DNA of 64,000 nucleotides from a virus (Duplodnaviria > Caudoviricetes), in the IMG/VR virus record IMGVR_UViG_3300043803_000118, positions 6,480-70,479 of that record, one strand, 5' to 3'. The position numbers and the translations under genes were made by a program. The notes beneath the pieces are model-generated. The model saw only the letters and a list, made by a program, of their open reading frames with translations. It was not told where the DNA came from and did not search any database. Positions 1 through 64,000 of the stretch are shown one piece after another. Each line of letters starts with the position of its first letter. The stretch's first letter is position 1.

Positions 1-1
1 T

Positions 2-217
2 GTTGGATCCTGCAGCCTGCTGCAAGTCCCAAGGTACACCGTTACTATAGTATAAATTATCTGTCAGTATACCATAGGCAGGATTAGTGTTGCTAATCGC
101 AACGTTTCCTACGAAAGTACCTTTATTTGCTGTGATATCTGCATTCGCTAGTATCACATTAGCAGGGATTTCTCCTACTGAGAAGCCGCCTACTGAATTT
201 AGTGGTTTAAGTGCCAT
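2..217 (-). CDS. 5' part of an Asn-rich fibre-like virion protein (truncated by window edge), paralogue of the 254..3232 gene
   Basis: Not in the ORF track. ATG at 217 with GGAG upstream; reads MALKPLNSVGGFSVGEIPANVILANADITANKGTFVGNVAISNTNPAYGILTDNLYYSNGVPWDLQQAAGSN. The N-terminus matches the neighbour's FNTLGGYSVG. Confidence 0.75.
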   Translation of the reverse strand, partial: MALKPLNSVGGFSVGEIPANVILANADITANKGTFVGNVAISNTNPAYGILTDNLYYSNGVPWDLQQAAGSN

Positions 218-241
218 GTTTGATAATCTCCATCATTTTAG

Positions 242-248
242 TATTTAT
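242..248 (-). promoter_or_regulatory. T4-type late promoter core ATAAATA
   Basis: Motif lies in the short intergenic gap upstream of the ATG at 217; the same motif recurs upstream of many structural genes. Confidence 0.55.
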
Positions 249-253
249 CAATA

Positions 254-3232
254 CTAGTCATAATATGCTGTCACCATCATTTTGTGCGTCATTAAGTTTG
301 CACTCTGTGGTGACATAACAAGTTGTATAGTAGCAGGGCTTATCACGTTTCCTGCATTATATAATACTTGAAAATCCCCTGTATACCCATTTACGGGTAA
401 CGTACTGTATTCTACATAATTTAAGGATGATCCTATGCGTACACATGAGATTTTCACAAAATTACGTATATTATTGTCTGTCGAAATAATTGTATAATCA
501 ACCCCTGCTACATTACCCCCGCTCACTCCGTCATCTGCTTCGATAGATAACAAGATTTGATTAGGAGAAACACTACTTGTAGTAGCAAAATAAACGTTAC
601 TATAACTAAACTGATAGATTCCTGAACCTATAGTTAAAGCATTCGCAGTTAAATTACCGGCGATTTGAACGTTATTAGATACCTCGTTAAATGTCAAGAA
701 TGGACTGCCGGCAAATGTACCTTGACTATTATATTGAATCTGAGTATTACTACCGCCCGGTGTGCCTCCACCGTTGCCGCCGCCTGCATTTTTCCAACTT
801 AAGTTACCTGAACCGTCTGTGCTGAGTACATATCCATTAACACCGCCACTGATATGTATGTTGGCCACGTTTCCTAAATTGACATTCGCAGATCCATCTG
901 TGTTTAAATTGCCTGCTACTGTCAATGTCCTAGTTGCTAGCAACGTAGTGTTTGATAAACTTATGGTACCACTTAAGTTCGCTGTTCCTGTAGCAGTAAA
1001 GTTGGCAGTATTCAGCGTTGTCAACACATTCATCGTACCTGCAACGTTGGCATTGCCTCCCAAGTACATATAATTCGTTACTTTATTCCAAGTTAACGTA
1101 TTGTCTCCGCCGAATTCGCCGGCATCATTAAATTGTATCTGTGTATCTAATCCGCCAGGGATGCCATTGCCTCCGCCACCATTTGCTTGTGCTACCCAAC
1201 TTAGATTACCTGCTCCGTCTGTGCTTAATACATAGTTGGCATTGCCGCCCAATATAGTGATGTTTGCTATATTTCCTAGATTGCTCTGTCCTACCACAGT
1301 CAATGATGACAGATTACCTATACTTGTGATGTTAGGTTGTGCCGGAGTAGTCAATGTGCCTATTAATAAATTAGCCTGCACATAATTACCTGCATTCAAG
1401 TTGCCAGTAATATTAATATTGCTACCTACACCTATGCCACTCATACTACCATTAAATGTTATATTACCGTTACTATTTGGTACGCTTGTATTAACATTTA
1501 ACCAGCCCACATTTCCTAGATAGTTTATATTCTGTTGTGAGTTTGTAGTTAATGTTCCAGAAATAAAATTCGCTGTTAGTAGATTACCAGCATTCACGTT
1601 ACCTGCTGTAATGTTTCCTGTGACTGCTAATGTATTAGCATTGGCTAGATTTGAGGAAATATTTGAAACGTTTAGTGTATTTGTGATCGTGACATTGCCG
1701 GATACCGACAACTGATTTAAAGCGTTATTCCAAATGAAGTTGGTACTACCAGCAAAACTGCCGTTGTCATTATATTGAATCTGTGTGTTACTGCCACCTG
1801 GGGTGCCGTTACCGTTTCCACCTACGCCCCAACTCAAATTGCCGGTGCCGTCAGTAGTCAACACATAACCATTAGTACCGCCGCCAATTCTTACATTTCC
1901 TACACTACCTAGATTAGAAATACCATTAACGTTTAATGATGTTAATGTACCTAGACTTGTGATATTAGGTTGTGCATTTACTGATACTGTTCCGGCTAAT
2001 AATGCTGTTGCTGAGTAATTTGCATTTGTAGCATTTGTTGCAAAATTTGCTGAATTTGCTGAATTTGCTGTTAACGCGCTGTTTGCAACTCCATATAGAT
2101 TACCTACAAAATAGTTTGCAGATACACTATTACCTAATGTTGTGTTACCGCTGACAGTCAATGATGTGAGCGTACCTAAACTTGTAATGTTAGGTTGTGC
2201 TCCTAACGTTACATTTCTAGCAAGATTGGCTACACCGAACAAATTACCGATGAAATAGTTTGAAACTACTTGATTTCCTAATGTAGTGTTACCAACAACA
2301 GTTAAACTAGTTAGATTGCCTACACTTGTGATGTTTGGTTGTGCTGATGTATAAACAGTGCCTGCGACTAATGCATTTGCTACTTGACCTGATACATTTG
2401 CGCCGGCTACATTATTCGCTACGTTAGCAAATCCTACTTGACCACTGACATTTGCTCCTGCTACATTATTTGCTACGTTAGCGAAAGCAACTTGACCACT
2501 GACATTGGCTCCAACTAAACCAAATAAATTATATCCATTACCTGCAAAATAACTAGCATTGATCCAGTTAGCATTTGTTATATTGGCTGACAATGTGATA
2601 TTTGATGCTAAAACATTTGTTACTGATAACGTGCTATAAATCGTAGCATCTGTTACCGATAAATTTACGCCGGTAATAGCATTGCCGGAAGATATAGTAT
2701 TTGCTACTGAAAGAGTATTGCTGACCTTGTTATAAGTGAATCCTGCATCTCCGCCGAATACACCTGCATCATTAAACTGAACTTGTGTGTTTGCACCGCC
2801 GGGAACACCGTTTCCTGTATTACCGCCGTTACCTGCAGGCGCCCATGTGAGATTACCTGCACCGTCAGTCTGTAAGAAATATCCGTTAGTACCACCTAAG
2901 ATGACAACGTTTGATACGTTGCCTAAGTTGGCATTACTACCTACTTGAAGTTTAGTTACTGCTAGAACATTAGTAGAACTGTTGAATGTGAATGCTGAAC
3001 TCGCGCCCAACAATCCGTTGTTATTGTACTGAACTTGTGTGTTTGACCCTGAAGCACCTATGCTTAGTGGTGAACCATTCGCATAAAAATATGCATTAGC
3101 AAATACACGATTAGCGGTGACGTTGGAGTTAGGTGCGTTGACGTTATTGACAACGTTACCATTAGCATCTATTACTAACTCCGGCGGGATACCAACTGAG
3201 TACCCACCAAGCGTGTTAAACGGTTCTGACAT
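254..3232 (-). CDS. Repetitive Asn/Gly/Thr-rich fibre or surface structural protein (992 aa)
   Basis: Five GxNTQ(V/I)Q(Y/F)N-like units, four LGNV..V.I.GG.NGYVL.TDG.GNL.W units and four AQPNITS(V/L/I)G.L(T/S)SL units; very few charged residues. Confidence 0.7.
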   Translation of the reverse strand: MSEPFNTLGGYSVGIPPELVIDANGNVVNNVNAPNSNVTANRVFANAYFYANGSPLSIGASGSNTQVQYNNNGLLGASSAFTFNSSTNVLAVTKLQVGSNANLGNVSNVVILGGTNGYFLQTDGAGNLTWAPAGNGGNTGNGVPGGANTQVQFNDAGVFGGDAGFTYNKVSNTLSVANTISSGNAITGVNLSVTDATIYSTLSVTNVLASNITLSANITNANWINASYFAGNGYNLFGLVGANVSGQVAFANVANNVAGANVSGQVGFANVANNVAGANVSGQVANALVAGTVYTSAQPNITSVGNLTSLTVVGNTTLGNQVVSNYFIGNLFGVANLARNVTLGAQPNITSLGTLTSLTVSGNTTLGNSVSANYFVGNLYGVANSALTANSANSANFATNATNANYSATALLAGTVSVNAQPNITSLGTLTSLNVNGISNLGSVGNVRIGGGTNGYVLTTDGTGNLSWGVGGNGNGTPGGSNTQIQYNDNGSFAGSTNFIWNNALNQLSVSGNVTITNTLNVSNISSNLANANTLAVTGNITAGNVNAGNLLTANFISGTLTTNSQQNINYLGNVGWLNVNTSVPNSNGNITFNGSMSGIGVGSNINITGNLNAGNYVQANLLIGTLTTPAQPNITSIGNLSSLTVVGQSNLGNIANITILGGNANYVLSTDGAGNLSWVAQANGGGGNGIPGGLDTQIQFNDAGEFGGDNTLTWNKVTNYMYLGGNANVAGTMNVLTTLNTANFTATGTANLSGTISLSNTTLLATRTLTVAGNLNTDGSANVNLGNVANIHISGGVNGYVLSTDGSGNLSWKNAGGGNGGGTPGGSNTQIQYNSQGTFAGSPFLTFNEVSNNVQIAGNLTANALTIGSGIYQFSYSNVYFATTSSVSPNQILLSIEADDGVSGGNVAGVDYTIISTDNNIRNFVKISCVRIGSSLNYVEYSTLPVNGYTGDFQVLYNAGNVISPATIQLVMSPQSANLMTHKMMVTAYYD
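2378..2513 (-). repeat. Imperfect 54-bp in-frame tandem repeat (GANVSGQVxFANVANNVA, about 2.5 copies)
   Basis: Visible in the translation and in the DNA (acttgaccactgacatt recurs at 54-nt spacing); boundaries approximate. Confidence 0.75.
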
Positions 3233-3256
3233 TATTATACAAGTCCTCTATTATTA

Positions 3257-3263
3257 TATTTAT
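3257..3263 (-). promoter_or_regulatory. Late promoter core ATAAATA for the 992-aa gene
   Basis: gATAAATAt followed by SD-like GAGGA before the ATG at 3232. Confidence 0.6.
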
Positions 3264-3314
3264 CAAATATCTTTTGGGTAGACCACTAAAAAAAGAACCA
3301 ACTAGAACTTTTTT

Positions 3315-3321
3315 CTAAATA
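3315..3321 (+). promoter_or_regulatory. Late promoter core CTAAATA, 5 nt before the ATG (leaderless)
   Basis: ctaaata-tcagt-ATG(3327), with no SD. Confidence 0.5.
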
Positions 3322-3326
3322 TCAGT

Positions 3327-3695
3327 ATGTTAACAAAGCAAAAATCTCGCCCTGTATGTAGTCATTGCGGTCTAGTACCGGCGAAACCTAATGGCATAAG
3401 CAAGTTAGGATTCAAAAAATGGCACAAATATTGTGTAGATTGTAGCAAGATGATGTATAATGACAACTACAAGCATCTACAAAACAAGGGTGATCGTTGT
3501 GATTTTTGCGGATTTAAAGCAGTAGACAAATGCCAACTAGAAGTAGTCTTTAAAGATGGTAATAAGAAAAACAAGAAATCCGGAAATCTTAAAACATGTT
3601 GTAAAAATTGCGGAAGCCTATATAAAAAACGTCTTCGTAAAGGTAAGAAGTCAGTGATGAACATGACTGTCGATACAGATATTAGAATCGCATAA
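3327..3695 (+). CDS. Basic Zn-binding protein with a degenerate HNH-like domain
   Basis: Four CxxC pairs; CDFCGF...QLEVVFKDGNKKN...NLKTCCKNC mirrors the HNH pattern LxVDHxDGNxxNN..NL..LCxNCH but lacks both histidines. Confidence 0.6.
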   Translation: MLTKQKSRPVCSHCGLVPAKPNGISKLGFKKWHKYCVDCSKMMYNDNYKHLQNKGDRCDFCGFKAVDKCQLEVVFKDGNKKNKKSGNLKTCCKNCGSLYKKRLRKGKKSVMNMTVDTDIRIA

Positions 3696-3726
3696 AAAGA
3701 AAGGGCGCCGAAGCGCCCAATCTTTT
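3694..3726. terminator. Rho-independent terminator between the convergent HNH-like and capsid genes
   Basis: Minus strand: GGGCGC-UUCG-GCGCCC followed by UUUCUUUUU; a shorter U-run follows on the plus strand. Confidence 0.85.
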
Positions 3727-3744
3727 GAACAACAAATCCAACTA

Positions 3745-4941
3745 TTATTGGAATGTTAAGTTCTGTACAGCGATCTCACCAACGTAGTCCGCAGCATTAC
3801 CGAATGATGATGCTGTGTTAGTTAATTCGATATAGCCATAACGTGTCATGAATGACACGACTGGTTCGAATGTTGATGGATCTAGAACAACGCCGCTTGA
3901 CATCAATGGGATGTATGGGCAGTAGAACGCGGCTGCGTCAGTCTCACTTGAACCCTTATAACCAACCAATACTGGCTGAGTATCTGGGGCGTATGAGTCA
4001 ACGAATACGCGCATTGCACCGTTCAATGTACCAACGAACTTAGTGTTAGTTGGGGCTTCGAATGTGCCTTCAGTTGTTCTTGCGAATGCTGAAGTTGTTG
4101 CTGACTGTAGAACAGTCAATGATGCTGGTGATACAACTGCCCAGTTACCTGCACCGCGACGAGTGCGCTGTGCAATCAAGTTTGCAACGCGGTTGATTAG
4201 AACTGCTAGAGCAGCATGTTCGTCACCGACGTATGTTGCAGTACCTGATACTGTTGCTTGGTTGTATGTGAACTCTGTTGAAGCAAGAGTACGCAATGAC
4301 AACAAGATTTCTTGATCGATTTCAGCAGTGATTTCTTGGGCAAGTGCTGCCATGATTTCTGCTTCGATGTCGATACCGTGCTGTGACTGTGCATCCTGTG
4401 CTGCTTCAAATGTCCAACGTGCTTGCAACTTACGTGACTTGGCTTCAACAGCCTGACGCAAGATTTGTACGCTGATCTGCTTACCACCGTTACCTTCAAG
4501 GGCAGCAGTATCATTACCAGTGTAGTAATTTGATGTAGTTGCGCCTGATGGTGAACGTGAATAGGCCTGAGCAATTTTGAATGGGCTCAATGCTTCTTCA
4601 CCAGCAGTTACGCTTGTTGCGGCTGCTGAGTTGTCAGTCAATGACTGAGCGTAACGCACACGTAGTGTGTGGATCTGACCAACTGGACCAGTCATTGGCT
4701 GAACGCCGACTAGTTCGTTAGCGATAACAGTTGGCATAACACGACGAATTACTGGAAGAATAACGCGATTTAGTGTTGCGATATTACCAGCAGTTGTTGT
4801 GCCAGCAGTAGATTCTGCGAGCAACTGCTTCTTGGTGTTCTCTAATATAACACCCATTGTGGAACGACGAGTTCCCTTCAAGCCTTCTAGTAGGGCCTCT
4901 TTTGTCTCGTCCCAACGGCTTTCTAAGAGTACTTTTGACAT
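3745..4941 (-). CDS. gp23: Major capsid protein, T4 gp23-like
   Basis: Motifs LPVIRRVMP, GVQPMTGPVGQIHTLR, VEAKSRKLQARWTFEAAQD, EITAEIDQEI, GYKGSSETDAAAFYCPYIPL, FEPVVSFMTRYG. Confidence 0.97.
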   Translation of the reverse strand: MSKVLLESRWDETKEALLEGLKGTRRSTMGVILENTKKQLLAESTAGTTTAGNIATLNRVILPVIRRVMPTVIANELVGVQPMTGPVGQIHTLRVRYAQSLTDNSAAATSVTAGEEALSPFKIAQAYSRSPSGATTSNYYTGNDTAALEGNGGKQISVQILRQAVEAKSRKLQARWTFEAAQDAQSQHGIDIEAEIMAALAQEITAEIDQEILLSLRTLASTEFTYNQATVSGTATYVGDEHAALAVLINRVANLIAQRTRRGAGNWAVVSPASLTVLQSATTSAFARTTEGTFEAPTNTKFVGTLNGAMRVFVDSYAPDTQPVLVGYKGSSETDAAAFYCPYIPLMSSGVVLDPSTFEPVVSFMTRYGYIELTNTASSFGNAADYVGEIAVQNLTFQ

Positions 4942-4965
4942 TTGTATTATCTCCTAATCTATGTC

Positions 4966-6078
4966 TTACTTAAGCCCTGCCAGACGCTTGAGATCGATCA
5001 CATTATTTTGCAATTCTGGATCTTGCTCAACTTTCTTATTGGCAGTTTCTTTATCACCAGTTACTTCTTTTACAACACTTTCTGTGAGGGCAGTTTTAGC
5101 GCCTGCTTTTTCACTTCCAGTATTAAGAACTGCTGGTAGATACTTGTCGAAAGCGGCTTTCAATTTTGGTGTCTGCACGCTTTCAAGCAAAGCCTTCATT
5201 ACATCAGCCTTCTCTTTGTTTAGAGGAGATAGAAGTTTTTCCATATCCTTTTCACGCTGAGTTGATTCTTTTATAATTCGGACTTCACGATCCTTTGTTT
5301 CGACTAACTTCTGGGCTTCTATAGCCTTTGAAGTAGCCTCAGCCAATGCTCTTTCTTTTTCTGCAATAACTGAATGAAGTTTGCGAGCCTCTGCCTTATC
5401 GTTTAGATAAGTTACAGAGTATTCACTTGCAAACGCTTCAAACAACTTGCGTCCAAAAGCATTTTCTCGGGCTGTTTTGATGTCTTCTCTGAGTTGTGAT
5501 AGTTCACCCTTCAAATGACCAGTAACAGCGGCGTTGACTCTCTTAGCACTTTCTGCAACAAATTTTTGCTTGAGTGCTTCAAGTTTCTCACGACCTTCTG
5601 CGACCAACTTGACACGAGCCTCAACAACTGCTTGTTTGTCTTGATTAAATTCCTTGATCTCTTTTGCAAGAGCATGTACAATGAATTTCTCTAACTTTTG
5701 TTGATTCTCTGTCTGGACTTTACGATCATTACGTAGTTCTCTGATTTCTTCGGCTAGTTTAGTAACCATGAACTCATTGAACTTCGATGCATTTTCTTGC
5801 AATTTGATCTTAGCCTTTACGCGGTCTTCGTTTAAAGCCTTTCTCTCATCGTGAAATTCTGCAATTTCAGTTGAGAGGCTTTCTGTTACCATCTTATCAA
5901 GGGCTTCAACCATCACGCTACGATCATGCTCGTAACGTTGCGCAAACTCTTCTCGGAGTTCTGCACGTACTTGATCGCGGGCTTCAGTCAACTTTGACTC
6001 CCAGACCTTTTGAATTTCGCCTGAGACTTCTTCATTGATTAGACCACTCTCTAGTAATGGTTTGATAGCATCTAACAT
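4966..6078 (-). CDS. Prohead core/scaffolding protein (gp22-like position)
   Basis: Long E/K-rich coiled coil between protease and capsid genes; multiple LxES-type protease sites. Confidence 0.8.
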   Translation of the reverse strand: MLDAIKPLLESGLINEEVSGEIQKVWESKLTEARDQVRAELREEFAQRYEHDRSVMVEALDKMVTESLSTEIAEFHDERKALNEDRVKAKIKLQENASKFNEFMVTKLAEEIRELRNDRKVQTENQQKLEKFIVHALAKEIKEFNQDKQAVVEARVKLVAEGREKLEALKQKFVAESAKRVNAAVTGHLKGELSQLREDIKTARENAFGRKLFEAFASEYSVTYLNDKAEARKLHSVIAEKERALAEATSKAIEAQKLVETKDREVRIIKESTQREKDMEKLLSPLNKEKADVMKALLESVQTPKLKAAFDKYLPAVLNTGSEKAGAKTALTESVVKEVTGDKETANKKVEQDPELQNNVIDLKRLAGLK

Positions 6079-6082
6079 GCTT

Positions 6083-6730
6083 TTATCCCCTATTATTTAA
6101 TTTAAGATCCTTGATGAGACGTTTAACTTCCTCACCTAAGTATCTTTGTACCTTTTTGTCGCCCCTTGCTTCTCTAGCGATATCCATAACTTTATGACCA
6201 TGCTTCATATTCATGAGGCTTTCGTATATTGCTTTAGGATATGCGTTAGGTGCGCTTGGTTGTGCGACTATATCTACAGTGATGATTTCAAAATCACTGA
6301 CCTTGCCATCTAAGTCGTTCACATTACCTGATCCACGACTTGAAACGCCTAGTTTCACACCGCTCTCCAACATAGTTCTTACTAATTGACCCATTGGAGT
6401 TGGTAGAATTTTTAATTTACCGAAACCGTTTGCGCCATCCATCCACATACTTGTGATCATATGACTTACACGGTCTAGGTTAATCTTTAAATCGTCTGGG
6501 TGATCTACTTCACCCAACACTGAATAACCTTCAGATATTTGCTTGTTCAACGTTTCGACTGCGGTCTCAATTTCAGAAATGGGGTAAACACGCTCATTTG
6601 CGTTCTTTACCCCTCCCTGAATGAAGATACCCTTCATATAGAGGGTCTTCAGATCGCCGTCTTCCTTTACGGATTCGACAACCATGTTCGCTCTATCGAA
6701 CGTTAGGTGCTCTTTGAGATACAAAGCCAT
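6083..6730 (-). CDS. gp21: Prohead core protease, T4 gp21-like
   Basis: GIFIQG..KNAN.RVYP, LGEVDHP, INLDRVSH, KLGVSSRGSG, DIVAQPSAPNAY. Confidence 0.95.
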   Translation of the reverse strand: MALYLKEHLTFDRANMVVESVKEDGDLKTLYMKGIFIQGGVKNANERVYPISEIETAVETLNKQISEGYSVLGEVDHPDDLKINLDRVSHMITSMWMDGANGFGKLKILPTPMGQLVRTMLESGVKLGVSSRGSGNVNDLDGKVSDFEIITVDIVAQPSAPNAYPKAIYESLMNMKHGHKVMDIAREARGDKKVQRYLGEEVKRLIKDLKLNNRG

Positions 6731-6752
6731 TGTTCTCCAAGTTTCCTTTTAA

Positions 6753-7547
6753 TTAGCCTTTGGCCACGATGCTCTTGCTATTTGCAGAGCCATCTTTGGT
6801 TACGGGTTTTGGTGCAGCAGTTAAATCAACTTTTGCTTTACCACCTGGTACGTTCTTGAATGAACCTGCACCTGGTAGATCGCCTTCTTTCTTGCTGTAC
6901 TCATTTGATGGGCCTTTTGGACCATTTGGTACAGACTCAGCAGCGCCTGCGAATTTGACAGGCTTGCTGTCCATTCCCTTTGCTCCTGAATTTGCTGTTA
7001 CTGGGCTCTTTGTTTGAGCGCCATTATCACCGTGTGTTACTGATACTTTCTGAAGTTGTACTGCTTCCATAACTTCTTCTTCCATAGCATCATCTGACAT
7101 TTCCATCATGTCATCTTCAACTTCTTCTTCGTCGCCCATGTCTGCGTCACCGCTCATGAGTGATTCAAATTCAGCCATTAGATCATCTAGTTTATCTTTG
7201 ATGTCGCCTAAGTCAGCCTTATCAACTGAACCTTCTTCATCATGATCTGCTTCTAGATCGCCAGTTAAATCGTCGCCTGCTTCTTCTGCTTCATCGTCAA
7301 AATCGATGTCTGCTTCGTCTTCGGCTTCTACAACGTCACCTGACTCTTCGGCTGAGATTTCGTCCATTAGATCGCCTACTTCGCCCACCATTGATGATTC
7401 TTCAGTATCCATCATCTCTTCATCCATGATTGACTCATAGATTTCACGGGACTTTTCGACCACGATCTCGTGGAATAATTCTTTTGCTCTGTCTTCTTGC
7501 TCATTGATAATGAGGTCAATAAGCTGTTCAAATTTCTTGTTTTCCAT
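6753..7547 (-). CDS. Highly acidic prohead core protein
   Basis: D/E-rich middle, basic G/P/K-rich C-terminus; lies between portal and protease; SD AGGAG. Confidence 0.65.
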   Translation of the reverse strand: MENKKFEQLIDLIINEQEDRAKELFHEIVVEKSREIYESIMDEEMMDTEESSMVGEVGDLMDEISAEESGDVVEAEDEADIDFDDEAEEAGDDLTGDLEADHDEEGSVDKADLGDIKDKLDDLMAEFESLMSGDADMGDEEEVEDDMMEMSDDAMEEEVMEAVQLQKVSVTHGDNGAQTKSPVTANSGAKGMDSKPVKFAGAAESVPNGPKGPSNEYSKKEGDLPGAGSFKNVPGGKAKVDLTAAPKPVTKDGSANSKSIVAKG

Positions 7548-7583
7548 TGTAAGTTCTCCTGGTTAAAAATGGCTTTGTAAAAT

Positions 7584-7590
7584 TATTTAG
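7584..7590 (-). promoter_or_regulatory. Late promoter core CTAAATA for the head operon
   Basis: Motif upstream of the SD and the ATG at 7547. Confidence 0.55.
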
Positions 7591-7665
7591 TGCGTAGTTA
7601 TAAAAAGCACTCAATAAGTGCTATTTTTTTACGTTTTTGTGGAAATAAGGCTAAGAATAGCCAGA

Positions 7666-7896
7666 TTAGGCAGCAGCCTGTTCTTGAGGCTGATTGGCCG
7701 CGCCATACTGCTCACGCACTTTCTTTAGATGTTCTCTCTTTTCATAGTTACGAACATCCAACATCTTGCGCAATTTACGCAATTGTTTCAACGTTAATTT
7801 AGTTTTGCGTGAAGTTCTCCATACAGGTTTGCTGTTATCTTGATTGACATCTTGATAACCTGCTATTGGAGCATCAAACATTTCAAATAGTTTCAT
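7666..7896 (-). CDS. Small head-module protein (76 aa)
   Basis: MKLFEMF start; basic helix RKTKLTLKQLRKLRKM; directly follows the portal gene. Confidence 0.7.
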   Translation of the reverse strand: MKLFEMFDAPIAGYQDVNQDNSKPVWRTSRKTKLTLKQLRKLRKMLDVRNYEKREHLKKVREQYGAANQPQEQAAA

Positions 7897-7901
7897 ACTA
7901 T

Positions 7902-7908
7902 TATTTAT
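7902..7908 (-). promoter_or_regulatory. Late promoter core ATAAATA, 5 nt before the ATG at 7896
   Basis: ataaata-atagt-ATG, with no SD. Confidence 0.55.
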
Positions 7909-7909
7909 C

Positions 7910-9709
7910 TTATACTGGTGGACTTGCGGGAGTAGCGGGTGCCGCGGCGCCGCCTGTTTCAGGTCCTGTTCCCGCAGGAGTTGCGCTTACTGGGCCTGCA
8001 ACATCCATACCTTCTTCACCTTCAGGAGGTGCCTCCATCTCGTCTCCAGTCTGTTCGTCTGTTTCGATGTCAGCATTACTTACACCCACGCTACGTAGAT
8101 CGTTGCCTTTAGGTTCCTCTAACGGTTCTTTGCCGTTCTCTTCACGCCACATCTTCTCATTTTGTGTTATCTCTTCTTCAGATAAACCTAAGAAACGTTC
8201 CATAGCAAAACGTTTACTCATGTATGGAAACGCTTCCATTGTTTGGAATACACTAACTCTGGCTGTATCTAATTCGCTTTGGCGATATGCAGCAAAGTTC
8301 TGTGGTGGATTGAATGTTAATTTAAAGAGACCACTATCAATATTGAAGCCTCTCCAACGTAAGAACAATTTGAACTCTTCGTCTAGTGTGATAGACATAT
8401 AGTTCTGTAGTCTTTCGCAATATTGATTAAAACGATATTCTTGAATCAATGCTGTGCCAACACGACCATCACTTAATGGTCTATCGCTGTCATCTGGACC
8501 TGTTGGTAAATATGAACTTGGTACACGCAATCCACGTGCTAATCTGTTATTGAAATAACGCAAGTCATCGATCTCGCCTAGATTCTGACCACCTGGCATG
8601 ACTTCTACACTTGATCCACGACCATCTGCTGTGACGGGAAAGAAATAGTCTTCGTTCATCGACAGTGGATTATACGTAGCATCTACGATAGATTGCCCAC
8701 CATACACGCTTGGTATTCTACGTTGATGAATCTCATTCTTGATACGCTCAACGAATGCCATAGCCATGTGACTTGGCATGTTACCTACATCAATCTTGAA
8801 CAATCTACGTTCTGGTGCACGTTGAACACGATAGATTAGCACAGCATCTTCAAGCAATTCTTTTTGCTTATAGACTTTGAAGATGTTTTCTAATATACTC
8901 TGACCAAACGGCCAAAATCTATCTAAACCTTCAGTCAGACTTAAATGTACTATATGTTTCGCATCAATAGCGGCTTCACTCTGACCTAATGTAAAACGGC
9001 TACCAGATGTATTGTATGGCATTGCTGGAACTGTGTATGGCGTGTTAGTTCCGCCTCCACTACCGCCTAATCCAGTTGCGGGGTTAGCGGCAAAATCAGT
9101 GTTCGTTTTTTGAGCCACCGATAGATTCTGTAAATTAATATTAAGGTCTTTAATAACATATTGTTCCGGTAATTTACCTTCACTCTCATTGACAATGACT
9201 TTGATCACTTTGACCATATCGACCCAATATAGTTTAAAGTTTTCCGGGTCGCGAACGAATACTTGATCACCGTATTTGACAACGTTACGGAATATCTTAA
9301 AGATTCTTTGATCAAATTCGTTTAATTTACACCATTGCTGTAACTGTTGCTTCAATATATTAACTTCATGAGGTGTGGGATCTTCAGTGAAATCAATATT
9401 GAATGGTGTGCCATTGTGTTCGTTCTTCTGTGTACTGAATTCTGAAATGATGTCTAAACATGCGTTGATTTCTGCGTCAACGTCCATCATCTCATACTGA
9501 TTATAACGTTCTATTCTATTTGGATGCCCTGTATAAACTTCAGGGAGCCTACTCATATAGTTGCGGTATCCCCAATCGGCATTATTATAGCCGTCGCTAA
9601 CACCCCCATTATTATTTGGGCTATTGTTCCATGTGCCCGAATTGCTGTTAGCGCCGCTAATAGGGCTAGTGAAACCGGATTTGTTTAAGAATCGTTTAAC
9701 GTATGGCAT
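7910..9709 (-). CDS. gp20: Portal protein, T4 gp20-like
   Basis: LLEDAVLIYRVQRAPERRLFKIDVGNMP, EDYFFP, PGGQNLGEIDD..YF...L.RGLRVP.SYL. Confidence 0.96.
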   Translation of the reverse strand: MPYVKRFLNKSGFTSPISGANSNSGTWNNSPNNNGGVSDGYNNADWGYRNYMSRLPEVYTGHPNRIERYNQYEMMDVDAEINACLDIISEFSTQKNEHNGTPFNIDFTEDPTPHEVNILKQQLQQWCKLNEFDQRIFKIFRNVVKYGDQVFVRDPENFKLYWVDMVKVIKVIVNESEGKLPEQYVIKDLNINLQNLSVAQKTNTDFAANPATGLGGSGGGTNTPYTVPAMPYNTSGSRFTLGQSEAAIDAKHIVHLSLTEGLDRFWPFGQSILENIFKVYKQKELLEDAVLIYRVQRAPERRLFKIDVGNMPSHMAMAFVERIKNEIHQRRIPSVYGGQSIVDATYNPLSMNEDYFFPVTADGRGSSVEVMPGGQNLGEIDDLRYFNNRLARGLRVPSSYLPTGPDDSDRPLSDGRVGTALIQEYRFNQYCERLQNYMSITLDEEFKLFLRWRGFNIDSGLFKLTFNPPQNFAAYRQSELDTARVSVFQTMEAFPYMSKRFAMERFLGLSEEEITQNEKMWREENGKEPLEEPKGNDLRSVGVSNADIETDEQTGDEMEAPPEGEEGMDVAGPVSATPAGTGPETGGAAAPATPASPPV

Positions 9710-9716
9710 TGTCTAG

Positions 9717-9723
9717 TATTTAG
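9717..9723 (-). promoter_or_regulatory. Late promoter core CTAAATA upstream of portal
   Basis: 7 nt before the ATG at 9709; no SD visible. Confidence 0.5.
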
Positions 9724-9725
9724 TG

Positions 9726-12700
9726 TTAGGCTTGACTATACTTCAATAACTTGTCTTGTGTACTATTACTTGTTTCAAGCCTATTGATTACTGAATCTAA
9801 TTTATTAGACATCATTTCCATCATTGATTGATTGATAGCGACTAACTCCTTGAACGCTTCTGGATCTTTACTACCCATTGCGGCTGCTTTGTCTTGCATT
9901 TGTGCCTGTATTTCTGTATTAGTTTTCTTACCTAATTCTGCTAAGAAACTGTTAGGATCTAGTGGCACGATCATTTCATTACCGTGCAATGTTGCTGGAT
10001 ATCCAGTTTCTGGACCCATTGCTAATCCACCTGCATCCGCGCTAACTTTTGTAGGTATTTTACCTGATCGCAATGCTTCTGCAAGAGTCTTTCCTTCAGT
10101 AGCCTGTTTATGACTTGATGTTTCGCCGTGACCAAATACCATAGACGCGCCAAATTTAGACATCAAACTTTTACCTAAATCAAATCCTGATTTTAATTGT
10201 GCGGTGCTTACATCAGAATCGTCTTTTGCTACTAAAGAAATACTTACAGAGTTGCTATTAGTAAGTCCAGGTTGCTTGTCTGTTTTTCCTGCGTGCCATG
10301 CTTTTTGATCTCCAGGGACAAATTCTGTGATAGAGCCGTCTTGATCAACCATGTAATGGTAACCTAGACCTCTAGCCTTAAGTGTCGATATAGCACTTTG
10401 CAATCCTCTACCACCTGTATGGTGAACTATGATACCATCTGTCTTTTTTCTAGGTCCTTTTGCTGCGTCTCCTGCATCAGCCGCTCCCATTTTTAATGGG
10501 CCTGCAGGACCGCCACCTCCACCACCTACTTTTCCTTCAGCGTCATCAGATGGTACTTTCTCAGAATCTTTTGATCCGCCACCTAATAATTTAGAAGCCC
10601 ATCCAGAAGCCCAATCCATCACTCCACCACCGGATGGCGTTGAAGGAACACTTACTCCGCCACCGCCACCGCCAACAGCCGCGGCTGGTTTACTACCGCT
10701 TCCTCCCCCGCCACCACCTGTTCCGCCTCCGGTAGTAGCACCTGGCTTAACCGGTTTAGCCTGCGGTGCTGCTGTTCCTCCGCCTGCCGTACCACTCATT
10801 GCTGAACTATAGGCAGCAAATGCTTGTCCTAATTTTAACGCTCTATCTGGATCAACATCAAGTTTAGTAAACTTGACGAATTTACCCATGACATCATCAC
10901 CACCAAACATTTTGACGATGCCACCAACGATGTTATCTGCGGCATTCGCGAGTTCTCCGCCGCCTTTAAATTCTGCTAATGCTTGACTAAAATATACGAA
11001 TGCTTGTGCGTTAGTTTTGACACGTTTAGCACCATCTGACCCTAGATCGATCTTAGCAAATTTTTCCATCTTATTATAAGGTGCGTCAATTTGGAAGAAT
11101 GATGCTACTCCCTCACTTAACGTACCCCACATGCCTTGATCAGTACCTTTATATTTCGACATCGCATCGCCAAACGATGCCATTGCTTCTGCGTTATTTT
11201 TTACATTTGCAGAATTGATCTTGAGTTCACCAAACTCTTGTAGTTTCTTGAACGGGCCTTCTATTCCTAATCTACTTGAGATTTTATCTGTGAATCCACC
11301 TATCAAGTTGCCCATGCCGCCCACTGCTGATGCTCCACCGCCTACAGCAAATGCTTTATTGAATGCCATGAATGCTTCAGCATTCTTCTTGACTCTATCG
11401 CCGTCTATCTTGAGTTTATCGAACTCTTCAAGTTTCTTCATAGGACCATCTACGCCTAAGAAATTACCTAACTTATCACTTAGACCTCCTATGATTCCAC
11501 CGATGCCTGCGGCCGCACCACCTGCACCGAATACAGCAAGACCACCACCTATAGCAGCGATACCTTTGCCTGAATCAACTAACTTACTGCCGTCTAACTT
11601 CTCAAATGGTTGCAAGCCTTCTGCTAATGAAGGTAGTGCTTTGCCCATGATCCATGTAGCACCTGCAAGACCTGCGCCTACTGCGGCTATCGCTACACCG
11701 AATCCTGCCGCACCTGCAAGAACCATTGGGTTCGCAAATGCTTTAAGACCTTTTGCCGCGCCTTCTAATATGTTACCACCACCTGCACCTAATGCTCCGG
11801 CTGCTTTACCTGCATTTCCGGCGGCGCCGGCTGATGCCGGAGACACATTAGGTATGCCAGATGCACCGCCGGGCACTACACCACCTGTGCCAGGCAACCC
11901 TCCACCTGCACCACCACCGAACGGCATTATTCCTTTGATCTTGTCCATGACGCCACCAGCGGACGCTTTCTTGGCGGCTAGGACTAGCATACCTAATGCT
12001 CCTGCGGCTGCAAGAGCCGCAGTTGCCATTATTGGGAGTTTCATCGCTACGTCTTCTACTGCACCTGATGCTTTTATAGTTGCTTCTTGAATTTTAGCCT
12101 GAGCGTCTGCTGGTGCATCTTGACCTGGTTGTTGTGCTTTTTTACGTCCAGCTCGAATATCTATTAAATCTTGCTCTAAATTTTGATTCATTCTTTGAGA
12201 ACGTTTCTTGTTGTCTTCTACGTTATTAAAGTCAAAATCTTTTCTTGCTTGTTCCGAAACAAGCAATGCTCTTTCGCTTGATCTTAATCTGTTCTTTTGC
12301 TCTGCATAGTAATCTTGTTCTACTTTTGCTGTTGCAAGTTGAGCATCTTTTCCTTCTTTCAATGAGTTAGCAAACTCAGCCATTGGACCTTGCATATTGT
12401 TACGTGCAAGTTTTCTTGATTCTTCACCAGATATAGTTCCAGTGATAAGCATTTCTTTAGCACCTTTTCTTAGTGCTTCGGGTGCATCGGCTAATGCATC
12501 TAATGCTTTTTCGCGTTGCTCCATTTCTCTTCTAACGGCTGCGGCTTCATCTAGACGACCTGCTTTAGTTAGATCATCAATCTTAATTTGATCCGCCATC
12601 AGTTTTACTTGGCGTTGAGCATCTAGTGCATTTTCTTTTTGTTTTTCTTTAAGTGAAGCAACATCTTTACCAGTCAATGACGCAAGATCCATCAAACTAG

Positions 12701-13550
12701 TTTGATAATCTATGCTTGCTCTTCTTAATTTTTCTCTATCTTGTAATTCACCTTTAATTGAACGTCCCGATGCCGCTTGTAATGCAAGATAATCTGCGGT
12801 ACCCTGCATCATCTCTTCTTGGGATATGCCAAGACGCATCATCTCTGCACGTTCTTCTGATGTAGCCTTGACTAACTGTGCGAATTCTTTTTGTGCGGCG
12901 CCGGCATTATTACCAAGAATCATTATATCAGAGCCCAAACCCTTCATAGGTTTGATCATGCGACCTAATGTCTCGGCATTTAGGTCCGCATCACGGGCCA
13001 TCTTTCTCAATGATTCAGTAGTATGGGCTCCTGCGGCGCCCATCTTGTTTAATTCATTTTTGCCGTCTAAGTAACTCTGTGTTATTTTTAGTTGTGCTTC
13101 AAGTAATACCGTAAGACCTTTAGTCAAACCACCTATGAGTAGCGCCCAACCACCTAATGCCTTACCTACACTTAGTGCGGCATCACCGACAGAACTGATG
13201 GCTCCGCCGAATTTAGTTATATTAATAGACTGATCTAGTAATGCGCCGCCGAATGATCCTAACGCTTGTTTTGCTTTGTCAGACGCATCTTTGAGATGCA
13301 TCTCGCTTTCACGTAGTTTTTTCTGTGCTTCAAGTCTGGCTAATTCGGCTTCAGTCAATCCCCTCGCACTTCTAGTCAGTCCGTCAATCGCTTGACCTGC
13401 CGTTTGACCTGCGGCACCTTGCGCTTTAACGCTGCCTGTAGTCTTTATACTGACTTGTCCAAAATCAGCCAAATTGGTCGATAGGGAGTTTAGCGTCCTA
13501 TTTAAACGGTCTATGGAATCATTCAGTTCGTCTATGTTGATATCAGCCAT
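9726..13550 (-). CDS. Tape-measure-like protein with a C-terminal N-acetylmuramoyl-L-alanine amidase (Amidase_2-like) domain
   Basis: Long Ala/Gly-rich helical protein with hydrophobic stretches; IIVHHTGG..GYHYMVDQDG..AWHAG..NSNSVSI..GH motifs; terminal GG...GP.TGYPATLHG.E.IVPL motif. Confidence 0.75.
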   Translation of the reverse strand: MADINIDELNDSIDRLNRTLNSLSTNLADFGQVSIKTTGSVKAQGAAGQTAGQAIDGLTRSARGLTEAELARLEAQKKLRESEMHLKDASDKAKQALGSFGGALLDQSINITKFGGAISSVGDAALSVGKALGGWALLIGGLTKGLTVLLEAQLKITQSYLDGKNELNKMGAAGAHTTESLRKMARDADLNAETLGRMIKPMKGLGSDIMILGNNAGAAQKEFAQLVKATSEERAEMMRLGISQEEMMQGTADYLALQAASGRSIKGELQDREKLRRASIDYQTSLMDLASLTGKDVASLKEKQKENALDAQRQVKLMADQIKIDDLTKAGRLDEAAAVRREMEQREKALDALADAPEALRKGAKEMLITGTISGEESRKLARNNMQGPMAEFANSLKEGKDAQLATAKVEQDYYAEQKNRLRSSERALLVSEQARKDFDFNNVEDNKKRSQRMNQNLEQDLIDIRAGRKKAQQPGQDAPADAQAKIQEATIKASGAVEDVAMKLPIMATAALAAAGALGMLVLAAKKASAGGVMDKIKGIMPFGGGAGGGLPGTGGVVPGGASGIPNVSPASAGAAGNAGKAAGALGAGGGNILEGAAKGLKAFANPMVLAGAAGFGVAIAAVGAGLAGATWIMGKALPSLAEGLQPFEKLDGSKLVDSGKGIAAIGGGLAVFGAGGAAAGIGGIIGGLSDKLGNFLGVDGPMKKLEEFDKLKIDGDRVKKNAEAFMAFNKAFAVGGGASAVGGMGNLIGGFTDKISSRLGIEGPFKKLQEFGELKINSANVKNNAEAMASFGDAMSKYKGTDQGMWGTLSEGVASFFQIDAPYNKMEKFAKIDLGSDGAKRVKTNAQAFVYFSQALAEFKGGGELANAADNIVGGIVKMFGGDDVMGKFVKFTKLDVDPDRALKLGQAFAAYSSAMSGTAGGGTAAPQAKPVKPGATTGGGTGGGGGGSGSKPAAAVGGGGGGVSVPSTPSGGGVMDWASGWASKLLGGGSKDSEKVPSDDAEGKVGGGGGGPAGPLKMGAADAGDAAKGPRKKTDGIIVHHTGGRGLQSAISTLKARGLGYHYMVDQDGSITEFVPGDQKAWHAGKTDKQPGLTNSNSVSISLVAKDDSDVSTAQLKSGFDLGKSLMSKFGASMVFGHGETSSHKQATEGKTLAEALRSGKIPTKVSADAGGLAMGPETGYPATLHGNEMIVPLDPNSFLAELGKKTNTEIQAQMQDKAAAMGSKDPEAFKELVAINQSMMEMMSNKLDSVINRLETSNSTQDKLLKYSQA

Positions 13551-13584
13551 ATTGCTCTACTTTTTTCTGGGTGTTTTTTATACC

Positions 13585-13592
13585 TATAAATA
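13585..13592 (+). promoter_or_regulatory. Perfect T4 late promoter TATAAATA (drives the gp26-like gene)
   Basis: Exact consensus, followed by SD GAGGA and the ATG at 13644. Confidence 0.7.
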
Positions 13593-13599
13593 ACAATAC

Positions 13600-13607
13600 T
13601 ATTTATA
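13600..13607 (-). promoter_or_regulatory. Perfect T4 late promoter TATAAATA (drives the tape-measure gene)
   Basis: tatttata on the plus strand, facing the 13585 promoter. Confidence 0.7.
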
Positions 13608-13643
13608 ATTGGAAACATATCCAATATTTAACGAGGACAAAAC

Positions 13644-14468
13644 ATGGAAAACAACCCACTAAAGCAGTATTTTCGTAGACCAGCAGTACATTTCAGACTT
13701 CCCAGCGAGGGTAAAGGATACATGCTTGGTGTCATAGACATCCCTGAATCAGGGGAAGTTCCTGTCTATCCCATGACTGCGCTTGACGAAATTACTATCA
13801 GAACACCCGACGCATTGTTTAATGGTAGCGCGGTTGTAGAATTGATCAAGAGTTGCATACCTGCAATCAAAAATCCATGGCGATTAAACGCAAATGACTT
13901 AGATGCGGTATTGATCGCTATCAGAGCGGCAAGTGGTCAAGATCAGTTAGAGGTTTTAACAACATGTCCAAAATGCGAGACAGCATCAACTTATGGATTG
14001 AAACTAAATGCTATATTGGCTCAGTTGAAGCAAGGAGATTATGATACTCCTTTATTAGTGAATGACTTGAGTATCAAATTCAGACCATTGACATATAAAG
14101 AGATGAATGAAGCATCCGTTGAACAATTCAAGATACAACGTCTTTATGGAAACATTGACGACATCAAGGATGAAGAAGAAAAGAATAAAAAGACACAGGA
14201 CGCAATACGTGCTATCACAGAAATAACGATGAAAATCATTGCAAACACTGTTGAATATATCGAAACTCCTAATGCAAGAGTTGAAGAAAAACAATATGTC
14301 GATGATTTCTTGCACAACTGTGATGGTAGTGTCTACGTAGCGATTCGTGACCATAACGCAAAATTAAAGAACAGTACTGAATTAAAGCCATTAAATGTCA
14401 AGTGTATGAATTGCACTCATGAATATGAACAACCCTACACATTAAACGCCAGCGATTTTTTCGGCTAA
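13644..14468 (+). CDS. gp26: Baseplate hub / tail assembly chaperone, T4 gp26-like
   Basis: NPLKQYFRRP, LPSEG, PMTALDE, LIAIRAAS; CPKC and CMNC Zn pairs; ends DFFG. Confidence 0.75.
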   Translation: MENNPLKQYFRRPAVHFRLPSEGKGYMLGVIDIPESGEVPVYPMTALDEITIRTPDALFNGSAVVELIKSCIPAIKNPWRLNANDLDAVLIAIRAASGQDQLEVLTTCPKCETASTYGLKLNAILAQLKQGDYDTPLLVNDLSIKFRPLTYKEMNEASVEQFKIQRLYGNIDDIKDEEEKNKKTQDAIRAITEITMKIIANTVEYIETPNARVEEKQYVDDFLHNCDGSVYVAIRDHNAKLKNSTELKPLNVKCMNCTHEYEQPYTLNASDFFG

Positions 14469-14504
14469 GACTTCTTACCGCTGGCCCCGAAGCCGTAGAG
14501 AAGT
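14456..14504 (+). promoter_or_regulatory. Candidate programmed -1 frameshift signal: T_TTT_TTC, 7-nt spacer, stem-loop
   Basis: Heptamer 14456-14462 is in the correct phase; stem ACTTCT/AGAAGT, TAC/GTA, GGC/GCC at 14470-14504. Confidence 0.6.
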
Positions 14505-14692
14505 ATATTCAAGAATTGGACAAAGAAGTAGAGGGCATCCGTAAATCAGCACTAACCATGTCCTGGTACATGAGAGGTGGTGCTACTTACGAGGATGTTC
14601 TAAACATGTCTAATTCGGAAAGAAAAGCAATCAGTGAATTAATCGATGACCACATCGATGTAACTAAGAAAACTCAACTTCCGTTCTTCTAA
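14462..14692 (+). CDS. gp51-like ORF in the -1 frame, probably expressed as a frameshift extension of gp26
   Basis: Frame open 14429-14692: RLRLLTAGPEAVEKYIQELDKEVEGIRKSALTMSWYMRGGATYEDVLNMSNSERKAISELIDDHIDVTKKTQLPFF*. The W..RGG..Y....M...ER pattern resembles gp51/tail-chaperone C-terminal ORFs. Confidence 0.7.
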   Translation, partial: RLRLLTAGPEAVEKYIQELDKEVEGIRKSALTMSWYMRGGATYEDVLNMSNSERKAISELIDDHIDVTKKTQLPFF

Positions 14693-14702
14693 TCTGTTTG
14701 GA

Positions 14703-14760
14703 AGACAAACTTCGTTTGTCTAAGTCTTCGCTGTCGCTCAGACTTATATTTTCTTTTGTT
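14703..14760 (+). terminator. Tandem hairpins plus U-rich tract, likely terminator
   Basis: GACAAAC-TTC-GTTTGTC and TAAGTCT-N12-AGACTTA followed by TATTTTCTTTTGTT. Confidence 0.55.
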
Positions 14761-14764
14761 ATCG

Positions 14765-15115
14765 GATTATATTGCCGCCTTAGAGTCCATGGTAGTGCTA
14801 TTCAGCACTACCATTGGTAAAGACATTGCCATGCCCTATCACCCATGTCGTCTATTCCCCAACACACTAGCCTGTTTGCTGTATGTTGCTACCGGTTGCC
14901 CTGTAAAGTTTATGGGACTGTAGTGAGATACTGTTACATATCTCGGCAACGCATGTTCTATAATCGCAAGACAAAGTAGATTATAGACTCATTGAGGGTT
15001 CGCAAACCTGTCGATTGCCCTCTCGGTTTTCCGTAGATGTTATTCTACGCTTACTCCAGATCCGTCGGCACAGCACTACCTGTACTTCCTCAAGGAGGGT
15101 CGAGCACCTCGACCA
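14765..15115 (-). ncRNA. Candidate large structured non-coding RNA of unknown family
   Basis: No ORF of 60 aa or more; GC-richer than flanks; at least 7 stems including an 11-bp perfect hairpin (14789-14814); a G-U pair favours the minus strand. Confidence 0.5.
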
Positions 15116-15126
15116 AACTAATTGTA

Positions 15127-15699
15127 TTAAACGATGTTTTGTATTTTATCTATTGTGATGTTGTATGCTGATTTTGAGTCGGTCTCTGTTTTGCCTGAAC
15201 AATATGATTTAAGTAGGTCTTTGTTGAGTTTGAAAAAATGATCAAATTCGATTATGAGCCAATCTTTGTGTTTAGTAGACGAGTAATATAAAAAATTGTC
15301 AGTAACCCAAGTCACGCTAGTTTGTACTGCTACAAACTTGCCCTTCCTGTTAAACTTCATGAACAATATGTTTAAGTCATCGTTTTCAGCAACAGCCATC
15401 ATCTGATCAAGCCATGCATCTAATGTCTTACAGTCTCCTGCAAGAACTTGATGAAATGGAAAATCAGCGTAACTTTTGCACTCTGCGTTCATTTTACTGA
15501 AACTTTGTCCGGGCACGATGTCGCCTTTGAAACTGCGAATCTGCCCTTCGTGTAATATCTGAGTGCGCACTTGATTCTTACCTCCCACATATGCCCCAGA
15601 TCCGGGGGCGCGAATAAAACTCTCATTATAGAGTTTGCTAAGATGTATAGCGACTTCGCGCTCAAAACTGTTTCCTTTTTGTTTCTGTGGGTTAGGCAT
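15127..15699 (-). CDS. Holliday junction resolvase-like PD-(D/E)XK nuclease
   Basis: KQKGNSFEREVA..RAPGSGA..GDI..ECKSY. Start revised to MPNPQ (15699) because ATAAATC lies 5 nt upstream; the ORF track start is 15726. Confidence 0.8.
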   Translation of the reverse strand: MPNPQKQKGNSFEREVAIHLSKLYNESFIRAPGSGAYVGGKNQVRTQILHEGQIRSFKGDIVPGQSFSKMNAECKSYADFPFHQVLAGDCKTLDAWLDQMMAVAENDDLNILFMKFNRKGKFVAVQTSVTWVTDNFLYYSSTKHKDWLIIEFDHFFKLNKDLLKSYCSGKTETDSKSAYNITIDKIQNIV

Positions 15700-15733
15700 A
15701 TCTTGATTTATCTTGTTTTCACGCACTAAAAAA

Positions 15734-16855
15734 TTAATTAGTCAAATAACCTACGCTGTAACTCTCATTACTTACAGCACAGTTATTGCACTTCTCTTCA
15801 CATTCTACAAATGCTTTTTCTTTATCTTTAAAACTTCCGAACAACTTTTCCCACACATCATCGTTGATTATCTCTTCGAGGGTGCGTGTTTTTATATTCA
15901 TCAAGTGTTCATATTTTCTGAATAGACTTTCTTTACCTGCTATCACCTTATCAGTGATAGGACTTTGTCGTTGATAATACGGGGCGGCTACCCAACTACA
16001 AGGATATATCTGTCCATCAGCGTTTAAGTACAGACCTCGATTACCTATTAAACATAATGGCATGATATAATCGTCTTCATATTCTTTCTTTATCTCAAGC
16101 CACTTTTGTTTGTTTGTGTCTAGGTATTCTGTGTTATCTAATACTCTATTGCTTAATTTAATGGTACGTCTTTCATAGCGACCAGACTTGCTGATATATT
16201 CGCTTCTTGGTTCTAACGCATCGTAATTATCATCTGTGTTGTAAGTACCGAATCTACTACCGAACTTTATGCTTCTAGTCAATTGCAAACTATCGCAGCC
16301 GTATTTTTGTGCCATAGTACGTATCTGTTGTAGATGGTCTTGATTGAAACTGAATATGATACTGGCCCATGTCACATATGCTTTTTTATTTGTAGTGACA
16401 GTGGTGAGACCTTCTATGATACTGTCCCAATTGCTGTTTACTCTATATAGGTTGTTGCTAGCATCATCATATCCATCTATGCTAAATGCTATGGTGTCGC
16501 GTTCGTTAGATATTTCGCGCAACTCCTCCCACCATTCTTTCTTTCTATAACTACCATTGGTGATCGTGTAGATGTGTATGTTTGGATTCACTGTCTTCAC
16601 GTAACGTATGATATCGAGATAATCTTTACAATATATAGGATCACCTACGTCACCACACATAGTCAAACGTTTTACCTGCGTCAATAATAATTCTTCGCTA
16701 AAACATTTCTTGAAAAGTTCTAATGATATTTCTTTTTGCAGCCATGGGATATCCTTGCGCATCTCTGTGCGCGGACATCGCGGGCACCTAATAGGACATT
16801 TACTGCTAGGTTCTATATGCCAGTGGTAAAATTGAAATCCATATTTGTTAAGCAT
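15734..16855 (-). CDS. Radical SAM protein with C-terminal SPASM/twitch-like domain
   Basis: CPIRCPRC triad, CGDVGDP, ITNGS, FSIDG; C-terminal C..GLYLNADGQIYPC...CEEKC..C. Confidence 0.9.
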   Translation of the reverse strand: MLNKYGFQFYHWHIEPSSKCPIRCPRCPRTEMRKDIPWLQKEISLELFKKCFSEELLLTQVKRLTMCGDVGDPIYCKDYLDIIRYVKTVNPNIHIYTITNGSYRKKEWWEELREISNERDTIAFSIDGYDDASNNLYRVNSNWDSIIEGLTTVTTNKKAYVTWASIIFSFNQDHLQQIRTMAQKYGCDSLQLTRSIKFGSRFGTYNTDDNYDALEPRSEYISKSGRYERRTIKLSNRVLDNTEYLDTNKQKWLEIKKEYEDDYIMPLCLIGNRGLYLNADGQIYPCSWVAAPYYQRQSPITDKVIAGKESLFRKYEHLMNIKTRTLEEIINDDVWEKLFGSFKDKEKAFVECEEKCNNCAVSNESYSVGYLTN

Positions 16856-17375
16856 ATATCATTAATTCTTTTATAAACTTATTTTCTAATGCATACCGAA
16901 CGACTTTAGCGACCTCTAATGGGGCCATCTTCACACAGTCATGTTGTTTTATCATGTCTGTGTCAGTGGCACCTGGACTTATTAATACTAATCTGCAGGA
17001 CATAGGAAAACCAATCATTCTCCTAAACGAATCACGTAATGCACGTTTGTGATTACGATATGGCCAGTCTTGATTATCTAATTGTCGTTCTATTCTAGGA
17101 TAGTCAGTGACTATGCTTCCTATACTTATGATAACTTTATCTGTACCTTTCCATTGAATATTCATCGTCTTTAATATTTTTTCTTGTTCGAATTCATGAT
17201 ACGCATTATTGATGAACACATCACAATCTTTAGAAGCGTCTACTATTTTTTGCGTATCCTTGATGTCATATCCATTACTACGGCTCAGACCGATCACTTC
17301 ATACCCTTGATCTGAAAATACATCAGCAATCGCTTTACCTATGCCCTTAGTATGGCCTGTTATCGCTATCTTCAT
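16848..17375 (-). CDS. Short-chain dehydrogenase/reductase (minimal SDR)
   Basis: TGHTKGIG Rossmann motif, FINNA, catalytic S..YRNHK, ISPGATDT. Confidence 0.88.
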   Translation of the reverse strand: MKIAITGHTKGIGKAIADVFSDQGYEVIGLSRSNGYDIKDTQKIVDASKDCDVFINNAYHEFEQEKILKTMNIQWKGTDKVIISIGSIVTDYPRIERQLDNQDWPYRNHKRALRDSFRRMIGFPMSCRLVLISPGATDTDMIKQHDCVKMAPLEVAKVVRYALENKFIKELMIYA

Positions 17376-19135
17376 ACTAAATCATGACTGGTATTATATG
17401 TAGTGAAACCATTCTCTTTCACGACCTTCAATACGCTAGGCACACGTCCTGCTAATTCTTCTCGGTGTGATACTAACCATACAGATTTGTTTCTGTTACG
17501 GCTCATATCTTTGAGTATAGCCATACTATTCTCAACACCTACACTATCCATACCGCTATCAATCAATTCATCGATGAACAATGTATTGATCGGACTGTAT
17601 AAACTTTCCCATACATCACGGAACGCAAACGATAAACCTAATATCAATCTATTGCGTTCGCCGCGAGAAAGATTATCGAAATCTAATTCACGACCCAGTT
17701 CTGTGATTTGTACAGATAGGTCATTCAAGAATACGACTTGATGAGGTAAGCCGATCTTATCAAGGTAGTGTGTGAGCCTTGCGTTCAAGTAACTTAGATT
17801 TTGATCGATAATCTTCTTGCGGACGAAACTATCTTTGCTTGTCAGTAAGTCAAGCAAGAATTTTTGATGATCATTAATTTTTGTCAGTTCATTGATCTTA
17901 TCAAAATTTATTTCTTGTAATGCTTTATTCTCCATATCTGTTATTTGTTCAGTGTATGGATTTTCTTCTTTGGACTTTTCATCAATCTTGCTTATCAATG
18001 CGTCTACCAAACTACGATGCTGAAATGCTTCTTGTTCAGTATCATAATATAATTTTGGCTGCTTACCTACCGTTCCTAATTCGTTCTTTGCTGTGTTTAA
18101 ATTAGCCAGATCGGTGTTCAATGTCTCAATAGTAGTCGTAGTTGTCTTTACTAACTTTTCTTGTTCTTTCAATAGTTTGGCGTGCTGATCGTCATGTATC
18201 GCATGACCACAAGTATGACACTTATGTTCTCTCAACAATTTTAATTCTTTTTCGGCTTTCTTTAATGCCTTCTCTTCACGCCCGATATCGCTTTCTGTTC
18301 GCGTGATCGCTTTATCAAGATCGGCTAAGTCTTTCTTCTTTTGATTGTACGCAGCCAGATCCTTATGACCCTGTAATTCTTTTTCGATATCTAACTTCTG
18401 TAATTCTTCTAGGTCTTCTACTAGTTTGTTCAAGTCTTCATCATGTTTCGTATCCCACAACTTAGCCCTGCGCTTTAGATTTTCGATTTGCTCTTGTATG
18501 CGTTTATTAGCCTCTTCGATAGCCTTGACCTTGTACTCTTCTTCTGTGATGGTGTCTTTGGTATTTTTGATCAATATTTTGATCAACTCAGCCTTCTCGC
18601 TCAACAATGTGATACCAAGTAACTGTTCAATGATGTTACGTTGGTCGTTTGTTTTCATAGCCAGGAACGGTTCGCTGTATGTGTTCAATGCGATAATTTG
18701 CTTGAACATATCTGGAGTCATGCCGATAGCACGTTCGATGTGTTCCTGCGTTTCTTTATTCTCACCTTGAGCATCATTTACTGCTTCTTCTTCTTTGTTA
18801 TCTATATAAAACTTAAGCACGTTTGGCTTTCGCCCACGCTCAATCTTATAGTCAATACCATTCACAGCAAACTCTAATGTGACCATCATACCCTTAGCAT
18901 TGGTTCTGTTGATTAGATTGTCTTTGCGAATTTGATTAATGGGCGTACCAAACAATACATAACTCAATCCTTGTATCAATGTAGTCTTGCCAGTACCGTT
19001 TCTGGCCCCGTCACCACCTAGATCAAGGTTCTCACCTAAAATCAACGTGAGTTCCTTGCTATCAAAGTTCACGGCTTGCGTGACTTGACCAATCGATAAA
19101 AAGTTTCTTAGTGTTATGTTTTTTAATAGAATCAT
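17372..19135 (-). CDS. gp46: Recombination ATPase, gp46 / SbcC-Rad50
   Basis: LRNFLSIG, Walker A GARNGTGKTT, Zn-hook CHTC, LSRGE signature, FIDE Walker B, VSH. Confidence 0.95.
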   Translation of the reverse strand: MILLKNITLRNFLSIGQVTQAVNFDSKELTLILGENLDLGGDGARNGTGKTTLIQGLSYVLFGTPINQIRKDNLINRTNAKGMMVTLEFAVNGIDYKIERGRKPNVLKFYIDNKEEEAVNDAQGENKETQEHIERAIGMTPDMFKQIIALNTYSEPFLAMKTNDQRNIIEQLLGITLLSEKAELIKILIKNTKDTITEEEYKVKAIEEANKRIQEQIENLKRRAKLWDTKHDEDLNKLVEDLEELQKLDIEKELQGHKDLAAYNQKKKDLADLDKAITRTESDIGREEKALKKAEKELKLLREHKCHTCGHAIHDDQHAKLLKEQEKLVKTTTTTIETLNTDLANLNTAKNELGTVGKQPKLYYDTEQEAFQHRSLVDALISKIDEKSKEENPYTEQITDMENKALQEINFDKINELTKINDHQKFLLDLLTSKDSFVRKKIIDQNLSYLNARLTHYLDKIGLPHQVVFLNDLSVQITELGRELDFDNLSRGERNRLILGLSFAFRDVWESLYSPINTLFIDELIDSGMDSVGVENSMAILKDMSRNRNKSVWLVSHREELAGRVPSVLKVVKENGFTTYNTSHDLV

Positions 19136-19797
19136 GTGCGCTTCCAGTGTGATAGATCACGATCTAATGTTGCTTCTATCACAGATATACCTTCATTAAT
19201 ATACTTGATTATGTCTTCATTGTCAAATACTAATGGATTGTTGATATCCGTTTTGAATTTGATCCCTATGTTTTTATAATATCTATTCAAACCTAAGTGA
19301 TCGCAGATATTATAGAAATATGTTTTGGGATCGTTGACTAGATCATCATAGAATAGATACTTTACTGGAATCTTACAAGTATTCCAGTATTCGAATATTT
19401 GTTTTGCATCACCATAAGTTTTGTGATATCGTTCGATATATTCTTTAGGTTCAACTTTATAGTTAGCGTTTCTATTTCTCTCAAGATTATACATAGAATT
19501 CATTACTTCGTATGGGCTACGCAATATCATAGTGATATGTGTAGTATGTTCATGAATGCGATCAGGATTGATATAGTGACCTTCGGGAAACACCTTAGCG
19601 AAGGCATGTGTATCTAGATTTATAGACACATTGTATTTTTCGTAAAGTTTTTTGTACGAATCTAGACTATGACCCCTGTATTCTTTATACATAGTATGTA
19701 GCCTACAGTCAACTTGTGGGTGGCTCATGAACTGAACCCACAACCAATTAGTGCCGGTCTTAGGGAAACCTATGTTCCTATAATGTACTTGCTTCAT
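19132..19797 (-). CDS. Sulfotransferase-family protein
   Basis: 5'-PSB loop IGFPKTGTNWL, KE, 3'-PB ILRSPYEVMNSMY, FYDDL..DP....NICDHLGL. Confidence 0.8.
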   Translation of the reverse strand: MKQVHYRNIGFPKTGTNWLWVQFMSHPQVDCRLHTMYKEYRGHSLDSYKKLYEKYNVSINLDTHAFAKVFPEGHYINPDRIHEHTTHITMILRSPYEVMNSMYNLERNRNANYKVEPKEYIERYHKTYGDAKQIFEYWNTCKIPVKYLFYDDLVNDPKTYFYNICDHLGLNRYYKNIGIKFKTDINNPLVFDNEDIIKYINEGISVIEATLDRDLSHWKRT

Positions 19798-20813
19798 AGG
19801 TTTTTGTAGATGTCTAATAATATTTTTTGATCGTAGAATTGACTCTCAATGTTGCTGATTTGATCCATGATGATCTGATCTACGCTTTCAAACTTGATCT
19901 CACCCGGTGCTAGGTCAAGTTGATGTTGCTCTAACTTCATAGGTATCAATGCCATCTCACGTAAAAGATGTTTAGGCATCAATGTTTCTTTGATATAATT
20001 AGCCTCTTCATAACTGATATCTATGTCAAGGTGTACTCGCACGTTGCTTCTGGGCAATAACAACCCATCAGGGTTATCTAATATCTCGCTCAACTTATAC
20101 ACACGGAAAACAGGCTGCTTAGGCCATGCTTTGAATATAGGATCTTGCCCCCATTCAAGTATCATCATGCCTCGCTGATCATCACCGGCGTCAGCATAAT
20201 TATGTGGAAAAGCATTACCGATATACCAAATGTTCTTACGTGCTTGACGTTTATGAAAATGCCCGCTAAACACCTGATCGAATTGTTTGACATGGGTTTC
20301 GTTGACCTCTCCCACATCAGGCATCTCGACCATAGCGTTCATATAAAAATGGGGTAATTCAAGATGGCTGAATAGATATTTGCCACTCATCTTAGCCAAC
20401 TTCTTATAATCATCGCCTACTAACCATGGCGCGATAATAACATCACCTTGATTGAACCAATCGTTAACGATAACTACATTGGATAGATGTTTTGCCCACT
20501 CAACACTGTGAATATCTCTACGGTCACGATAATATAAATCATGATTACCGGGAATAAAATAAACAACATCGAATGCATCGTTGAGTTTTTCTAAGGCCCG
20601 CAATCCATATTGCATCGTGTGTATGTTGATGCTGGCGCGGTGATGATTATAATCACCCAAGAAAATACAAGTATCGCAACCTTCTTGTTTGGCAGTCTGT
20701 ATGAACCAATCAACAAAGTCTGAGCAGTCCTGATTGTGTTCAAGACTGTTGCTCTTTAGACCAAAATGTATATCAGTAAAACATGCTGCCTTTTTAAATA
20801 AATTAGACATCAA
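19794..20813 (-). CDS. gp47: Recombination nuclease, gp47 / SbcD-Mre11
   Basis: DIHFG, LGD, PGNHD, HLE, SGHFH metallophosphoesterase motifs. Confidence 0.95.
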   Translation of the reverse strand: MMSNLFKKAACFTDIHFGLKSNSLEHNQDCSDFVDWFIQTAKQEGCDTCIFLGDYNHHRASINIHTMQYGLRALEKLNDAFDVVYFIPGNHDLYYRDRRDIHSVEWAKHLSNVVIVNDWFNQGDVIIAPWLVGDDYKKLAKMSGKYLFSHLELPHFYMNAMVEMPDVGEVNETHVKQFDQVFSGHFHKRQARKNIWYIGNAFPHNYADAGDDQRGMMILEWGQDPIFKAWPKQPVFRVYKLSEILDNPDGLLLPRSNVRVHLDIDISYEEANYIKETLMPKHLLREMALIPMKLEQHQLDLAPGEIKFESVDQIIMDQISNIESQFYDQKILLDIYKNL

Positions 20814-20854
20814 GATATTTTATATAACTCTTTGTATTTGTTCAAGTTTTATGG

Positions 20855-21751
20855 TTACTCTTCGTAACTGTCAAATTTCATACCCGACATTTGACGAGAA
20901 TGGCTTGGGTTCAACCCATTCATCTCTAAGATGTCATCACGGATATTTTGATTACGCTTTTCGGTATTCAATACACGGCAGAAACTATTCGTGATAGCGG
21001 CTGTGTAATAAGCGAACGGGTTAGCACTCTTTGCTTCATTGAATCGTAACCCAACATATGTCAACTGAAGAATGGCGCTGTTACGCATCTCATCATTGTA
21101 TGTGTAGCCACGCCAGTTAAATTTCATAGCATACTTCTCACAAAGCATGATGAACATACGTGCTAGTTTGTCTGTCAATTGACCATGATCCTTGCTAAAC
21201 TCGCCGGTCTTGACACCGCCTGTCCAATGACTCTTACCAACACAAACTGCGCTACCGTTTTCGTCAATCTTGAAATGCTGAAAGGGCGGGAAGTTTACCT
21301 TGACATGAACCATGTCATCTATTTCGTCTTTGGTTGTTGTATCTTCTAAATCTTCAAATAGATTTTCTTCTTCAAGATCATCAAAGTCTAGGATATCTCT
21401 AGCAGTCTTTTTCTTAACTACTTTTCTGGCTTGCTTTGGGTTCATGGGAACATGCTCCCAAGTCATTACACGAAATACTAAATCAGTTACAGGGATGTCT
21501 TTGAGTTTAACTTCCTCACCCGTCTCTAACATTAATCTTGCGGCTCTGACTTCTTTTGCAGCCTTGATGTTTTTGGGTCTTGATATCTGTGCTAGGTTTT
21601 TCTCTAACGGTTCTAACGGAGCATCAATTATCAGATCATACTGATGATATTCTTGTCGTGAGAAACTACAGTAACTAGTCTTGCTAGCATGTATTTCTTT
21701 CAGAATATCTTTATTGTTTAAGTAGTTAACGGGTTTTTTGGCGGTAGACAT
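20855..21751 (-). CDS. gp55: Late-transcription sigma factor, T4 gp55-like
   Basis: YLNNKDIL.EI, NWRGYTYNDEM, F...KS.NPFAYYT..I.NSF.R....EK. Confidence 0.88.
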   Translation of the reverse strand: MSTAKKPVNYLNNKDILKEIHASKTSYCSFSRQEYHQYDLIIDAPLEPLEKNLAQISRPKNIKAAKEVRAARLMLETGEEVKLKDIPVTDLVFRVMTWEHVPMNPKQARKVVKKKTARDILDFDDLEEENLFEDLEDTTTKDEIDDMVHVKVNFPPFQHFKIDENGSAVCVGKSHWTGGVKTGEFSKDHGQLTDKLARMFIMLCEKYAMKFNWRGYTYNDEMRNSAILQLTYVGLRFNEAKSANPFAYYTAAITNSFCRVLNTEKRNQNIRDDILEMNGLNPSHSRQMSGMKFDSYEE

Positions 21752-21842
21752 CTATTCCTCTCTTATTGTCATAGAAAGAATGATACATCTTTTGTTGCGC
21801 AAAAGCAACAGAAGAGGGTAAAATTCGGTGATTTTTGTGGCG

Positions 21843-21849
21843 ATAAATA
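21843..21849 (+). promoter_or_regulatory. Late promoter core ATAAATA for the baseplate operon
   Basis: Upstream of the ATG at 21896. Confidence 0.6.
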
Positions 21850-21862
21850 TATGCAGACATGC

Positions 21863-21869
21863 TATTTAT
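21863..21869 (-). promoter_or_regulatory. Late promoter core ATAAATA pointing at gp55
   Basis: tatttat on the plus strand, facing the 21843 motif. Confidence 0.45.
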
Positions 21870-21895
21870 GCGGTCTGTAACTGAAGAGAAACGAT

Positions 21896-23443
21896 ATGGC
21901 CATAAATTGTGCGGCGCTAGGATCCGAAGTAAGTGCGATAGCATCTACATATAATAGCCTCAATTCGCAATGGGGTACAACGTTATCCAGCGGTCTTAAT
22001 GCCGCACAAACAGATCAAGTAGGTGTCGCAACCAGTGCATTAAATCAACTAATCAATACCAGAGATAAGATTTCCGATCTGGAAGATCAACTTGATTTTC
22101 TTCTTGATGAAGCAGAAGAAGGCAATTGTGCAGATGTTATAACTTACGGTGATGAATATAGTTTTAGACTATTCCAAACTAGAGAAGCGATAAGCGCCGG
22201 AATAAGCAATTTAAGAGCCGCTATAAAAACATCTAATGATAGATTGGCAGCATCGCAAAAGGCTACTACAAGTAAAAGCAATCCCGGTACAGGAACACCG
22301 GGAACCGCTGAACCTGATGAAGAGTTTTTAGATGAGGATGCTGAGATTATAGATGACGAACCTTTACCAGAAGTTGATGATTTCGTAGACGGCACCGGCC
22401 TAACCGAACCTCCAATTGGAGATGAAGATGATTTCTTAGGTATTGATGGTGATACAGATGATTTCTTAGGTATTGATGGTGATACAGATGAGTTCTTGGG
22501 TGACGATAACACTAATCAAGGCTTAGACGGTGATATTATCGATGCACAATCACAAACGACATTACAAGACGAAGCCAATTTCTTACAGACGCCTGACTGG
22601 CGCGTGAAATTGAGTTTGAGTCCCGGATCATACTATCTTTATAATGACGAACAGAACGTGTTATTGGAACCACTAAGAAGAACTGATGGTATCATATTTC
22701 CATATACACCTACCATCAGCGTGACATACGGTGCTAACTATCAGAGCAATAACCCGGTACATAGCAATTACAAGATATTCCAATATGAAAATAGTTATGT
22801 AGATTCATTCACTATAACTTGCGACTTTACTGCACAAGACAGTGAAGAGGCAAAATATCTATTAGCAGTCATACATTTTTTAAGGTCAGCGACTAAGATG
22901 TTTTATGGTCAAGACCAAAATCCAAAACCTGGCACACCACCGCCGTTAGTGTATATTTTTGGTATGGGCGAGTTTCAATTCAATGCACACCCATTAGTCA
23001 TTAATAACTTTACATATAGCCTGCCACCTGACGTAGATTATATAAGAGCCGGAGAAGTCACACAAGCAGCCGGCGTGAATAGGGGTGCTACAGCAGACGC
23101 CGGACAGACCAAATCATTTTTGAAATCAGCCGGTTCTTTAATTCAGGGTGAGATTCAAGCAAGATTAGATCAGGGCATTGCGGCAGTGGGAAATGCATTA
23201 GGCTTGAAATTGCAACCGGGCGGTTCATCGCAAGGATACCAGTTTGGTATGTCTAATAGATTCAATGCAGCATATCCACCGGGCACAAAAGAGCCTACGT
23301 ATGTTCCTACAAAGATGAATATTAGCATCAGTGCCTTACCAATAGTAAGTAGATATGATGTCAGCAATAACTTTAGCGTCAAAGATTATGCTAATGGTTC
23401 GTTGTTGCAGGGTGTTAAACGTAAGAGTGGAGGATTCTGGTAA
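21896..23443 (+). CDS. Baseplate / tail-tube initiator-like protein (gp48/gp54-like) with N-terminal extension
   Basis: C-terminal DWRVKLSL..GIIFPYTP.I...Y.ANY..HSNY..FTAQ..EA..LLA..HFLRS.TKMFYG..PGTPPP; first gene of the baseplate block. Confidence 0.6.
   Translation: MAINCAALGSEVSAIASTYNSLNSQWGTTLSSGLNAAQTDQVGVATSALNQLINTRDKISDLEDQLDFLLDEAEEGNCADVITYGDEYSFRLFQTREAISAGISNLRAAIKTSNDRLAASQKATTSKSNPGTGTPGTAEPDEEFLDEDAEIIDDEPLPEVDDFVDGTGLTEPPIGDEDDFLGIDGDTDDFLGIDGDTDEFLGDDNTNQGLDGDIIDAQSQTTLQDEANFLQTPDWRVKLSLSPGSYYLYNDEQNVLLEPLRRTDGIIFPYTPTISVTYGANYQSNNPVHSNYKIFQYENSYVDSFTITCDFTAQDSEEAKYLLAVIHFLRSATKMFYGQDQNPKPGTPPPLVYIFGMGEFQFNAHPLVINNFTYSLPPDVDYIRAGEVTQAAGVNRGATADAGQTKSFLKSAGSLIQGEIQARLDQGIAAVGNALGLKLQPGGSSQGYQFGMSNRFNAAYPPGTKEPTYVPTKMNISISALPIVSRYDVSNNFSVKDYANGSLLQGVKRKSGGFW
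22426..22500 (+). repeat. 30-bp tandem repeat, two perfect copies plus a partial (DDFLGIDGDT)
   Basis: agatgatttcttaggtattgatggtgatac at 22426 and 22456; partial copy at 22486. Confidence 0.95.
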
Positions 23444-23757
23444 TGGCTACAAACAGTCTATATCCTAAAACTAGTCCGTATAATGATACGGGTGTGTTTA
23501 ATGAAAAGTTTTTAGACTTCATGGTGAACAGACGTATACCTAGTCAACCTAGTGATGTGCTGTATACACTACCGGCGGTGTATCAATATCGTCCTGATCT
23601 TCTTGCTAACGACTTATATAATGACAGCAGATTGTGGTGGGTATTCGCCGCACGAAATCCTAATAGATTAGGGTTTGATCCTTATTTCGATTTCGTTGCA
23701 GGCGTAGAATTTTATATCCCTAAACTGACATCACTACAACAGGTATTGGGTATTTGA
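23443..23757 (+). CDS. gp53: Baseplate wedge protein, gp53/LysM-like
   Basis: YQYRPDLLANDLYNDSRLWWVFAARN, FYIP. Confidence 0.8.
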   Translation: MATNSLYPKTSPYNDTGVFNEKFLDFMVNRRIPSQPSDVLYTLPAVYQYRPDLLANDLYNDSRLWWVFAARNPNRLGFDPYFDFVAGVEFYIPKLTSLQQVLGI

Positions 23758-23760
23758 TAA

Positions 23761-26133
23761 ATGTCAAATGTTAATCAAGTAGATGACGATTTAAATAATC
23801 TTGCTAAAACATCTCTAGGACAACTACAAAACGTAGTAGCAGCAGGATCAGGAGTAGCGACAACCATATCAAGTCGGGGTAATGCCACTGGCACTACAGT
23901 GAATCCTGGACCTAGCGGTAGAGGTGGTACCGGTAGACCTGGAAAAAGATTATACAATCCATTAAGTAAATTGGCTAGTTATACATATAATATTAGCCTG
24001 TACATGATTACCCCAGACGCATACGAACAGTTTGTGGCTAGCGGTAGACAAAAGATACAAGCATTGACTAATGCAGGTCCGGTCAATGGGGAAATCTCAT
24101 CAGGTGCATTCGTGATCGCTCAAAGCGGGGGTACCAATAACTCAACAACTGCCCGCGCTCCTGGTTTTGAATTAGATTATTATATAGATAATCTAAAATT
24201 TAAAACTATGACCAGCAGTAAATCTGCTGGTACAAACACCAGTGCCGTAGCAGATTTTTCATTCACTATAACAGAACCATATGGTTTCAGTTTTTTAACT
24301 AATCTAAAAAAAGCGACAGACGCATTAAAAAGATATAATGATACCACTGAATATAAGCAGTTAACTAATGACTTCAAACAAATCTATATCTTAGGAATAA
24401 GATTTTACGGATATGATATAAATGGCAGAGAAGTCACAGCACCTACAGAATTATATGGTGAGCCTATAGACCCGTTAGGTTCAGGGGCACTATTTGAAAA
24501 TTACTACGACATACAAATATCAAATGTGAAATTCAAATTAGACGGCAGAGCAGTCGTTTATAATGTTGAAGCCGTGGGTATGAATGCACAGGCACTATTG
24601 GGAGTCAAGAGAGGTAGAATGCCTACCGGCTTGAGGATACAAGGTGGCACAGTAGATGACGCATTACAGGGCCCTAATGGACTGTTCACTAAGATCAATG
24701 CTACTGAAGTTGCTAAGTCAAGCAAAGATCCTCCGGACTCTACATATCCTAACGTATATCAAGTAGTATACCAAGGAGATGCAGAAGCAAGAATAGGTAA
24801 GGCTAGCATCGTCACACAATCAGACTTAGATAAGACACGCTGGCCCGGCTCTAATGCTAGAAACACAGTAGAAGCGACAGAGGCTAAGGGTGCCAAACCG
24901 CCTGATCCTAACGAAAGAATGTTCACGTTTAATAATGATGTTTCTATCATGCAGGCTATAGAACAGATCATCAAGAAAAGTTCTTATATGGAACAGGCAT
25001 TGAAGACGATCTATTCAAACACTAAACAACCTGATCCTAATCAAAAGAACAATCCTCAGATCGATAGAGAGAATCCTGTACCATTATCTTGGTTCAATGT
25101 GAGTTGTGACATAAGAAGTCTACAATGGGATCCTAAACTGCAAGACTGGGCTATGGTGACTAGTTATGTGATAACAACATATGAGATACCCGCAGTCATG
25201 ACACCATTCGCGCCTGATACTAATAGATATTATGGCGCACATAAACGTTATGATTATTGGTTCACTGGTCAAAATAGCGAAGTATTGGACTATCAATTAA
25301 CCTTTAATAATCTATTCTTCAACACTGTGTTGGGTATAGAATCAAAAGATTTCAAACTAATAGGACAAGCGAATTCAGAGGGCGGAGGAAGAGAACAGGG
25401 TGCTAGTGGTCCTGGATCAGGGCCTACATCAGGTGACGGAAAAACTACGTCTAACAATAAAGGTACCAAAGCAGATCCTCCGCCGCCAGGCACTAGAGAC
25501 GCTAGCGCGGGCACTGCAACAGCAGGCGGTACTAGCGTACAACCCGGTGTTAAATCAAATGCGAATAGAACAGGTACATTGGCAGTAGGATTGGAAGCTC
25601 AAAATAGTATCGTTACTAGTCTTCATGATATTGAAGCATTCAGTAGCGGACAAATACGAATAATGGGCGATCCTGATTTCTTGATACGTGATGCAGCCAC
25701 TTCTATAACAGAGTTATATAATAAATTTTATGATACAAATGGATACACTGTAAGCGCACAGGGAGGTCAAATATTCATTGAAGTCAAATTCAATGAAGCA
25801 ACTGATTATACTCATAGTGATGGTCTCATGCAGATCAATGAAAGTATATTTTTCTTGAATTATCCGCAATATATCAAAGATATGACACAAGGCGCGATCA
25901 TATATGAATTAGTAGAAGTAGATAGTGTGTTCTCAAGCGGAACATTCACACAGACATTACATCTTATCATGGCACCATTTGATACCGGCGAACCCCCTCC
26001 TGTTGGCACAGGCGGTCCGTCTGGGGGGACGACAACTACCGGCACTGGCGCAGCCGCAGCCACTGATCCTGATGCGCTTGATAAGGATGGTCTTGAAAAA
26101 GATGGATTAGAAGATTTAGGAAGAGACGGTTAA
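23761..26133 (+). CDS. Baseplate hub protein (gp27-like position)
   Basis: Lies between gp53 and gp5; NPL...ASYTYN, F.I.EPYG..F, IMGDPDFL, F..G.FTQ.L motifs. Confidence 0.55.
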   Translation: MSNVNQVDDDLNNLAKTSLGQLQNVVAAGSGVATTISSRGNATGTTVNPGPSGRGGTGRPGKRLYNPLSKLASYTYNISLYMITPDAYEQFVASGRQKIQALTNAGPVNGEISSGAFVIAQSGGTNNSTTARAPGFELDYYIDNLKFKTMTSSKSAGTNTSAVADFSFTITEPYGFSFLTNLKKATDALKRYNDTTEYKQLTNDFKQIYILGIRFYGYDINGREVTAPTELYGEPIDPLGSGALFENYYDIQISNVKFKLDGRAVVYNVEAVGMNAQALLGVKRGRMPTGLRIQGGTVDDALQGPNGLFTKINATEVAKSSKDPPDSTYPNVYQVVYQGDAEARIGKASIVTQSDLDKTRWPGSNARNTVEATEAKGAKPPDPNERMFTFNNDVSIMQAIEQIIKKSSYMEQALKTIYSNTKQPDPNQKNNPQIDRENPVPLSWFNVSCDIRSLQWDPKLQDWAMVTSYVITTYEIPAVMTPFAPDTNRYYGAHKRYDYWFTGQNSEVLDYQLTFNNLFFNTVLGIESKDFKLIGQANSEGGGREQGASGPGSGPTSGDGKTTSNNKGTKADPPPPGTRDASAGTATAGGTSVQPGVKSNANRTGTLAVGLEAQNSIVTSLHDIEAFSSGQIRIMGDPDFLIRDAATSITELYNKFYDTNGYTVSAQGGQIFIEVKFNEATDYTHSDGLMQINESIFFLNYPQYIKDMTQGAIIYELVEVDSVFSSGTFTQTLHLIMAPFDTGEPPPVGTGGPSGGTTTTGTGAAAATDPDALDKDGLEKDGLEDLGRDG

Positions 26134-26144
26134 GGAGATAAGGC

Positions 26145-29100
26145 ATGGCAGTAGATATTCAAAAACCAGCAGGCACGCTTAAGAGAAGCAGTCCTGAAGC
26201 AGGTGGTGCTAATCCTAGATTAGTACCTGCATTAGGTATCGTCAAAGATAATGTCGATCCTAAACGCATGGGCCAATTGATGGTCTATCTTACTGACAAC
26301 AGCGGATTAGATCCTGACAACAAAGATAGTTGGCGTCCTGTACAGATGTTGAGTCCTTTCTTTGGATATACCAGGGGCGATGCCGCTGGTGACAGTCTTG
26401 GAACATATAAAACAAATCCAAGCAGTTATGGTATGTGGATGAGTCCACCCGATATCGGCACGACAGTATTATGTATATTCGTTGAAGGTGATTTGAACTA
26501 TGGTTTCTATATAGGTTCTGTGCCACAACCAGAAGCACTACAGATGATACCTGCCATTGGTGCAACTGATAACATCATACCAAACGGCGGTGAAGCAAAC
26601 AGTTATGGCGGCGCATTACGATTGCCAGTAACGAATATCAACTTAAACAACAAAGATGTAGCAGACAGTTCAGAATATTTGACTGCTCCTAAACCTGTAC
26701 ATAGTTATACATCTGCTATTATGTTTCAGCAAGGTATATTGCGTGATCCTATAAGAGGTCCTATAGGTTCTAGTTCGCAAAGAGAAACACCGAGCAGAGT
26801 AGGTTGGGGTATCATCACACCGGGTAGACCTATATATGAGGGTGGATATGATGATAAACAAATCGCATCAAATCTAAAAGCAGACAACTCACAGAAATTA
26901 AGAGTAGTATCACGCAGAGGTGGTCATAGCATTGTCATGGATGATGGTGACGTGATCGGTCGTGATAACCTAGTAAGAATTAGAACTAGTTTAGGTCATC
27001 AGATATTGATGAGCGATGATGGTCAAACATTGATGCTGTTACATAGCAATGGACAAAGTTACATTGAGTTAGGTAAAGAAGGCACCGTAGATGTTTATGC
27101 TACAAACTCTATAAATTTACGAACACAAGGTGATCTTAACTTACACGCTGATAATAATGTGAATATTCATGCTACGAAAAACTTGAATCTTCAAGGTGAA
27201 AATATCCATATTAATACTGAAAAAGAATTAAAAACTAGAGTAGGAACTGACTATAGTTTATCTGCTTTGGGTAAACATTTGACCAAAGTTACAGGAGCCA
27301 TGAGCATGGAAAGTTCCGGCGATATAAGCATGGCAAGTACTTCTATTGCATATGTTAATGGCAGCAAAGTAAATTTAAATTCAGGACAGACTGGTACTAG
27401 ACCAACTGATGTGCCTGCAATCGATAAAGTATTACATACAGATACATTATTTGATAGCGTGAAGGGTTTCTTGGCAGCACCTGCAAAATTAGTCAGCATT
27501 ACAAGCCGCGCTCCTGCACATGCGCCGTGGTCTAATGCTGGTCAAGGTGTAGATGTTAAAGTAGATTTGAATGCAAGCACACAATTGCCAGAAGCGCCGC
27601 CTACAGCCGTGAGCAATACAAATGAAGCCGCGGCATCTGTACTAGATAATCCTGTTAGAACTTCTACGGCTGCGGCAGCACCTGAAGTTCCTGCGGCAAG
27701 TAAAGCCTTGAATACAGATGTAACTACTGCCATGACTGGTGCAGTGGCACAAGCAGCACCTACTGGCCCATTGGCTAATGCCGTGACGCAAGGTGTGACT
27801 GTAGCCAATGTTGGTAATAGCGTACAAGTGGGTGTAGGTAAATTCGCACTAACTCCTGGACAACTAGAACAAGCAGGTACTATCAAACCGGGCAGTTCAG
27901 CACTAATTAATTCATTAGCAGCCACCACCGGTAATGCAGTAACTAGTATGACAAATAATTTGTTTACTGGACAGCCTGGCGCACAAACATTGAATCAACT
28001 TGTGAGCAACGTGGGCGCGCAAGCAACCGCATTGTCAACTACATTCCAAAAAGCACAGACTACATTACAAAACTCCGGTGTGTTATCAGGAGCAGAGACC
28101 GCATCTCAGATAGGCGGTGCAGTATTGGCAGGTGCTACAAAAGGAATCACAGACACTATAGGAGCCATACAGCAAATAGGTTCCGGTGCAGCATTAGATG
28201 GTCTAACTAATCAAGCCAATGCTATATTAGGTGATATATCATCTGGAAATTTTGCGGCAGCAGTTGGTGAAGGAATAAACGGAGCGATATCAGGATTGCA
28301 AGATTCTGTATCAGCACTAACACAACAATCACCTTCACTATCTGGTGTCATAGAATCGACTAAGGGACTGGCAGCATCAGCGTTCCAATCAATAGCGGCA
28401 TCCATGAAACCAATGGAGCCAAACGTACCACAGAATCTAACCGAGTTGGCTAAGCAGGCTGCTGAAGAAACTATGGCCATAGCGACAGACACATTGGAAG
28501 ACCTCGAGGCTGCGGCGTCTGGCTTAGCCGATGATTTATTAGCCGCAGTACCGACCGGTGGTATATCCGGAGCATTATCAAACGCATTACCCAATGGATC
28601 TTCTTTAGCAGACAGTCTAGAAAAAGCAAGCCAAGGCTTGGCGGGTGCGTTAGGTAATACTGCGGTGTCATCTGCTATGAGTAAATTGACAGGAGTCGCT
28701 AAGGCGGCAGATTCAACAGTTGCGGCCTTTGCAACGCCTAATCAATCTAACCCACTCAACAAGAATGCATTGATAGGTGCAGCCAATACTATAGCAAGCG
28801 GTATCACATCGTCTGTGACATCAACAGTGGCGAGCGGCTTAAGCAAATTACCGGGAGGAGCCGGAGTAGCCGCAGCAGTAACAAATCTAGGATCTGGTTC
28901 TTTACCTGCATTGCCCGGAACTGATACATTGAAAGACGCTATCACAGGATCGTTCGCTACAGCACTAACCGGCGTCAATCAGTTGACAGCAAATGCACAG
29001 GCATTGCTTGATGGAGCACAGACACAAATCGGCGGTGTGAAAGAACTATTATCATCGGTGCTACCACCGGGCGCTGCCAGCCAGTTACAATCTGCGTTGT

Positions 29101-29540
29101 CCTCATTGACATCATCTGGATCGGGAATCAAGATTCCAAGTATTGCCTTGAATACAACTGACAGAGCAAGCCTAACTGATGCTATATCCAGCACATTAGG
29201 AGATCCTGGTATACCGGCGCCGAACTTTGGTGAAGTAGATGAAGCCGTTAAGGGTATAGCGGCAGACTTTGATACTCAAAAGACTGAATACATTTTGGCA
29301 CAAGGTGAATTAGTGCTTCAACGTCTTGAAGATGAAAACAACATAGCAATCGCACTTGACGAATGGTTGACCGCACAAAATACATTACCACCGGGTGACC
29401 CCTCAATCGATGAGGCCAAAGATGCATATGATGATGCTATAGCAACATGGGAATCTACTGTGCAAGAATTAGAAGATTTGGACAAAGATTATCCACTAAT
29501 CGCCGCTGCCATATATGGTACGCCAACCCAGTCTGCGTAA
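26145..29540 (+). CDS. gp5: Baseplate central spike, gp5/VgrG-like, with long Ala-rich C-terminal extension
   Basis: OB-fold VKDNVDP.RMG.L.V and YGMWMSPPDIG..VL..F; RRGGH..VMDDG, GHQILMSD beta-helix repeats; P.H.PW end of core. Confidence 0.8.
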   Translation: MAVDIQKPAGTLKRSSPEAGGANPRLVPALGIVKDNVDPKRMGQLMVYLTDNSGLDPDNKDSWRPVQMLSPFFGYTRGDAAGDSLGTYKTNPSSYGMWMSPPDIGTTVLCIFVEGDLNYGFYIGSVPQPEALQMIPAIGATDNIIPNGGEANSYGGALRLPVTNINLNNKDVADSSEYLTAPKPVHSYTSAIMFQQGILRDPIRGPIGSSSQRETPSRVGWGIITPGRPIYEGGYDDKQIASNLKADNSQKLRVVSRRGGHSIVMDDGDVIGRDNLVRIRTSLGHQILMSDDGQTLMLLHSNGQSYIELGKEGTVDVYATNSINLRTQGDLNLHADNNVNIHATKNLNLQGENIHINTEKELKTRVGTDYSLSALGKHLTKVTGAMSMESSGDISMASTSIAYVNGSKVNLNSGQTGTRPTDVPAIDKVLHTDTLFDSVKGFLAAPAKLVSITSRAPAHAPWSNAGQGVDVKVDLNASTQLPEAPPTAVSNTNEAAASVLDNPVRTSTAAAAPEVPAASKALNTDVTTAMTGAVAQAAPTGPLANAVTQGVTVANVGNSVQVGVGKFALTPGQLEQAGTIKPGSSALINSLAATTGNAVTSMTNNLFTGQPGAQTLNQLVSNVGAQATALSTTFQKAQTTLQNSGVLSGAETASQIGGAVLAGATKGITDTIGAIQQIGSGAALDGLTNQANAILGDISSGNFAAAVGEGINGAISGLQDSVSALTQQSPSLSGVIESTKGLAASAFQSIAASMKPMEPNVPQNLTELAKQAAEETMAIATDTLEDLEAAASGLADDLLAAVPTGGISGALSNALPNGSSLADSLEKASQGLAGALGNTAVSSAMSKLTGVAKAADSTVAAFATPNQSNPLNKNALIGAANTIASGITSSVTSTVASGLSKLPGGAGVAAAVTNLGSGSLPALPGTDTLKDAITGSFATALTGVNQLTANAQALLDGAQTQIGGVKELLSSVLPPGAASQLQSALSSLTSSGSGIKIPSIALNTTDRASLTDAISSTLGDPGIPAPNFGEVDEAVKGIAADFDTQKTEYILAQGELVLQRLEDENNIAIALDEWLTAQNTLPPGDPSIDEAKDAYDDAIATWESTVQELEDLDKDYPLIAAAIYGTPTQSA

Positions 29541-29545
29541 GGTAA

Positions 29546-29552
29546 ATAAATA
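29546..29552 (+). promoter_or_regulatory. Late promoter core ATAAATA, 5 nt before the gp25 ATG
   Basis: ataaata-aagtt-ATG(29558). Confidence 0.55.
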
Positions 29553-29557
29553 AAGTT

Positions 29558-30010
29558 ATGTCAGAATATATCGGATTCAGCACACTCAATGCTAATAAAC
29601 CAAAATCAACCAACCTTAGCGTAGGTGTAGCGGGTGGCGTGGGAACCATCACTCAGGGGTTAGTTCCCGGTAAGAAATTTAAGTTAACTGATCAGCAGTT
29701 AGTCATACAAGATTTCATTAATGCATTAAACATCCGACGCGGAGAGAAAGTAGGAAAACCTAGTTACGGTACTACTTTATGGAATTTCGTGTTCGAACCT
29801 AACACCAGCGATGTACAAATAGCATTAGAACAAGAAATCAGACGAGTTGCTAGCAGTGATCCTAGAATATTAATCGATTATGTCAGAGCATTTCCTAAAG
29901 AAAATGGCATATTGATGGAAGTGCAATTAGGAATTCAGCCGTATAATCAAGCATTATTACTCAGCGTGTTTTTCAATAGCAACACGAATAAAGCATCTAT
30001 CCAATCTTAA
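29558..30010 (+). CDS. gp25: Baseplate wedge subunit, gp25-like
   Basis: LNIRRGEKVGKPSYGTTLWNFVFEP...DPRI. Confidence 0.9.
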   Translation: MSEYIGFSTLNANKPKSTNLSVGVAGGVGTITQGLVPGKKFKLTDQQLVIQDFINALNIRRGEKVGKPSYGTTLWNFVFEPNTSDVQIALEQEIRRVASSDPRILIDYVRAFPKENGILMEVQLGIQPYNQALLLSVFFNSNTNKASIQS

Positions 30011-30031
30011 AAACACGGTTTTTCAGGTTTG

Positions 30032-30038
30032 ATAAATA
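30032..30038 (+). promoter_or_regulatory. Late promoter core ATAAATA
   Basis: Intergenic, upstream of the gp6-like gene. Confidence 0.55.
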
Positions 30039-30057
30039 CTCAAATCAGAGATAAACT

Positions 30058-33000
30058 ATGGCTAAGAGTTCAAGACAAGCAGCGTTATTCGGAATTAACG
30101 ATTGGAAGGCGATTTATCAGACCTTCCGAGAAGCAGACTTCCGCAGTTACGATTATGAAACACTACGTAAGAGTTTCATAGATTACCTTCGCGTTTACTA
30201 CCCGGAAACGTTTAACGATTATATTGAATCAAGCGAGTTTATCGCATTGCTTGATGTCATGGCATTCATGGGGCAGGGTCTAGCATTCAGAAATGACTTG
30301 AATGCTCGCGAAAACTTCATCGATACAGCAGAACGCCGCGATAGCGTCATCAAATTAGCCAATCTTGTTAGTTATACCCCTAAACGCAATCTATGCTCAG
30401 AGGGTGTACTAAAAGTAACAAGCATACAGACCACCCAGAATATCACAGACTTGAATGGCGTGAATCTAGGGAATCTTCCTATATTATGGAATGATCCTGC
30501 GAATCCAAGTTGGTTCGAACAATTCAACACTATCATCAATTCAGCATTGGTCAGTACACAAAGAGTAGGTAAGCCCGGAAATATATCTGACCTATTAGGT
30601 ATCACAACTGCTGAATATAGCCTACAAATACCTGATGGCACACTGCCTATAGTACCATTCACTAGCACAGTCGATGGTAAGACTATGGATTTTGAATTAG
30701 TTAGTGTGACTAGCATAGACGAGAGTTATCTTTACGAGATTCCCCCGGCCCCTACAGGTCGTTTCAATATGCTCTATCAAAATGATAGATTAGGATTCGC
30801 TAGCGCAAATACTGGTTACTTCTTTTATTTCAAGCAAGGTATTTTAAACAACTATGATTTCGTTCTTGAGCAACAGATCTCCAATCAGACAGTAGATGTC
30901 AACATACAAGGTATTAATAATACAGATACTTGGTTATATCAATTAAACACTAATAATAACACAAGAACATTATGGAATAAAGTCGATAACGTTTATGCTG
31001 ACGCATACTTGCAGACAGAGACTAGCAAGAAGAGTATTTTTAGTGTAAGTTCAAGATTTAACGATCAAGTCACATATAATTTCGGTGATGGTGTGTTCAG
31101 CAACATTCCAGTAGGAACATTTCGTGCATACGTTCGCGCAAGTAATGGATTGACATACACTGTAGATCCTAGTGAGATGCAGGGTATTAGTGTAGCATTC
31201 ACATACATCAGCCGCGAAGGTCGTGCTGAGACATTGACAGTAGGATTAGAATTAACACAACCCGTGAGTAATGCACAGGCACGTGAGAGTTTGCCGAGCA
31301 TCAAGCAACGCGCACCAACACGTTATTATACACAGAATCGTATGGTTAATGGCGAAGACTATAATAACTTCCCATATACATTATACAGTTCTATCATCAA
31401 ATCAAAAGCGGTCAATCGCAGTAGTATCGGTGTGTCAAAGAATTTAGATTTGCTTGATCCAACAGGCAAATATTCAAGCATCAATAGCATAGGCAGTGAT
31501 GGTGGATTATGGAGTGATAGTGATAATGGATTCTTAGAATTAAATGTCAATAATACAAGCACTATCATATCATTCTTAGCCGATACATTGACCGGTACGT
31601 TAGCACAGAATAGAGCGACACAATTTTATCTAAATGCTACCGACGATCCTACAAACACACATTATCAAAGATTTAGTATCGACCAAGCGTCAGGTGATGG
31701 CACAGTATATTGGAATACTAGTAACGTTAACGGTAGTAGTGAGAACGGATATTTTTATATACTAGATAATACTGTGGAAACACCTATCATGATAGGTACT
31801 TTTTCAACTAACAATGTCAAGTATGTTACTAAAGGTGCGTTGGTTAAATTCATAGCACCGTCCGGTTATTATTTTGATAAAAATAATCGTCTAGCACCAG
31901 GACTACCGGGCCCAAGTGATAGCAGTTTCATATGGACAACTGTGTTAAATGTGGCAGGTGACGGCAGCAATACTGGTCAAGGAAATTTCAGCAACGGTAT
32001 AGGTCCAGTGACATTAAATGGTTATGTTCCTGGTGGTGCTATACTCACTACTGTTATCCCTGCGTTTGATAACGCTTTCCCTGTACAGGTTATACAGCAA
32101 GCGATACAGCAAGTAGAATTACAAAGAAATTTTACTTTAGTATTTTACAACAATCGCACGATTAATCAACCGCGTTGGGAAATAAGCAGTGCAAACGATC
32201 CAAATTGGTTCGTTAAGTTTCAAAACATCGGTGAAAATAGATGGACTGTATTATTCAAATCATTGCGTTATTATTTCGGTAGTGTCGATGAAACACGTTT
32301 CACTTATGCATTGAACGAACTTGTATATGATCCTTTCTCAGGAAAGATACTACAAGACTTTATCAATGTTTTGGGTATCAATACTCAACCTAATACTGTT
32401 AATGCGATAGGCAAAGATACAAAGGTTAACATCATAGGTCAAACTGTTGAAAGCGACGGTTATGTAAATGATTTTGAAGTAGAGATTGCAAGCACAGATG
32501 TTAATAATAGAGTGCTAGTGTTGAATCCAGACTTCTTTGAAGAATTAACCGGCATTGTGCCCGGAAGCACTAACATCGGTAAGTATGCATTTTTTGAAAT
32601 AGTACAGGATGCAGTCAATCTAACAAGATTACAACTCTTACCAAGCACCGATGTTAATTATCAATACTCAGTAAAAAATCAAATTGAAATTGTAAAATAT
32701 GATTATCCTGTAGGACAATTGTTCTATGCTTACACTGATAATAAATTTTATAAGACAGTACAGGACATCACAGTAACACAGACTAGTTACGTGCTTACGG
32801 AACAAACAAATTATCTTGTAAAACCGGGCCGTCAGGGTTTAAGTTATCAATATCGCCATAATAGCAACAACACTACTCGCATAGACCCTGCAACTACTAA
32901 TATAATCGATTTGTATGTTGTGACACAGGCTTATTATACACAATATCAGAATTATATTCAAGATACTACAGACACAGTACCAGAACCAAGTAGACCAACT

Positions 33001-33453
33001 ATCGCAGAATTAAGTGCGGCGTATGGTCAGGTTCAAGATTACAAAATGTTGAGTGATTCTGTGGTATTAAATAGTGTAGTGTTCAAGCCATTGTTTGGAC
33101 CCAAAGCAGTGCCGGCGCTAAGAGGAACTATTAAAGTGATTAAGACTAGTGATACTACAGCGAGTGAAAGTGAAATACGTAGTGCGGTGTTATCAGCGAT
33201 GAACACTTATTTCGATATTAATAATTGGAATTTCGGAGACACATTCTATTTCAGTGAACTCAGCGCATATCTACACAATGAATTAGGTGATTTGATCAGT
33301 TCAGCAGTATTGGTACCAAATGATCCCACTGAGCCATTCGGTACATTATATGAGATCAAATGTAAGCCGTATGAAATATTCGTCAATGGTGCAGTAGCAG
33401 ATAGCATTTTAGTAATATCAGCATTAACACCAGATCAATTACAAGTAGCATAA
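30058..33453 (+). CDS. gp6: Baseplate wedge protein, gp6-like
   Basis: DF.SYDYETLR, ENFIDTAERRDSV..LA..VSY.PKR, FGDGVF..IP, ES..SIK..AP..YYTQNRMV.GEDY. Confidence 0.9.
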   Translation: MAKSSRQAALFGINDWKAIYQTFREADFRSYDYETLRKSFIDYLRVYYPETFNDYIESSEFIALLDVMAFMGQGLAFRNDLNARENFIDTAERRDSVIKLANLVSYTPKRNLCSEGVLKVTSIQTTQNITDLNGVNLGNLPILWNDPANPSWFEQFNTIINSALVSTQRVGKPGNISDLLGITTAEYSLQIPDGTLPIVPFTSTVDGKTMDFELVSVTSIDESYLYEIPPAPTGRFNMLYQNDRLGFASANTGYFFYFKQGILNNYDFVLEQQISNQTVDVNIQGINNTDTWLYQLNTNNNTRTLWNKVDNVYADAYLQTETSKKSIFSVSSRFNDQVTYNFGDGVFSNIPVGTFRAYVRASNGLTYTVDPSEMQGISVAFTYISREGRAETLTVGLELTQPVSNAQARESLPSIKQRAPTRYYTQNRMVNGEDYNNFPYTLYSSIIKSKAVNRSSIGVSKNLDLLDPTGKYSSINSIGSDGGLWSDSDNGFLELNVNNTSTIISFLADTLTGTLAQNRATQFYLNATDDPTNTHYQRFSIDQASGDGTVYWNTSNVNGSSENGYFYILDNTVETPIMIGTFSTNNVKYVTKGALVKFIAPSGYYFDKNNRLAPGLPGPSDSSFIWTTVLNVAGDGSNTGQGNFSNGIGPVTLNGYVPGGAILTTVIPAFDNAFPVQVIQQAIQQVELQRNFTLVFYNNRTINQPRWEISSANDPNWFVKFQNIGENRWTVLFKSLRYYFGSVDETRFTYALNELVYDPFSGKILQDFINVLGINTQPNTVNAIGKDTKVNIIGQTVESDGYVNDFEVEIASTDVNNRVLVLNPDFFEELTGIVPGSTNIGKYAFFEIVQDAVNLTRLQLLPSTDVNYQYSVKNQIEIVKYDYPVGQLFYAYTDNKFYKTVQDITVTQTSYVLTEQTNYLVKPGRQGLSYQYRHNSNNTTRIDPATTNIIDLYVVTQAYYTQYQNYIQDTTDTVPEPSRPTIAELSAAYGQVQDYKMLSDSVVLNSVVFKPLFGPKAVPALRGTIKVIKTSDTTASESEIRSAVLSAMNTYFDINNWNFGDTFYFSELSAYLHNELGDLISSAVLVPNDPTEPFGTLYEIKCKPYEIFVNGAVADSILVISALTPDQLQVA

Positions 33454-33454
33454 G

Positions 33455-36400
33455 ATGACCAGAATACGTACACTAGAATTTTTACCGGGCATATTCCAAA
33501 CTGAAACTAATAGTCAGTTCTTAGCAGCCACGCTCGACCAATTAGTCAATCCTCCTGTAACACAAACTATACAAGGATTCGTGGGTAGTAAATTTGGTTA
33601 TGGTGTTGACGCTAAAGATTACTATGTAACAGAACCAAATAAAGTTCGTAGAGATTATCAATTAGAACCGGGTGTAGTATTCTTAAAGGACAATGAAACT
33701 ACTGCCTACGATTTTATTAGTTATCCTGGCATAATTGACTCATTGAAGTTGCAAGGTGCTATCACTAGTAGAAACGATGAGTTATTTGAAAGTCAGTTCT
33801 ATAGTTGGGACAGTTTTACTAACTTAGATAAGATCATCAACTATAATCAGTATTACTGGTTACCTGACGGTCCTCCCGCCGTAATAGTTGCGGCTTCAAC
33901 TGTCTTTACAGAAAACGATTACATAGTCAATTCACTGCCAGAAGCATACAATATCAGAGCAGTAGGCGCAGGTGTTGGTACTAATAATCCAACAATCACC
34001 TTATTAAGAGGTGGTACATATAATTTTATAGTAGATCAAAACACAAGATTTTGGATACAGGGCGAGCCGGGAGTAACAGGCTATAGTCCTACGCAGCCTA
34101 ATTTAAATACTAGAGACGTATACGGCGTTAACAACAACGGTGAAGACCGCGGCGTAGTATCATTTCAAGTACCTCAAAAAGATGCACAGAATGAATTCAA
34201 TTACCCCGGTAATAATACAGTAGGTGTTGTTAGCACAAGACCTTTTAGCCAGATCAATGGTGCAAGATTAGCAGACATTGGCGGTATTGATGGGGTCACG
34301 GCACTAAATGGTAGAACAGTTATGTTCTACAATACCGGCGTAACTAACGAGATAGGCTATGTTAGTTCATTCTTTGATCAATCAGCATATGATAGAAATA
34401 CAGGATCTATTTCCTCACCGCTGACTATCAATGCTAGTTCGATAAATGGATTAGGTGCGATCACAGTAAGCAACGTTTCACAATTACAGATAGGACAGAC
34501 TGTAACATTTGTAGGAACTGGTTTTGGTGGTATACAGGCATATAATGCTGACGTAGAAAATGCTATATCTACCAATAGTTTGATTGTAGGAAAGAAATAT
34601 TTCATCGATCAAGTGGGAACGAGTAACTGGATCAATCTTGGCGTAGCATCAAGCGCAATAGTAGACGCACAGATTGTAGGTACACAGTTAAGAGTTTATA
34701 AAACTGTTTCTGGTTCATTCAGTATAGGTGATACATTAAATGGTTCAGGCGTAACTACAGGCACCAAGATTCTTGATTTTGATGAGATTGCTACCAACAA
34801 TAATTATTTGAATGCGTCAAGTGTCACAGTAGGTGATTCATATCTTGTAAGATCATTTGTAGACGGTGCAGGAAATACAACCGACTTCACAGCGATGGGC
34901 GCTCCTGCTTCTGGCGTTATCAACGGTAGCATAGTAGGTACTGTGTTGACTGTGAACAGTATATCATCAGGTGCAGTCAATGTAGGATCTTATATAACAG
35001 GTCCCGGCATAGTAAAAGGTACTTACATCGTAAGTCAAGGTACTACGGCTAACACATATGTTATAAACAAGACACAGGTCGTCACTGGTCCTATGACATT
35101 ACAGCCAAGCGTGAACACATTGTTTACGGCTACTGCTGTGGGTTCAGGTTCAGGAACAGTGAGCATACCTACATATACAGTAAGCATCAACCAAACTGTT
35201 GCTAGAAGTAATATCAATGTCTATCCTATACAAGAAGGTACTATATTCACAGCAGCCGCAAACGATGCAGGCAACGGCTTTGTAATCCCATTTAATCCAG
35301 ACATTTATTATGTGACTGGTATTAATACTGGAACAAATCAAATCACTATAAGCCAATCATTAAATGGTCCTACGTTCTTACCTACTAGCCCCGCTAGCGG
35401 TTCTATGACTGTTAGAATCAATCAAGGATTGTATGAGCAAGGATTTTATACTCAAGTAAACGACACATTCTATACTGTAGTATTCTTGGGTGATGCAGAT
35501 GATCCTGTTCTTAGCCTAAGACCTGCAGGTTCTATACCTATCGAACAAAAGATCACACCGCAATACGGTACACAATATGTTGGACTGCATTTCGTTAAAA
35601 ATTCTACTGGTGTGATACAAGAATTACCGTACATCTCTGCCCCATTAGACACATTATATTATCAAGACGGTACTAATCCTAACAGAGTAGGCGTCATCAA
35701 ATTGATTGAAAACAATGAGACTAACTTGATCGATGTTGACGCTGATATATTAGGTAAAACGAATTATACATCAAAGAATGGTGTAGTATTCACTAATGGT
35801 TTGAAAGTCTCATTTGATGGAGATGTCATACCACGAAGTTATCTAAGTGGTGAATACTATGTAGAAGGTGTGGGCACTGCTATAGAATTAATATCTGTGA
35901 CTTCATTGGAAGTTCCGGAGCCCTTCACTACATCAACATACAGCCCATATGATATATTACCATATGACATAGGACCGTTTGATGAAGGTTTAAATATACC
36001 TAACAATTCAGACTATATCACAATAGCAAGAAATAGCATTAACAAAAATGCATGGGCGCGTAGCAATCGTTGGTTCCATATACAAGTCATACAAGCGACT
36101 GCGGATTATAACGATAACTCAGCCATACTTGATGAATATGCCAAATCAACAAATAAAGCAAAAAGACCTATACTTGAATTTTATCCTAACTTAAAATTAT
36201 TCAACTCAGGTACTATAGGTAAAACTGCTGTAGATTTTGTTGATACTAGAACAACCAATGCATTTGAGTATGTAGAGAATCAACAGAATTATTATCCTGA
36301 TGTACAAACATATACCGCATATCAAGGAACTGTAAATTCTAACAACACACCTATCACTGTAGCCAATTTATTGATAGATCAATATTATGCTATAGAGACT

Positions 36401-39400
36401 TTAGGATCGACTTCTACTGTCACTTGGCAATCATTGGGTGCAATACAAGATCAAGATGGTGGATTTGAAATAGGTGTAGAATATATCATAACAGATTTGG
36501 GTACCACTACACAGGCTAATTGGAATTTTATCGCTGGTACTACTACTACCCCAGTCTCATATTCGGTGGGCAATAAATTTACAGCAAAACAATCAGGTAC
36601 AGGTACCGGCAACGGTACTGCGCTCAAAGTATTGTTCCAAACATCACTTGCCGGTGTATTGAATTCTGATGAACTTGCATCTGGTCAAATGTATACGATC
36701 ACTTCATTGGGTACCACTCAGTGGAATAATATAGGCTATGTCGGTACTCCTATAATAGGTGGCACATTTACTGCTAGCGGCCCTGCTATTGGTACGGGTA
36801 CTGCTATACAGGGTAACGGAACTGTAAAACAAAAAACTACCACGACAGTAACTATCGATCCAGATCATGTCACGGGCACATTTAGTCAAGGTCAATGGAT
36901 AAATGATCTAAGATTGAATAATCCAAGCGCGTTGCCTATAGGTACTAGAATACTTTCTATAGAAAATACAGATCCTTATCAGATGACTGTATACTGGCCT
37001 ATACCATCTAACAACATAGTTTCGGCAGTGACCAGTGCATCATTTGTAGCAAGCACAAAAGACAATACTGATTTATTGTTGTTTCCCGGCGCTAGAGTTG
37101 TGTTCGCAGCAGATGAAAACCTATTGATAAGAAACAAGATTTATGTTGTGGGCTTCAACAACACTGGATCAGAATCATATCCAGTCATCACATTGACTGA
37201 AGCAGAAGACGGCTTAGTTTTAGAAAACGACATGTTCAGCGTTGAGAAAGGTTTCTCTAATAAAGGAAAAACTTTCTATTTCGATAGTGATGAATATAAG
37301 CAAGCACAACAGAAACAAACAGTTAACCAAGCACCGTTATTTGATATCTTTGATGAAAACGGCATAAGTTATGGTGATGAAACTGTCTACAACAGTTCGT
37401 CATTTACTGGATGTAAACTGTTTAATTACAAGATCAGTGAAGGTATAAATGACACTATTCTAGGATTCCCTATCAGTTTTAGTTCTATTAACAACGTAGG
37501 TGATATCTCATTTGAAGTGTCATTATATACACAGCAATTTGATTATATCGACAATGGAAGCTCAGTCACTTCATATGTAAATAATGGATTTGTTTATGAT
37601 TACAATACCAGAGATGAATATGATAGATTGATCGGCTGGCAGACAGCAGTAGCACCAAGTACACAGTATCAAGTATTTCAATTTGAATATGTTGCGAATG
37701 ATCCTGCATTAGTCTTAGAGCCAGAACAGACTTTTGATTATGTAGTGACTGTAGACGTACCGCAATTAAGTGTTGATACAACGATATGGCCTAGCCTCGA
37801 AGTTTACAACAACAATAATATATTGACATTGGGTACAGATTATACTGTAGAAAACAAGATCGATTCTACAGTGATCACTATCAAGTTGTCTGAAGATATA
37901 GACACACCTATTGAAGTGTTGATATTGAGTAACAAGGTAAGTGCAGATGCTTATTACACTATACCTATCAACTTAAGCAACAACCCATTCAATAGCAATC
38001 CAGATAATGTAGACATCGGTGACATACGCGGTCATTATCAAACTATTTTTGATAATAATCCAGACACATCAGGCGTGATGTTTGGTTCTAACAATTATCG
38101 CGATCTAGGTAACATGGTACCATGGGGCAATAGAATCATACAGAATAGCGCAAGCCTTGTATTGCCCGGCGCATTCTTGCGTAACCCAAGACATAACTTA
38201 TTTGATTCTCTATTATTCAACAGCAGAGAATATATCAAGTTCAAGACATTATTAGTCGATACCACAGACAAACTTAACATTCAGCAAAAATATGATCCGG
38301 CGCTTATACTTGATCTAGCATTGGATACTATAACTTCAGTCAAGAGCCAAGACCAACCATTCTTCTGGTCTGACATGATACCTAACAAGGCACCATATAT
38401 CAGTCAGACATATAACTTTAATAATCAAGCAGAGACTAGTGTATTTCCATTAAGCAAGATTTACGATTTTAGTACTGCTAACTATGATGGTGTTCTAGTT
38501 TATCTACAAAGAAAGATACAGGGCATCGTAGTTACTAAGCAATTAGTAAGAGGCACAGATTATGTAGTAAGCATAGATAGTCCTAGCGTGACAGTCAACG
38601 TGTTTTTACAAACCAATGATAAAATCATAGTCAAAGAATATAATCAAACTTATGGTTCTTATATCCCCAACACTCCAACTAAGTTGGGTCTATATCCATT
38701 ATATCTACCTTCAGTAGTATTGGATAATACATACATAGAACCTACTTATTTCATACAGGGTCATGATGGCTCATATAATAAACTATATGGTGATTATAAT
38801 GAAACTCTAGGAATGTTAGTAGACTTCAGAGATCAAGTGTTATTAGAGTTTGAGACTAGAGTTTATAATAACATCAAACTAAGTAGAACATTACCTATCG
38901 AAACTGCTGAAATCGTTCCGGGTTATTTCCGCGACACAGCATTATCATATGTTGAATTCACAGAAATATATAGTAAGAATTTCTTAGATTGGATCGGTCA
39001 AAATAGACTTGATTACAAAACACAATTATATAACGCTAACGATCCTTATACATACAACTACAGAGACAGTAGTTTAAAATTAGATAATAGCACAGTGTTG
39101 CAAGGATATTGGAGAGGTATATACGAATACTTGTATGATACTTCTACACCAAATTTGACACCGTGGGATATGATCGGTTATGCAAATAAGCCTGTCTGGT
39201 GGGAAGATCGTTATGGTCCTGCCCCATACACAAGCAATAACTTAATTTTGTGGACTGACCTACAAAACGGTATTGATTACAATGGCGGTCAACCAGTAGT
39301 AAGAACACTATATAAGAGACCGGGATTGCTAGAGATAATTCCTGTTGATAGTCAAGGAGAACTAAGACAACCAATAGATGCAGTCATAGGTAACTACAAC

Positions 39401-42400
39401 CAACTGACATTTAAGCGCGACTGGAGAGTAGGTGATGACGCACCTGTAGAATATTCATATCGTAAGAGTTCTACATATCCTTTCGATCTAATGAGACTTG
39501 AGGCATTATTGAAGCCAGCAGCATTCTTTAATTTGGGTGCTGACTTAGACAACTACAAATATAACGCTGAGTTCAATCAATTCTTGGTCAATGAAAGAAA
39601 TCACTTAGTACCAGCCAACATAGAAATTTATGGTAATGGTACTGCCAAGACAAGTTATATCAACTGGGTAGTTGACTACGAAAAACAATTGGGCGTTGAT
39701 GCTACTAAGAATATCAAAGAATTGCTAACTAATCTTGATGTAAGATTGGTATATCGTTTAGCAGGTTTTAGCGACAAGACACTATTGAAGTTTTTCGTTG
39801 AGAAGGGAACACCTGAGTCACGTAATAGTTCATTGTTGATTCCTGACGAAAGTTATCAGATTCTACTATATCAGAATCAACCTATGACTAAGTTGATATA
39901 TTCTGGTGTTGTAGTACAAAAAATGCAAGAGGGTTATGCTGTGTTCGGCAACAGCCAGACTACAGCATTCTTTAAAATATTGAAGCCTATATTGAACGGT
40001 CCTAAGAAAAGAGTCACTGTTCAAGATGCAACGGTAAATGTAGCAGACAATTATTCTAGCGAAGAAGAGATCGTGCCATATGGTACAATCTATTACAGTC
40101 TGCAAGATGTAAGCCAATTCTTGATGAGTTATGGTGCTTGGCTAACAGCCAATGGAGCAGTGTTTGATGATCAGATACAAAACGTTGCTATCACTTGGAA
40201 TCAAATGGTAGCAGAATTCTTGTATTGGACACAAACTGGATTTATCGACGGTAGCATTATCACATTGAATCCTTCTGCTAGAAAGTTGACTATCGATAAA
40301 GAAAGTCAAGTTGTCCAGCCATTGACATATGATAACAGTAATTTTGTATTGAACAATAATATGTATCCAATACAAAATAAAGATTTGAGCATTTTCAGAG
40401 ATGGTACTAGATTTAGCATATCACCATTAAATGAAGGTGATGCAGTATCATATGGTCAATTTAGTTTGAGCAATATTGAACATGCGGTCGTATTTCAAAA
40501 TGAGACATTGTTCAACGACACTATCTACAACTTGGAATCTGGATTGAAACAAAATCGTATCTATGTTCGCGGCACTAAGAGCGGTGAATGGAACGGTACA
40601 TTGTTCGCATCAGGATTCATCTATAATCAAGATAACATACAAGAGTGGGTACCCGGATTAAAATATACTAAGGGTGCCATCATCAAGTACAAGAACAAAT
40701 ACTTCACAGCATTGAAGATAGTACAACCAAATCTAAAATTCAAAGAAGATGAATGGAAAGAAACTGACTACGATGAAGTTCAAAAAGGATTGCTACCTAA
40801 CAGTAGCACACGTAGTTATGAAAGCGCATTGTACTATAATGCAAATAAAGCAAACCTAGAACAAGATGCAGACTTGTTGAGTTTTAGTTTGATAGGATTC
40901 AGACCACGTGAGTACATGGCAAGCGCAGACTTGACAGATATCACACAGGTAAATGTTTACAAAAATCTAATCAGAGAAAAAGGAACATTGAATGCAGTGA
41001 AGGCATTCAAGGGTGCAAACTTACCGCAAGGCGGAATCGATTATGATGTCTATGAAAACTGGGCTATAATGCAAGGCACGTTCGGCGGTACGTTGAACGA
41101 TAACTTTGTTCAGTTCAGATTAAAAGAATCTAATCTCTCAAACAACCCGTCTATTGTAGGTATCACTGACGGCAATGATATAGAAGGTGCACAACAATTA
41201 GTACCGTTATATTCATTGTTTAATTACGGCAGACCTGTCACCGATCCTAATATACTACCTGAAGTAACTTCAGACATTCCTAGCGCAACATTCCCTACAG
41301 CGGGATATGTAAACGTAAACGATGTTAAGATGTCAGCATATTTCTATAGCAATCTACCAACTGCTGTGGGTAAAGACGGTCTAACTGTATCGTTATCACA
41401 ACTTAATGTCGGCGATTATGTATGGCTTGCTGACTATAAAGCAAGTTGGCAGATAATGACACCATCTAGCGTCGGTAGAGTATTGTTAGTTCGCAACAAT
41501 TTAAACGGGACTAGCACAGTTCGATTTGCCGATAATCATAACTTGAATCGTTATGATATATTTGCTATCATCAATTTTGACGGCTCAGTAAACGGTTACT
41601 ATGTAGCAAATAATATTATTGGTCCTAAAGAAGTATTGATAACGTTGACGTTATCTCCTAGCGTGAGAGCGGTTGTAGGTGAAGGGGCAGCATTGAGATT
41701 CGCCTCACAAAGAGTTACTAAGCCCGGCAATGTACAAAATCTACCGTTATTGAACAATGAATTCACAAAGAATACAGTTTGGGTAGATGAGAATAATGAC
41801 GGAGGTTGGGCAGTATATCGCAAGAACATAAACTTTAAATATCAGCGAGAATTCACAAAAGAAAATAGTCAGAAGTTTGGTTCCGCGGTAGCGTACACTC
41901 CACTCATAGATTATTTGTTTAGTGATCCTAACTTGGGTAAGGTATATCGTTATCAGTTTGATGCAACCACTGGTGATTATGATCTTGATGAGATATTGTC
42001 CGGGGTCACAACTTTCGGTACTACTATAGTTCATGAGCAGAACATAGTAGCAATCTCACAACCAGAGAACACACCTAAAGTTTCATTGTATACTGTAAAC
42101 GATACAAGAGTCACTGATAACATCATATTATATCAAGAAATATTAGCATCAAGCATAGGTGCTTCTATAACTAATTTCGGTAAGGGATTGGCACTGTCAG
42201 GTGATACTAATTGGTTGTTCATAAGCGACTACAATGAAAATCCTATAGGCACAAGAAACAAAGTACATGTATTGCGCAAGAGAAATCAGATCATCGATGT
42301 AGATAATACCACTGTTCTTGACGCCGCGGCGACATATCAGATACTTGATCCTGGCACAGTTAATTGGGTTGATCTAGCACTTGAACCTATCGCTAATGAA

Positions 42401-45400
42401 ACAGGCATATACCTTAAGTGGGACGGAACGACAACACCGACAGGCGAGGGCACGGCTATACGTTGCGATTATCAATATGTCGCTACTATTGACGGGGACG
42501 CTACAATAGATAGATTTGGTTATTCATTGTCCACTAATAATGATGGCACTATACTAGTCGTAGGTGCACCAAGCAAAGATTTAGATGTGGTGAATCAAGG
42601 TCGTTCATATGTATACAATAGATTAGTACAGAATTATGAAGTACCCATAGGAACAACAGCCCCGTTGACATTCACACTAGCATGGAGCCCTACTGTAGGG
42701 TTACCACTGACAGTTTCTAAAAATGGAATCGTTATAGATCCTAGCGATTATTCGTTCTCCGGAACTACGTTTATTTTTACCGGCACTTATGCAGTAGGTG
42801 ATATCATCACAGTAAGTGGCAATCAGTTCGTCAAAATACAAGAGATGAATGTCTCAGAAGACAATACTAGAATAGGCCCGCAGTTTGGACATTGTGTCGA
42901 TAGCAACACCTTTGCTACTGAAATATTAATAGGTGCTCCTTTCTATATTAGTTCTATTAATTCGGAAGGATCAGTGACTAGATATACCAACGGGTCTGCA
43001 AGATTCGGAACAATCACTAGCACTTCAGATGTAAACGTAACGACTACTAGACAATTATTGATAAATGGTTACTTAGTAAGCATACCAGCCGGCAATGCGA
43101 GTGCGGCCGCATCGGCTATCAATAATGCTACGATCACAAATGTAGTTGCATCTGCGAACGGTTCTAAATTAACCATTAGCCTAATTAATTCTAATCTAGC
43201 ATTAAGCAATCAAGAATTATTGATATCAGTGACAAACAATGTTACATTGTCTGAGTTAGGGTTTCAACTCTATGCTAAGACACAGACCATACTCAATCCG
43301 CACTTGACCGGACCTAGCCAGTTCGGCACTGTGATCAAGTTTAACGAACACAATAGCGTAGCAATTAGCGCACCATCTGGTACTCGTTATGCGCTAACTA
43401 CTTTTGATTTTATTGATGATGAAAATTATCAAAATGATACAATCTTTGATAATAATTCAACACAATTCTTAGACTCATTTGCAAACGCAGGTGCTGTATA
43501 CGCATATGACTATCTAAGTAACTATAATGAATCGCTATTGAACATAGGTAATTACACTTATGCTCAAAGCGTAAATGATACTAGCCTAGATTATGGTGCT
43601 CAACCTAGATACGGTTCTGCTCTAGATTGGTCTGCTGGAAGAATTGTTATAGGATCTCCTGACTATAGACCAGAAGACCTAGACGGACAAGTAGTGATAT
43701 ATGATAACACATTAGGTACTACAAACTGGATAGTTTTGAGACAGACTAGCCCTGTCGTTGACATCGACAAGGTTTATAATGTACAACTGTTCAGCGCAGA
43801 GACTAACAATACACTCAGCAATTTAGATTACATGGATCCATTGCAGGGTAAATTATTAGGAGCGATCAGACAAAATATAGATGTAATATCTAATATCGAT
43901 CCTGCAGGTTATAACAACTCAGCCGCTACTGCAACACTAGTATGGGGCGAAGCACAATTAGGAACTATATGGTTCGACACATCAAATATACGTTATGTCG
44001 ATTATCATCAAAACGACAACAGTTATAACGCACGTTATTGGGGCTCATTATTCCCAGGCAGCGATGTTGCAGTATACAGTTGGGTAGGCAGTACTGTGCA
44101 GCCTTCTGCATATACTGGCCCAGGAACTCCTAAAGATATCTCTAGTTATACTGTACAAACAGTATTGAATAGTTCAAATACTATAGTACCTGTATATTAT
44201 TTCTGGGTAAGAAACACAGGCATCATTTACAATGGTAAGTCATTATCTGATATAAACATAACGCAATATTTGATCAATCCAAAATCATCCGGTATCAGTT
44301 ATATGGCACCAGTCAGACCTGATGCAGTAGCATTGTATAACGTAAAGCCATTCTTAAATTCTAATGATACTGTATTGCAATTAGGCTATAGCACCGGTAG
44401 CCAAGACAATCCTGCGCATCAACAGTTTACATTGATTCGTCAAGATTTCCCCGATGATTTCTTGCCCGGTGTTCCCGGAACAAGAGGGTATGTCACACCT
44501 CAAACATTATACGATAGACTGTTAGATAGTATGAGCGGTGTTGACGAGACTGGTGCTGTGGTGCCAGATCCGTTCTTACCAAAAGCAGTTCAATCAGGCG
44601 TATTAGCAAGACCAAGACAAAGTTTCTTCTATAATCGCTATAAAGCGATACAGAATTATCTACAATATGCCAATACTATCATGGCATTGTATCCTATATC
44701 TGAGATTAGATCATTCAACTTCTTGAATACCTCAGGAAGATATTATGATACTACAGACTATTGGGAAAACATCAACTGGTGGGCACCTGGCTACGATAAC
44801 AACACTAAGGCAGTATTACAGGTTCAAGTGTATGCTGACCTGTCTACATTGGAAGTCTCTATAGGAACTATAGTAACTGTAGCACAAAACAGCAATGGAT
44901 CTGCTGAAACATATCGTTATGACGGTGAAGGCGTATGGACTAGAATTGGATTACAGAACGGTACTATCAGATTCAAAGATGAATTATATGATTATTCTGC
45001 GGCTGGATATGGTTTCGGCGGCACGTTCTATGATACAGATAGTTTCGATGTGTTCCCGAGCGAAGAAACACGTTGGATCATACGTGCATTGAACGAGCAG
45101 ATTTATACTAGTGAATTATTGATATACAGAAACAAGAGTTTGATACTATTGTTTGAGTATATCCAAGAAGAGACTATAGAAAATCAAAACTACTTGCCAT
45201 GGTTGAATAAGACATCATTGATTGATGTATCACACAAAGTTCGCGAACTGAGAGAATTAAAGAATTTCGTCAGCGATAACGAACAGTTCCTAGAAGGTTA
45301 TATCAATGAGACTAAACCTTATCACGTAGTGATCAAAGAATTCTCATTCGACTATGAAAGAACTGATGTATATCCAGGCACATTGACTGACTTTGATCTA

Positions 45401-48400
45401 CCTGCAACTTATGATACCAATATCGATAAGTTCGTCAGTCCGGAACTCGTATACAGCAATCCAAATACAGATTATGAGTTTTTACCAGATGATTCAGTAT
45501 GGACTAACGAAAAATATACTGAATGGTTTAACAACTATGGTGTCAGTTTAACAGGTCAAGAAAACTATCATATAGCAAAACTTGAATCATACTTGACATT
45601 ATCAAGTCAGAATATGATCGTAGATAATCCACAAGGATTCCCAGTTAACGGTACTGTGATTATCGGTGAAGAAAAAATAAGTTATGCTAACGTAGATAGA
45701 GGCACGGGATTGATCACTGGTTTGACTAGAGGTGTAGACCAAACTACAATCACTGATCATCTACCAGGCGCACAAATACGTATAGATTTGCCAGGAGTCT
45801 TAGTATTAGACACAGGTAGAAACTATGCCAACCCACCAAGAATCTTAGCGTCTATTGATACTACGATATATCCAGAACCTAAACAAGAGGCTGTGCTTGA
45901 AGCAGTGATGAGTCTAGGTAGCGTTGTGGCAATTAATGTCATTGATCCGGGTCAAGGTTATGCTGTGACGCCAGAGATCGTGATAGATCCTGCTGAGAGA
46001 TTCTCATTCAATAGCAGTAACGTTAGTGTTGCTAACAATACTATCGATATCTATGCACCAATATTGGTGACAGGTGATCTAGTTCGTTATGTTGAAGGCA
46101 CAGAAAACGTAGGTGGATTAGCAAACAAACAATACTATTATATCAACGTGTTGAGTTCAAGTCCTACAACTACATTAGCATTGTATACAACATATGCTGA
46201 TGCGTTGAACGATAATAATCGCGTAAAATTCTTGACTCAAGGTACAGGAACTCAAAACTTTGAGTTTGGTGCTAGAGCAGTACCTATCACATCAAGCACT
46301 CCGATCAGAGAAAACAATATCACGTTGCGTTTCGACAGAACAACATACAATACACAAGTATCTGACTGGACTGCTAACACTTTCTATGGTTCTGAATTCG
46401 TCAGTTATACATTAGAAGGTGCAAGTAGTGAGGTGTCATTGGCATCCGTTCAACCTGATATCAACAGAATATTATCAAGCGCACAGGGAACTGCATTTCC
46501 TATAGTGAACATAACTAATGATAGAGATATAGAATGGTCGTCATTTGAGAGATCAATCGACTATATCGTATCTAATAATGAAATTAAGTTAGTATATACT
46601 AGTAGCCCCGGAGACGAAAACCCATCTGGATCTACTGTAGGTTTCACTATTGGTATGCCAGTAAAATTCACTGGTGTCACTGGCCCGCAGATCATAGCAG
46701 GTCAGACATACTATATTTCTGAAATCGTAAGTCTTAGCGGATTCAAGATTAGTTTGACACAGGGCGGTAGCACACTAGCATTGACCCCGAACTCATACTT
46801 AGATATGAAGATGTTCACAGCGCAAGTCATAGATACTGCTGAGATCACTACAATATATTCAGGTTACAGAAATGTAACAGCAACTACTCAAAGCAACGAT
46901 GCAGTCAAAGTAGAATTGACTGCTATAGGTACCGGTGGAACTAACGGGCTATACACAAACTTGCCGGTATACTTCACAGGAACAATATTCGGTGGACTAG
47001 AAGCAGACAAGATTTATTACGTAGTCTCAGTACTGGGCAGTGAACTATTCACGTTGTCAGAAACCCCTGATCCGGCTACAGTACGTGTGTTAGAGATGAA
47101 TGCGGCAAGCCAGATAATAGTACAAAACACAAATGGTTTAGAAGTCAATGATCCTATCGTATTCGATAGTATGTCAATTAATGGCGAAGCAGTAGATACA
47201 TTTGGAAACATACAACGACAAGTGATATACTATATTAAGAGTATAGGTATCAACGTGATCACTATAAGCACCACACCAGGCGGTAGCACATTCAACACGG
47301 GTGTTGTTGCTCCGGCAAATGGCAATTATTGTTTCATCACTAGTCAGGCTAGTGTTAAGCAGTTGACCAACGCTACAGGTAGTTGCACTATGGTAGTGTC
47401 ATTACCAGTAAGCCCGGGCCAAGTCGACGGACAGAAATTTACTTTCTATCCTACATCACAGCACTATGCAGATATCACAGCACCTAACTTGACATATGGT
47501 AATCTTTTACAAAAGAACATTGAACAAACATTATCGGATAATGATGTAGCGTTCTCATCAAACAGAACAGGTTTATATACCGGATTCCCATTCACTGTGT
47601 CAGCAACAGTAGGAGCAAATATTCCTAGCAACATCGGTGGACTACAATCAGGCAAAACATATTATGCATACGACATAGGAAATGTAGAAATAGTATGTCA
47701 ATCATCTACTTCTTCAACGCTAGTCTACAATGCATCATTCACTGGAACTACGATGAATGTCACATCTATCACTAGTGGTTCAGGTGTGTTGTATCCAGGC
47801 ACATTAGTGACTGGTACCGGTGTTCAAACAAATACCTATATCAAGAGTTACATAAGCGGCACAGGTGGAGTAGGAACATATGAAATAAGCAAAGATTATT
47901 TCGTTCCAGTAGTAACTACCGACACAACATCTGTGACTGGTATATTAACAGTAGCAACTGATTACAATACTAACATGATCTATGAGGGAATGCCTATAGT
48001 GTTCTCATTGATACCGTTGGGCGGTATAGTATCAGGATTCACTTACTATGTTAGACATATCATAAGCGGTACACGATTTACTGTAAGCCAAGTTAAAGAC
48101 GAAGCATCTATATCACTGACAGTTAGCAATGGAACTATGTTGGGTACAGGTAGCCCTTCATTGAAGGCATACTTACCACTAGGATCATTGACGACTGGCT
48201 ACAAGTACGTAATACGTGATGTGGGTGATGGCACACCATCGACCGCTTGGTCAACTATAGGTGCCACATATATAAACAACGTAGCGACATTGACTCCGGG
48301 TCAAAAAATCATCATTTATACTACAGGAACTACTAACTGGAACATCATAGCCGGAACTACCGGAGTTACATACAATGTCAATGATATCCTCACAGTAGAA

Positions 48401-51400
48401 AATCCCGGTATATTGACGGTAGGAGCAGGTACTGCATTTATAGCGGAATTCACAGCCACAGGCACCGGGTCGTTGACTGATGCAGGTAGTGCTACAGTAG
48501 TCTTGGCAGCATCTGGCGATACTGCTACATTAGATCAAGAAATAATCGCAGATCCTACATTTGATGTTGGATATATACTGGGCGGTTATAGTGTTGTTAT
48601 AAACAACGGTGGTCTAGGATTCACACAAAATAACACTATCACTATACCGGGAACATTATTGGGCGGTACTACACCTGATAATGATTTGACACTAACGGTA
48701 TCAAGAATCAATGCGATAGAAGCGGGTGCGTTTAGTTGGTCATTACCAAGAGAGAGTGACGGAGAGATCACAAAAGTTATAGAGTCCGGAACACCGATCG
48801 GTACTGCTACAAACTATTTCTTGAAAGTAACCGGCACTAATACTTTCAAGGTATACAGCGACCCATTGATGCAACTACCAGTAAGCGGAATCAATTTCCC
48901 GTATCAAGGATTCACACAGAAAAACGTGACGCAGATATCTGCTACTAGTATAACAATGAGTAACGTTACTGGTTTAGCAGTGAATGATAATATAGTATTC
49001 ACTAACTTACCTACAGGGTTGAGCATAGTAGAAGGGCAAACTTATTATGTTCGTTCTATAATAAGCAATAACATTACCATAGCGACAGAACCAGGTGGTA
49101 CAGCGATAACAGTGGGTACAGCAGGCCCGTTCACTACAAATTATCCTGTAGCGACTAAGCCAGGGTCATTCATGTTGCTACCAGAACCGTTCGCATTCAC
49201 TCCAAGTATAGTTAAGTATAACAATCGTGTTTGGATGTGTATTGTTTCTAATAACGATGACGAGTTTGTGTTTGGTAAATGGGAACAATTGAATAGCGGT
49301 GATCGCAGATTGAATGCATTAGATCGTGCTAAGGGTTACTACGATCCTGATGTGAACATGCCCGGTACAGACTTGACACAATTGTTCACTGGATTGACAT
49401 ATCCTAACACTACTTACAAGGGTAACGCATTCGAACCTGATCAGCAGTATCCGATAGATACTAGATTAGTAGATACACCATTTGATCCTACTCAGGTTAA
49501 TGTTCCTGCTATTGAATGGGATGGACAAAATTACATCGCTCCTGCAAACTTACCTAACTATGCGGCAGTAATCGCAGATATTGAAATACAAGATGAGTGG
49601 TTGCTATCAACATTAGCAAATCAAACATTGTCGTTGACCGATATCACTAAGGGTGATGACGTTTACTTGATGACATCAGCCAACTCACCGACTCCGTTAT
49701 TTAAGAGCGTAGATAAAGTACGTTGGAGCACTAATGGATTTGTAGTACCTATAGGTACACCTCCCGAATCAGCAGACTTCTTCAAAGTAAGATTGATCGC
49801 GGCGGGCATACCATTGAATGCTGTCACATATCATGATGGCTTGTATGTGGCTGTAGGTAAGAGCATACTTACAAGCACAGATACTACGATGTGGTATGAG
49901 AGATTTAGATTCCCGATATTTGACCAATTTAGAGATTTGTTTGATGTTTCTTACGTAGAGACTACTGCATTCTCTGGTTATATCGCAGTAGGTGTAGACT
50001 TGCTCAATGACGCATTGATATTAAGAAGCACAGACGGAGAGTTTTGGACTAGAGTTACAGGATTGAACGATAGAACTCTAAAGGGAGTGGCATCTGGATT
50101 CAATACGATTTATGTAGTGGGAACTAGTGCTGGATTGTTAACTAGCCCAGACGGAGTAGTTTGGCAGCAAGTATCATTGCCAGGTTCACCTAGCGACTTC
50201 AATGCGGTCACGTTCGCAGATAATACATTGGTTATAGTCGGCAATGGTGGCCGTGTATATGTATCTACAGACGGCGTGAACTTCACACAGAAATTTACAG
50301 GCACACCACAAAATCTAAACGATGTGATGTATGTTGAAGAAAGAGATCAATGGACTATTGTTGGAAATAATAATACGATATTACAAACTCAAAATATCGC
50401 AGCCAACCCGGTTACATGGGATATCACTCAGGTGTTCTCAAGCCCTGATCCTGACTATACTGTGCAAGGTGATCCATTCTTAAGCGGCTACGGTCCAGAA
50501 GAAATGGTGCCCGGCATCGTATCTGATCAATTAACTATGATTGTTAATACAAGAGCAGGAACAACTTGGCCAGCAACTGAGTATGCGCACGTGGGTTACA
50601 ATGTTGTATCTACTGAGTATACTATAGACACTGTTACAAACAAATATAGTTTTAACGGTATCGTTCAAGACCCCGCATACATCAATGTGTTCTTAGTTAA
50701 CAACGGTACTAGCAGAACATTGTATTCTGGCTTGAACTCACCTAACTTGACATATACTGTAGACTGGGTCAATAAGACAGTCTCATTAGGAAATTATGTT
50801 TTCGCAACAGGTGATACATTACGTATCGATGTATACGAAGTAGGTAATGGCGATCAGTTGGTCAAGTCAAGCACATATGATGATCCTATCGAACTTAACT
50901 TAACTACTGGATTCAGCGAGATCGCATTAGACTGCAACTATAACAACGTTGGATATAGTAGCGGCGGCATCGTGTTACCAAATACTTCAGGTGAACTATA
51001 TGCTAAACCAGCAGTATTCCATAATGGTGTATTGCTCAACTCAGGTTTGACAAATTATGTATTGTCAACTCAAGCATCGACACATTATATCACAACTTAC
51101 TCTACACAAGGTTTACTAGTAGATCAGCCTATCGTGTTTAGCGATACTATATTTGGTGGCATAACACCTAACACAACATATTATGTTCGTGGGATAATCA
51201 ATGCTACACAATTCACTATCAAAGATGCAGCGGGAGATCCTATATATCTAACTACCGCTAGCGGTTCTGCAATATTCGTGACTAATGATTTTGCAGTAGG
51301 TATCGCAAACAACCAGATCAATGCTAAAGTGATATTTGCTAAGAATTATAGTAAAGTGACAGATTATCTATCATACTCATTCTTTGGTCCTTCAGAGCCG

Positions 51401-53077
51401 ATACAGTATGGTTTCACTATACCGCAGACACAAATAGTCAAAGGTCAGGGTGTTACTGGTCCTTATGAATTAAACGACAACTATTTGGGTGGTGACAACG
51501 TAGAAAATGCTATCGTTGAGATAGATGGATTAAGAATTGATCCAGATGAGTATTCGTTCGACATTGGTAATCACAATATCTCATTTGCTACTCTGACACC
51601 TAGCGTAAACTCATACATCGGAGTGACTACTTACAATGACACAGAAAGACAATATCTGTTCACTACTCAATATGATACTTCAGATAAGCAAGTCACACCT
51701 ATCAGTCTAGTGAATAATAATATCACGTTAGCAGAACCAACTGTACGTATCACTACAACCATACCGCATAACTTACAAACTAATGATATCGTTAGGATAG
51801 ATGGATGTAATGGTGCACAGCAGTTGAATGATCACCCTGTATTCATTGTAGAAAAAGTTGACAACTATACAGTTAAAATCTTTGACTACATAGAAGGCAT
51901 ACCATTGAGCGCAAGCGGTCCTGTAAACATAGTAGATGCATATCTAGGCGGCGGTTTTATATGGAAGGCATATAGTTGGATATTAGAAAACAAGAGAACA
52001 ACTCAAGCCGTCAGTAACGAACTAGTTGTTGCTAGCGTAAGAGGTCTAGTATCCGGTACTCCAGTGTACTTCACAGAAGAAGGTAAACAACCCGGCGACA
52101 ATCTAACATTGCCGCAACTCATATATGGTCAAAAATACTATATCAAGGAAGTAAACGAATTTACAAATAAATTCAGCATATCAACTACTAGAAATGGTAG
52201 CGAACTTTCATTGTCAAATATGTCTGGACTTGATATCGTAGTGACTCAGTGGGAACAAGATAATGTAGACAGATTGTGGGTAACAGTAAACGGTCGCCGC
52301 CTCGCATCAAGTAATCTAAGATTGAATGACGCTAATGAAGTTAGCATCATATCACAAGTATTACCAGGCGATGCAGTAATAATCACAAGCATGATGCCTT
52401 CAGCAACTCCTGATACTAACACTTATCTACAGATGGTAAATGCTAACGGTGAAGGTCAAGTATACAGAGCAAACTCTGATACTACTACTTGGTTAGAAGA
52501 ATCAGTAGGAGAGTTCACTACTACGATTAAAGTGGGAGATGTAAGCAGAGTAACTAATGTTGTTACTCAAACTAATACTACACCTACAGTATCTTCAGGT
52601 ACTTACAATATCGTATTGTTAGCAAATAGAATTGATATCGCAGAAGTCAGAGTGTATAATAATAATCCTGCAAGATTGGGATATATCGATCAAGATTATT
52701 TGAGCATCAATGTTTCCGGAGTAGGGGCAGTGGTAGAAATACAGCCCGGTACTTGGATACAGACTGGTGATATATTGACTATCACTACATTAGAAGGTAA
52801 GATGATATATATCAACGGCGAATACATGACTATCCTTAGCGTGGATCAGGCAGCAAACTTGATCGAAGTTCAAAGGGGCGCAGCCGGTTCTATGGTCAAT
52901 GTCTATAGTCCTGTATATAGCACAGTATATGGTCTTTTAGAACAGAACCGTATGACTCAGATAAATTATGATATAACTTGGAATAAAATTCCCGGAATTT
53001 ATAATGCGACTGAGGGCGATCCGTTACAGATAGCAGATAGTTCACAAGCAAGATTCTTAAGAACGGATATAACGTAA
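33455..53077 (+). CDS. Giant multidomain baseplate/fibre structural protein (6540 aa), gp7-like position
   Basis: Uninterrupted 19.6-kb ORF directly after gp6; FLP.IFQT..N..FL.ATLDQL start; FG-GAP-like and Asp-box propeller motifs; many beta-rich repeats. Confidence 0.75.
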   Translation: MTRIRTLEFLPGIFQTETNSQFLAATLDQLVNPPVTQTIQGFVGSKFGYGVDAKDYYVTEPNKVRRDYQLEPGVVFLKDNETTAYDFISYPGIIDSLKLQGAITSRNDELFESQFYSWDSFTNLDKIINYNQYYWLPDGPPAVIVAASTVFTENDYIVNSLPEAYNIRAVGAGVGTNNPTITLLRGGTYNFIVDQNTRFWIQGEPGVTGYSPTQPNLNTRDVYGVNNNGEDRGVVSFQVPQKDAQNEFNYPGNNTVGVVSTRPFSQINGARLADIGGIDGVTALNGRTVMFYNTGVTNEIGYVSSFFDQSAYDRNTGSISSPLTINASSINGLGAITVSNVSQLQIGQTVTFVGTGFGGIQAYNADVENAISTNSLIVGKKYFIDQVGTSNWINLGVASSAIVDAQIVGTQLRVYKTVSGSFSIGDTLNGSGVTTGTKILDFDEIATNNNYLNASSVTVGDSYLVRSFVDGAGNTTDFTAMGAPASGVINGSIVGTVLTVNSISSGAVNVGSYITGPGIVKGTYIVSQGTTANTYVINKTQVVTGPMTLQPSVNTLFTATAVGSGSGTVSIPTYTVSINQTVARSNINVYPIQEGTIFTAAANDAGNGFVIPFNPDIYYVTGINTGTNQITISQSLNGPTFLPTSPASGSMTVRINQGLYEQGFYTQVNDTFYTVVFLGDADDPVLSLRPAGSIPIEQKITPQYGTQYVGLHFVKNSTGVIQELPYISAPLDTLYYQDGTNPNRVGVIKLIENNETNLIDVDADILGKTNYTSKNGVVFTNGLKVSFDGDVIPRSYLSGEYYVEGVGTAIELISVTSLEVPEPFTTSTYSPYDILPYDIGPFDEGLNIPNNSDYITIARNSINKNAWARSNRWFHIQVIQATADYNDNSAILDEYAKSTNKAKRPILEFYPNLKLFNSGTIGKTAVDFVDTRTTNAFEYVENQQNYYPDVQTYTAYQGTVNSNNTPITVANLLIDQYYAIETLGSTSTVTWQSLGAIQDQDGGFEIGVEYIITDLGTTTQANWNFIAGTTTTPVSYSVGNKFTAKQSGTGTGNGTALKVLFQTSLAGVLNSDELASGQMYTITSLGTTQWNNIGYVGTPIIGGTFTASGPAIGTGTAIQGNGTVKQKTTTTVTIDPDHVTGTFSQGQWINDLRLNNPSALPIGTRILSIENTDPYQMTVYWPIPSNNIVSAVTSASFVASTKDNTDLLLFPGARVVFAADENLLIRNKIYVVGFNNTGSESYPVITLTEAEDGLVLENDMFSVEKGFSNKGKTFYFDSDEYKQAQQKQTVNQAPLFDIFDENGISYGDETVYNSSSFTGCKLFNYKISEGINDTILGFPISFSSINNVGDISFEVSLYTQQFDYIDNGSSVTSYVNNGFVYDYNTRDEYDRLIGWQTAVAPSTQYQVFQFEYVANDPALVLEPEQTFDYVVTVDVPQLSVDTTIWPSLEVYNNNNILTLGTDYTVENKIDSTVITIKLSEDIDTPIEVLILSNKVSADAYYTIPINLSNNPFNSNPDNVDIGDIRGHYQTIFDNNPDTSGVMFGSNNYRDLGNMVPWGNRIIQNSASLVLPGAFLRNPRHNLFDSLLFNSREYIKFKTLLVDTTDKLNIQQKYDPALILDLALDTITSVKSQDQPFFWSDMIPNKAPYISQTYNFNNQAETSVFPLSKIYDFSTANYDGVLVYLQRKIQGIVVTKQLVRGTDYVVSIDSPSVTVNVFLQTNDKIIVKEYNQTYGSYIPNTPTKLGLYPLYLPSVVLDNTYIEPTYFIQGHDGSYNKLYGDYNETLGMLVDFRDQVLLEFETRVYNNIKLSRTLPIETAEIVPGYFRDTALSYVEFTEIYSKNFLDWIGQNRLDYKTQLYNANDPYTYNYRDSSLKLDNSTVLQGYWRGIYEYLYDTSTPNLTPWDMIGYANKPVWWEDRYGPAPYTSNNLILWTDLQNGIDYNGGQPVVRTLYKRPGLLEIIPVDSQGELRQPIDAVIGNYNQLTFKRDWRVGDDAPVEYSYRKSSTYPFDLMRLEALLKPAAFFNLGADLDNYKYNAEFNQFLVNERNHLVPANIEIYGNGTAKTSYINWVVDYEKQLGVDATKNIKELLTNLDVRLVYRLAGFSDKTLLKFFVEKGTPESRNSSLLIPDESYQILLYQNQPMTKLIYSGVVVQKMQEGYAVFGNSQTTAFFKILKPILNGPKKRVTVQDATVNVADNYSSEEEIVPYGTIYYSLQDVSQFLMSYGAWLTANGAVFDDQIQNVAITWNQMVAEFLYWTQTGFIDGSIITLNPSARKLTIDKESQVVQPLTYDNSNFVLNNNMYPIQNKDLSIFRDGTRFSISPLNEGDAVSYGQFSLSNIEHAVVFQNETLFNDTIYNLESGLKQNRIYVRGTKSGEWNGTLFASGFIYNQDNIQEWVPGLKYTKGAIIKYKNKYFTALKIVQPNLKFKEDEWKETDYDEVQKGLLPNSSTRSYESALYYNANKANLEQDADLLSFSLIGFRPREYMASADLTDITQVNVYKNLIREKGTLNAVKAFKGANLPQGGIDYDVYENWAIMQGTFGGTLNDNFVQFRLKESNLSNNPSIVGITDGNDIEGAQQLVPLYSLFNYGRPVTDPNILPEVTSDIPSATFPTAGYVNVNDVKMSAYFYSNLPTAVGKDGLTVSLSQLNVGDYVWLADYKASWQIMTPSSVGRVLLVRNNLNGTSTVRFADNHNLNRYDIFAIINFDGSVNGYYVANNIIGPKEVLITLTLSPSVRAVVGEGAALRFASQRVTKPGNVQNLPLLNNEFTKNTVWVDENNDGGWAVYRKNINFKYQREFTKENSQKFGSAVAYTPLIDYLFSDPNLGKVYRYQFDATTGDYDLDEILSGVTTFGTTIVHEQNIVAISQPENTPKVSLYTVNDTRVTDNIILYQEILASSIGASITNFGKGLALSGDTNWLFISDYNENPIGTRNKVHVLRKRNQIIDVDNTTVLDAAATYQILDPGTVNWVDLALEPIANETGIYLKWDGTTTPTGEGTAIRCDYQYVATIDGDATIDRFGYSLSTNNDGTILVVGAPSKDLDVVNQGRSYVYNRLVQNYEVPIGTTAPLTFTLAWSPTVGLPLTVSKNGIVIDPSDYSFSGTTFIFTGTYAVGDIITVSGNQFVKIQEMNVSEDNTRIGPQFGHCVDSNTFATEILIGAPFYISSINSEGSVTRYTNGSARFGTITSTSDVNVTTTRQLLINGYLVSIPAGNASAAASAINNATITNVVASANGSKLTISLINSNLALSNQELLISVTNNVTLSELGFQLYAKTQTILNPHLTGPSQFGTVIKFNEHNSVAISAPSGTRYALTTFDFIDDENYQNDTIFDNNSTQFLDSFANAGAVYAYDYLSNYNESLLNIGNYTYAQSVNDTSLDYGAQPRYGSALDWSAGRIVIGSPDYRPEDLDGQVVIYDNTLGTTNWIVLRQTSPVVDIDKVYNVQLFSAETNNTLSNLDYMDPLQGKLLGAIRQNIDVISNIDPAGYNNSAATATLVWGEAQLGTIWFDTSNIRYVDYHQNDNSYNARYWGSLFPGSDVAVYSWVGSTVQPSAYTGPGTPKDISSYTVQTVLNSSNTIVPVYYFWVRNTGIIYNGKSLSDINITQYLINPKSSGISYMAPVRPDAVALYNVKPFLNSNDTVLQLGYSTGSQDNPAHQQFTLIRQDFPDDFLPGVPGTRGYVTPQTLYDRLLDSMSGVDETGAVVPDPFLPKAVQSGVLARPRQSFFYNRYKAIQNYLQYANTIMALYPISEIRSFNFLNTSGRYYDTTDYWENINWWAPGYDNNTKAVLQVQVYADLSTLEVSIGTIVTVAQNSNGSAETYRYDGEGVWTRIGLQNGTIRFKDELYDYSAAGYGFGGTFYDTDSFDVFPSEETRWIIRALNEQIYTSELLIYRNKSLILLFEYIQEETIENQNYLPWLNKTSLIDVSHKVRELRELKNFVSDNEQFLEGYINETKPYHVVIKEFSFDYERTDVYPGTLTDFDLPATYDTNIDKFVSPELVYSNPNTDYEFLPDDSVWTNEKYTEWFNNYGVSLTGQENYHIAKLESYLTLSSQNMIVDNPQGFPVNGTVIIGEEKISYANVDRGTGLITGLTRGVDQTTITDHLPGAQIRIDLPGVLVLDTGRNYANPPRILASIDTTIYPEPKQEAVLEAVMSLGSVVAINVIDPGQGYAVTPEIVIDPAERFSFNSSNVSVANNTIDIYAPILVTGDLVRYVEGTENVGGLANKQYYYINVLSSSPTTTLALYTTYADALNDNNRVKFLTQGTGTQNFEFGARAVPITSSTPIRENNITLRFDRTTYNTQVSDWTANTFYGSEFVSYTLEGASSEVSLASVQPDINRILSSAQGTAFPIVNITNDRDIEWSSFERSIDYIVSNNEIKLVYTSSPGDENPSGSTVGFTIGMPVKFTGVTGPQIIAGQTYYISEIVSLSGFKISLTQGGSTLALTPNSYLDMKMFTAQVIDTAEITTIYSGYRNVTATTQSNDAVKVELTAIGTGGTNGLYTNLPVYFTGTIFGGLEADKIYYVVSVLGSELFTLSETPDPATVRVLEMNAASQIIVQNTNGLEVNDPIVFDSMSINGEAVDTFGNIQRQVIYYIKSIGINVITISTTPGGSTFNTGVVAPANGNYCFITSQASVKQLTNATGSCTMVVSLPVSPGQVDGQKFTFYPTSQHYADITAPNLTYGNLLQKNIEQTLSDNDVAFSSNRTGLYTGFPFTVSATVGANIPSNIGGLQSGKTYYAYDIGNVEIVCQSSTSSTLVYNASFTGTTMNVTSITSGSGVLYPGTLVTGTGVQTNTYIKSYISGTGGVGTYEISKDYFVPVVTTDTTSVTGILTVATDYNTNMIYEGMPIVFSLIPLGGIVSGFTYYVRHIISGTRFTVSQVKDEASISLTVSNGTMLGTGSPSLKAYLPLGSLTTGYKYVIRDVGDGTPSTAWSTIGATYINNVATLTPGQKIIIYTTGTTNWNIIAGTTGVTYNVNDILTVENPGILTVGAGTAFIAEFTATGTGSLTDAGSATVVLAASGDTATLDQEIIADPTFDVGYILGGYSVVINNGGLGFTQNNTITIPGTLLGGTTPDNDLTLTVSRINAIEAGAFSWSLPRESDGEITKVIESGTPIGTATNYFLKVTGTNTFKVYSDPLMQLPVSGINFPYQGFTQKNVTQISATSITMSNVTGLAVNDNIVFTNLPTGLSIVEGQTYYVRSIISNNITIATEPGGTAITVGTAGPFTTNYPVATKPGSFMLLPEPFAFTPSIVKYNNRVWMCIVSNNDDEFVFGKWEQLNSGDRRLNALDRAKGYYDPDVNMPGTDLTQLFTGLTYPNTTYKGNAFEPDQQYPIDTRLVDTPFDPTQVNVPAIEWDGQNYIAPANLPNYAAVIADIEIQDEWLLSTLANQTLSLTDITKGDDVYLMTSANSPTPLFKSVDKVRWSTNGFVVPIGTPPESADFFKVRLIAAGIPLNAVTYHDGLYVAVGKSILTSTDTTMWYERFRFPIFDQFRDLFDVSYVETTAFSGYIAVGVDLLNDALILRSTDGEFWTRVTGLNDRTLKGVASGFNTIYVVGTSAGLLTSPDGVVWQQVSLPGSPSDFNAVTFADNTLVIVGNGGRVYVSTDGVNFTQKFTGTPQNLNDVMYVEERDQWTIVGNNNTILQTQNIAANPVTWDITQVFSSPDPDYTVQGDPFLSGYGPEEMVPGIVSDQLTMIVNTRAGTTWPATEYAHVGYNVVSTEYTIDTVTNKYSFNGIVQDPAYINVFLVNNGTSRTLYSGLNSPNLTYTVDWVNKTVSLGNYVFATGDTLRIDVYEVGNGDQLVKSSTYDDPIELNLTTGFSEIALDCNYNNVGYSSGGIVLPNTSGELYAKPAVFHNGVLLNSGLTNYVLSTQASTHYITTYSTQGLLVDQPIVFSDTIFGGITPNTTYYVRGIINATQFTIKDAAGDPIYLTTASGSAIFVTNDFAVGIANNQINAKVIFAKNYSKVTDYLSYSFFGPSEPIQYGFTIPQTQIVKGQGVTGPYELNDNYLGGDNVENAIVEIDGLRIDPDEYSFDIGNHNISFATLTPSVNSYIGVTTYNDTERQYLFTTQYDTSDKQVTPISLVNNNITLAEPTVRITTTIPHNLQTNDIVRIDGCNGAQQLNDHPVFIVEKVDNYTVKIFDYIEGIPLSASGPVNIVDAYLGGGFIWKAYSWILENKRTTQAVSNELVVASVRGLVSGTPVYFTEEGKQPGDNLTLPQLIYGQKYYIKEVNEFTNKFSISTTRNGSELSLSNMSGLDIVVTQWEQDNVDRLWVTVNGRRLASSNLRLNDANEVSIISQVLPGDAVIITSMMPSATPDTNTYLQMVNANGEGQVYRANSDTTTWLEESVGEFTTTIKVGDVSRVTNVVTQTNTTPTVSSGTYNIVLLANRIDIAEVRVYNNNPARLGYIDQDYLSINVSGVGAVVEIQPGTWIQTGDILTITTLEGKMIYINGEYMTILSVDQAANLIEVQRGAAGSMVNVYSPVYSTVYGLLEQNRMTQINYDITWNKIPGIYNATEGDPLQIADSSQARFLRTDIT

Positions 53078-53242
53078 ATGATAAATAAATCTATAGGACA
53101 AAATTTGAAACCAGACGAGAAAAAAGAGGAAGTAAATTCCAAAAAACCCAACGAAAATAGCGGGGTTTATCTGTCGTCACATGTTAAGATTTTTGACCCT
53201 AACACGAAAGAGATTTTTGTGCAGAAGAGGGCTGACGATTAA
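53078..53242 (+). CDS. Unannotated micro-ORF (54 aa, or 45 aa from TTG 53105)
   Basis: Fills the gap exactly; its stop abuts the next ATG; AGGA precedes TTG 53105; SSHVKIFDPNTKEIFVQKR resembles the next gene's N-terminus. Confidence 0.7.
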   Translation: MINKSIGQNLKPDEKKEEVNSKKPNENSGVYLSSHVKIFDPNTKEIFVQKRADD

Positions 53243-53857
53243 ATGATCACATTAAGTTACAAAATTGAGGGTTTCTTGAAAATCTACGATCCAAATTCAA
53301 TGGAAGTTTTCGTAGATAAAAAGAACGCCATCAACTACGAGAATATGAGTGAAGCACTTGCTGACACATTAAGCAATCGTGGTTACGGTGAGATTTATCA
53401 GATGGCCTTCGGTAACGGAGGTGCTAGCGTAGATGAAACAGGTATTATCACATACCTTCCCCCGAATACAACGGGGCAAAATGCTGCTCTTTATAACGAA
53501 ACCTACGCAAAGATTGTTGACGATACCAGTGTTTTCAACTTAGATCCCACAAGAAATAAGATGACAGTGAATCATACTTCAGGTAGATTATATACTGATA
53601 TTTTAGTTCAATGCTTGTTGGATTACGGTGAGCCTGCAGGACAAGGTGCTTTTGATAATAGCACACAAACGGATTCTAGTTTTATATTTGACGAATTAGG
53701 ACTATTAGCGAATTACGGCACTGATAACAACGGTGAAGTCATAACTAGACTTTTGACCCATGTTATCTTTCACCCGGTTCAAAAATCACTAAACCGTCAA
53801 ATTCAGATAGATTATACTGTGAGAATACAAAGTCTCACAAACCAGATCACTATATAA
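53243..53857 (+). CDS. Conserved virion structural protein (baseplate/fibre-associated)
   Basis: MAFGNGG, LDYGEP, FDELGL, LLTHVIFHPVQKSLNR.IQIDYT.RI; context between baseplate and fibre genes. Confidence 0.6.
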   Translation: MITLSYKIEGFLKIYDPNSMEVFVDKKNAINYENMSEALADTLSNRGYGEIYQMAFGNGGASVDETGIITYLPPNTTGQNAALYNETYAKIVDDTSVFNLDPTRNKMTVNHTSGRLYTDILVQCLLDYGEPAGQGAFDNSTQTDSSFIFDELGLLANYGTDNNGEVITRLLTHVIFHPVQKSLNRQIQIDYTVRIQSLTNQITI

Positions 53858-53860
53858 GAG

Positions 53861-53867
53861 ATAAATA
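53861..53867 (+). promoter_or_regulatory. Late promoter core ATAAATA
   Basis: Followed by GGAG and the ATG at 53889. Confidence 0.6.
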
Positions 53868-53888
53868 AGATAGCGGAGTTATTTTACT

Positions 53889-54818
53889 ATGGCATATACG
53901 ATTGTTAAAAGCGACGGAACTGTATTGACGACCATCGCCGATGGCACTATCAATACGGATTCTACATCACTAGGTCTACCTGGTAGAAACTACGCTGGAT
54001 ATGGACAGTCTTTAGACACTAATTTCGTCCATGTATTAGAGAATTTTGCAGACAGCACCCCACCCGCTAATCCATTACGCGGTCAGTTATGGTTCAATAC
54101 CAATGATAACACATTGCGTGTATGCCCGTCTGACGGCGAAGCAGTAGCGAGTGAGTGGTTGATATTAGCATCAACAAGTAGCACCGGAACAACAACTTTT
54201 GGTAGCGTCACAGTAACAGGTAATCTAGCAGCCAATAACGCTACATTCACTAACAATCTTACTGCCGCTTCTATAGACACTATCAATATCTCTGTATCAG
54301 GCAATGCTAATATTGCTACAGGTAACATAACTGCATTACGCACAACTAGCATCACTACAGGTGGTGTAGGAATTAACGGTTCTATCACAGGTATATGGCA
54401 ACTAGTCGGAGCATCAAGATTGCAAGCGACATATGCTGACTTGGCAGAACGTTTCGAATCTGAGACTGCTTTAGAGCCGGGCACAGTAGTAGAACTGGGC
54501 GGTAAGAAAGAGATTAGAGCAGTTCGATATGAACTATCAGAAGACGTATTCGGAGTGATTTCTGATACGGCAGCATACTTGATGAACAGCGGTGCAGGAA
54601 GCGATGAAACACATCCTCCGGTTGCTGTGTCAGGAAGGGTAAAAGTTAAAGTCACAGGAAAAGTGGTCAAAGGACAACGATTAGTCAGTGCAGGCCAGGG
54701 TTTTGCTAGGGCTGCTATTGACGGTGAGGCCAATGCTTTCAATACTATAGGTCGTAGTTTGCAGGACAAGGTTACTGAAGACGAGGGCACGGTCGAAGCC
54801 ATCGTCATCATAAGATAA
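53889..54818 (+). CDS. Short tail-fibre-like protein with C-terminal intramolecular-chaperone (peptidase G2-like) domain
   Basis: N-terminal L.GRNY.GYG...N..H.LENFA...P.NP..GQLW; C-terminal YADLAE.F...PGTVV..GG..EI...GVIS...AYLMN...PVA..GRV.VKV.G...KG.RLV. Confidence 0.7.
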   Translation: MAYTIVKSDGTVLTTIADGTINTDSTSLGLPGRNYAGYGQSLDTNFVHVLENFADSTPPANPLRGQLWFNTNDNTLRVCPSDGEAVASEWLILASTSSTGTTTFGSVTVTGNLAANNATFTNNLTAASIDTINISVSGNANIATGNITALRTTSITTGGVGINGSITGIWQLVGASRLQATYADLAERFESETALEPGTVVELGGKKEIRAVRYELSEDVFGVISDTAAYLMNSGAGSDETHPPVAVSGRVKVKVTGKVVKGQRLVSAGQGFARAAIDGEANAFNTIGRSLQDKVTEDEGTVEAIVIIR

Positions 54819-54821
54819 ATA
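54815..54821 (+). promoter_or_regulatory. Late promoter core ATAAATA
   Basis: Overlaps the stop of the previous gene; AGGA and the ATG at 54851 follow. Confidence 0.5.
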
Positions 54822-54850
54822 AGATTATAAATTGGTAGGAATTTTAAAAC

Positions 54851-55783
54851 ATGTCATACGCACAATATAACTTGATTGAAGCATCGGATTATAATAACCT
54901 TACAGGTGGTCCGACATCAACCACAGCAAGCACATTAAATGTTACTTGGGCAGGAGGCACCGGTAACGCAGGTTATGGTCAGACTGCTGAAGCAAACGTT
55001 GCCATTGGTGACATAGTAAGTGCCGCAAAATGGGCTAACCTAGTTAATAAGACGTCCAATATAGCGACTCACCAAGGCACATCGATCACTAGCGTAAGCG
55101 CACCAGTAGCCGGCGGTTTGATACAATACGTTTCTGCTATTCCTACTAACTTAACAACAGTTTATAACGCAAGACTAAATGCCCAGACAGTAGGCAGCAC
55201 TACTGCTAGCACAGCAACTCGCGCAACAACATGGTCAACAGGATTGACATTCACACATACTGCAACATTTGCTAACGCAGATGCCGCACGTTATTTCTTT
55301 AATGCGGGTGGTTCATTAAAAATCACTTGCTCACATCCAGGTTCAACTGGAATTGACTTGCTATTCAATAATCTAGCAAGTAATGTAGGTACAATAGTAT
55401 TAAGTTCACCTGTCAGTGGTTCTATCACAGTAGCCAGCGTGACATATAACGGTGTTACTCAAGTAGGCGGTAACGCAGGTGGAAGTGGCGCACAGACTAT
55501 TGCTACAAATTCTGGCTTCTATGCATTGACTGGTGCTAATACTCAACTCTTTAATAAAGTAGCATCTACTGGTCCTGCGGCTTATCTCTCTTCATATATA
55601 AGAGTGATCGGAGCATACACATCACCAGTTGTTACGTTGTACACAGTATGGGATGAAGTCCCTGATGGATACACTGCGGCTTTAGGTACTGCGGTCACGT
55701 TGACTGCACAAGCACCTGAAACGACAAATCTATCCAATACTTGGGGTACAATTTCACTTGCTAGTTCAGTAGCCGGCTCATAA
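54851..55783 (+). CDS. Thr/Ala-rich virion structural (fibre-associated) protein
   Basis: I.A.DYN, GYGQ, W..L..., F...D.ARYFFNAGG motifs; located among fibre genes. Confidence 0.6.
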   Translation: MSYAQYNLIEASDYNNLTGGPTSTTASTLNVTWAGGTGNAGYGQTAEANVAIGDIVSAAKWANLVNKTSNIATHQGTSITSVSAPVAGGLIQYVSAIPTNLTTVYNARLNAQTVGSTTASTATRATTWSTGLTFTHTATFANADAARYFFNAGGSLKITCSHPGSTGIDLLFNNLASNVGTIVLSSPVSGSITVASVTYNGVTQVGGNAGGSGAQTIATNSGFYALTGANTQLFNKVASTGPAAYLSSYIRVIGAYTSPVVTLYTVWDEVPDGYTAALGTAVTLTAQAPETTNLSNTWGTISLASSVAGS

Positions 55784-55809
55784 TTTTTTAAGTACCCTAT
55801 AATATCCAT

Positions 55810-55816
55810 CTAAATA
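55810..55816 (+). promoter_or_regulatory. Late promoter core CTAAATA heading the GT/radical-SAM operon
   Basis: Followed by strong SD GAGGAG and the ATG at 55838. Confidence 0.6.
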
Positions 55817-55837
55817 CTCGCGAGGAGTATATTAAGC

Positions 55838-56143
55838 ATGGATATCAATACACTTTTGGCTGACGCCAAAGCCCGTTTCAGTCACAATTCAGCAAAGCAT
55901 TATCTAAAAGAGAAATACAATTCAAAATTAACCTTTGCCGATCAAGGTGGATTATGGAAGGCTGATAAAGAAACTATCAGCGTATTAAATGCATTCGATT
56001 CGGAAAGAGTTGTCATTATGGACACCTTCGAAAATCCAGTAGAAGTAGATAGAAAAGAATTATTAAGAAAGTTGACTGCTATCTATAACGAAACTATGTC
56101 AGCATGGGTCGCTGAGTTAAAGGAATTAGAGGGTAAACGATGA
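55838..56143 (+). CDS. Hypothetical protein (101 aa), first gene of the operon
   Basis: Strong SD; 4-bp overlap with the next gene. Confidence 0.7.
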   Translation: MDINTLLADAKARFSHNSAKHYLKEKYNSKLTFADQGGLWKADKETISVLNAFDSERVVIMDTFENPVEVDRKELLRKLTAIYNETMSAWVAELKELEGKR

Positions 56144-56949
56144 CACGTGGTGCGATACTTTTCGCATTCAATAGTCCTAAATATGATTATTACGCTATGG
56201 CAGAACATACTGCTAAACGTATTAATCATTTTTTAGACATGCCAGTAACGATTGTTACTGATGAATCATCATTGGCAAGCAAGACAGATTACGAATTTGA
56301 TAAAACGGTAATCATCGAACCTGATCGTACTAATCGTAGAGATTGGGGAATATGGATCAATAAAGGTAGATATCAAGCATATGAGTTAAGTCCCTATGAT
56401 GAGACATTATTGCTTGATGTTGATTATATGGTCAATAGTAATAAATTATTAACGTGCTTTGAGTTATATGATGATTTTTTCTGCCACGATACAACTAGTT
56501 TTGCTATGTATCCCAAGGCTCCTCAAGAAGTATTAAGCGGGTATAGTTTTAATACATTGTGGGCTACCGCAATAGTATTCAAAAAGACACAAAGAGTCAA
56601 ACAAATATTTGAGTCATTAGAGATGGTTCAAAAGAATTTTGCGCATTATTCTAATATTCATCATTTCATTGCTAACACTTTTAGAAATGATTATGGACTT
56701 ACGTTAGCACTGCGATTAGTTAACGGACACACATTACCTAAACAAGACATAATTCCCTGGAATCTATTTCACATAGGCAAAAATACCACTGTGTATGCAA
56801 ACAGTGATGACGAATTCAATACTGAGTATACTATACTTTTTGATAATTGGCAAAGAGGTAAAATAAGAAAAGAATACATCACTGTAAAAGATATGGATTT
56901 TCATGTCATGAATAAAGATAATTTTGTGGAGTTGATCAATCATGGATAA
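56140..56949 (+). CDS. Glycosyltransferase-like protein (GT-A fold)
   Basis: N-terminal GAILFAFN strand, IVTD, SPYDETLLLDVDY (DxD), WAT...F.K, RND. Confidence 0.7.
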   Translation: MTRGAILFAFNSPKYDYYAMAEHTAKRINHFLDMPVTIVTDESSLASKTDYEFDKTVIIEPDRTNRRDWGIWINKGRYQAYELSPYDETLLLDVDYMVNSNKLLTCFELYDDFFCHDTTSFAMYPKAPQEVLSGYSFNTLWATAIVFKKTQRVKQIFESLEMVQKNFAHYSNIHHFIANTFRNDYGLTLALRLVNGHTLPKQDIIPWNLFHIGKNTTVYANSDDEFNTEYTILFDNWQRGKIRKEYITVKDMDFHVMNKDNFVELINHG

Positions 56950-57739
56950 AGGATTTGTAATATTAGCACAGAATACTGAATTCGTGAATTATGTCAAGTG
57001 CGCAGAAGTATTAGCGGGAAGCATAAAAAAACATATGCCCAATGCTAATATTTCATTGATAAGTGATGATGTGGATGACGCAAAGAATTTTGATCAAGTA
57101 ATAGCATTACCATATGGTGATTTGGATCCTATAGGTAATTGGAAACTAGTCAATGACTGGCAAGTATATGAAGCAAGCCCGTACGAATACACTATCAAGT
57201 TAGAAGCAGACATGTTCTTGCCGAAATCTGTAGATTACTGGTGGGATACTTTGATGCATAGAGATGTAGTATTGTGTTCAACTATCAGAAATTTTCGTCA
57301 AGACATAAGCAAGGAAAGATTCTATCGTAGATTCATCGATGAGAATAAACTTCCTGATGTTTATAATGCTATAACTTATTTTAAGAAAAGCGAAACCGCT
57401 GAACATTTTTTTAAGTTAGTTCGATTCATCTTTGAGAATTGGCCTGCAATAAGGGGAACATTGAAGTGTAACTCAAATGAGCCGGCTACTACAGACTGGG
57501 TTTATGCTTATGCCGCACACATCATGGGCCCAGAAAAAGTAACGTTACCTGGATACAAAGATTTGTCCATGGTACACATGAAGCAATGGGTTAACGGATT
57601 GCCAAGCGAAGACTGGACTCAGATATTGATATACGAAGCGTTACCAGAAGTTTTACGCATCAATACAGTGCCTCAGATATATCCTTTTCACTATCATGTG
57701 AAAACTTTTGCTGATAAACTAGAGAATTGCTATGAGTGA
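56942..57739 (+). CDS. Glycosyltransferase-like protein (GT-A fold, ExD variant), paralogue of the previous gene
   Basis: KGFVILAQN, SPYEYTIKLEADM, Y.A.TYFKKS, TD..YA, HMK, PFHYH.K. Confidence 0.7.
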   Translation: MDKGFVILAQNTEFVNYVKCAEVLAGSIKKHMPNANISLISDDVDDAKNFDQVIALPYGDLDPIGNWKLVNDWQVYEASPYEYTIKLEADMFLPKSVDYWWDTLMHRDVVLCSTIRNFRQDISKERFYRRFIDENKLPDVYNAITYFKKSETAEHFFKLVRFIFENWPAIRGTLKCNSNEPATTDWVYAYAAHIMGPEKVTLPGYKDLSMVHMKQWVNGLPSEDWTQILIYEALPEVLRINTVPQIYPFHYHVKTFADKLENCYE

Positions 57740-58079
57740 AACACAAGATTACGTATTAGTTTTTGAGGCTCCAAAAATAGAAGCACCTGAGTTTCGTCTT
57801 TACTATGATGAAGAAACCGGTAAAGTATTATTCTATACTTGCGAAAAGCCTGAAGGAAAGTTCATCGTCATCGATAGCATTACCTTTGCCTGCGCAAGGC
57901 AGGATGTAAGAGTAATAGATGGCAAATTATCAACAGTAAATCCGTCATCTATCATCAGCAAATTAAAACTAACTGAATCTGATGGTGTAAAATGTTTGAT
58001 AGAGGATATAAGCATCATTGCAGATGAAGATAGTACAGATGTTCAAACATGGAAATTGCTAACATATGAGTTACGATGA
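57732..58079 (+). CDS. Hypothetical protein (115 aa)
   Basis: Overlaps both neighbours; EFRLYYDE.TG motif. Confidence 0.65.
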   Translation: MSETQDYVLVFEAPKIEAPEFRLYYDEETGKVLFYTCEKPEGKFIVIDSITFACARQDVRVIDGKLSTVNPSSIISKLKLTESDGVKCLIEDISIIADEDSTDVQTWKLLTYELR

Positions 58080-59019
58080 TCTTATAGATGTCGCTGACTT
58101 AGATTGCATATATCTAAGTTATGATGAGCCACAAAAAGAAGAATTTTGGATAAAAATTAAGAACATGGTTCCCTACGCTAAACGAGTTGACGGCGTTAAG
58201 GGAAGTGATGCCGCACATAAAGCGGCCGCTGAAGCAAGCGATACAGAAAGATTCATACTCATCGATGGGGATAATATGCCTAATGAAGATTTCTTCAATC
58301 TTCAATTAGATTTTCGTGGGCTAGATGAGTCATATAAAAAAGCACAGTTTCGTTGGAAGGCTATTAATAATATAAATGGCTTGCGTTATGGAAATGGCGG
58401 CATGAGTTCATGGACAAAAGATTATGTCTTTAACATGAAGACGCATGAACATACAGATGGTAGCACAGCGACACAAGTTGATTTTTGCATGGATAGCGCA
58501 GATAGTCTATATTGGGCTATGAATGATTGCTATAGCACTACTTACCCTAATCAAACTCCGTTTCAAGCATGGCGTGCAGGCTTTCGTGAAGGGGTCAAGA
58601 TGGTACTTGACCGCGGTGCTAGACCTACTGTAGATGACTTCAAAAACCGTGTGGCTACGAGAAATCTAAATAATCTCACGATATGGCATAATGTAGGCAT
58701 GGATGTTGAGAATGGTGATTGGGCTATTTACGGAGCAAGGTTGGGGACACATATGACTTTGCTCACTGATTGGGATCATAAACAAGTCATGTGGTTTGAT
58801 ACATTACACAGAATGTGGGATGGAATCTTCAGACACATGAGACCCCTCATTGAGGGTGATCGAATCGGAAATATATTGAAGGACAAACTCGACTTACCTA
58901 TCTGTCGTCTTGATGCCGAACAAAGTAAATTTTTCAAAAGACACTATAATGCTGACAAGCATAATATAGGTCCTCTTGTGAAAGAGATGGATGTCATCAG
59001 GAAGATAGAAGGCTGGTAA
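58066..59019 (+). CDS. Glycosyltransferase-like protein
   Basis: D..YLSYDEP, RVDGVKGSDAAHKAAA, FILIDGDN (DxD), NGL.YGNGG, AWRAGFREGVKM. Confidence 0.65.
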   Translation: MSYDDLIDVADLDCIYLSYDEPQKEEFWIKIKNMVPYAKRVDGVKGSDAAHKAAAEASDTERFILIDGDNMPNEDFFNLQLDFRGLDESYKKAQFRWKAINNINGLRYGNGGMSSWTKDYVFNMKTHEHTDGSTATQVDFCMDSADSLYWAMNDCYSTTYPNQTPFQAWRAGFREGVKMVLDRGARPTVDDFKNRVATRNLNNLTIWHNVGMDVENGDWAIYGARLGTHMTLLTDWDHKQVMWFDTLHRMWDGIFRHMRPLIEGDRIGNILKDKLDLPICRLDAEQSKFFKRHYNADKHNIGPLVKEMDVIRKIEGW

Positions 59020-60422
59020 TGAGTTACGAAATAGACAGAATAAAACAGATAAAGATCGTAGTAGAAAATGAAGCGACTCCTACATTCTGTTTAGCAAAGT
59101 GGCATCATGTCACAATGTACCTACAATCAGGCGAGACACATAGTTGCTATCACCCTAGACCTCACAAGATTCCATTAGAAGAACTTGTAGACAATCCTAG
59201 CGCACTACATAACACAAAAGAGAAAAAACTAGAGCGTAAGATGATGCTTGAGGGTAAAAGACCTGAAGGCTGTCAATATTGCTGGAACGTAGAAGACATG
59301 GGTCCTGATTATGTGAGTGATAGACATATCAGAAATGCCAGTATACACACTGAAGAACGTTTTGAACAATGTGCTAAAGGTAGCCATGAGCAAAACATCA
59401 ATCCAGAATATCTAGAAATCAATTTCGGTAATGACTGTAATTTCAAGTGCGGTTACTGTCATCCTAAGTACAGCACAAGTTTCTATAACGAGATCAAGCA
59501 AAATGGCCCTGTGACTTCAGTAAAGAATCACCGTTGTGATATCGATTGGATGAAGTTATATCAGCGTGAAGAAGAAAATCCCTATGTTGATGCGTTCTGG
59601 AAATGGTGGCCCGAACTACGTAAGACATTAACGATCATGCGTATCACGGGCGGCGAACCAACAATGCACCGTAGTACATACCGAGTCATTGAAGAACTGG
59701 ACAAAGATCCAGCACCATGGCTTGAGTTAAATGTTAATAGCAACCTTGGAACTAAGACTGCTTTAGTTGAGAAACTAGCAAGTTCTGTAAGGAAATTATG
59801 CGATGAAAATAAGATACGCAGTTTCAAGTTATTCTCAAGCATTGATACATGGGGCAATAGAGCCGAATATATCAGAACGGGAATGGACATAGGATTGTGG
59901 GAGAAAAACCTACACACCTATCTCACATTGACCAATAGCCCTGTTACTTTCATGATCACATTCAACATTTTTAGCGTGACTACATTTAAATCATTGCTTG
60001 AAAAGTTGTTAGAATGGCGCGGTATGTATGACTGGTATGATGATCCAGTCAATCCCCAACATCGTGTTAGATTTGATACTCCTTATCTACGCGAACCCCT
60101 CCAGTACGATATGAACATACTCCCTAAAGATGAGTTCATGCCGTACATGGAGGAATCTTTAAAGTTCATGGAAGAAAACGTAGACGACAAGTCCAGCAAG
60201 AAATTTAGTTCAATCGAATATGAAAAGTTCAAACGTGTAGTAGATTACATGCGTGAGACTTACTATAGCGAAGAAAAATTGATTGAAGGTCGCAGAGATT
60301 TTTATAACTGGTTCAATGAACTAGACGAACGTAGAGACACAAATATGCTTGATGTATTTCCTGAAATGATGAATTTCTACAGATTGTGTCAAGAAACAAA
60401 TAGGCTCAATCCATTACCATGA
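59019..60422 (+). CDS. Radical SAM protein with N-terminal twitch-like domain (copy 1)
   Basis: FCLAKW..HSCYH..CQYCW; CNFKCGYC; TGGEP; NSNL; SID; LDERR....FPEM. Confidence 0.9.
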   Translation: MSYEIDRIKQIKIVVENEATPTFCLAKWHHVTMYLQSGETHSCYHPRPHKIPLEELVDNPSALHNTKEKKLERKMMLEGKRPEGCQYCWNVEDMGPDYVSDRHIRNASIHTEERFEQCAKGSHEQNINPEYLEINFGNDCNFKCGYCHPKYSTSFYNEIKQNGPVTSVKNHRCDIDWMKLYQREEENPYVDAFWKWWPELRKTLTIMRITGGEPTMHRSTYRVIEELDKDPAPWLELNVNSNLGTKTALVEKLASSVRKLCDENKIRSFKLFSSIDTWGNRAEYIRTGMDIGLWEKNLHTYLTLTNSPVTFMITFNIFSVTTFKSLLEKLLEWRGMYDWYDDPVNPQHRVRFDTPYLREPLQYDMNILPKDEFMPYMEESLKFMEENVDDKSSKKFSSIEYEKFKRVVDYMRETYYSEEKLIEGRRDFYNWFNELDERRDTNMLDVFPEMMNFYRLCQETNRLNPLP

Positions 60423-61654
60423 ATCTAACTACTGAACAAAAACAAGAACTATTAACTACAAACAAAAGTTTTTGTATGCTGCCGTGGATCAGTATGCATG
60501 TCACCCCTACGGGTGTAGCGACACCTTGTTGTATAGGTAATCAGATTCATCCAGTAGGTAATGCTAATCAGATGTCATTGATGGAACTAGTCAATAGCGA
60601 AGCCATGAATGATTTAAGAAGAGACATGCTAGAGGGTACCAAGAACCCTATATGTAGCGCATGTCATAGACATGAAGAGCAAGGCATTTATAGTTTTAGA
60701 CAGAACATCAACGAGATGTTTGGAAAATACACAGATGAGGTATTGTCTGCCACTGACATCACAGGTGAATTGGGTCAGTTCAAGATGCGCTATTTTGATC
60801 TACGATTGAATAATATATGTAACATGAAATGTCGTACATGTAACAGTCATTATAGCAGTCAATGGGAGAATGAAGATGCTAAACAAGGAAGATCCCTGAT
60901 CACTATACAAAAAGAGAATCGTAGCAAATATGTTGATGATATATTGACACACGTACAGCATATCGACATGGCTTATTTTGCTGGCGGAGAGCCATTGATC
61001 ACAGAAGAGCATTATATAATGCTTGAAGAGATGATCAAGTTGGGTAGGACAGACATCAGACTTAGATACAATACTAACCTCAGTAATCTAAAATACAAAG
61101 ATAAAGACCTACTTGATTTATGGAGACACTTTGATAAAAAGATAGAAGTCTATGCAAGCATAGATGATTTTGGAAAAAGAGCAGAATACATACGATCAGG
61201 TACTGTATGGGAACAGATAGAACAAAATTTTAGAAGAGTTAAAAGCGTACCCTATATAACTATGCAGATCAATAGTGTATTGAGTATTTTTAATTTCACT
61301 ACGTTCGGTGAGTTTTATCATTACTTGTTGGATAACAAATTGTATGAACCCACAGATAGCGTGAACTACATATATAACATGATCAGCCCGGTACATATTG
61401 CCGCATTAGCCTTACCCGTGCATTTGAAATTACAAGGCATAGAAGGCCTTGAAAGCGTGATAAGAAGAATGAATGATATGGGTTTTAAAAGAGAGCATAT
61501 GCAAACATTAGTCGATGCTAAAAAATGGGTATTAGCAGAAAACACCTGGGATCAGCATAAAAAAGAATTTCAAGAAGAGACGAATAGATTAGACAATATA
61601 CGTGAAGAAAAGTTCGCTGACGTATTTCCAGAATTAGCAGAGTTGATGGAATGA
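60419..61654 (+). CDS. Radical SAM protein with N-terminal twitch domain (copy 2)
   Basis: FCMLPW..PCC..CSAC; CNMKCRTC; AGGEP; YNTN; SID; LD.IR....FPEL. Confidence 0.9.
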   Translation: MNLTTEQKQELLTTNKSFCMLPWISMHVTPTGVATPCCIGNQIHPVGNANQMSLMELVNSEAMNDLRRDMLEGTKNPICSACHRHEEQGIYSFRQNINEMFGKYTDEVLSATDITGELGQFKMRYFDLRLNNICNMKCRTCNSHYSSQWENEDAKQGRSLITIQKENRSKYVDDILTHVQHIDMAYFAGGEPLITEEHYIMLEEMIKLGRTDIRLRYNTNLSNLKYKDKDLLDLWRHFDKKIEVYASIDDFGKRAEYIRSGTVWEQIEQNFRRVKSVPYITMQINSVLSIFNFTTFGEFYHYLLDNKLYEPTDSVNYIYNMISPVHIAALALPVHLKLQGIEGLESVIRRMNDMGFKREHMQTLVDAKKWVLAENTWDQHKKEFQEETNRLDNIREEKFADVFPELAELME

Positions 61655-62862
61655 GAAAACCTATAGATAAAGATGTTGTATGCTTGATGCCGTGGATACA
61701 CATGCATATATGGCCTAACGGCAACACTTTTCCCTGTTGCATGAGCGATAGCAATGAAGTGTTCGGCAACGTATACAAAGAGAACATCAATAAACTAATC
61801 AATAATGATAAGTTCAACGAGTTGCGTAGACAGATGTTGAACGGTGAAAAGCCCAAAGCATGTACACGCTGTTATGAACTAGAGACGAGCGCAGATAGTT
61901 GGACATTACGTAAGAACAGTTTAGTTAGTTTCGAGAAGCATATGGATCTGTTTGATAAGACAAACGAAGACGGGTCCATCGATGATTACAAGATGTATTA
62001 CATGGATATACGTTTCAGCAATTTGTGTAATATGAAATGCAGGACGTGCGGACCAGAACTAAGCAGTAGTTGGTATGAAGATCAAGTAAAGATGCATCCA
62101 GACTACCCTAAGTCAAAGTTTATTGACTTGAAGAACAACCCATTCTTCATGGATGACTTATTGCCGCATTTGAACTATGTAGAAGAAGTTTACTTTGCGG
62201 GCGGTGAAGCACTGATAACACCACAGCACTACCAAGTACTTGACTATTGGCTAGAGAAGGGTAGAACAGATGTAAGATTACGCTACACCACTAACTTTAG
62301 CGCATTAAAGTTGAAAGACAAATCTATATTAGATTATTGGAAGATGTTCAAGGATGTGAGGGTGGCAGCAAGTTTAGATACGTATGGTGACAGAGCAGAG
62401 TATTCTCGCAGTGGTACAGATTGGGATCGCATCGTTAAGAACCGCAGACAGATGATCGAGAGTTGCCCTGACGTATATTTTGAGATCACTCCGACTGTTA
62501 GCGTGTTCAGCGTACATAGTTTGTTTGATTTTCATAGAACATGGGTGGAACAAGAATTGTTGAATATCGACAATATTCGTGTCAATATATTAACACATCC
62601 AAGATACTTTAGCATCACTATGCTTACACCTGAACAAAAACGAGAAGTGCATGAATTATATGACCGTTACATAAAATGGTTAGAAGATAATAGTGCGCAA
62701 CCACAGACTATACACGCAGTAAAGGGTATAGTTGACTATATGGATAGCGCGAATCACATAGATTTAATACCTGAATTTAAAAATGTGATAACTAAGATAG
62801 ACATCTTAAGAGATGAATCTTTACTAGATATTTTTCCGGAGTTGAAGCCATTATGGACATAA
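61651..62862 (+). CDS. Radical SAM protein with N-terminal twitch domain (copy 3)
   Basis: CLMPW..PCC..CTRC; CNMKCRTC; AGGEA; YTTN; SLD; ID.LR....FPEL. Confidence 0.9.
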   Translation: MRKPIDKDVVCLMPWIHMHIWPNGNTFPCCMSDSNEVFGNVYKENINKLINNDKFNELRRQMLNGEKPKACTRCYELETSADSWTLRKNSLVSFEKHMDLFDKTNEDGSIDDYKMYYMDIRFSNLCNMKCRTCGPELSSSWYEDQVKMHPDYPKSKFIDLKNNPFFMDDLLPHLNYVEEVYFAGGEALITPQHYQVLDYWLEKGRTDVRLRYTTNFSALKLKDKSILDYWKMFKDVRVAASLDTYGDRAEYSRSGTDWDRIVKNRRQMIESCPDVYFEITPTVSVFSVHSLFDFHRTWVEQELLNIDNIRVNILTHPRYFSITMLTPEQKREVHELYDRYIKWLEDNSAQPQTIHAVKGIVDYMDSANHIDLIPEFKNVITKIDILRDESLLDIFPELKPLWT

Positions 62863-64000
62863 ATCATGTCATCTACGCAGTACCAAAAGTACCAGAAGAC
62901 GTAAGCAGTGAGTTTAGAATCGACTGGCTTACTCAGAACCTACGTAGGTTCTGCATATTACCGTGGTTGAATCTTAACACGAATCCCAATGGCAACGTCA
63001 AGTTATGCTGTTCTATCGCTATGGATCACTTTGTGCATAGAGATGGCGGCAGACCCTTCAATCTAGGATATGATGATATCGAAGAGATTTGGAATAGTTT
63101 CTACATGCAAAATGTCAGAAATTTGCATAGGCAGAACAACGGCGCTATGGAGTGCGGTGACTGCTATAACATTGAAAAAGTATCCGGTCACAGCCCTAGA
63201 AAGGGTCAGAATCTACTATGGACTGAGAGAAAGAAAAAAGATAGCGAATTAAGCGACTATCTGATCAATGTATCAAATGAGGAGTTGATGTCAAGCACAG
63301 ATATACTTCCTTTAAGTCTAGAATTAAGATTGGGTAATCAATGTAATTTGAAATGCGTCACATGTTGGGGCATGAGCAGTTCATTGATTCAAGAAGAACG
63401 CAAAGAGATGTTAAGTTCAGGATTATTATTGAAGAATAATCTAGGCTGGCTACATAATCGTTGGCAAGAAGAAACAGACAACGTAGATCAAGCCGACGTT
63501 AAAGAATGGTATGAAACAGAAACATTTTATAACAACTTCAAAAAGATGGCTCCTAAACTACGTCGCCTATACACCACTGGTGGTGAGCCTACATTGATCA
63601 AAGCCAACTATCGAATGTTGGAAGAGTTGATCGAAGCAGGAAACACAGATTGTCGTATCGAATTCACTAGCAACATGACTACATGGAACCCCAAGTTCTA
63701 TGAAGCGTTGAGCAAGTTTGAGAACGTAGAAATTCAGATGAGTATCGATGGCGTAGGCCCTGTAGCAGAATATATCAGATATGGAACTGAATGGGAAAAC
63801 GTAAAAGAAAACGTTTACAAGGTCGTACAGATGGCAAGCACACGCCCTAATTGGAGAGTAGTGACATATACTGTATTGCAAGCATTGAACTATCAATATA
63901 TCACAGAGATATGGGCATTGCTAGGAGACGTAGCATTTGTGAATTGCAAGCGCATAGATTGGTGGCCTATCACATTGACTCATCCTCCTTATCTTGGATT
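62853..64000 (+). CDS. Radical SAM protein with N-terminal twitch domain (copy 4, truncated by window edge)
   Basis: Not in the ORF track. MDINHVIYAVPK..FCILPW..KLCC..CGDC; CNLKCVTC; TGGEP; FTSN; SIDG. Confidence 0.88.
   Translation, partial: MDINHVIYAVPKVPEDVSSEFRIDWLTQNLRRFCILPWLNLNTNPNGNVKLCCSIAMDHFVHRDGGRPFNLGYDDIEEIWNSFYMQNVRNLHRQNNGAMECGDCYNIEKVSGHSPRKGQNLLWTERKKKDSELSDYLINVSNEELMSSTDILPLSLELRLGNQCNLKCVTCWGMSSSLIQEERKEMLSSGLLLKNNLGWLHNRWQEETDNVDQADVKEWYETETFYNNFKKMAPKLRRLYTTGGEPTLIKANYRMLEELIEAGNTDCRIEFTSNMTTWNPKFYEALSKFENVEIQMSIDGVGPVAEYIRYGTEWENVKENVYKVVQMASTRPNWRVVTYTVLQALNYQYITEIWALLGDVAFVNCKRIDWWPITLTHPPYLG

What the first reader, a model, noticed from the sequence alone, without database searches (positions are those of the whole stretch)
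14700..15120. About 420-nt ORF-free, densely base-paired region: candidate novel large phage ncRNA
Seen: this is the only long non-coding stretch in the window. Stems: GGTCGAG/CTCGACC (15098-15114), CGTAGA/TCTACG (15032-15049), GAGGG/CCCTC (14994-15022), TCTATAATC/GATTATAGA (14957-14987), GAGATA/TATCTC (14925-14944) nested in GTTGCC/GGCAAC (14895-14950), an 8+3-bp stem at 14860-14888 needing a G-U pair on the minus strand only, and an 11-bp perfect hairpin at 14789-14814. A possible pseudoknot pairs CCCAT (14842) with ATGGG (14912). Structure begins about 12 nt after the resolvase stop, so it would be co-transcribed from the late-like promoter at 15705-15711. I do not recognise it as tRNA, tmRNA, RNase P or an intron. 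Inference: a multi-stem functional RNA; alternatively a structured DNA element such as an origin or resolvase/packaging substrate.
Basis: partly seen in the sequence, partly recalled or inferred. Interest (0 to 1): 0.75.

Follow-up and report, generated by a model that had tools for sequence, protein, structure and literature searches.

The report
New large pseudoknotted jumbo-phage RNA
The gene-free stretch encodes a roughly 345-base, intricately folded RNA that is conserved in a whole group of lake-water giant phages and fits no described RNA family, so it is probably a new kind of functional phage RNA.

Summary
Window 14693-15126 has no credible ORF and folds far better than shuffles (z -3.25 on +, -5.38 on -). 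The core, 14771-15121 on the MINUS strand, is conserved at 70-93% nucleotide identity in 80 of 80 related IMG/VR loci. It is full-length in 179 loci (121 distinct sequences).

On 98 sequences below 96% identity, 71 of 95 proposed pairs show compensatory changes. The covariation score is 0.416, against 0.169 shuffled and 0.06-0.10 slid.

The fold has about 11 helices around a four-way junction, locked by two covarying pseudoknots, plus an invariant 10-bp hairpin. It is not coding (no codon periodicity). It is strand-specific (606 G-U against 147 A-C cells).

It hits nothing in Rfam 15 or ARAGORN. It is absent from 185,579 prokaryote genomes by motif scan and from five cultured jumbo relatives.

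It always follows a PD-(D/E)XK resolvase gene (91 of 92) and faces gp26 (100 of 100).

Verdict: a real RNA of a new class, probably a protein-binding or self-assembling RNA. Its function is unknown.

The parts
14771..15121 (-). Whole conserved RNA. W numbering: W1 = 15121, Wk = 15122-k. The core closed by P0 runs 14774-15118, about 345 nt.
   Evidence: nhmmer and BLAST conservation in 80 of 80 and 119 of 119 loci. Alignments A1 and A2. Covariation.
15116..15118 (-). P0 5' strand (GUU). It pairs with 14774-14776 (GGC) and brings the two ends together. Weak.
   Evidence: helix 1: 87% of cells paired, with one-sided U-to-C changes opposite G only.
15098..15114 (-). P1 hairpin (GGUCGAG/CUCGACC), variable in sequence.
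   Evidence: Forms a hairpin of 5 bp or more in 94 of 98 homologues, with 71 distinct sequences. G-U pairs occur only on this strand.
15054..15097 (-). P2 domain. CUCC (15094-15097) pairs with GGAG (15054-15057). The internal loop carries invariant GA and GA. Inside are P2a and the P2b hairpin (15064-15089).
   Evidence: helices 4-5: P2 is 100% paired with 2 U-A compensations; 8 of 9 P2a/P2b pairs have double changes.
15032..15049 (-). P3 hairpin.
   Evidence: helix 6: 6 of 6 pairs have double changes, 94.8% paired.
15024..15028 (-). P4 5' strand (AACCG). The long-range helix with 14890-14894 (CGGUA) closes the four-way junction.
   Evidence: helix 7: 98.2% paired, 3 of 5 pairs with double changes.
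14994..15022 (-). P5/P5a hairpin (GAGGG...CCCUC, with inner UCG/CGA).
   Evidence: helices 8-9: 100% and 99.7% paired, 6 of 8 pairs with double changes.
14953..14992 (-). P6/P6a hairpin. Its loop bases 14970-14974 (UUGUC) form pseudoknot PK-A with 14848-14852 (GACGA).
   Evidence: helices 10-12: 11 of 11 stem pairs and 5 of 5 PK-A pairs have double changes. MI scans.
14895..14950 (-). P7 (GUUGCC 14945-14950 with GGCAAC 14895-14900). It encloses the variable hairpin P8 (14925-14944) and the near-invariant strand ACUACAGUCCCAUAAACUUUACAG (14901-14924). Bases 14914-14917 (UCCC) of that strand form PK-B.
   Evidence: helices 13-15. P8 is a hairpin in 97 of 98 sequences, 12-37 nt long.
14856..14888 (-). 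P9 hairpin (14860-14888), followed at once by the 3' strand of PK-B (GGGA, 14856-14859).
   Evidence: helix 16: 9 of 11 pairs with double changes. Helix 15 (PK-B): 4 of 4 with double changes. Further compensations are visible in A3.
14814..14855 (-). Mostly single-stranded conserved segment. It holds the linker, the PK-A 3' strand (14848-14852), and the motif GG(A/G)UGA(C/U)..GGNC AUGGCAA. N at W288 (14834) co-varies by identity with W344 (14778).
   Evidence: Nearly invariant columns. Identity covariation GG 63 / UU 15 / CC 11, MI 1.16 bits.
14790..14813 (-). P10, an invariant 10-bp hairpin (UGGUAGUGCU-GAAU-AGCACUACCA). It runs into the palindrome CCAUGG (14787-14792).
   Evidence: 8 of 10 pairs never vary in 98 sequences; the loop-closing pair switches U-A to A-U in 12. 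The motif finds at least 119 IMG/VR contigs and 0 prokaryote genomes.
14771..14789 (-). 3' tail ..UUCAAAG CGGCAAU, with the second GNC..GGCAA-like motif and the P0 3' strand.
14702..14759 (+). Two covarying hairpins (14702-14721 and 14722-14745) followed by a T-rich run. Probably the terminator of the convergent gp26-orf58 operon, not part of the RNA core.
   Evidence: Fold. 7 of 7 pairs of one hairpin are kept, 6 of them with double changes. The simple terminator scan did not flag it, so this reading is an inference.
15127..15726 (-). Upstream gene on the same strand: a PD-(D/E)XK resolvase-like endonuclease, 199 aa from a GTG start.
   Evidence: Pfam PDDEXK_15 at 5e-24, PHROG 244. Adjacent upstream of the RNA in 91 of 92 loci.
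13644..14692 (+). Convergent genes: gp26 baseplate hub (13644-14468) and a conserved 58-aa ORF (14516-14692).
   Evidence: Pfam T4_baseplate. gp26 is convergent downstream of the RNA in 100 of 100 loci. An orf58 homologue is seen, unannotated, in RaK2.

Best explanation
Window 14771-15121, minus strand, is the gene of a new class of structured non-coding RNA about 345 nt long. It is carried by a clade of uncultured lake and river jumbo myoviruses, which are distant T4-like relatives of SCTP-2, PA5oct and RaK2.

SHOWN:
- The RNA folds into P0-P10.
- A four-way junction (P4/P5/P6/P7) is clamped by one 12-nt strand after P9.
- That strand pairs with a junction strand (PK-B) and with the P6 loop (PK-A).
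- Sequence is near-invariant in the junctions and in hairpin P10.
- The element is strand-specific, non-coding and restricted to these phages.

INFERRED:
- No conserved promoter or terminator separates the RNA from the upstream gene. It is therefore made as the 3' extension of the transcript of the upstream endonuclease operon, and is then probably trimmed to the domain closed by P0.
- It acts as an independent (trans) RNA rather than as a regulator of the resolvase message. It is kept in the one locus where the resolvase gene is replaced by a SegE-like homing endonuclease.
- Its most likely mode of action is as a rigid scaffold that binds a protein, or itself. The candidate contact sites are the invariant P10 hairpin with its CCAUGG palindrome, and two copies of a G-N-C..GGCAA motif whose N changes in step.

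The biological role is not known.
For: Conservation:
- 70-93% nucleotide identity in 80 of 80 loci found through the endonuclease.
- Conservation equals or exceeds the flanking coding DNA.
- 119 of 119 loci found through the P10 motif carry the RNA, whole or cut only by a contig end.

Structure:
- RNAalifold: 47 of 77 pairs have compensatory changes.
- My model on 98 sequences: 91.2% of cells paired against 77.4% shuffled; 71 of 95 pairs with double changes; covariation 0.416 against 0.169 shuffled (0 of 500 shuffles as high) and 0.064-0.096 when slid.
- PK-A 5 of 5 and PK-B 4 of 4 pairs have double changes.

Strand: 606 G-U cells against 147 A-C cells; fold z -5.38 against -3.25.

Not coding: column entropy by phase is 0.79/0.81/0.82, against 0.67/0.56/1.08 in the endonuclease gene. 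Only 239 of 1431 indel runs are multiples of three.

New class: 0 Rfam hits at gathering score in the window. Only chance hits at E above 1 in relaxed mode, on the window and on 5 homologues. ARAGORN found 0.

Phage-only: 0 motif hits in genome contigs. No covariance-model hit at the syntenic loci of five cultured jumbo phages.

Co-transcription:
- The gap from stop codon to P0 is about 8 nt.
- TATAAATA with at most 1 mismatch occurs in only 23 of 106 upstream stretches, at scattered positions, and never exactly.
- One 1199-nt contig of an RNA library spans the endonuclease gene plus the RNA and ends at 14764. This is a weak hint.

Independence from the resolvase: locus L144.
Against: No direct evidence of a discrete, abundant transcript. 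The RNA-library evidence consists of assembled contigs, which cannot show ends, strand or level and may derive from DNA.

No partner protein was identified, and oligomerisation and binding were not tested.

The fixed position behind the resolvase (91 of 92 loci) fits a cis or resolvase-linked role just as well. L144 is a single case, and its resolvase may lie elsewhere in that genome.

The A-rich motif TAAAAATT..GT before P1 could be an unrecognised promoter.

A catalogue of 8495 candidate structured RNAs from IMG/VR exists (PMC10690425; passages read).

Alignments of related sequences can inflate shuffle-based statistics. The slid control and the per-pair type counts argue against that here.
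Confidence: 0.6

Rival explanations
1. The RNA is a cis-acting or resolvase-linked element. In this reading it is the structured 3' UTR of the resolvase message and acts in one of two ways. Either it protects or regulates that message, or its locked four-way junction mimics a Holliday junction and so binds and titrates the junction-specific nuclease encoded just upstream, which would be an RNA decoy or autoregulator.
For: Immediate adjacency on the same strand in 91 of 92 loci. The spacer after the stop codon is about 8 nt. The core is a four-way junction (P4/P5/P6/P7). The upstream protein belongs to families annotated as junction resolvases. One RNA-library contig joins the gene and the RNA.
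Against: The RNA is kept with full structure in L144, where a SegE-like GIY-YIG gene takes the place of the resolvase and no resolvase lies on the 12-kb contig. About 345 nt with two pseudoknots and many invariant unpaired bases is far more than message stabilisation needs. Resolvase relatives in cultured jumbo phages have no such RNA. Binding was not tested.
Confidence: 0.17
2. The RNA is a ribozyme: for instance one that cuts itself out of the operon transcript, or that acts on another RNA.
For: Size, two pseudoknots and blocks of invariant unpaired nucleotides in junctions are the hallmarks shared by the large ribozymes. P0 brings the 5' and 3' ends together, as expected of an excised domain.
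Against: No match to any ribozyme family in Rfam. The topology does not fit group I: there is no J8/7, and the PK-B 5' strand is separated from the P4 3' strand by 13 nt plus a helix. There are no flanking exons. An RNA-library contig runs uncut from the gene into the RNA. Other large ornate bacterial and phage RNAs have not proved catalytic so far (recalled).
Confidence: 0.12
3. The RNA is a diverged member of a known family (group I intron remnant, RNase P RNA, tmRNA, GOLLD/ROOL/HEARO/OLE) that Rfam models fail to detect.
For: Rfam models of group I introns are known to miss diverged members (recalled). The length and pseudoknots are in the range of these RNAs.
Against: No hit even at E up to 10 on the window, or E up to 5 on five diverse homologues. 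ARAGORN found no tmRNA or tRNA-like domain. The architecture differs from each family (see the membership tests).
Confidence: 0.04
4. It is a DNA-level element (replication origin, packaging site or resolvase substrate) whose inverted repeats matter in DNA.
For: It sits between convergent operons, next to a resolvase and near the portal and baseplate genes. The + strand also folds better than shuffles.
Against: G-U pairs outnumber A-C by 606 to 147 on the minus strand. Long-range helices and loop-to-strand pseudoknots covary, which DNA cruciforms do not require. There is no repeat array or AT-rich unwinding element.
Confidence: 0.02
5. It is a decayed or unusually coded protein gene.
For: One homologue has a stop-free frame of 121 codons.
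Against: The median longest stop-free stretch is 66.5 codons in any of six frames. There is no codon periodicity. 1192 of 1431 indel runs are not multiples of three. The rest of the window reads well in table 11.
Confidence: 0.01

Closest known systems
GOLLD and ROOL (large ornate RNAs of phages/prophages; Rfam families; PMC12286853, abstract seen in the listing)
   Same: They are also large, elaborately folded RNAs with pseudoknots, carried by phage genomes, with no known biochemical function. They are reported to self-assemble into homo-oligomers. This RNA likewise has an invariant hairpin ending in a palindrome, which could mediate self-association (inference).
   Different: There is no sequence or covariance-model similarity. 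This RNA is about 345 nt, against roughly 580-800 nt (recalled). It has a fixed place behind a resolvase gene rather than near tRNA genes (recalled). It is found only in one clade of freshwater jumbo myoviruses and not in bacterial genomes. Oligomerisation was not tested.
Group I intron ribozymes of T4-like phages
   Same: Similar size. A long-range helix (here P4, compare P3) encloses hairpin domains. A strand inside it pairs with the strand that follows the next hairpin (here PK-B after P9, compare P7 after P8).
   Different: It is not inside a gene and has no exons, no P1 with a U-G splice site and no terminal G context. There is no J8/7 (0 nt here). The PK-B 5' strand is 19 nt and one helix strand away from the P4 3' strand. 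A second pseudoknot (PK-A) has no counterpart. RF00028 gives no hit.
phi29 pRNA (packaging RNA)
   Same: A phage-encoded structured RNA that works as a protein-bound, self-associating scaffold in virion assembly. This RNA also lies among head, tail and recombination genes.
   Different: pRNA is about 170 nt, belongs to small podoviruses, and has its own family and loop-loop ring (recalled). No similarity was detected. A role in packaging here is pure speculation.
ncRNA001-004 of jumbo phage PA5oct (PMC7318152, passages read)
   Same: Abundant ORF-free transcripts of 236-619 nt with unknown function, in a cultured relative of this phage group.
   Different: They lie at other loci (8.3, 22, 103 and 246 kb). 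The PA5oct resolvase-gp26 region gave no covariance-model hit. No structure or covariation is described for them in the passages read.
Candidate structured RNAs 'DNAVirus_N' mined from IMG/VR (PMC10690425, passages read)
   Same: Same data source and the same kind of evidence (covariation in intergenic regions of viral contigs).
   Different: Those candidates are 29-151 nt long, with a mean of 67, so at most fragments of this 345-nt RNA could be among them. The supplementary lists were closed and could not be checked.

Membership tests
Group I intron (RF00028) | Match to the family covariance model | tested here: not met
   No hit at gathering score, nor at E up to 10 on 14300-15400, nor at E up to 5 on five homologues.
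Group I intron (RF00028) | Interrupts a host gene (flanking exons, a P1 with the 5' splice site, a terminal G) | tested here: not met
   It lies after the stop codon of the endonuclease. Downstream are an A-rich spacer and the end of a convergent operon.
Group I intron (RF00028) | P3-P7 pseudoknot with the P7 5' strand abutting P3', and a conserved J8/7 between P8 and P7' | tested here: not met
   The PK-B 5' strand (W205-208) is separated from P4' (W228-232) by 13 nt plus the P7 3' strand. PK-B' follows P9 with 0 nt between them.
tmRNA | tRNA-like acceptor/T-arm domain and a tag reading frame | tested here: not met
   ARAGORN found 0 genes in the window. No Rfam tmRNA family hit.
Bacterial RNase P RNA | Match to the RNase P models, with the P4 pseudoknot and conserved regions CR-I to CR-V | tested here: not met
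   No hit.
GOLLD / ROOL / HEARO / OLE / raiA (large bacterial and phage ncRNA families in Rfam) | Match to the family covariance model | tested here: not met
   No hit to any of 4227 families.
GOLLD / ROOL-like behaviour (works like, not membership) | Homo-oligomeric assembly of the RNA | not testable with these tools
   Only a palindrome (CCAUGG) at the foot of invariant P10 hints at it.
Structured non-coding RNA (generic) | Conserved base pairs kept by compensatory changes, on one strand only | tested here: met
   71 of 95 pairs have double changes. The score is 0.416, against 0.169 shuffled and at most 0.096 slid. G-U 606 against A-C 147.
Structured non-coding RNA (generic) | Discrete transcript in vivo | tested here: inconclusive
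   Contigs from RNA libraries cover the RNA: X17 record 10 and X20 record 16. Contigs cannot show ends, strand or level, and DNA carry-over is possible.
Protein-coding gene | Open frame, codon periodicity, indels in threes | tested here: not met

The most novel reading that the evidence does not exclude
The RNA is the first member of a new class of phage RNA machines. It would be either a new ribozyme or, more likely, a rigid double-pseudoknotted scaffold that assembles with itself or with a phage protein. The neighbouring junction resolvase is the obvious candidate partner, with the RNA's locked four-way junction acting as a Holliday-junction mimic. In that case the RNA would control DNA processing or virion assembly in giant freshwater phages.
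Probability: 0.3. Interest if true: 0.9.

Novelty: categorically new. Interest (0 to 1): 0.8.

Why it matters
Large RNAs with intricate, evolutionarily locked folds are rare. Almost every class understood so far (ribosome, RNase P, self-splicing introns, tmRNA) turned out to perform fundamental chemistry or to organise an RNA-protein machine. The phage-borne GOLLD and ROOL RNAs remain unexplained.

Here is another such RNA. It is of tractable size (about 345 nt). It already has an alignment of 121 distinct sequences, two proven pseudoknots and an unusual identity covariation. It also has a fixed genetic neighbourhood that suggests testable partners.

It is confined to an abundant clade of uncultured lake jumbo phages, so it may point to a step of giant-phage biology that model phages lack. 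The covariation depth makes it a good target for structure determination and for benchmarking RNA structure prediction.

Tried and rejected
Searches that found nothing:
- Rfam at gathering and relaxed thresholds and ARAGORN.
- blastn of the region against GenBank phages.
- nhmmer --max and cmsearch with filters off at the resolvase-gp26 loci of PA5oct, SCTP-2, Phosso, Atu_ph07 and RaK2. The best foreign hit had E 0.053 and covered 57 nt of loop.

The 364-nt gap of RaK2 between gp26 and endonuclease VII looked like a possible analogue. It turned out to hold an unannotated homologue of the 58-aa ORF plus a strong terminator.

A T4-type late promoter directly upstream was looked for and not found as a conserved feature. 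The simple promoter/terminator scan gave 1 promoter-like and 0 terminator-like sites in 13400-16000.

A pairing of the 3' tail CGGCAA with the P7 5' strand UUGCCG was considered and rejected, because the tail does not change when P7 changes.

RNA-library runs: X15 covers only part of gp26. X16 is probably DNA. Parts of the stretch without cover in these contig sets carry no weight.

Literature searches for a prior description found none. They found only the IMG/VR catalogue, whose supplements I could not open.

Tools offered but not used: structure prediction of proteins, complex prediction, protein homology searches and the protein atlas. None bears on an RNA. The metagenome-contig scan was not used either.
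Full report
CONTEXT

The window is part of a 70.5-kb IMG/VR virus record estimated at 19% complete. Its genes are those of a distant T4-like myovirus: portal gp20, a 1274-aa amidase-bearing protein, gp26 baseplate hub, SbcC/gp46 and others.

The closest cultured relatives of the two flanking proteins are jumbo phages:
- Salicola SCTP-2, 42% identity
- Pseudomonas PA5oct, 40%
- Sinorhizobium Phosso
- Agrobacterium Atu_ph07
- Klebsiella RaK2

The DNA occurs in lake-water metagenomes.

The finding lies between convergent genes. On the + strand are gp26 (13644-14468) and a conserved 58-aa ORF (14516-14692). On the - strand is a PD-(D/E)XK 'PDDEXK_15' endonuclease of the family annotated as RusA-like/D14-like resolvase (15127-15726).

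THE OBSERVATION

The 434-nt gap 14693-15126 contains no ORF longer than 55 aa.

The minimum free energy is -126.2 kcal/mol on the + strand (z -3.25). It is -141.9 kcal/mol on the - strand (z -5.38). No shuffle out of 100 folds as well on either strand. So the region is more structured than chance, and more so on the minus strand.

HOMOLOGUES

A search of IMG/VR with the endonuclease protein gave 124 relatives, of which 80 loci were kept. BLAST found the non-coding stretch in 80 of 80, at 70-93% nucleotide identity, while the endonuclease itself is 64-88% identical at the protein level. Column conservation across the gap equals or exceeds that of the coding flanks. It peaks at 0.96 for 14787-14806 and 0.90 for 14887-14906.

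All 119 carry the RNA, whole or cut only by a contig end.

The two locus sets overlap in contigs. Together they give 179 full-length copies, 121 distinct sequences and 97 representatives below 96% identity. Three truncated loci were left out of alignment A1, and duplicates were collapsed.

Contigs carrying the RNA reach 524 kb. That agrees with the jumbo-phage affinity.

STRUCTURE

RNAalifold on 53 sequences predicted 77 pairs, 47 of them with compensatory double changes. I then defined a model from the window sequence (W1 = 15121) and counted it on 98 sequences.

The helices are:
- P0: W4-6 with W346-348
- P1: W8-24
- P2: W25-28 with W65-68, enclosing P2a/P2b
- P3: W73-90
- P4: W94-98 with W228-232
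- P5/P5a: W100-128
- P6/P6a: W130-169
- P7: W172-177 with W222-227
- P8: W178-197
- P9: W234-262
- P10: W309-332
- PK-A: W148-152 with W270-274
- PK-B: W205-208 with W263-266

Counts for this model:
- 91.2% of 9093 cells form standard pairs, against 77.4% in shuffles.
- 71 of 95 pairs have changes on both sides, against 57.6 in shuffles.
- The covariation score is 0.416, against 0.169 in shuffles.
- 0 of 500 shuffles reach any observed measure.
- Sliding the 3' partners by 1-3 columns drops pairing to 32-45% and the score to 0.064-0.096.

Both pseudoknots are supported at every pair. PK-A examples are U-A 56 / C-G 36 and G-C 56 / A-U 37. PK-B's first pair is U-A 63 / C-G 12 / A-U 9 / G-C 6. 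Further compensations such as CUCC/GGAG and CCU/AGG are visible in A3.

P1 and P8 vary too much to align by column. Folded one by one, P1 is a hairpin of 5 bp or more in 94 of 98 sequences (71 distinct sequences), and P8 is a hairpin in 97 of 98 (12-37 nt).

P10 and most of P2 never vary, so covariation says nothing about them. P2 has two U-A compensations.

P0 shows only one-sided changes and is weak.

WHICH MOLECULE

In the modelled pairs, G-U/U-G cells number 606 and A-C/C-A cells 147. The same pairs read on the opposite strand would be 86.1% rather than 91.2% standard. Together with the z-scores, this places the RNA on the window's minus strand, the strand of the endonuclease.

Column entropy shows no three-base period (0.79/0.81/0.82). 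The adjacent endonuclease codons show 0.67/0.56/1.08. Only 239 of 1431 indel runs relative to the window are multiples of three. It is not a protein gene.

Long-range helices and loop-to-strand pseudoknots that covary are not what a DNA cruciform, origin or packaging site requires.

WHAT IT IS NOT

No Rfam 15 family reaches its gathering score anywhere in the window. In relaxed mode the only matches are a snoRNA at E 1.5 and a lncRNA piece at E 5.1. Five diverse homologue loci give only a CRISPR-repeat match at E 3.4. ARAGORN finds no tRNA or tmRNA.

The topology recalls group I introns in one respect: a strand inside a long-range helix pairs with the strand after the next hairpin. But there are no exons and no J8/7, the strands are not adjacent, and a second pseudoknot has no counterpart.

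DISTRIBUTION AND NEIGHBOURHOOD

Among the 119 motif-derived loci, the endonuclease lies directly upstream on the same strand in 91 of 92 with room. gp26 lies convergent downstream in 100 of 100.

The exception is L144. It has a SegE-like GIY-YIG homing endonuclease (Pfam 9e-36) in that place and no resolvase on its 12-kb contig, yet it keeps the RNA.

The hairpin motif has no exact match in one genome each of 185,579 prokaryote species.

A 192-position covariance model of W92-276 scores the window at 178.7 bits. It finds nothing significant at the syntenic loci of PA5oct, SCTP-2, Phosso, Atu_ph07 and RaK2.

The RNA is therefore an innovation of one uncultured clade.

EXPRESSION

The spacer from the stop codon (15127-15129) to P0 is about 8 nt.

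This phage uses T4-type late promoters: exact TATAAATA sites sit on both strands in the divergent gap at 13585 and 13607. In front of the RNA, however, the octamer with at most one mismatch occurs in only 23 of 106 distinct upstream stretches, at scattered distances, and never exactly.

I infer read-through from the upstream operon. An A-rich motif (TAAAAATT..GT) just before P1 could be an unrecognised signal.

On the + strand, two covarying hairpins and a T-run (14702-14759) probably terminate the convergent operon just short of the RNA. The simple scan did not flag them.

Contigs assembled from RNA libraries cover the RNA. One of 1199 nt joins the endonuclease gene and the RNA and stops at 14764. 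One of 197 nt lies inside the RNA at 14901-15069. These show presence in RNA libraries only. Contigs cannot show ends, strand or abundance.

HOW IT MAY WORK

Shown: a compact fold in which one 12-nt strand after P9 clamps the four-way junction through PK-B and PK-A, with near-invariant junction strands.

Unexplained but suggestive:
1. P10 is invariant on both strands and ends in the palindrome CCAUGG.
2. The junction strand CACUAC could pair with the P10 5' strand GUAGUG instead of its usual partner. That would make a possible switch. It is untestable by covariation because all three strands are invariant.
3. W288 and W344 change together by identity, not complementarity (G/G 63, U/U 15, C/C 11; MI 1.16 bits). 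Each sits in a G-N-C..GGCAA motif. This pattern fits either a symmetric non-Watson-Crick contact or two like sites read by one (dimeric) partner.

I therefore favour a scaffold that binds protein or itself. A ribozyme and a resolvase-linked decoy are the main rivals. None of these was tested. The role in infection is unknown.

PRIOR ART

- PA5oct has four abundant ORF-free transcripts, but at other loci (PMC7318152; passages read).
- A catalogue of 8495 candidate structured RNAs from IMG/VR has elements of 29-151 nt (PMC10690425; passages read).
- GOLLD, ROOL and OLE form homo-oligomers (PMC12286853; abstract in the listing).
- Four literature searches found no description of this RNA.

VERDICT

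A real, strand-specific, deeply conserved RNA of about 345 nt with two pseudoknots. It is not in Rfam 15 and is confined to a clade of freshwater jumbo phages. High interest. The mechanism is open.

Noticed in passing
window 33455-53077 (+): A single open reading frame of 6540 aa, following two ORFs of 1131 aa each. It is a giant protein in the structural gene block. Not analysed.
   Followed up: no
window 14516-14692 (+); L205 (RaK2) 2255-2618 (-): The 58-aa ORF after gp26 has no Pfam or PHROG family. A similar peptide (..SYEMLLNMPVTERDL..) is encoded, unannotated, right after gp26 in Klebsiella phage RaK2, followed by a strong terminator. This looks like a conserved small gene partnered with gp26 in this jumbo-phage group.
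   Followed up: partly
L144 6718-7161 (+): In one relative, a SegE-like GIY-YIG homing endonuclease (Pfam 9e-36) sits where the PD-(D/E)XK resolvase normally is, directly upstream of the RNA. The radical-SAM gene upstream of it appears split into two ORFs.
   Followed up: partly
window 14834 and 14778 (W288 and W344): Two positions 56 nt apart co-vary by identity (G/G 63, U/U 15, C/C 11 of 98 sequences), each inside a G-N-C..GGCAA motif. No third column co-varies with them. Unexplained.
   Followed up: partly
window 7548-7909: A second gap of 362 nt without a long ORF, upstream of the portal gene. It contains a hairpin plus T-run near 7600-7640. So the finding's gap is not the only long non-coding stretch.
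   Followed up: no
window 13551-13643: Exact TATAAATA octamers on both strands (13585 + and 13607 -) in the divergent gap between the 1274-aa gene and gp26. These are back-to-back T4-type late promoters.
   Followed up: partly
window 15734-17375 (-): A radical-SAM/SPASM protein (373 aa) and a short SDR-like ORF (175 aa, matching only the N-terminal part of the family) lie between gp46 and the resolvase. This is an unusual insert in a recombination gene block.
   Followed up: no
L201 (PA5oct) 3170-4680; L203 (Phosso) 2260-3273: Cultured jumbo relatives also have 1-1.5 kb with only tiny or no annotated ORFs next to their resolvase genes. There is no Rfam hit (L201 only was scanned) and no homology to this RNA. 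The content is unexamined.
   Followed up: partly
Upstream of P1 in a subgroup of homologues (e.g. L062, L093, L118, L127): A different conserved motif, CACAGAACCCU, precedes P1 in place of the A-rich TAAAAATT motif. Its meaning is unknown.
   Followed up: no
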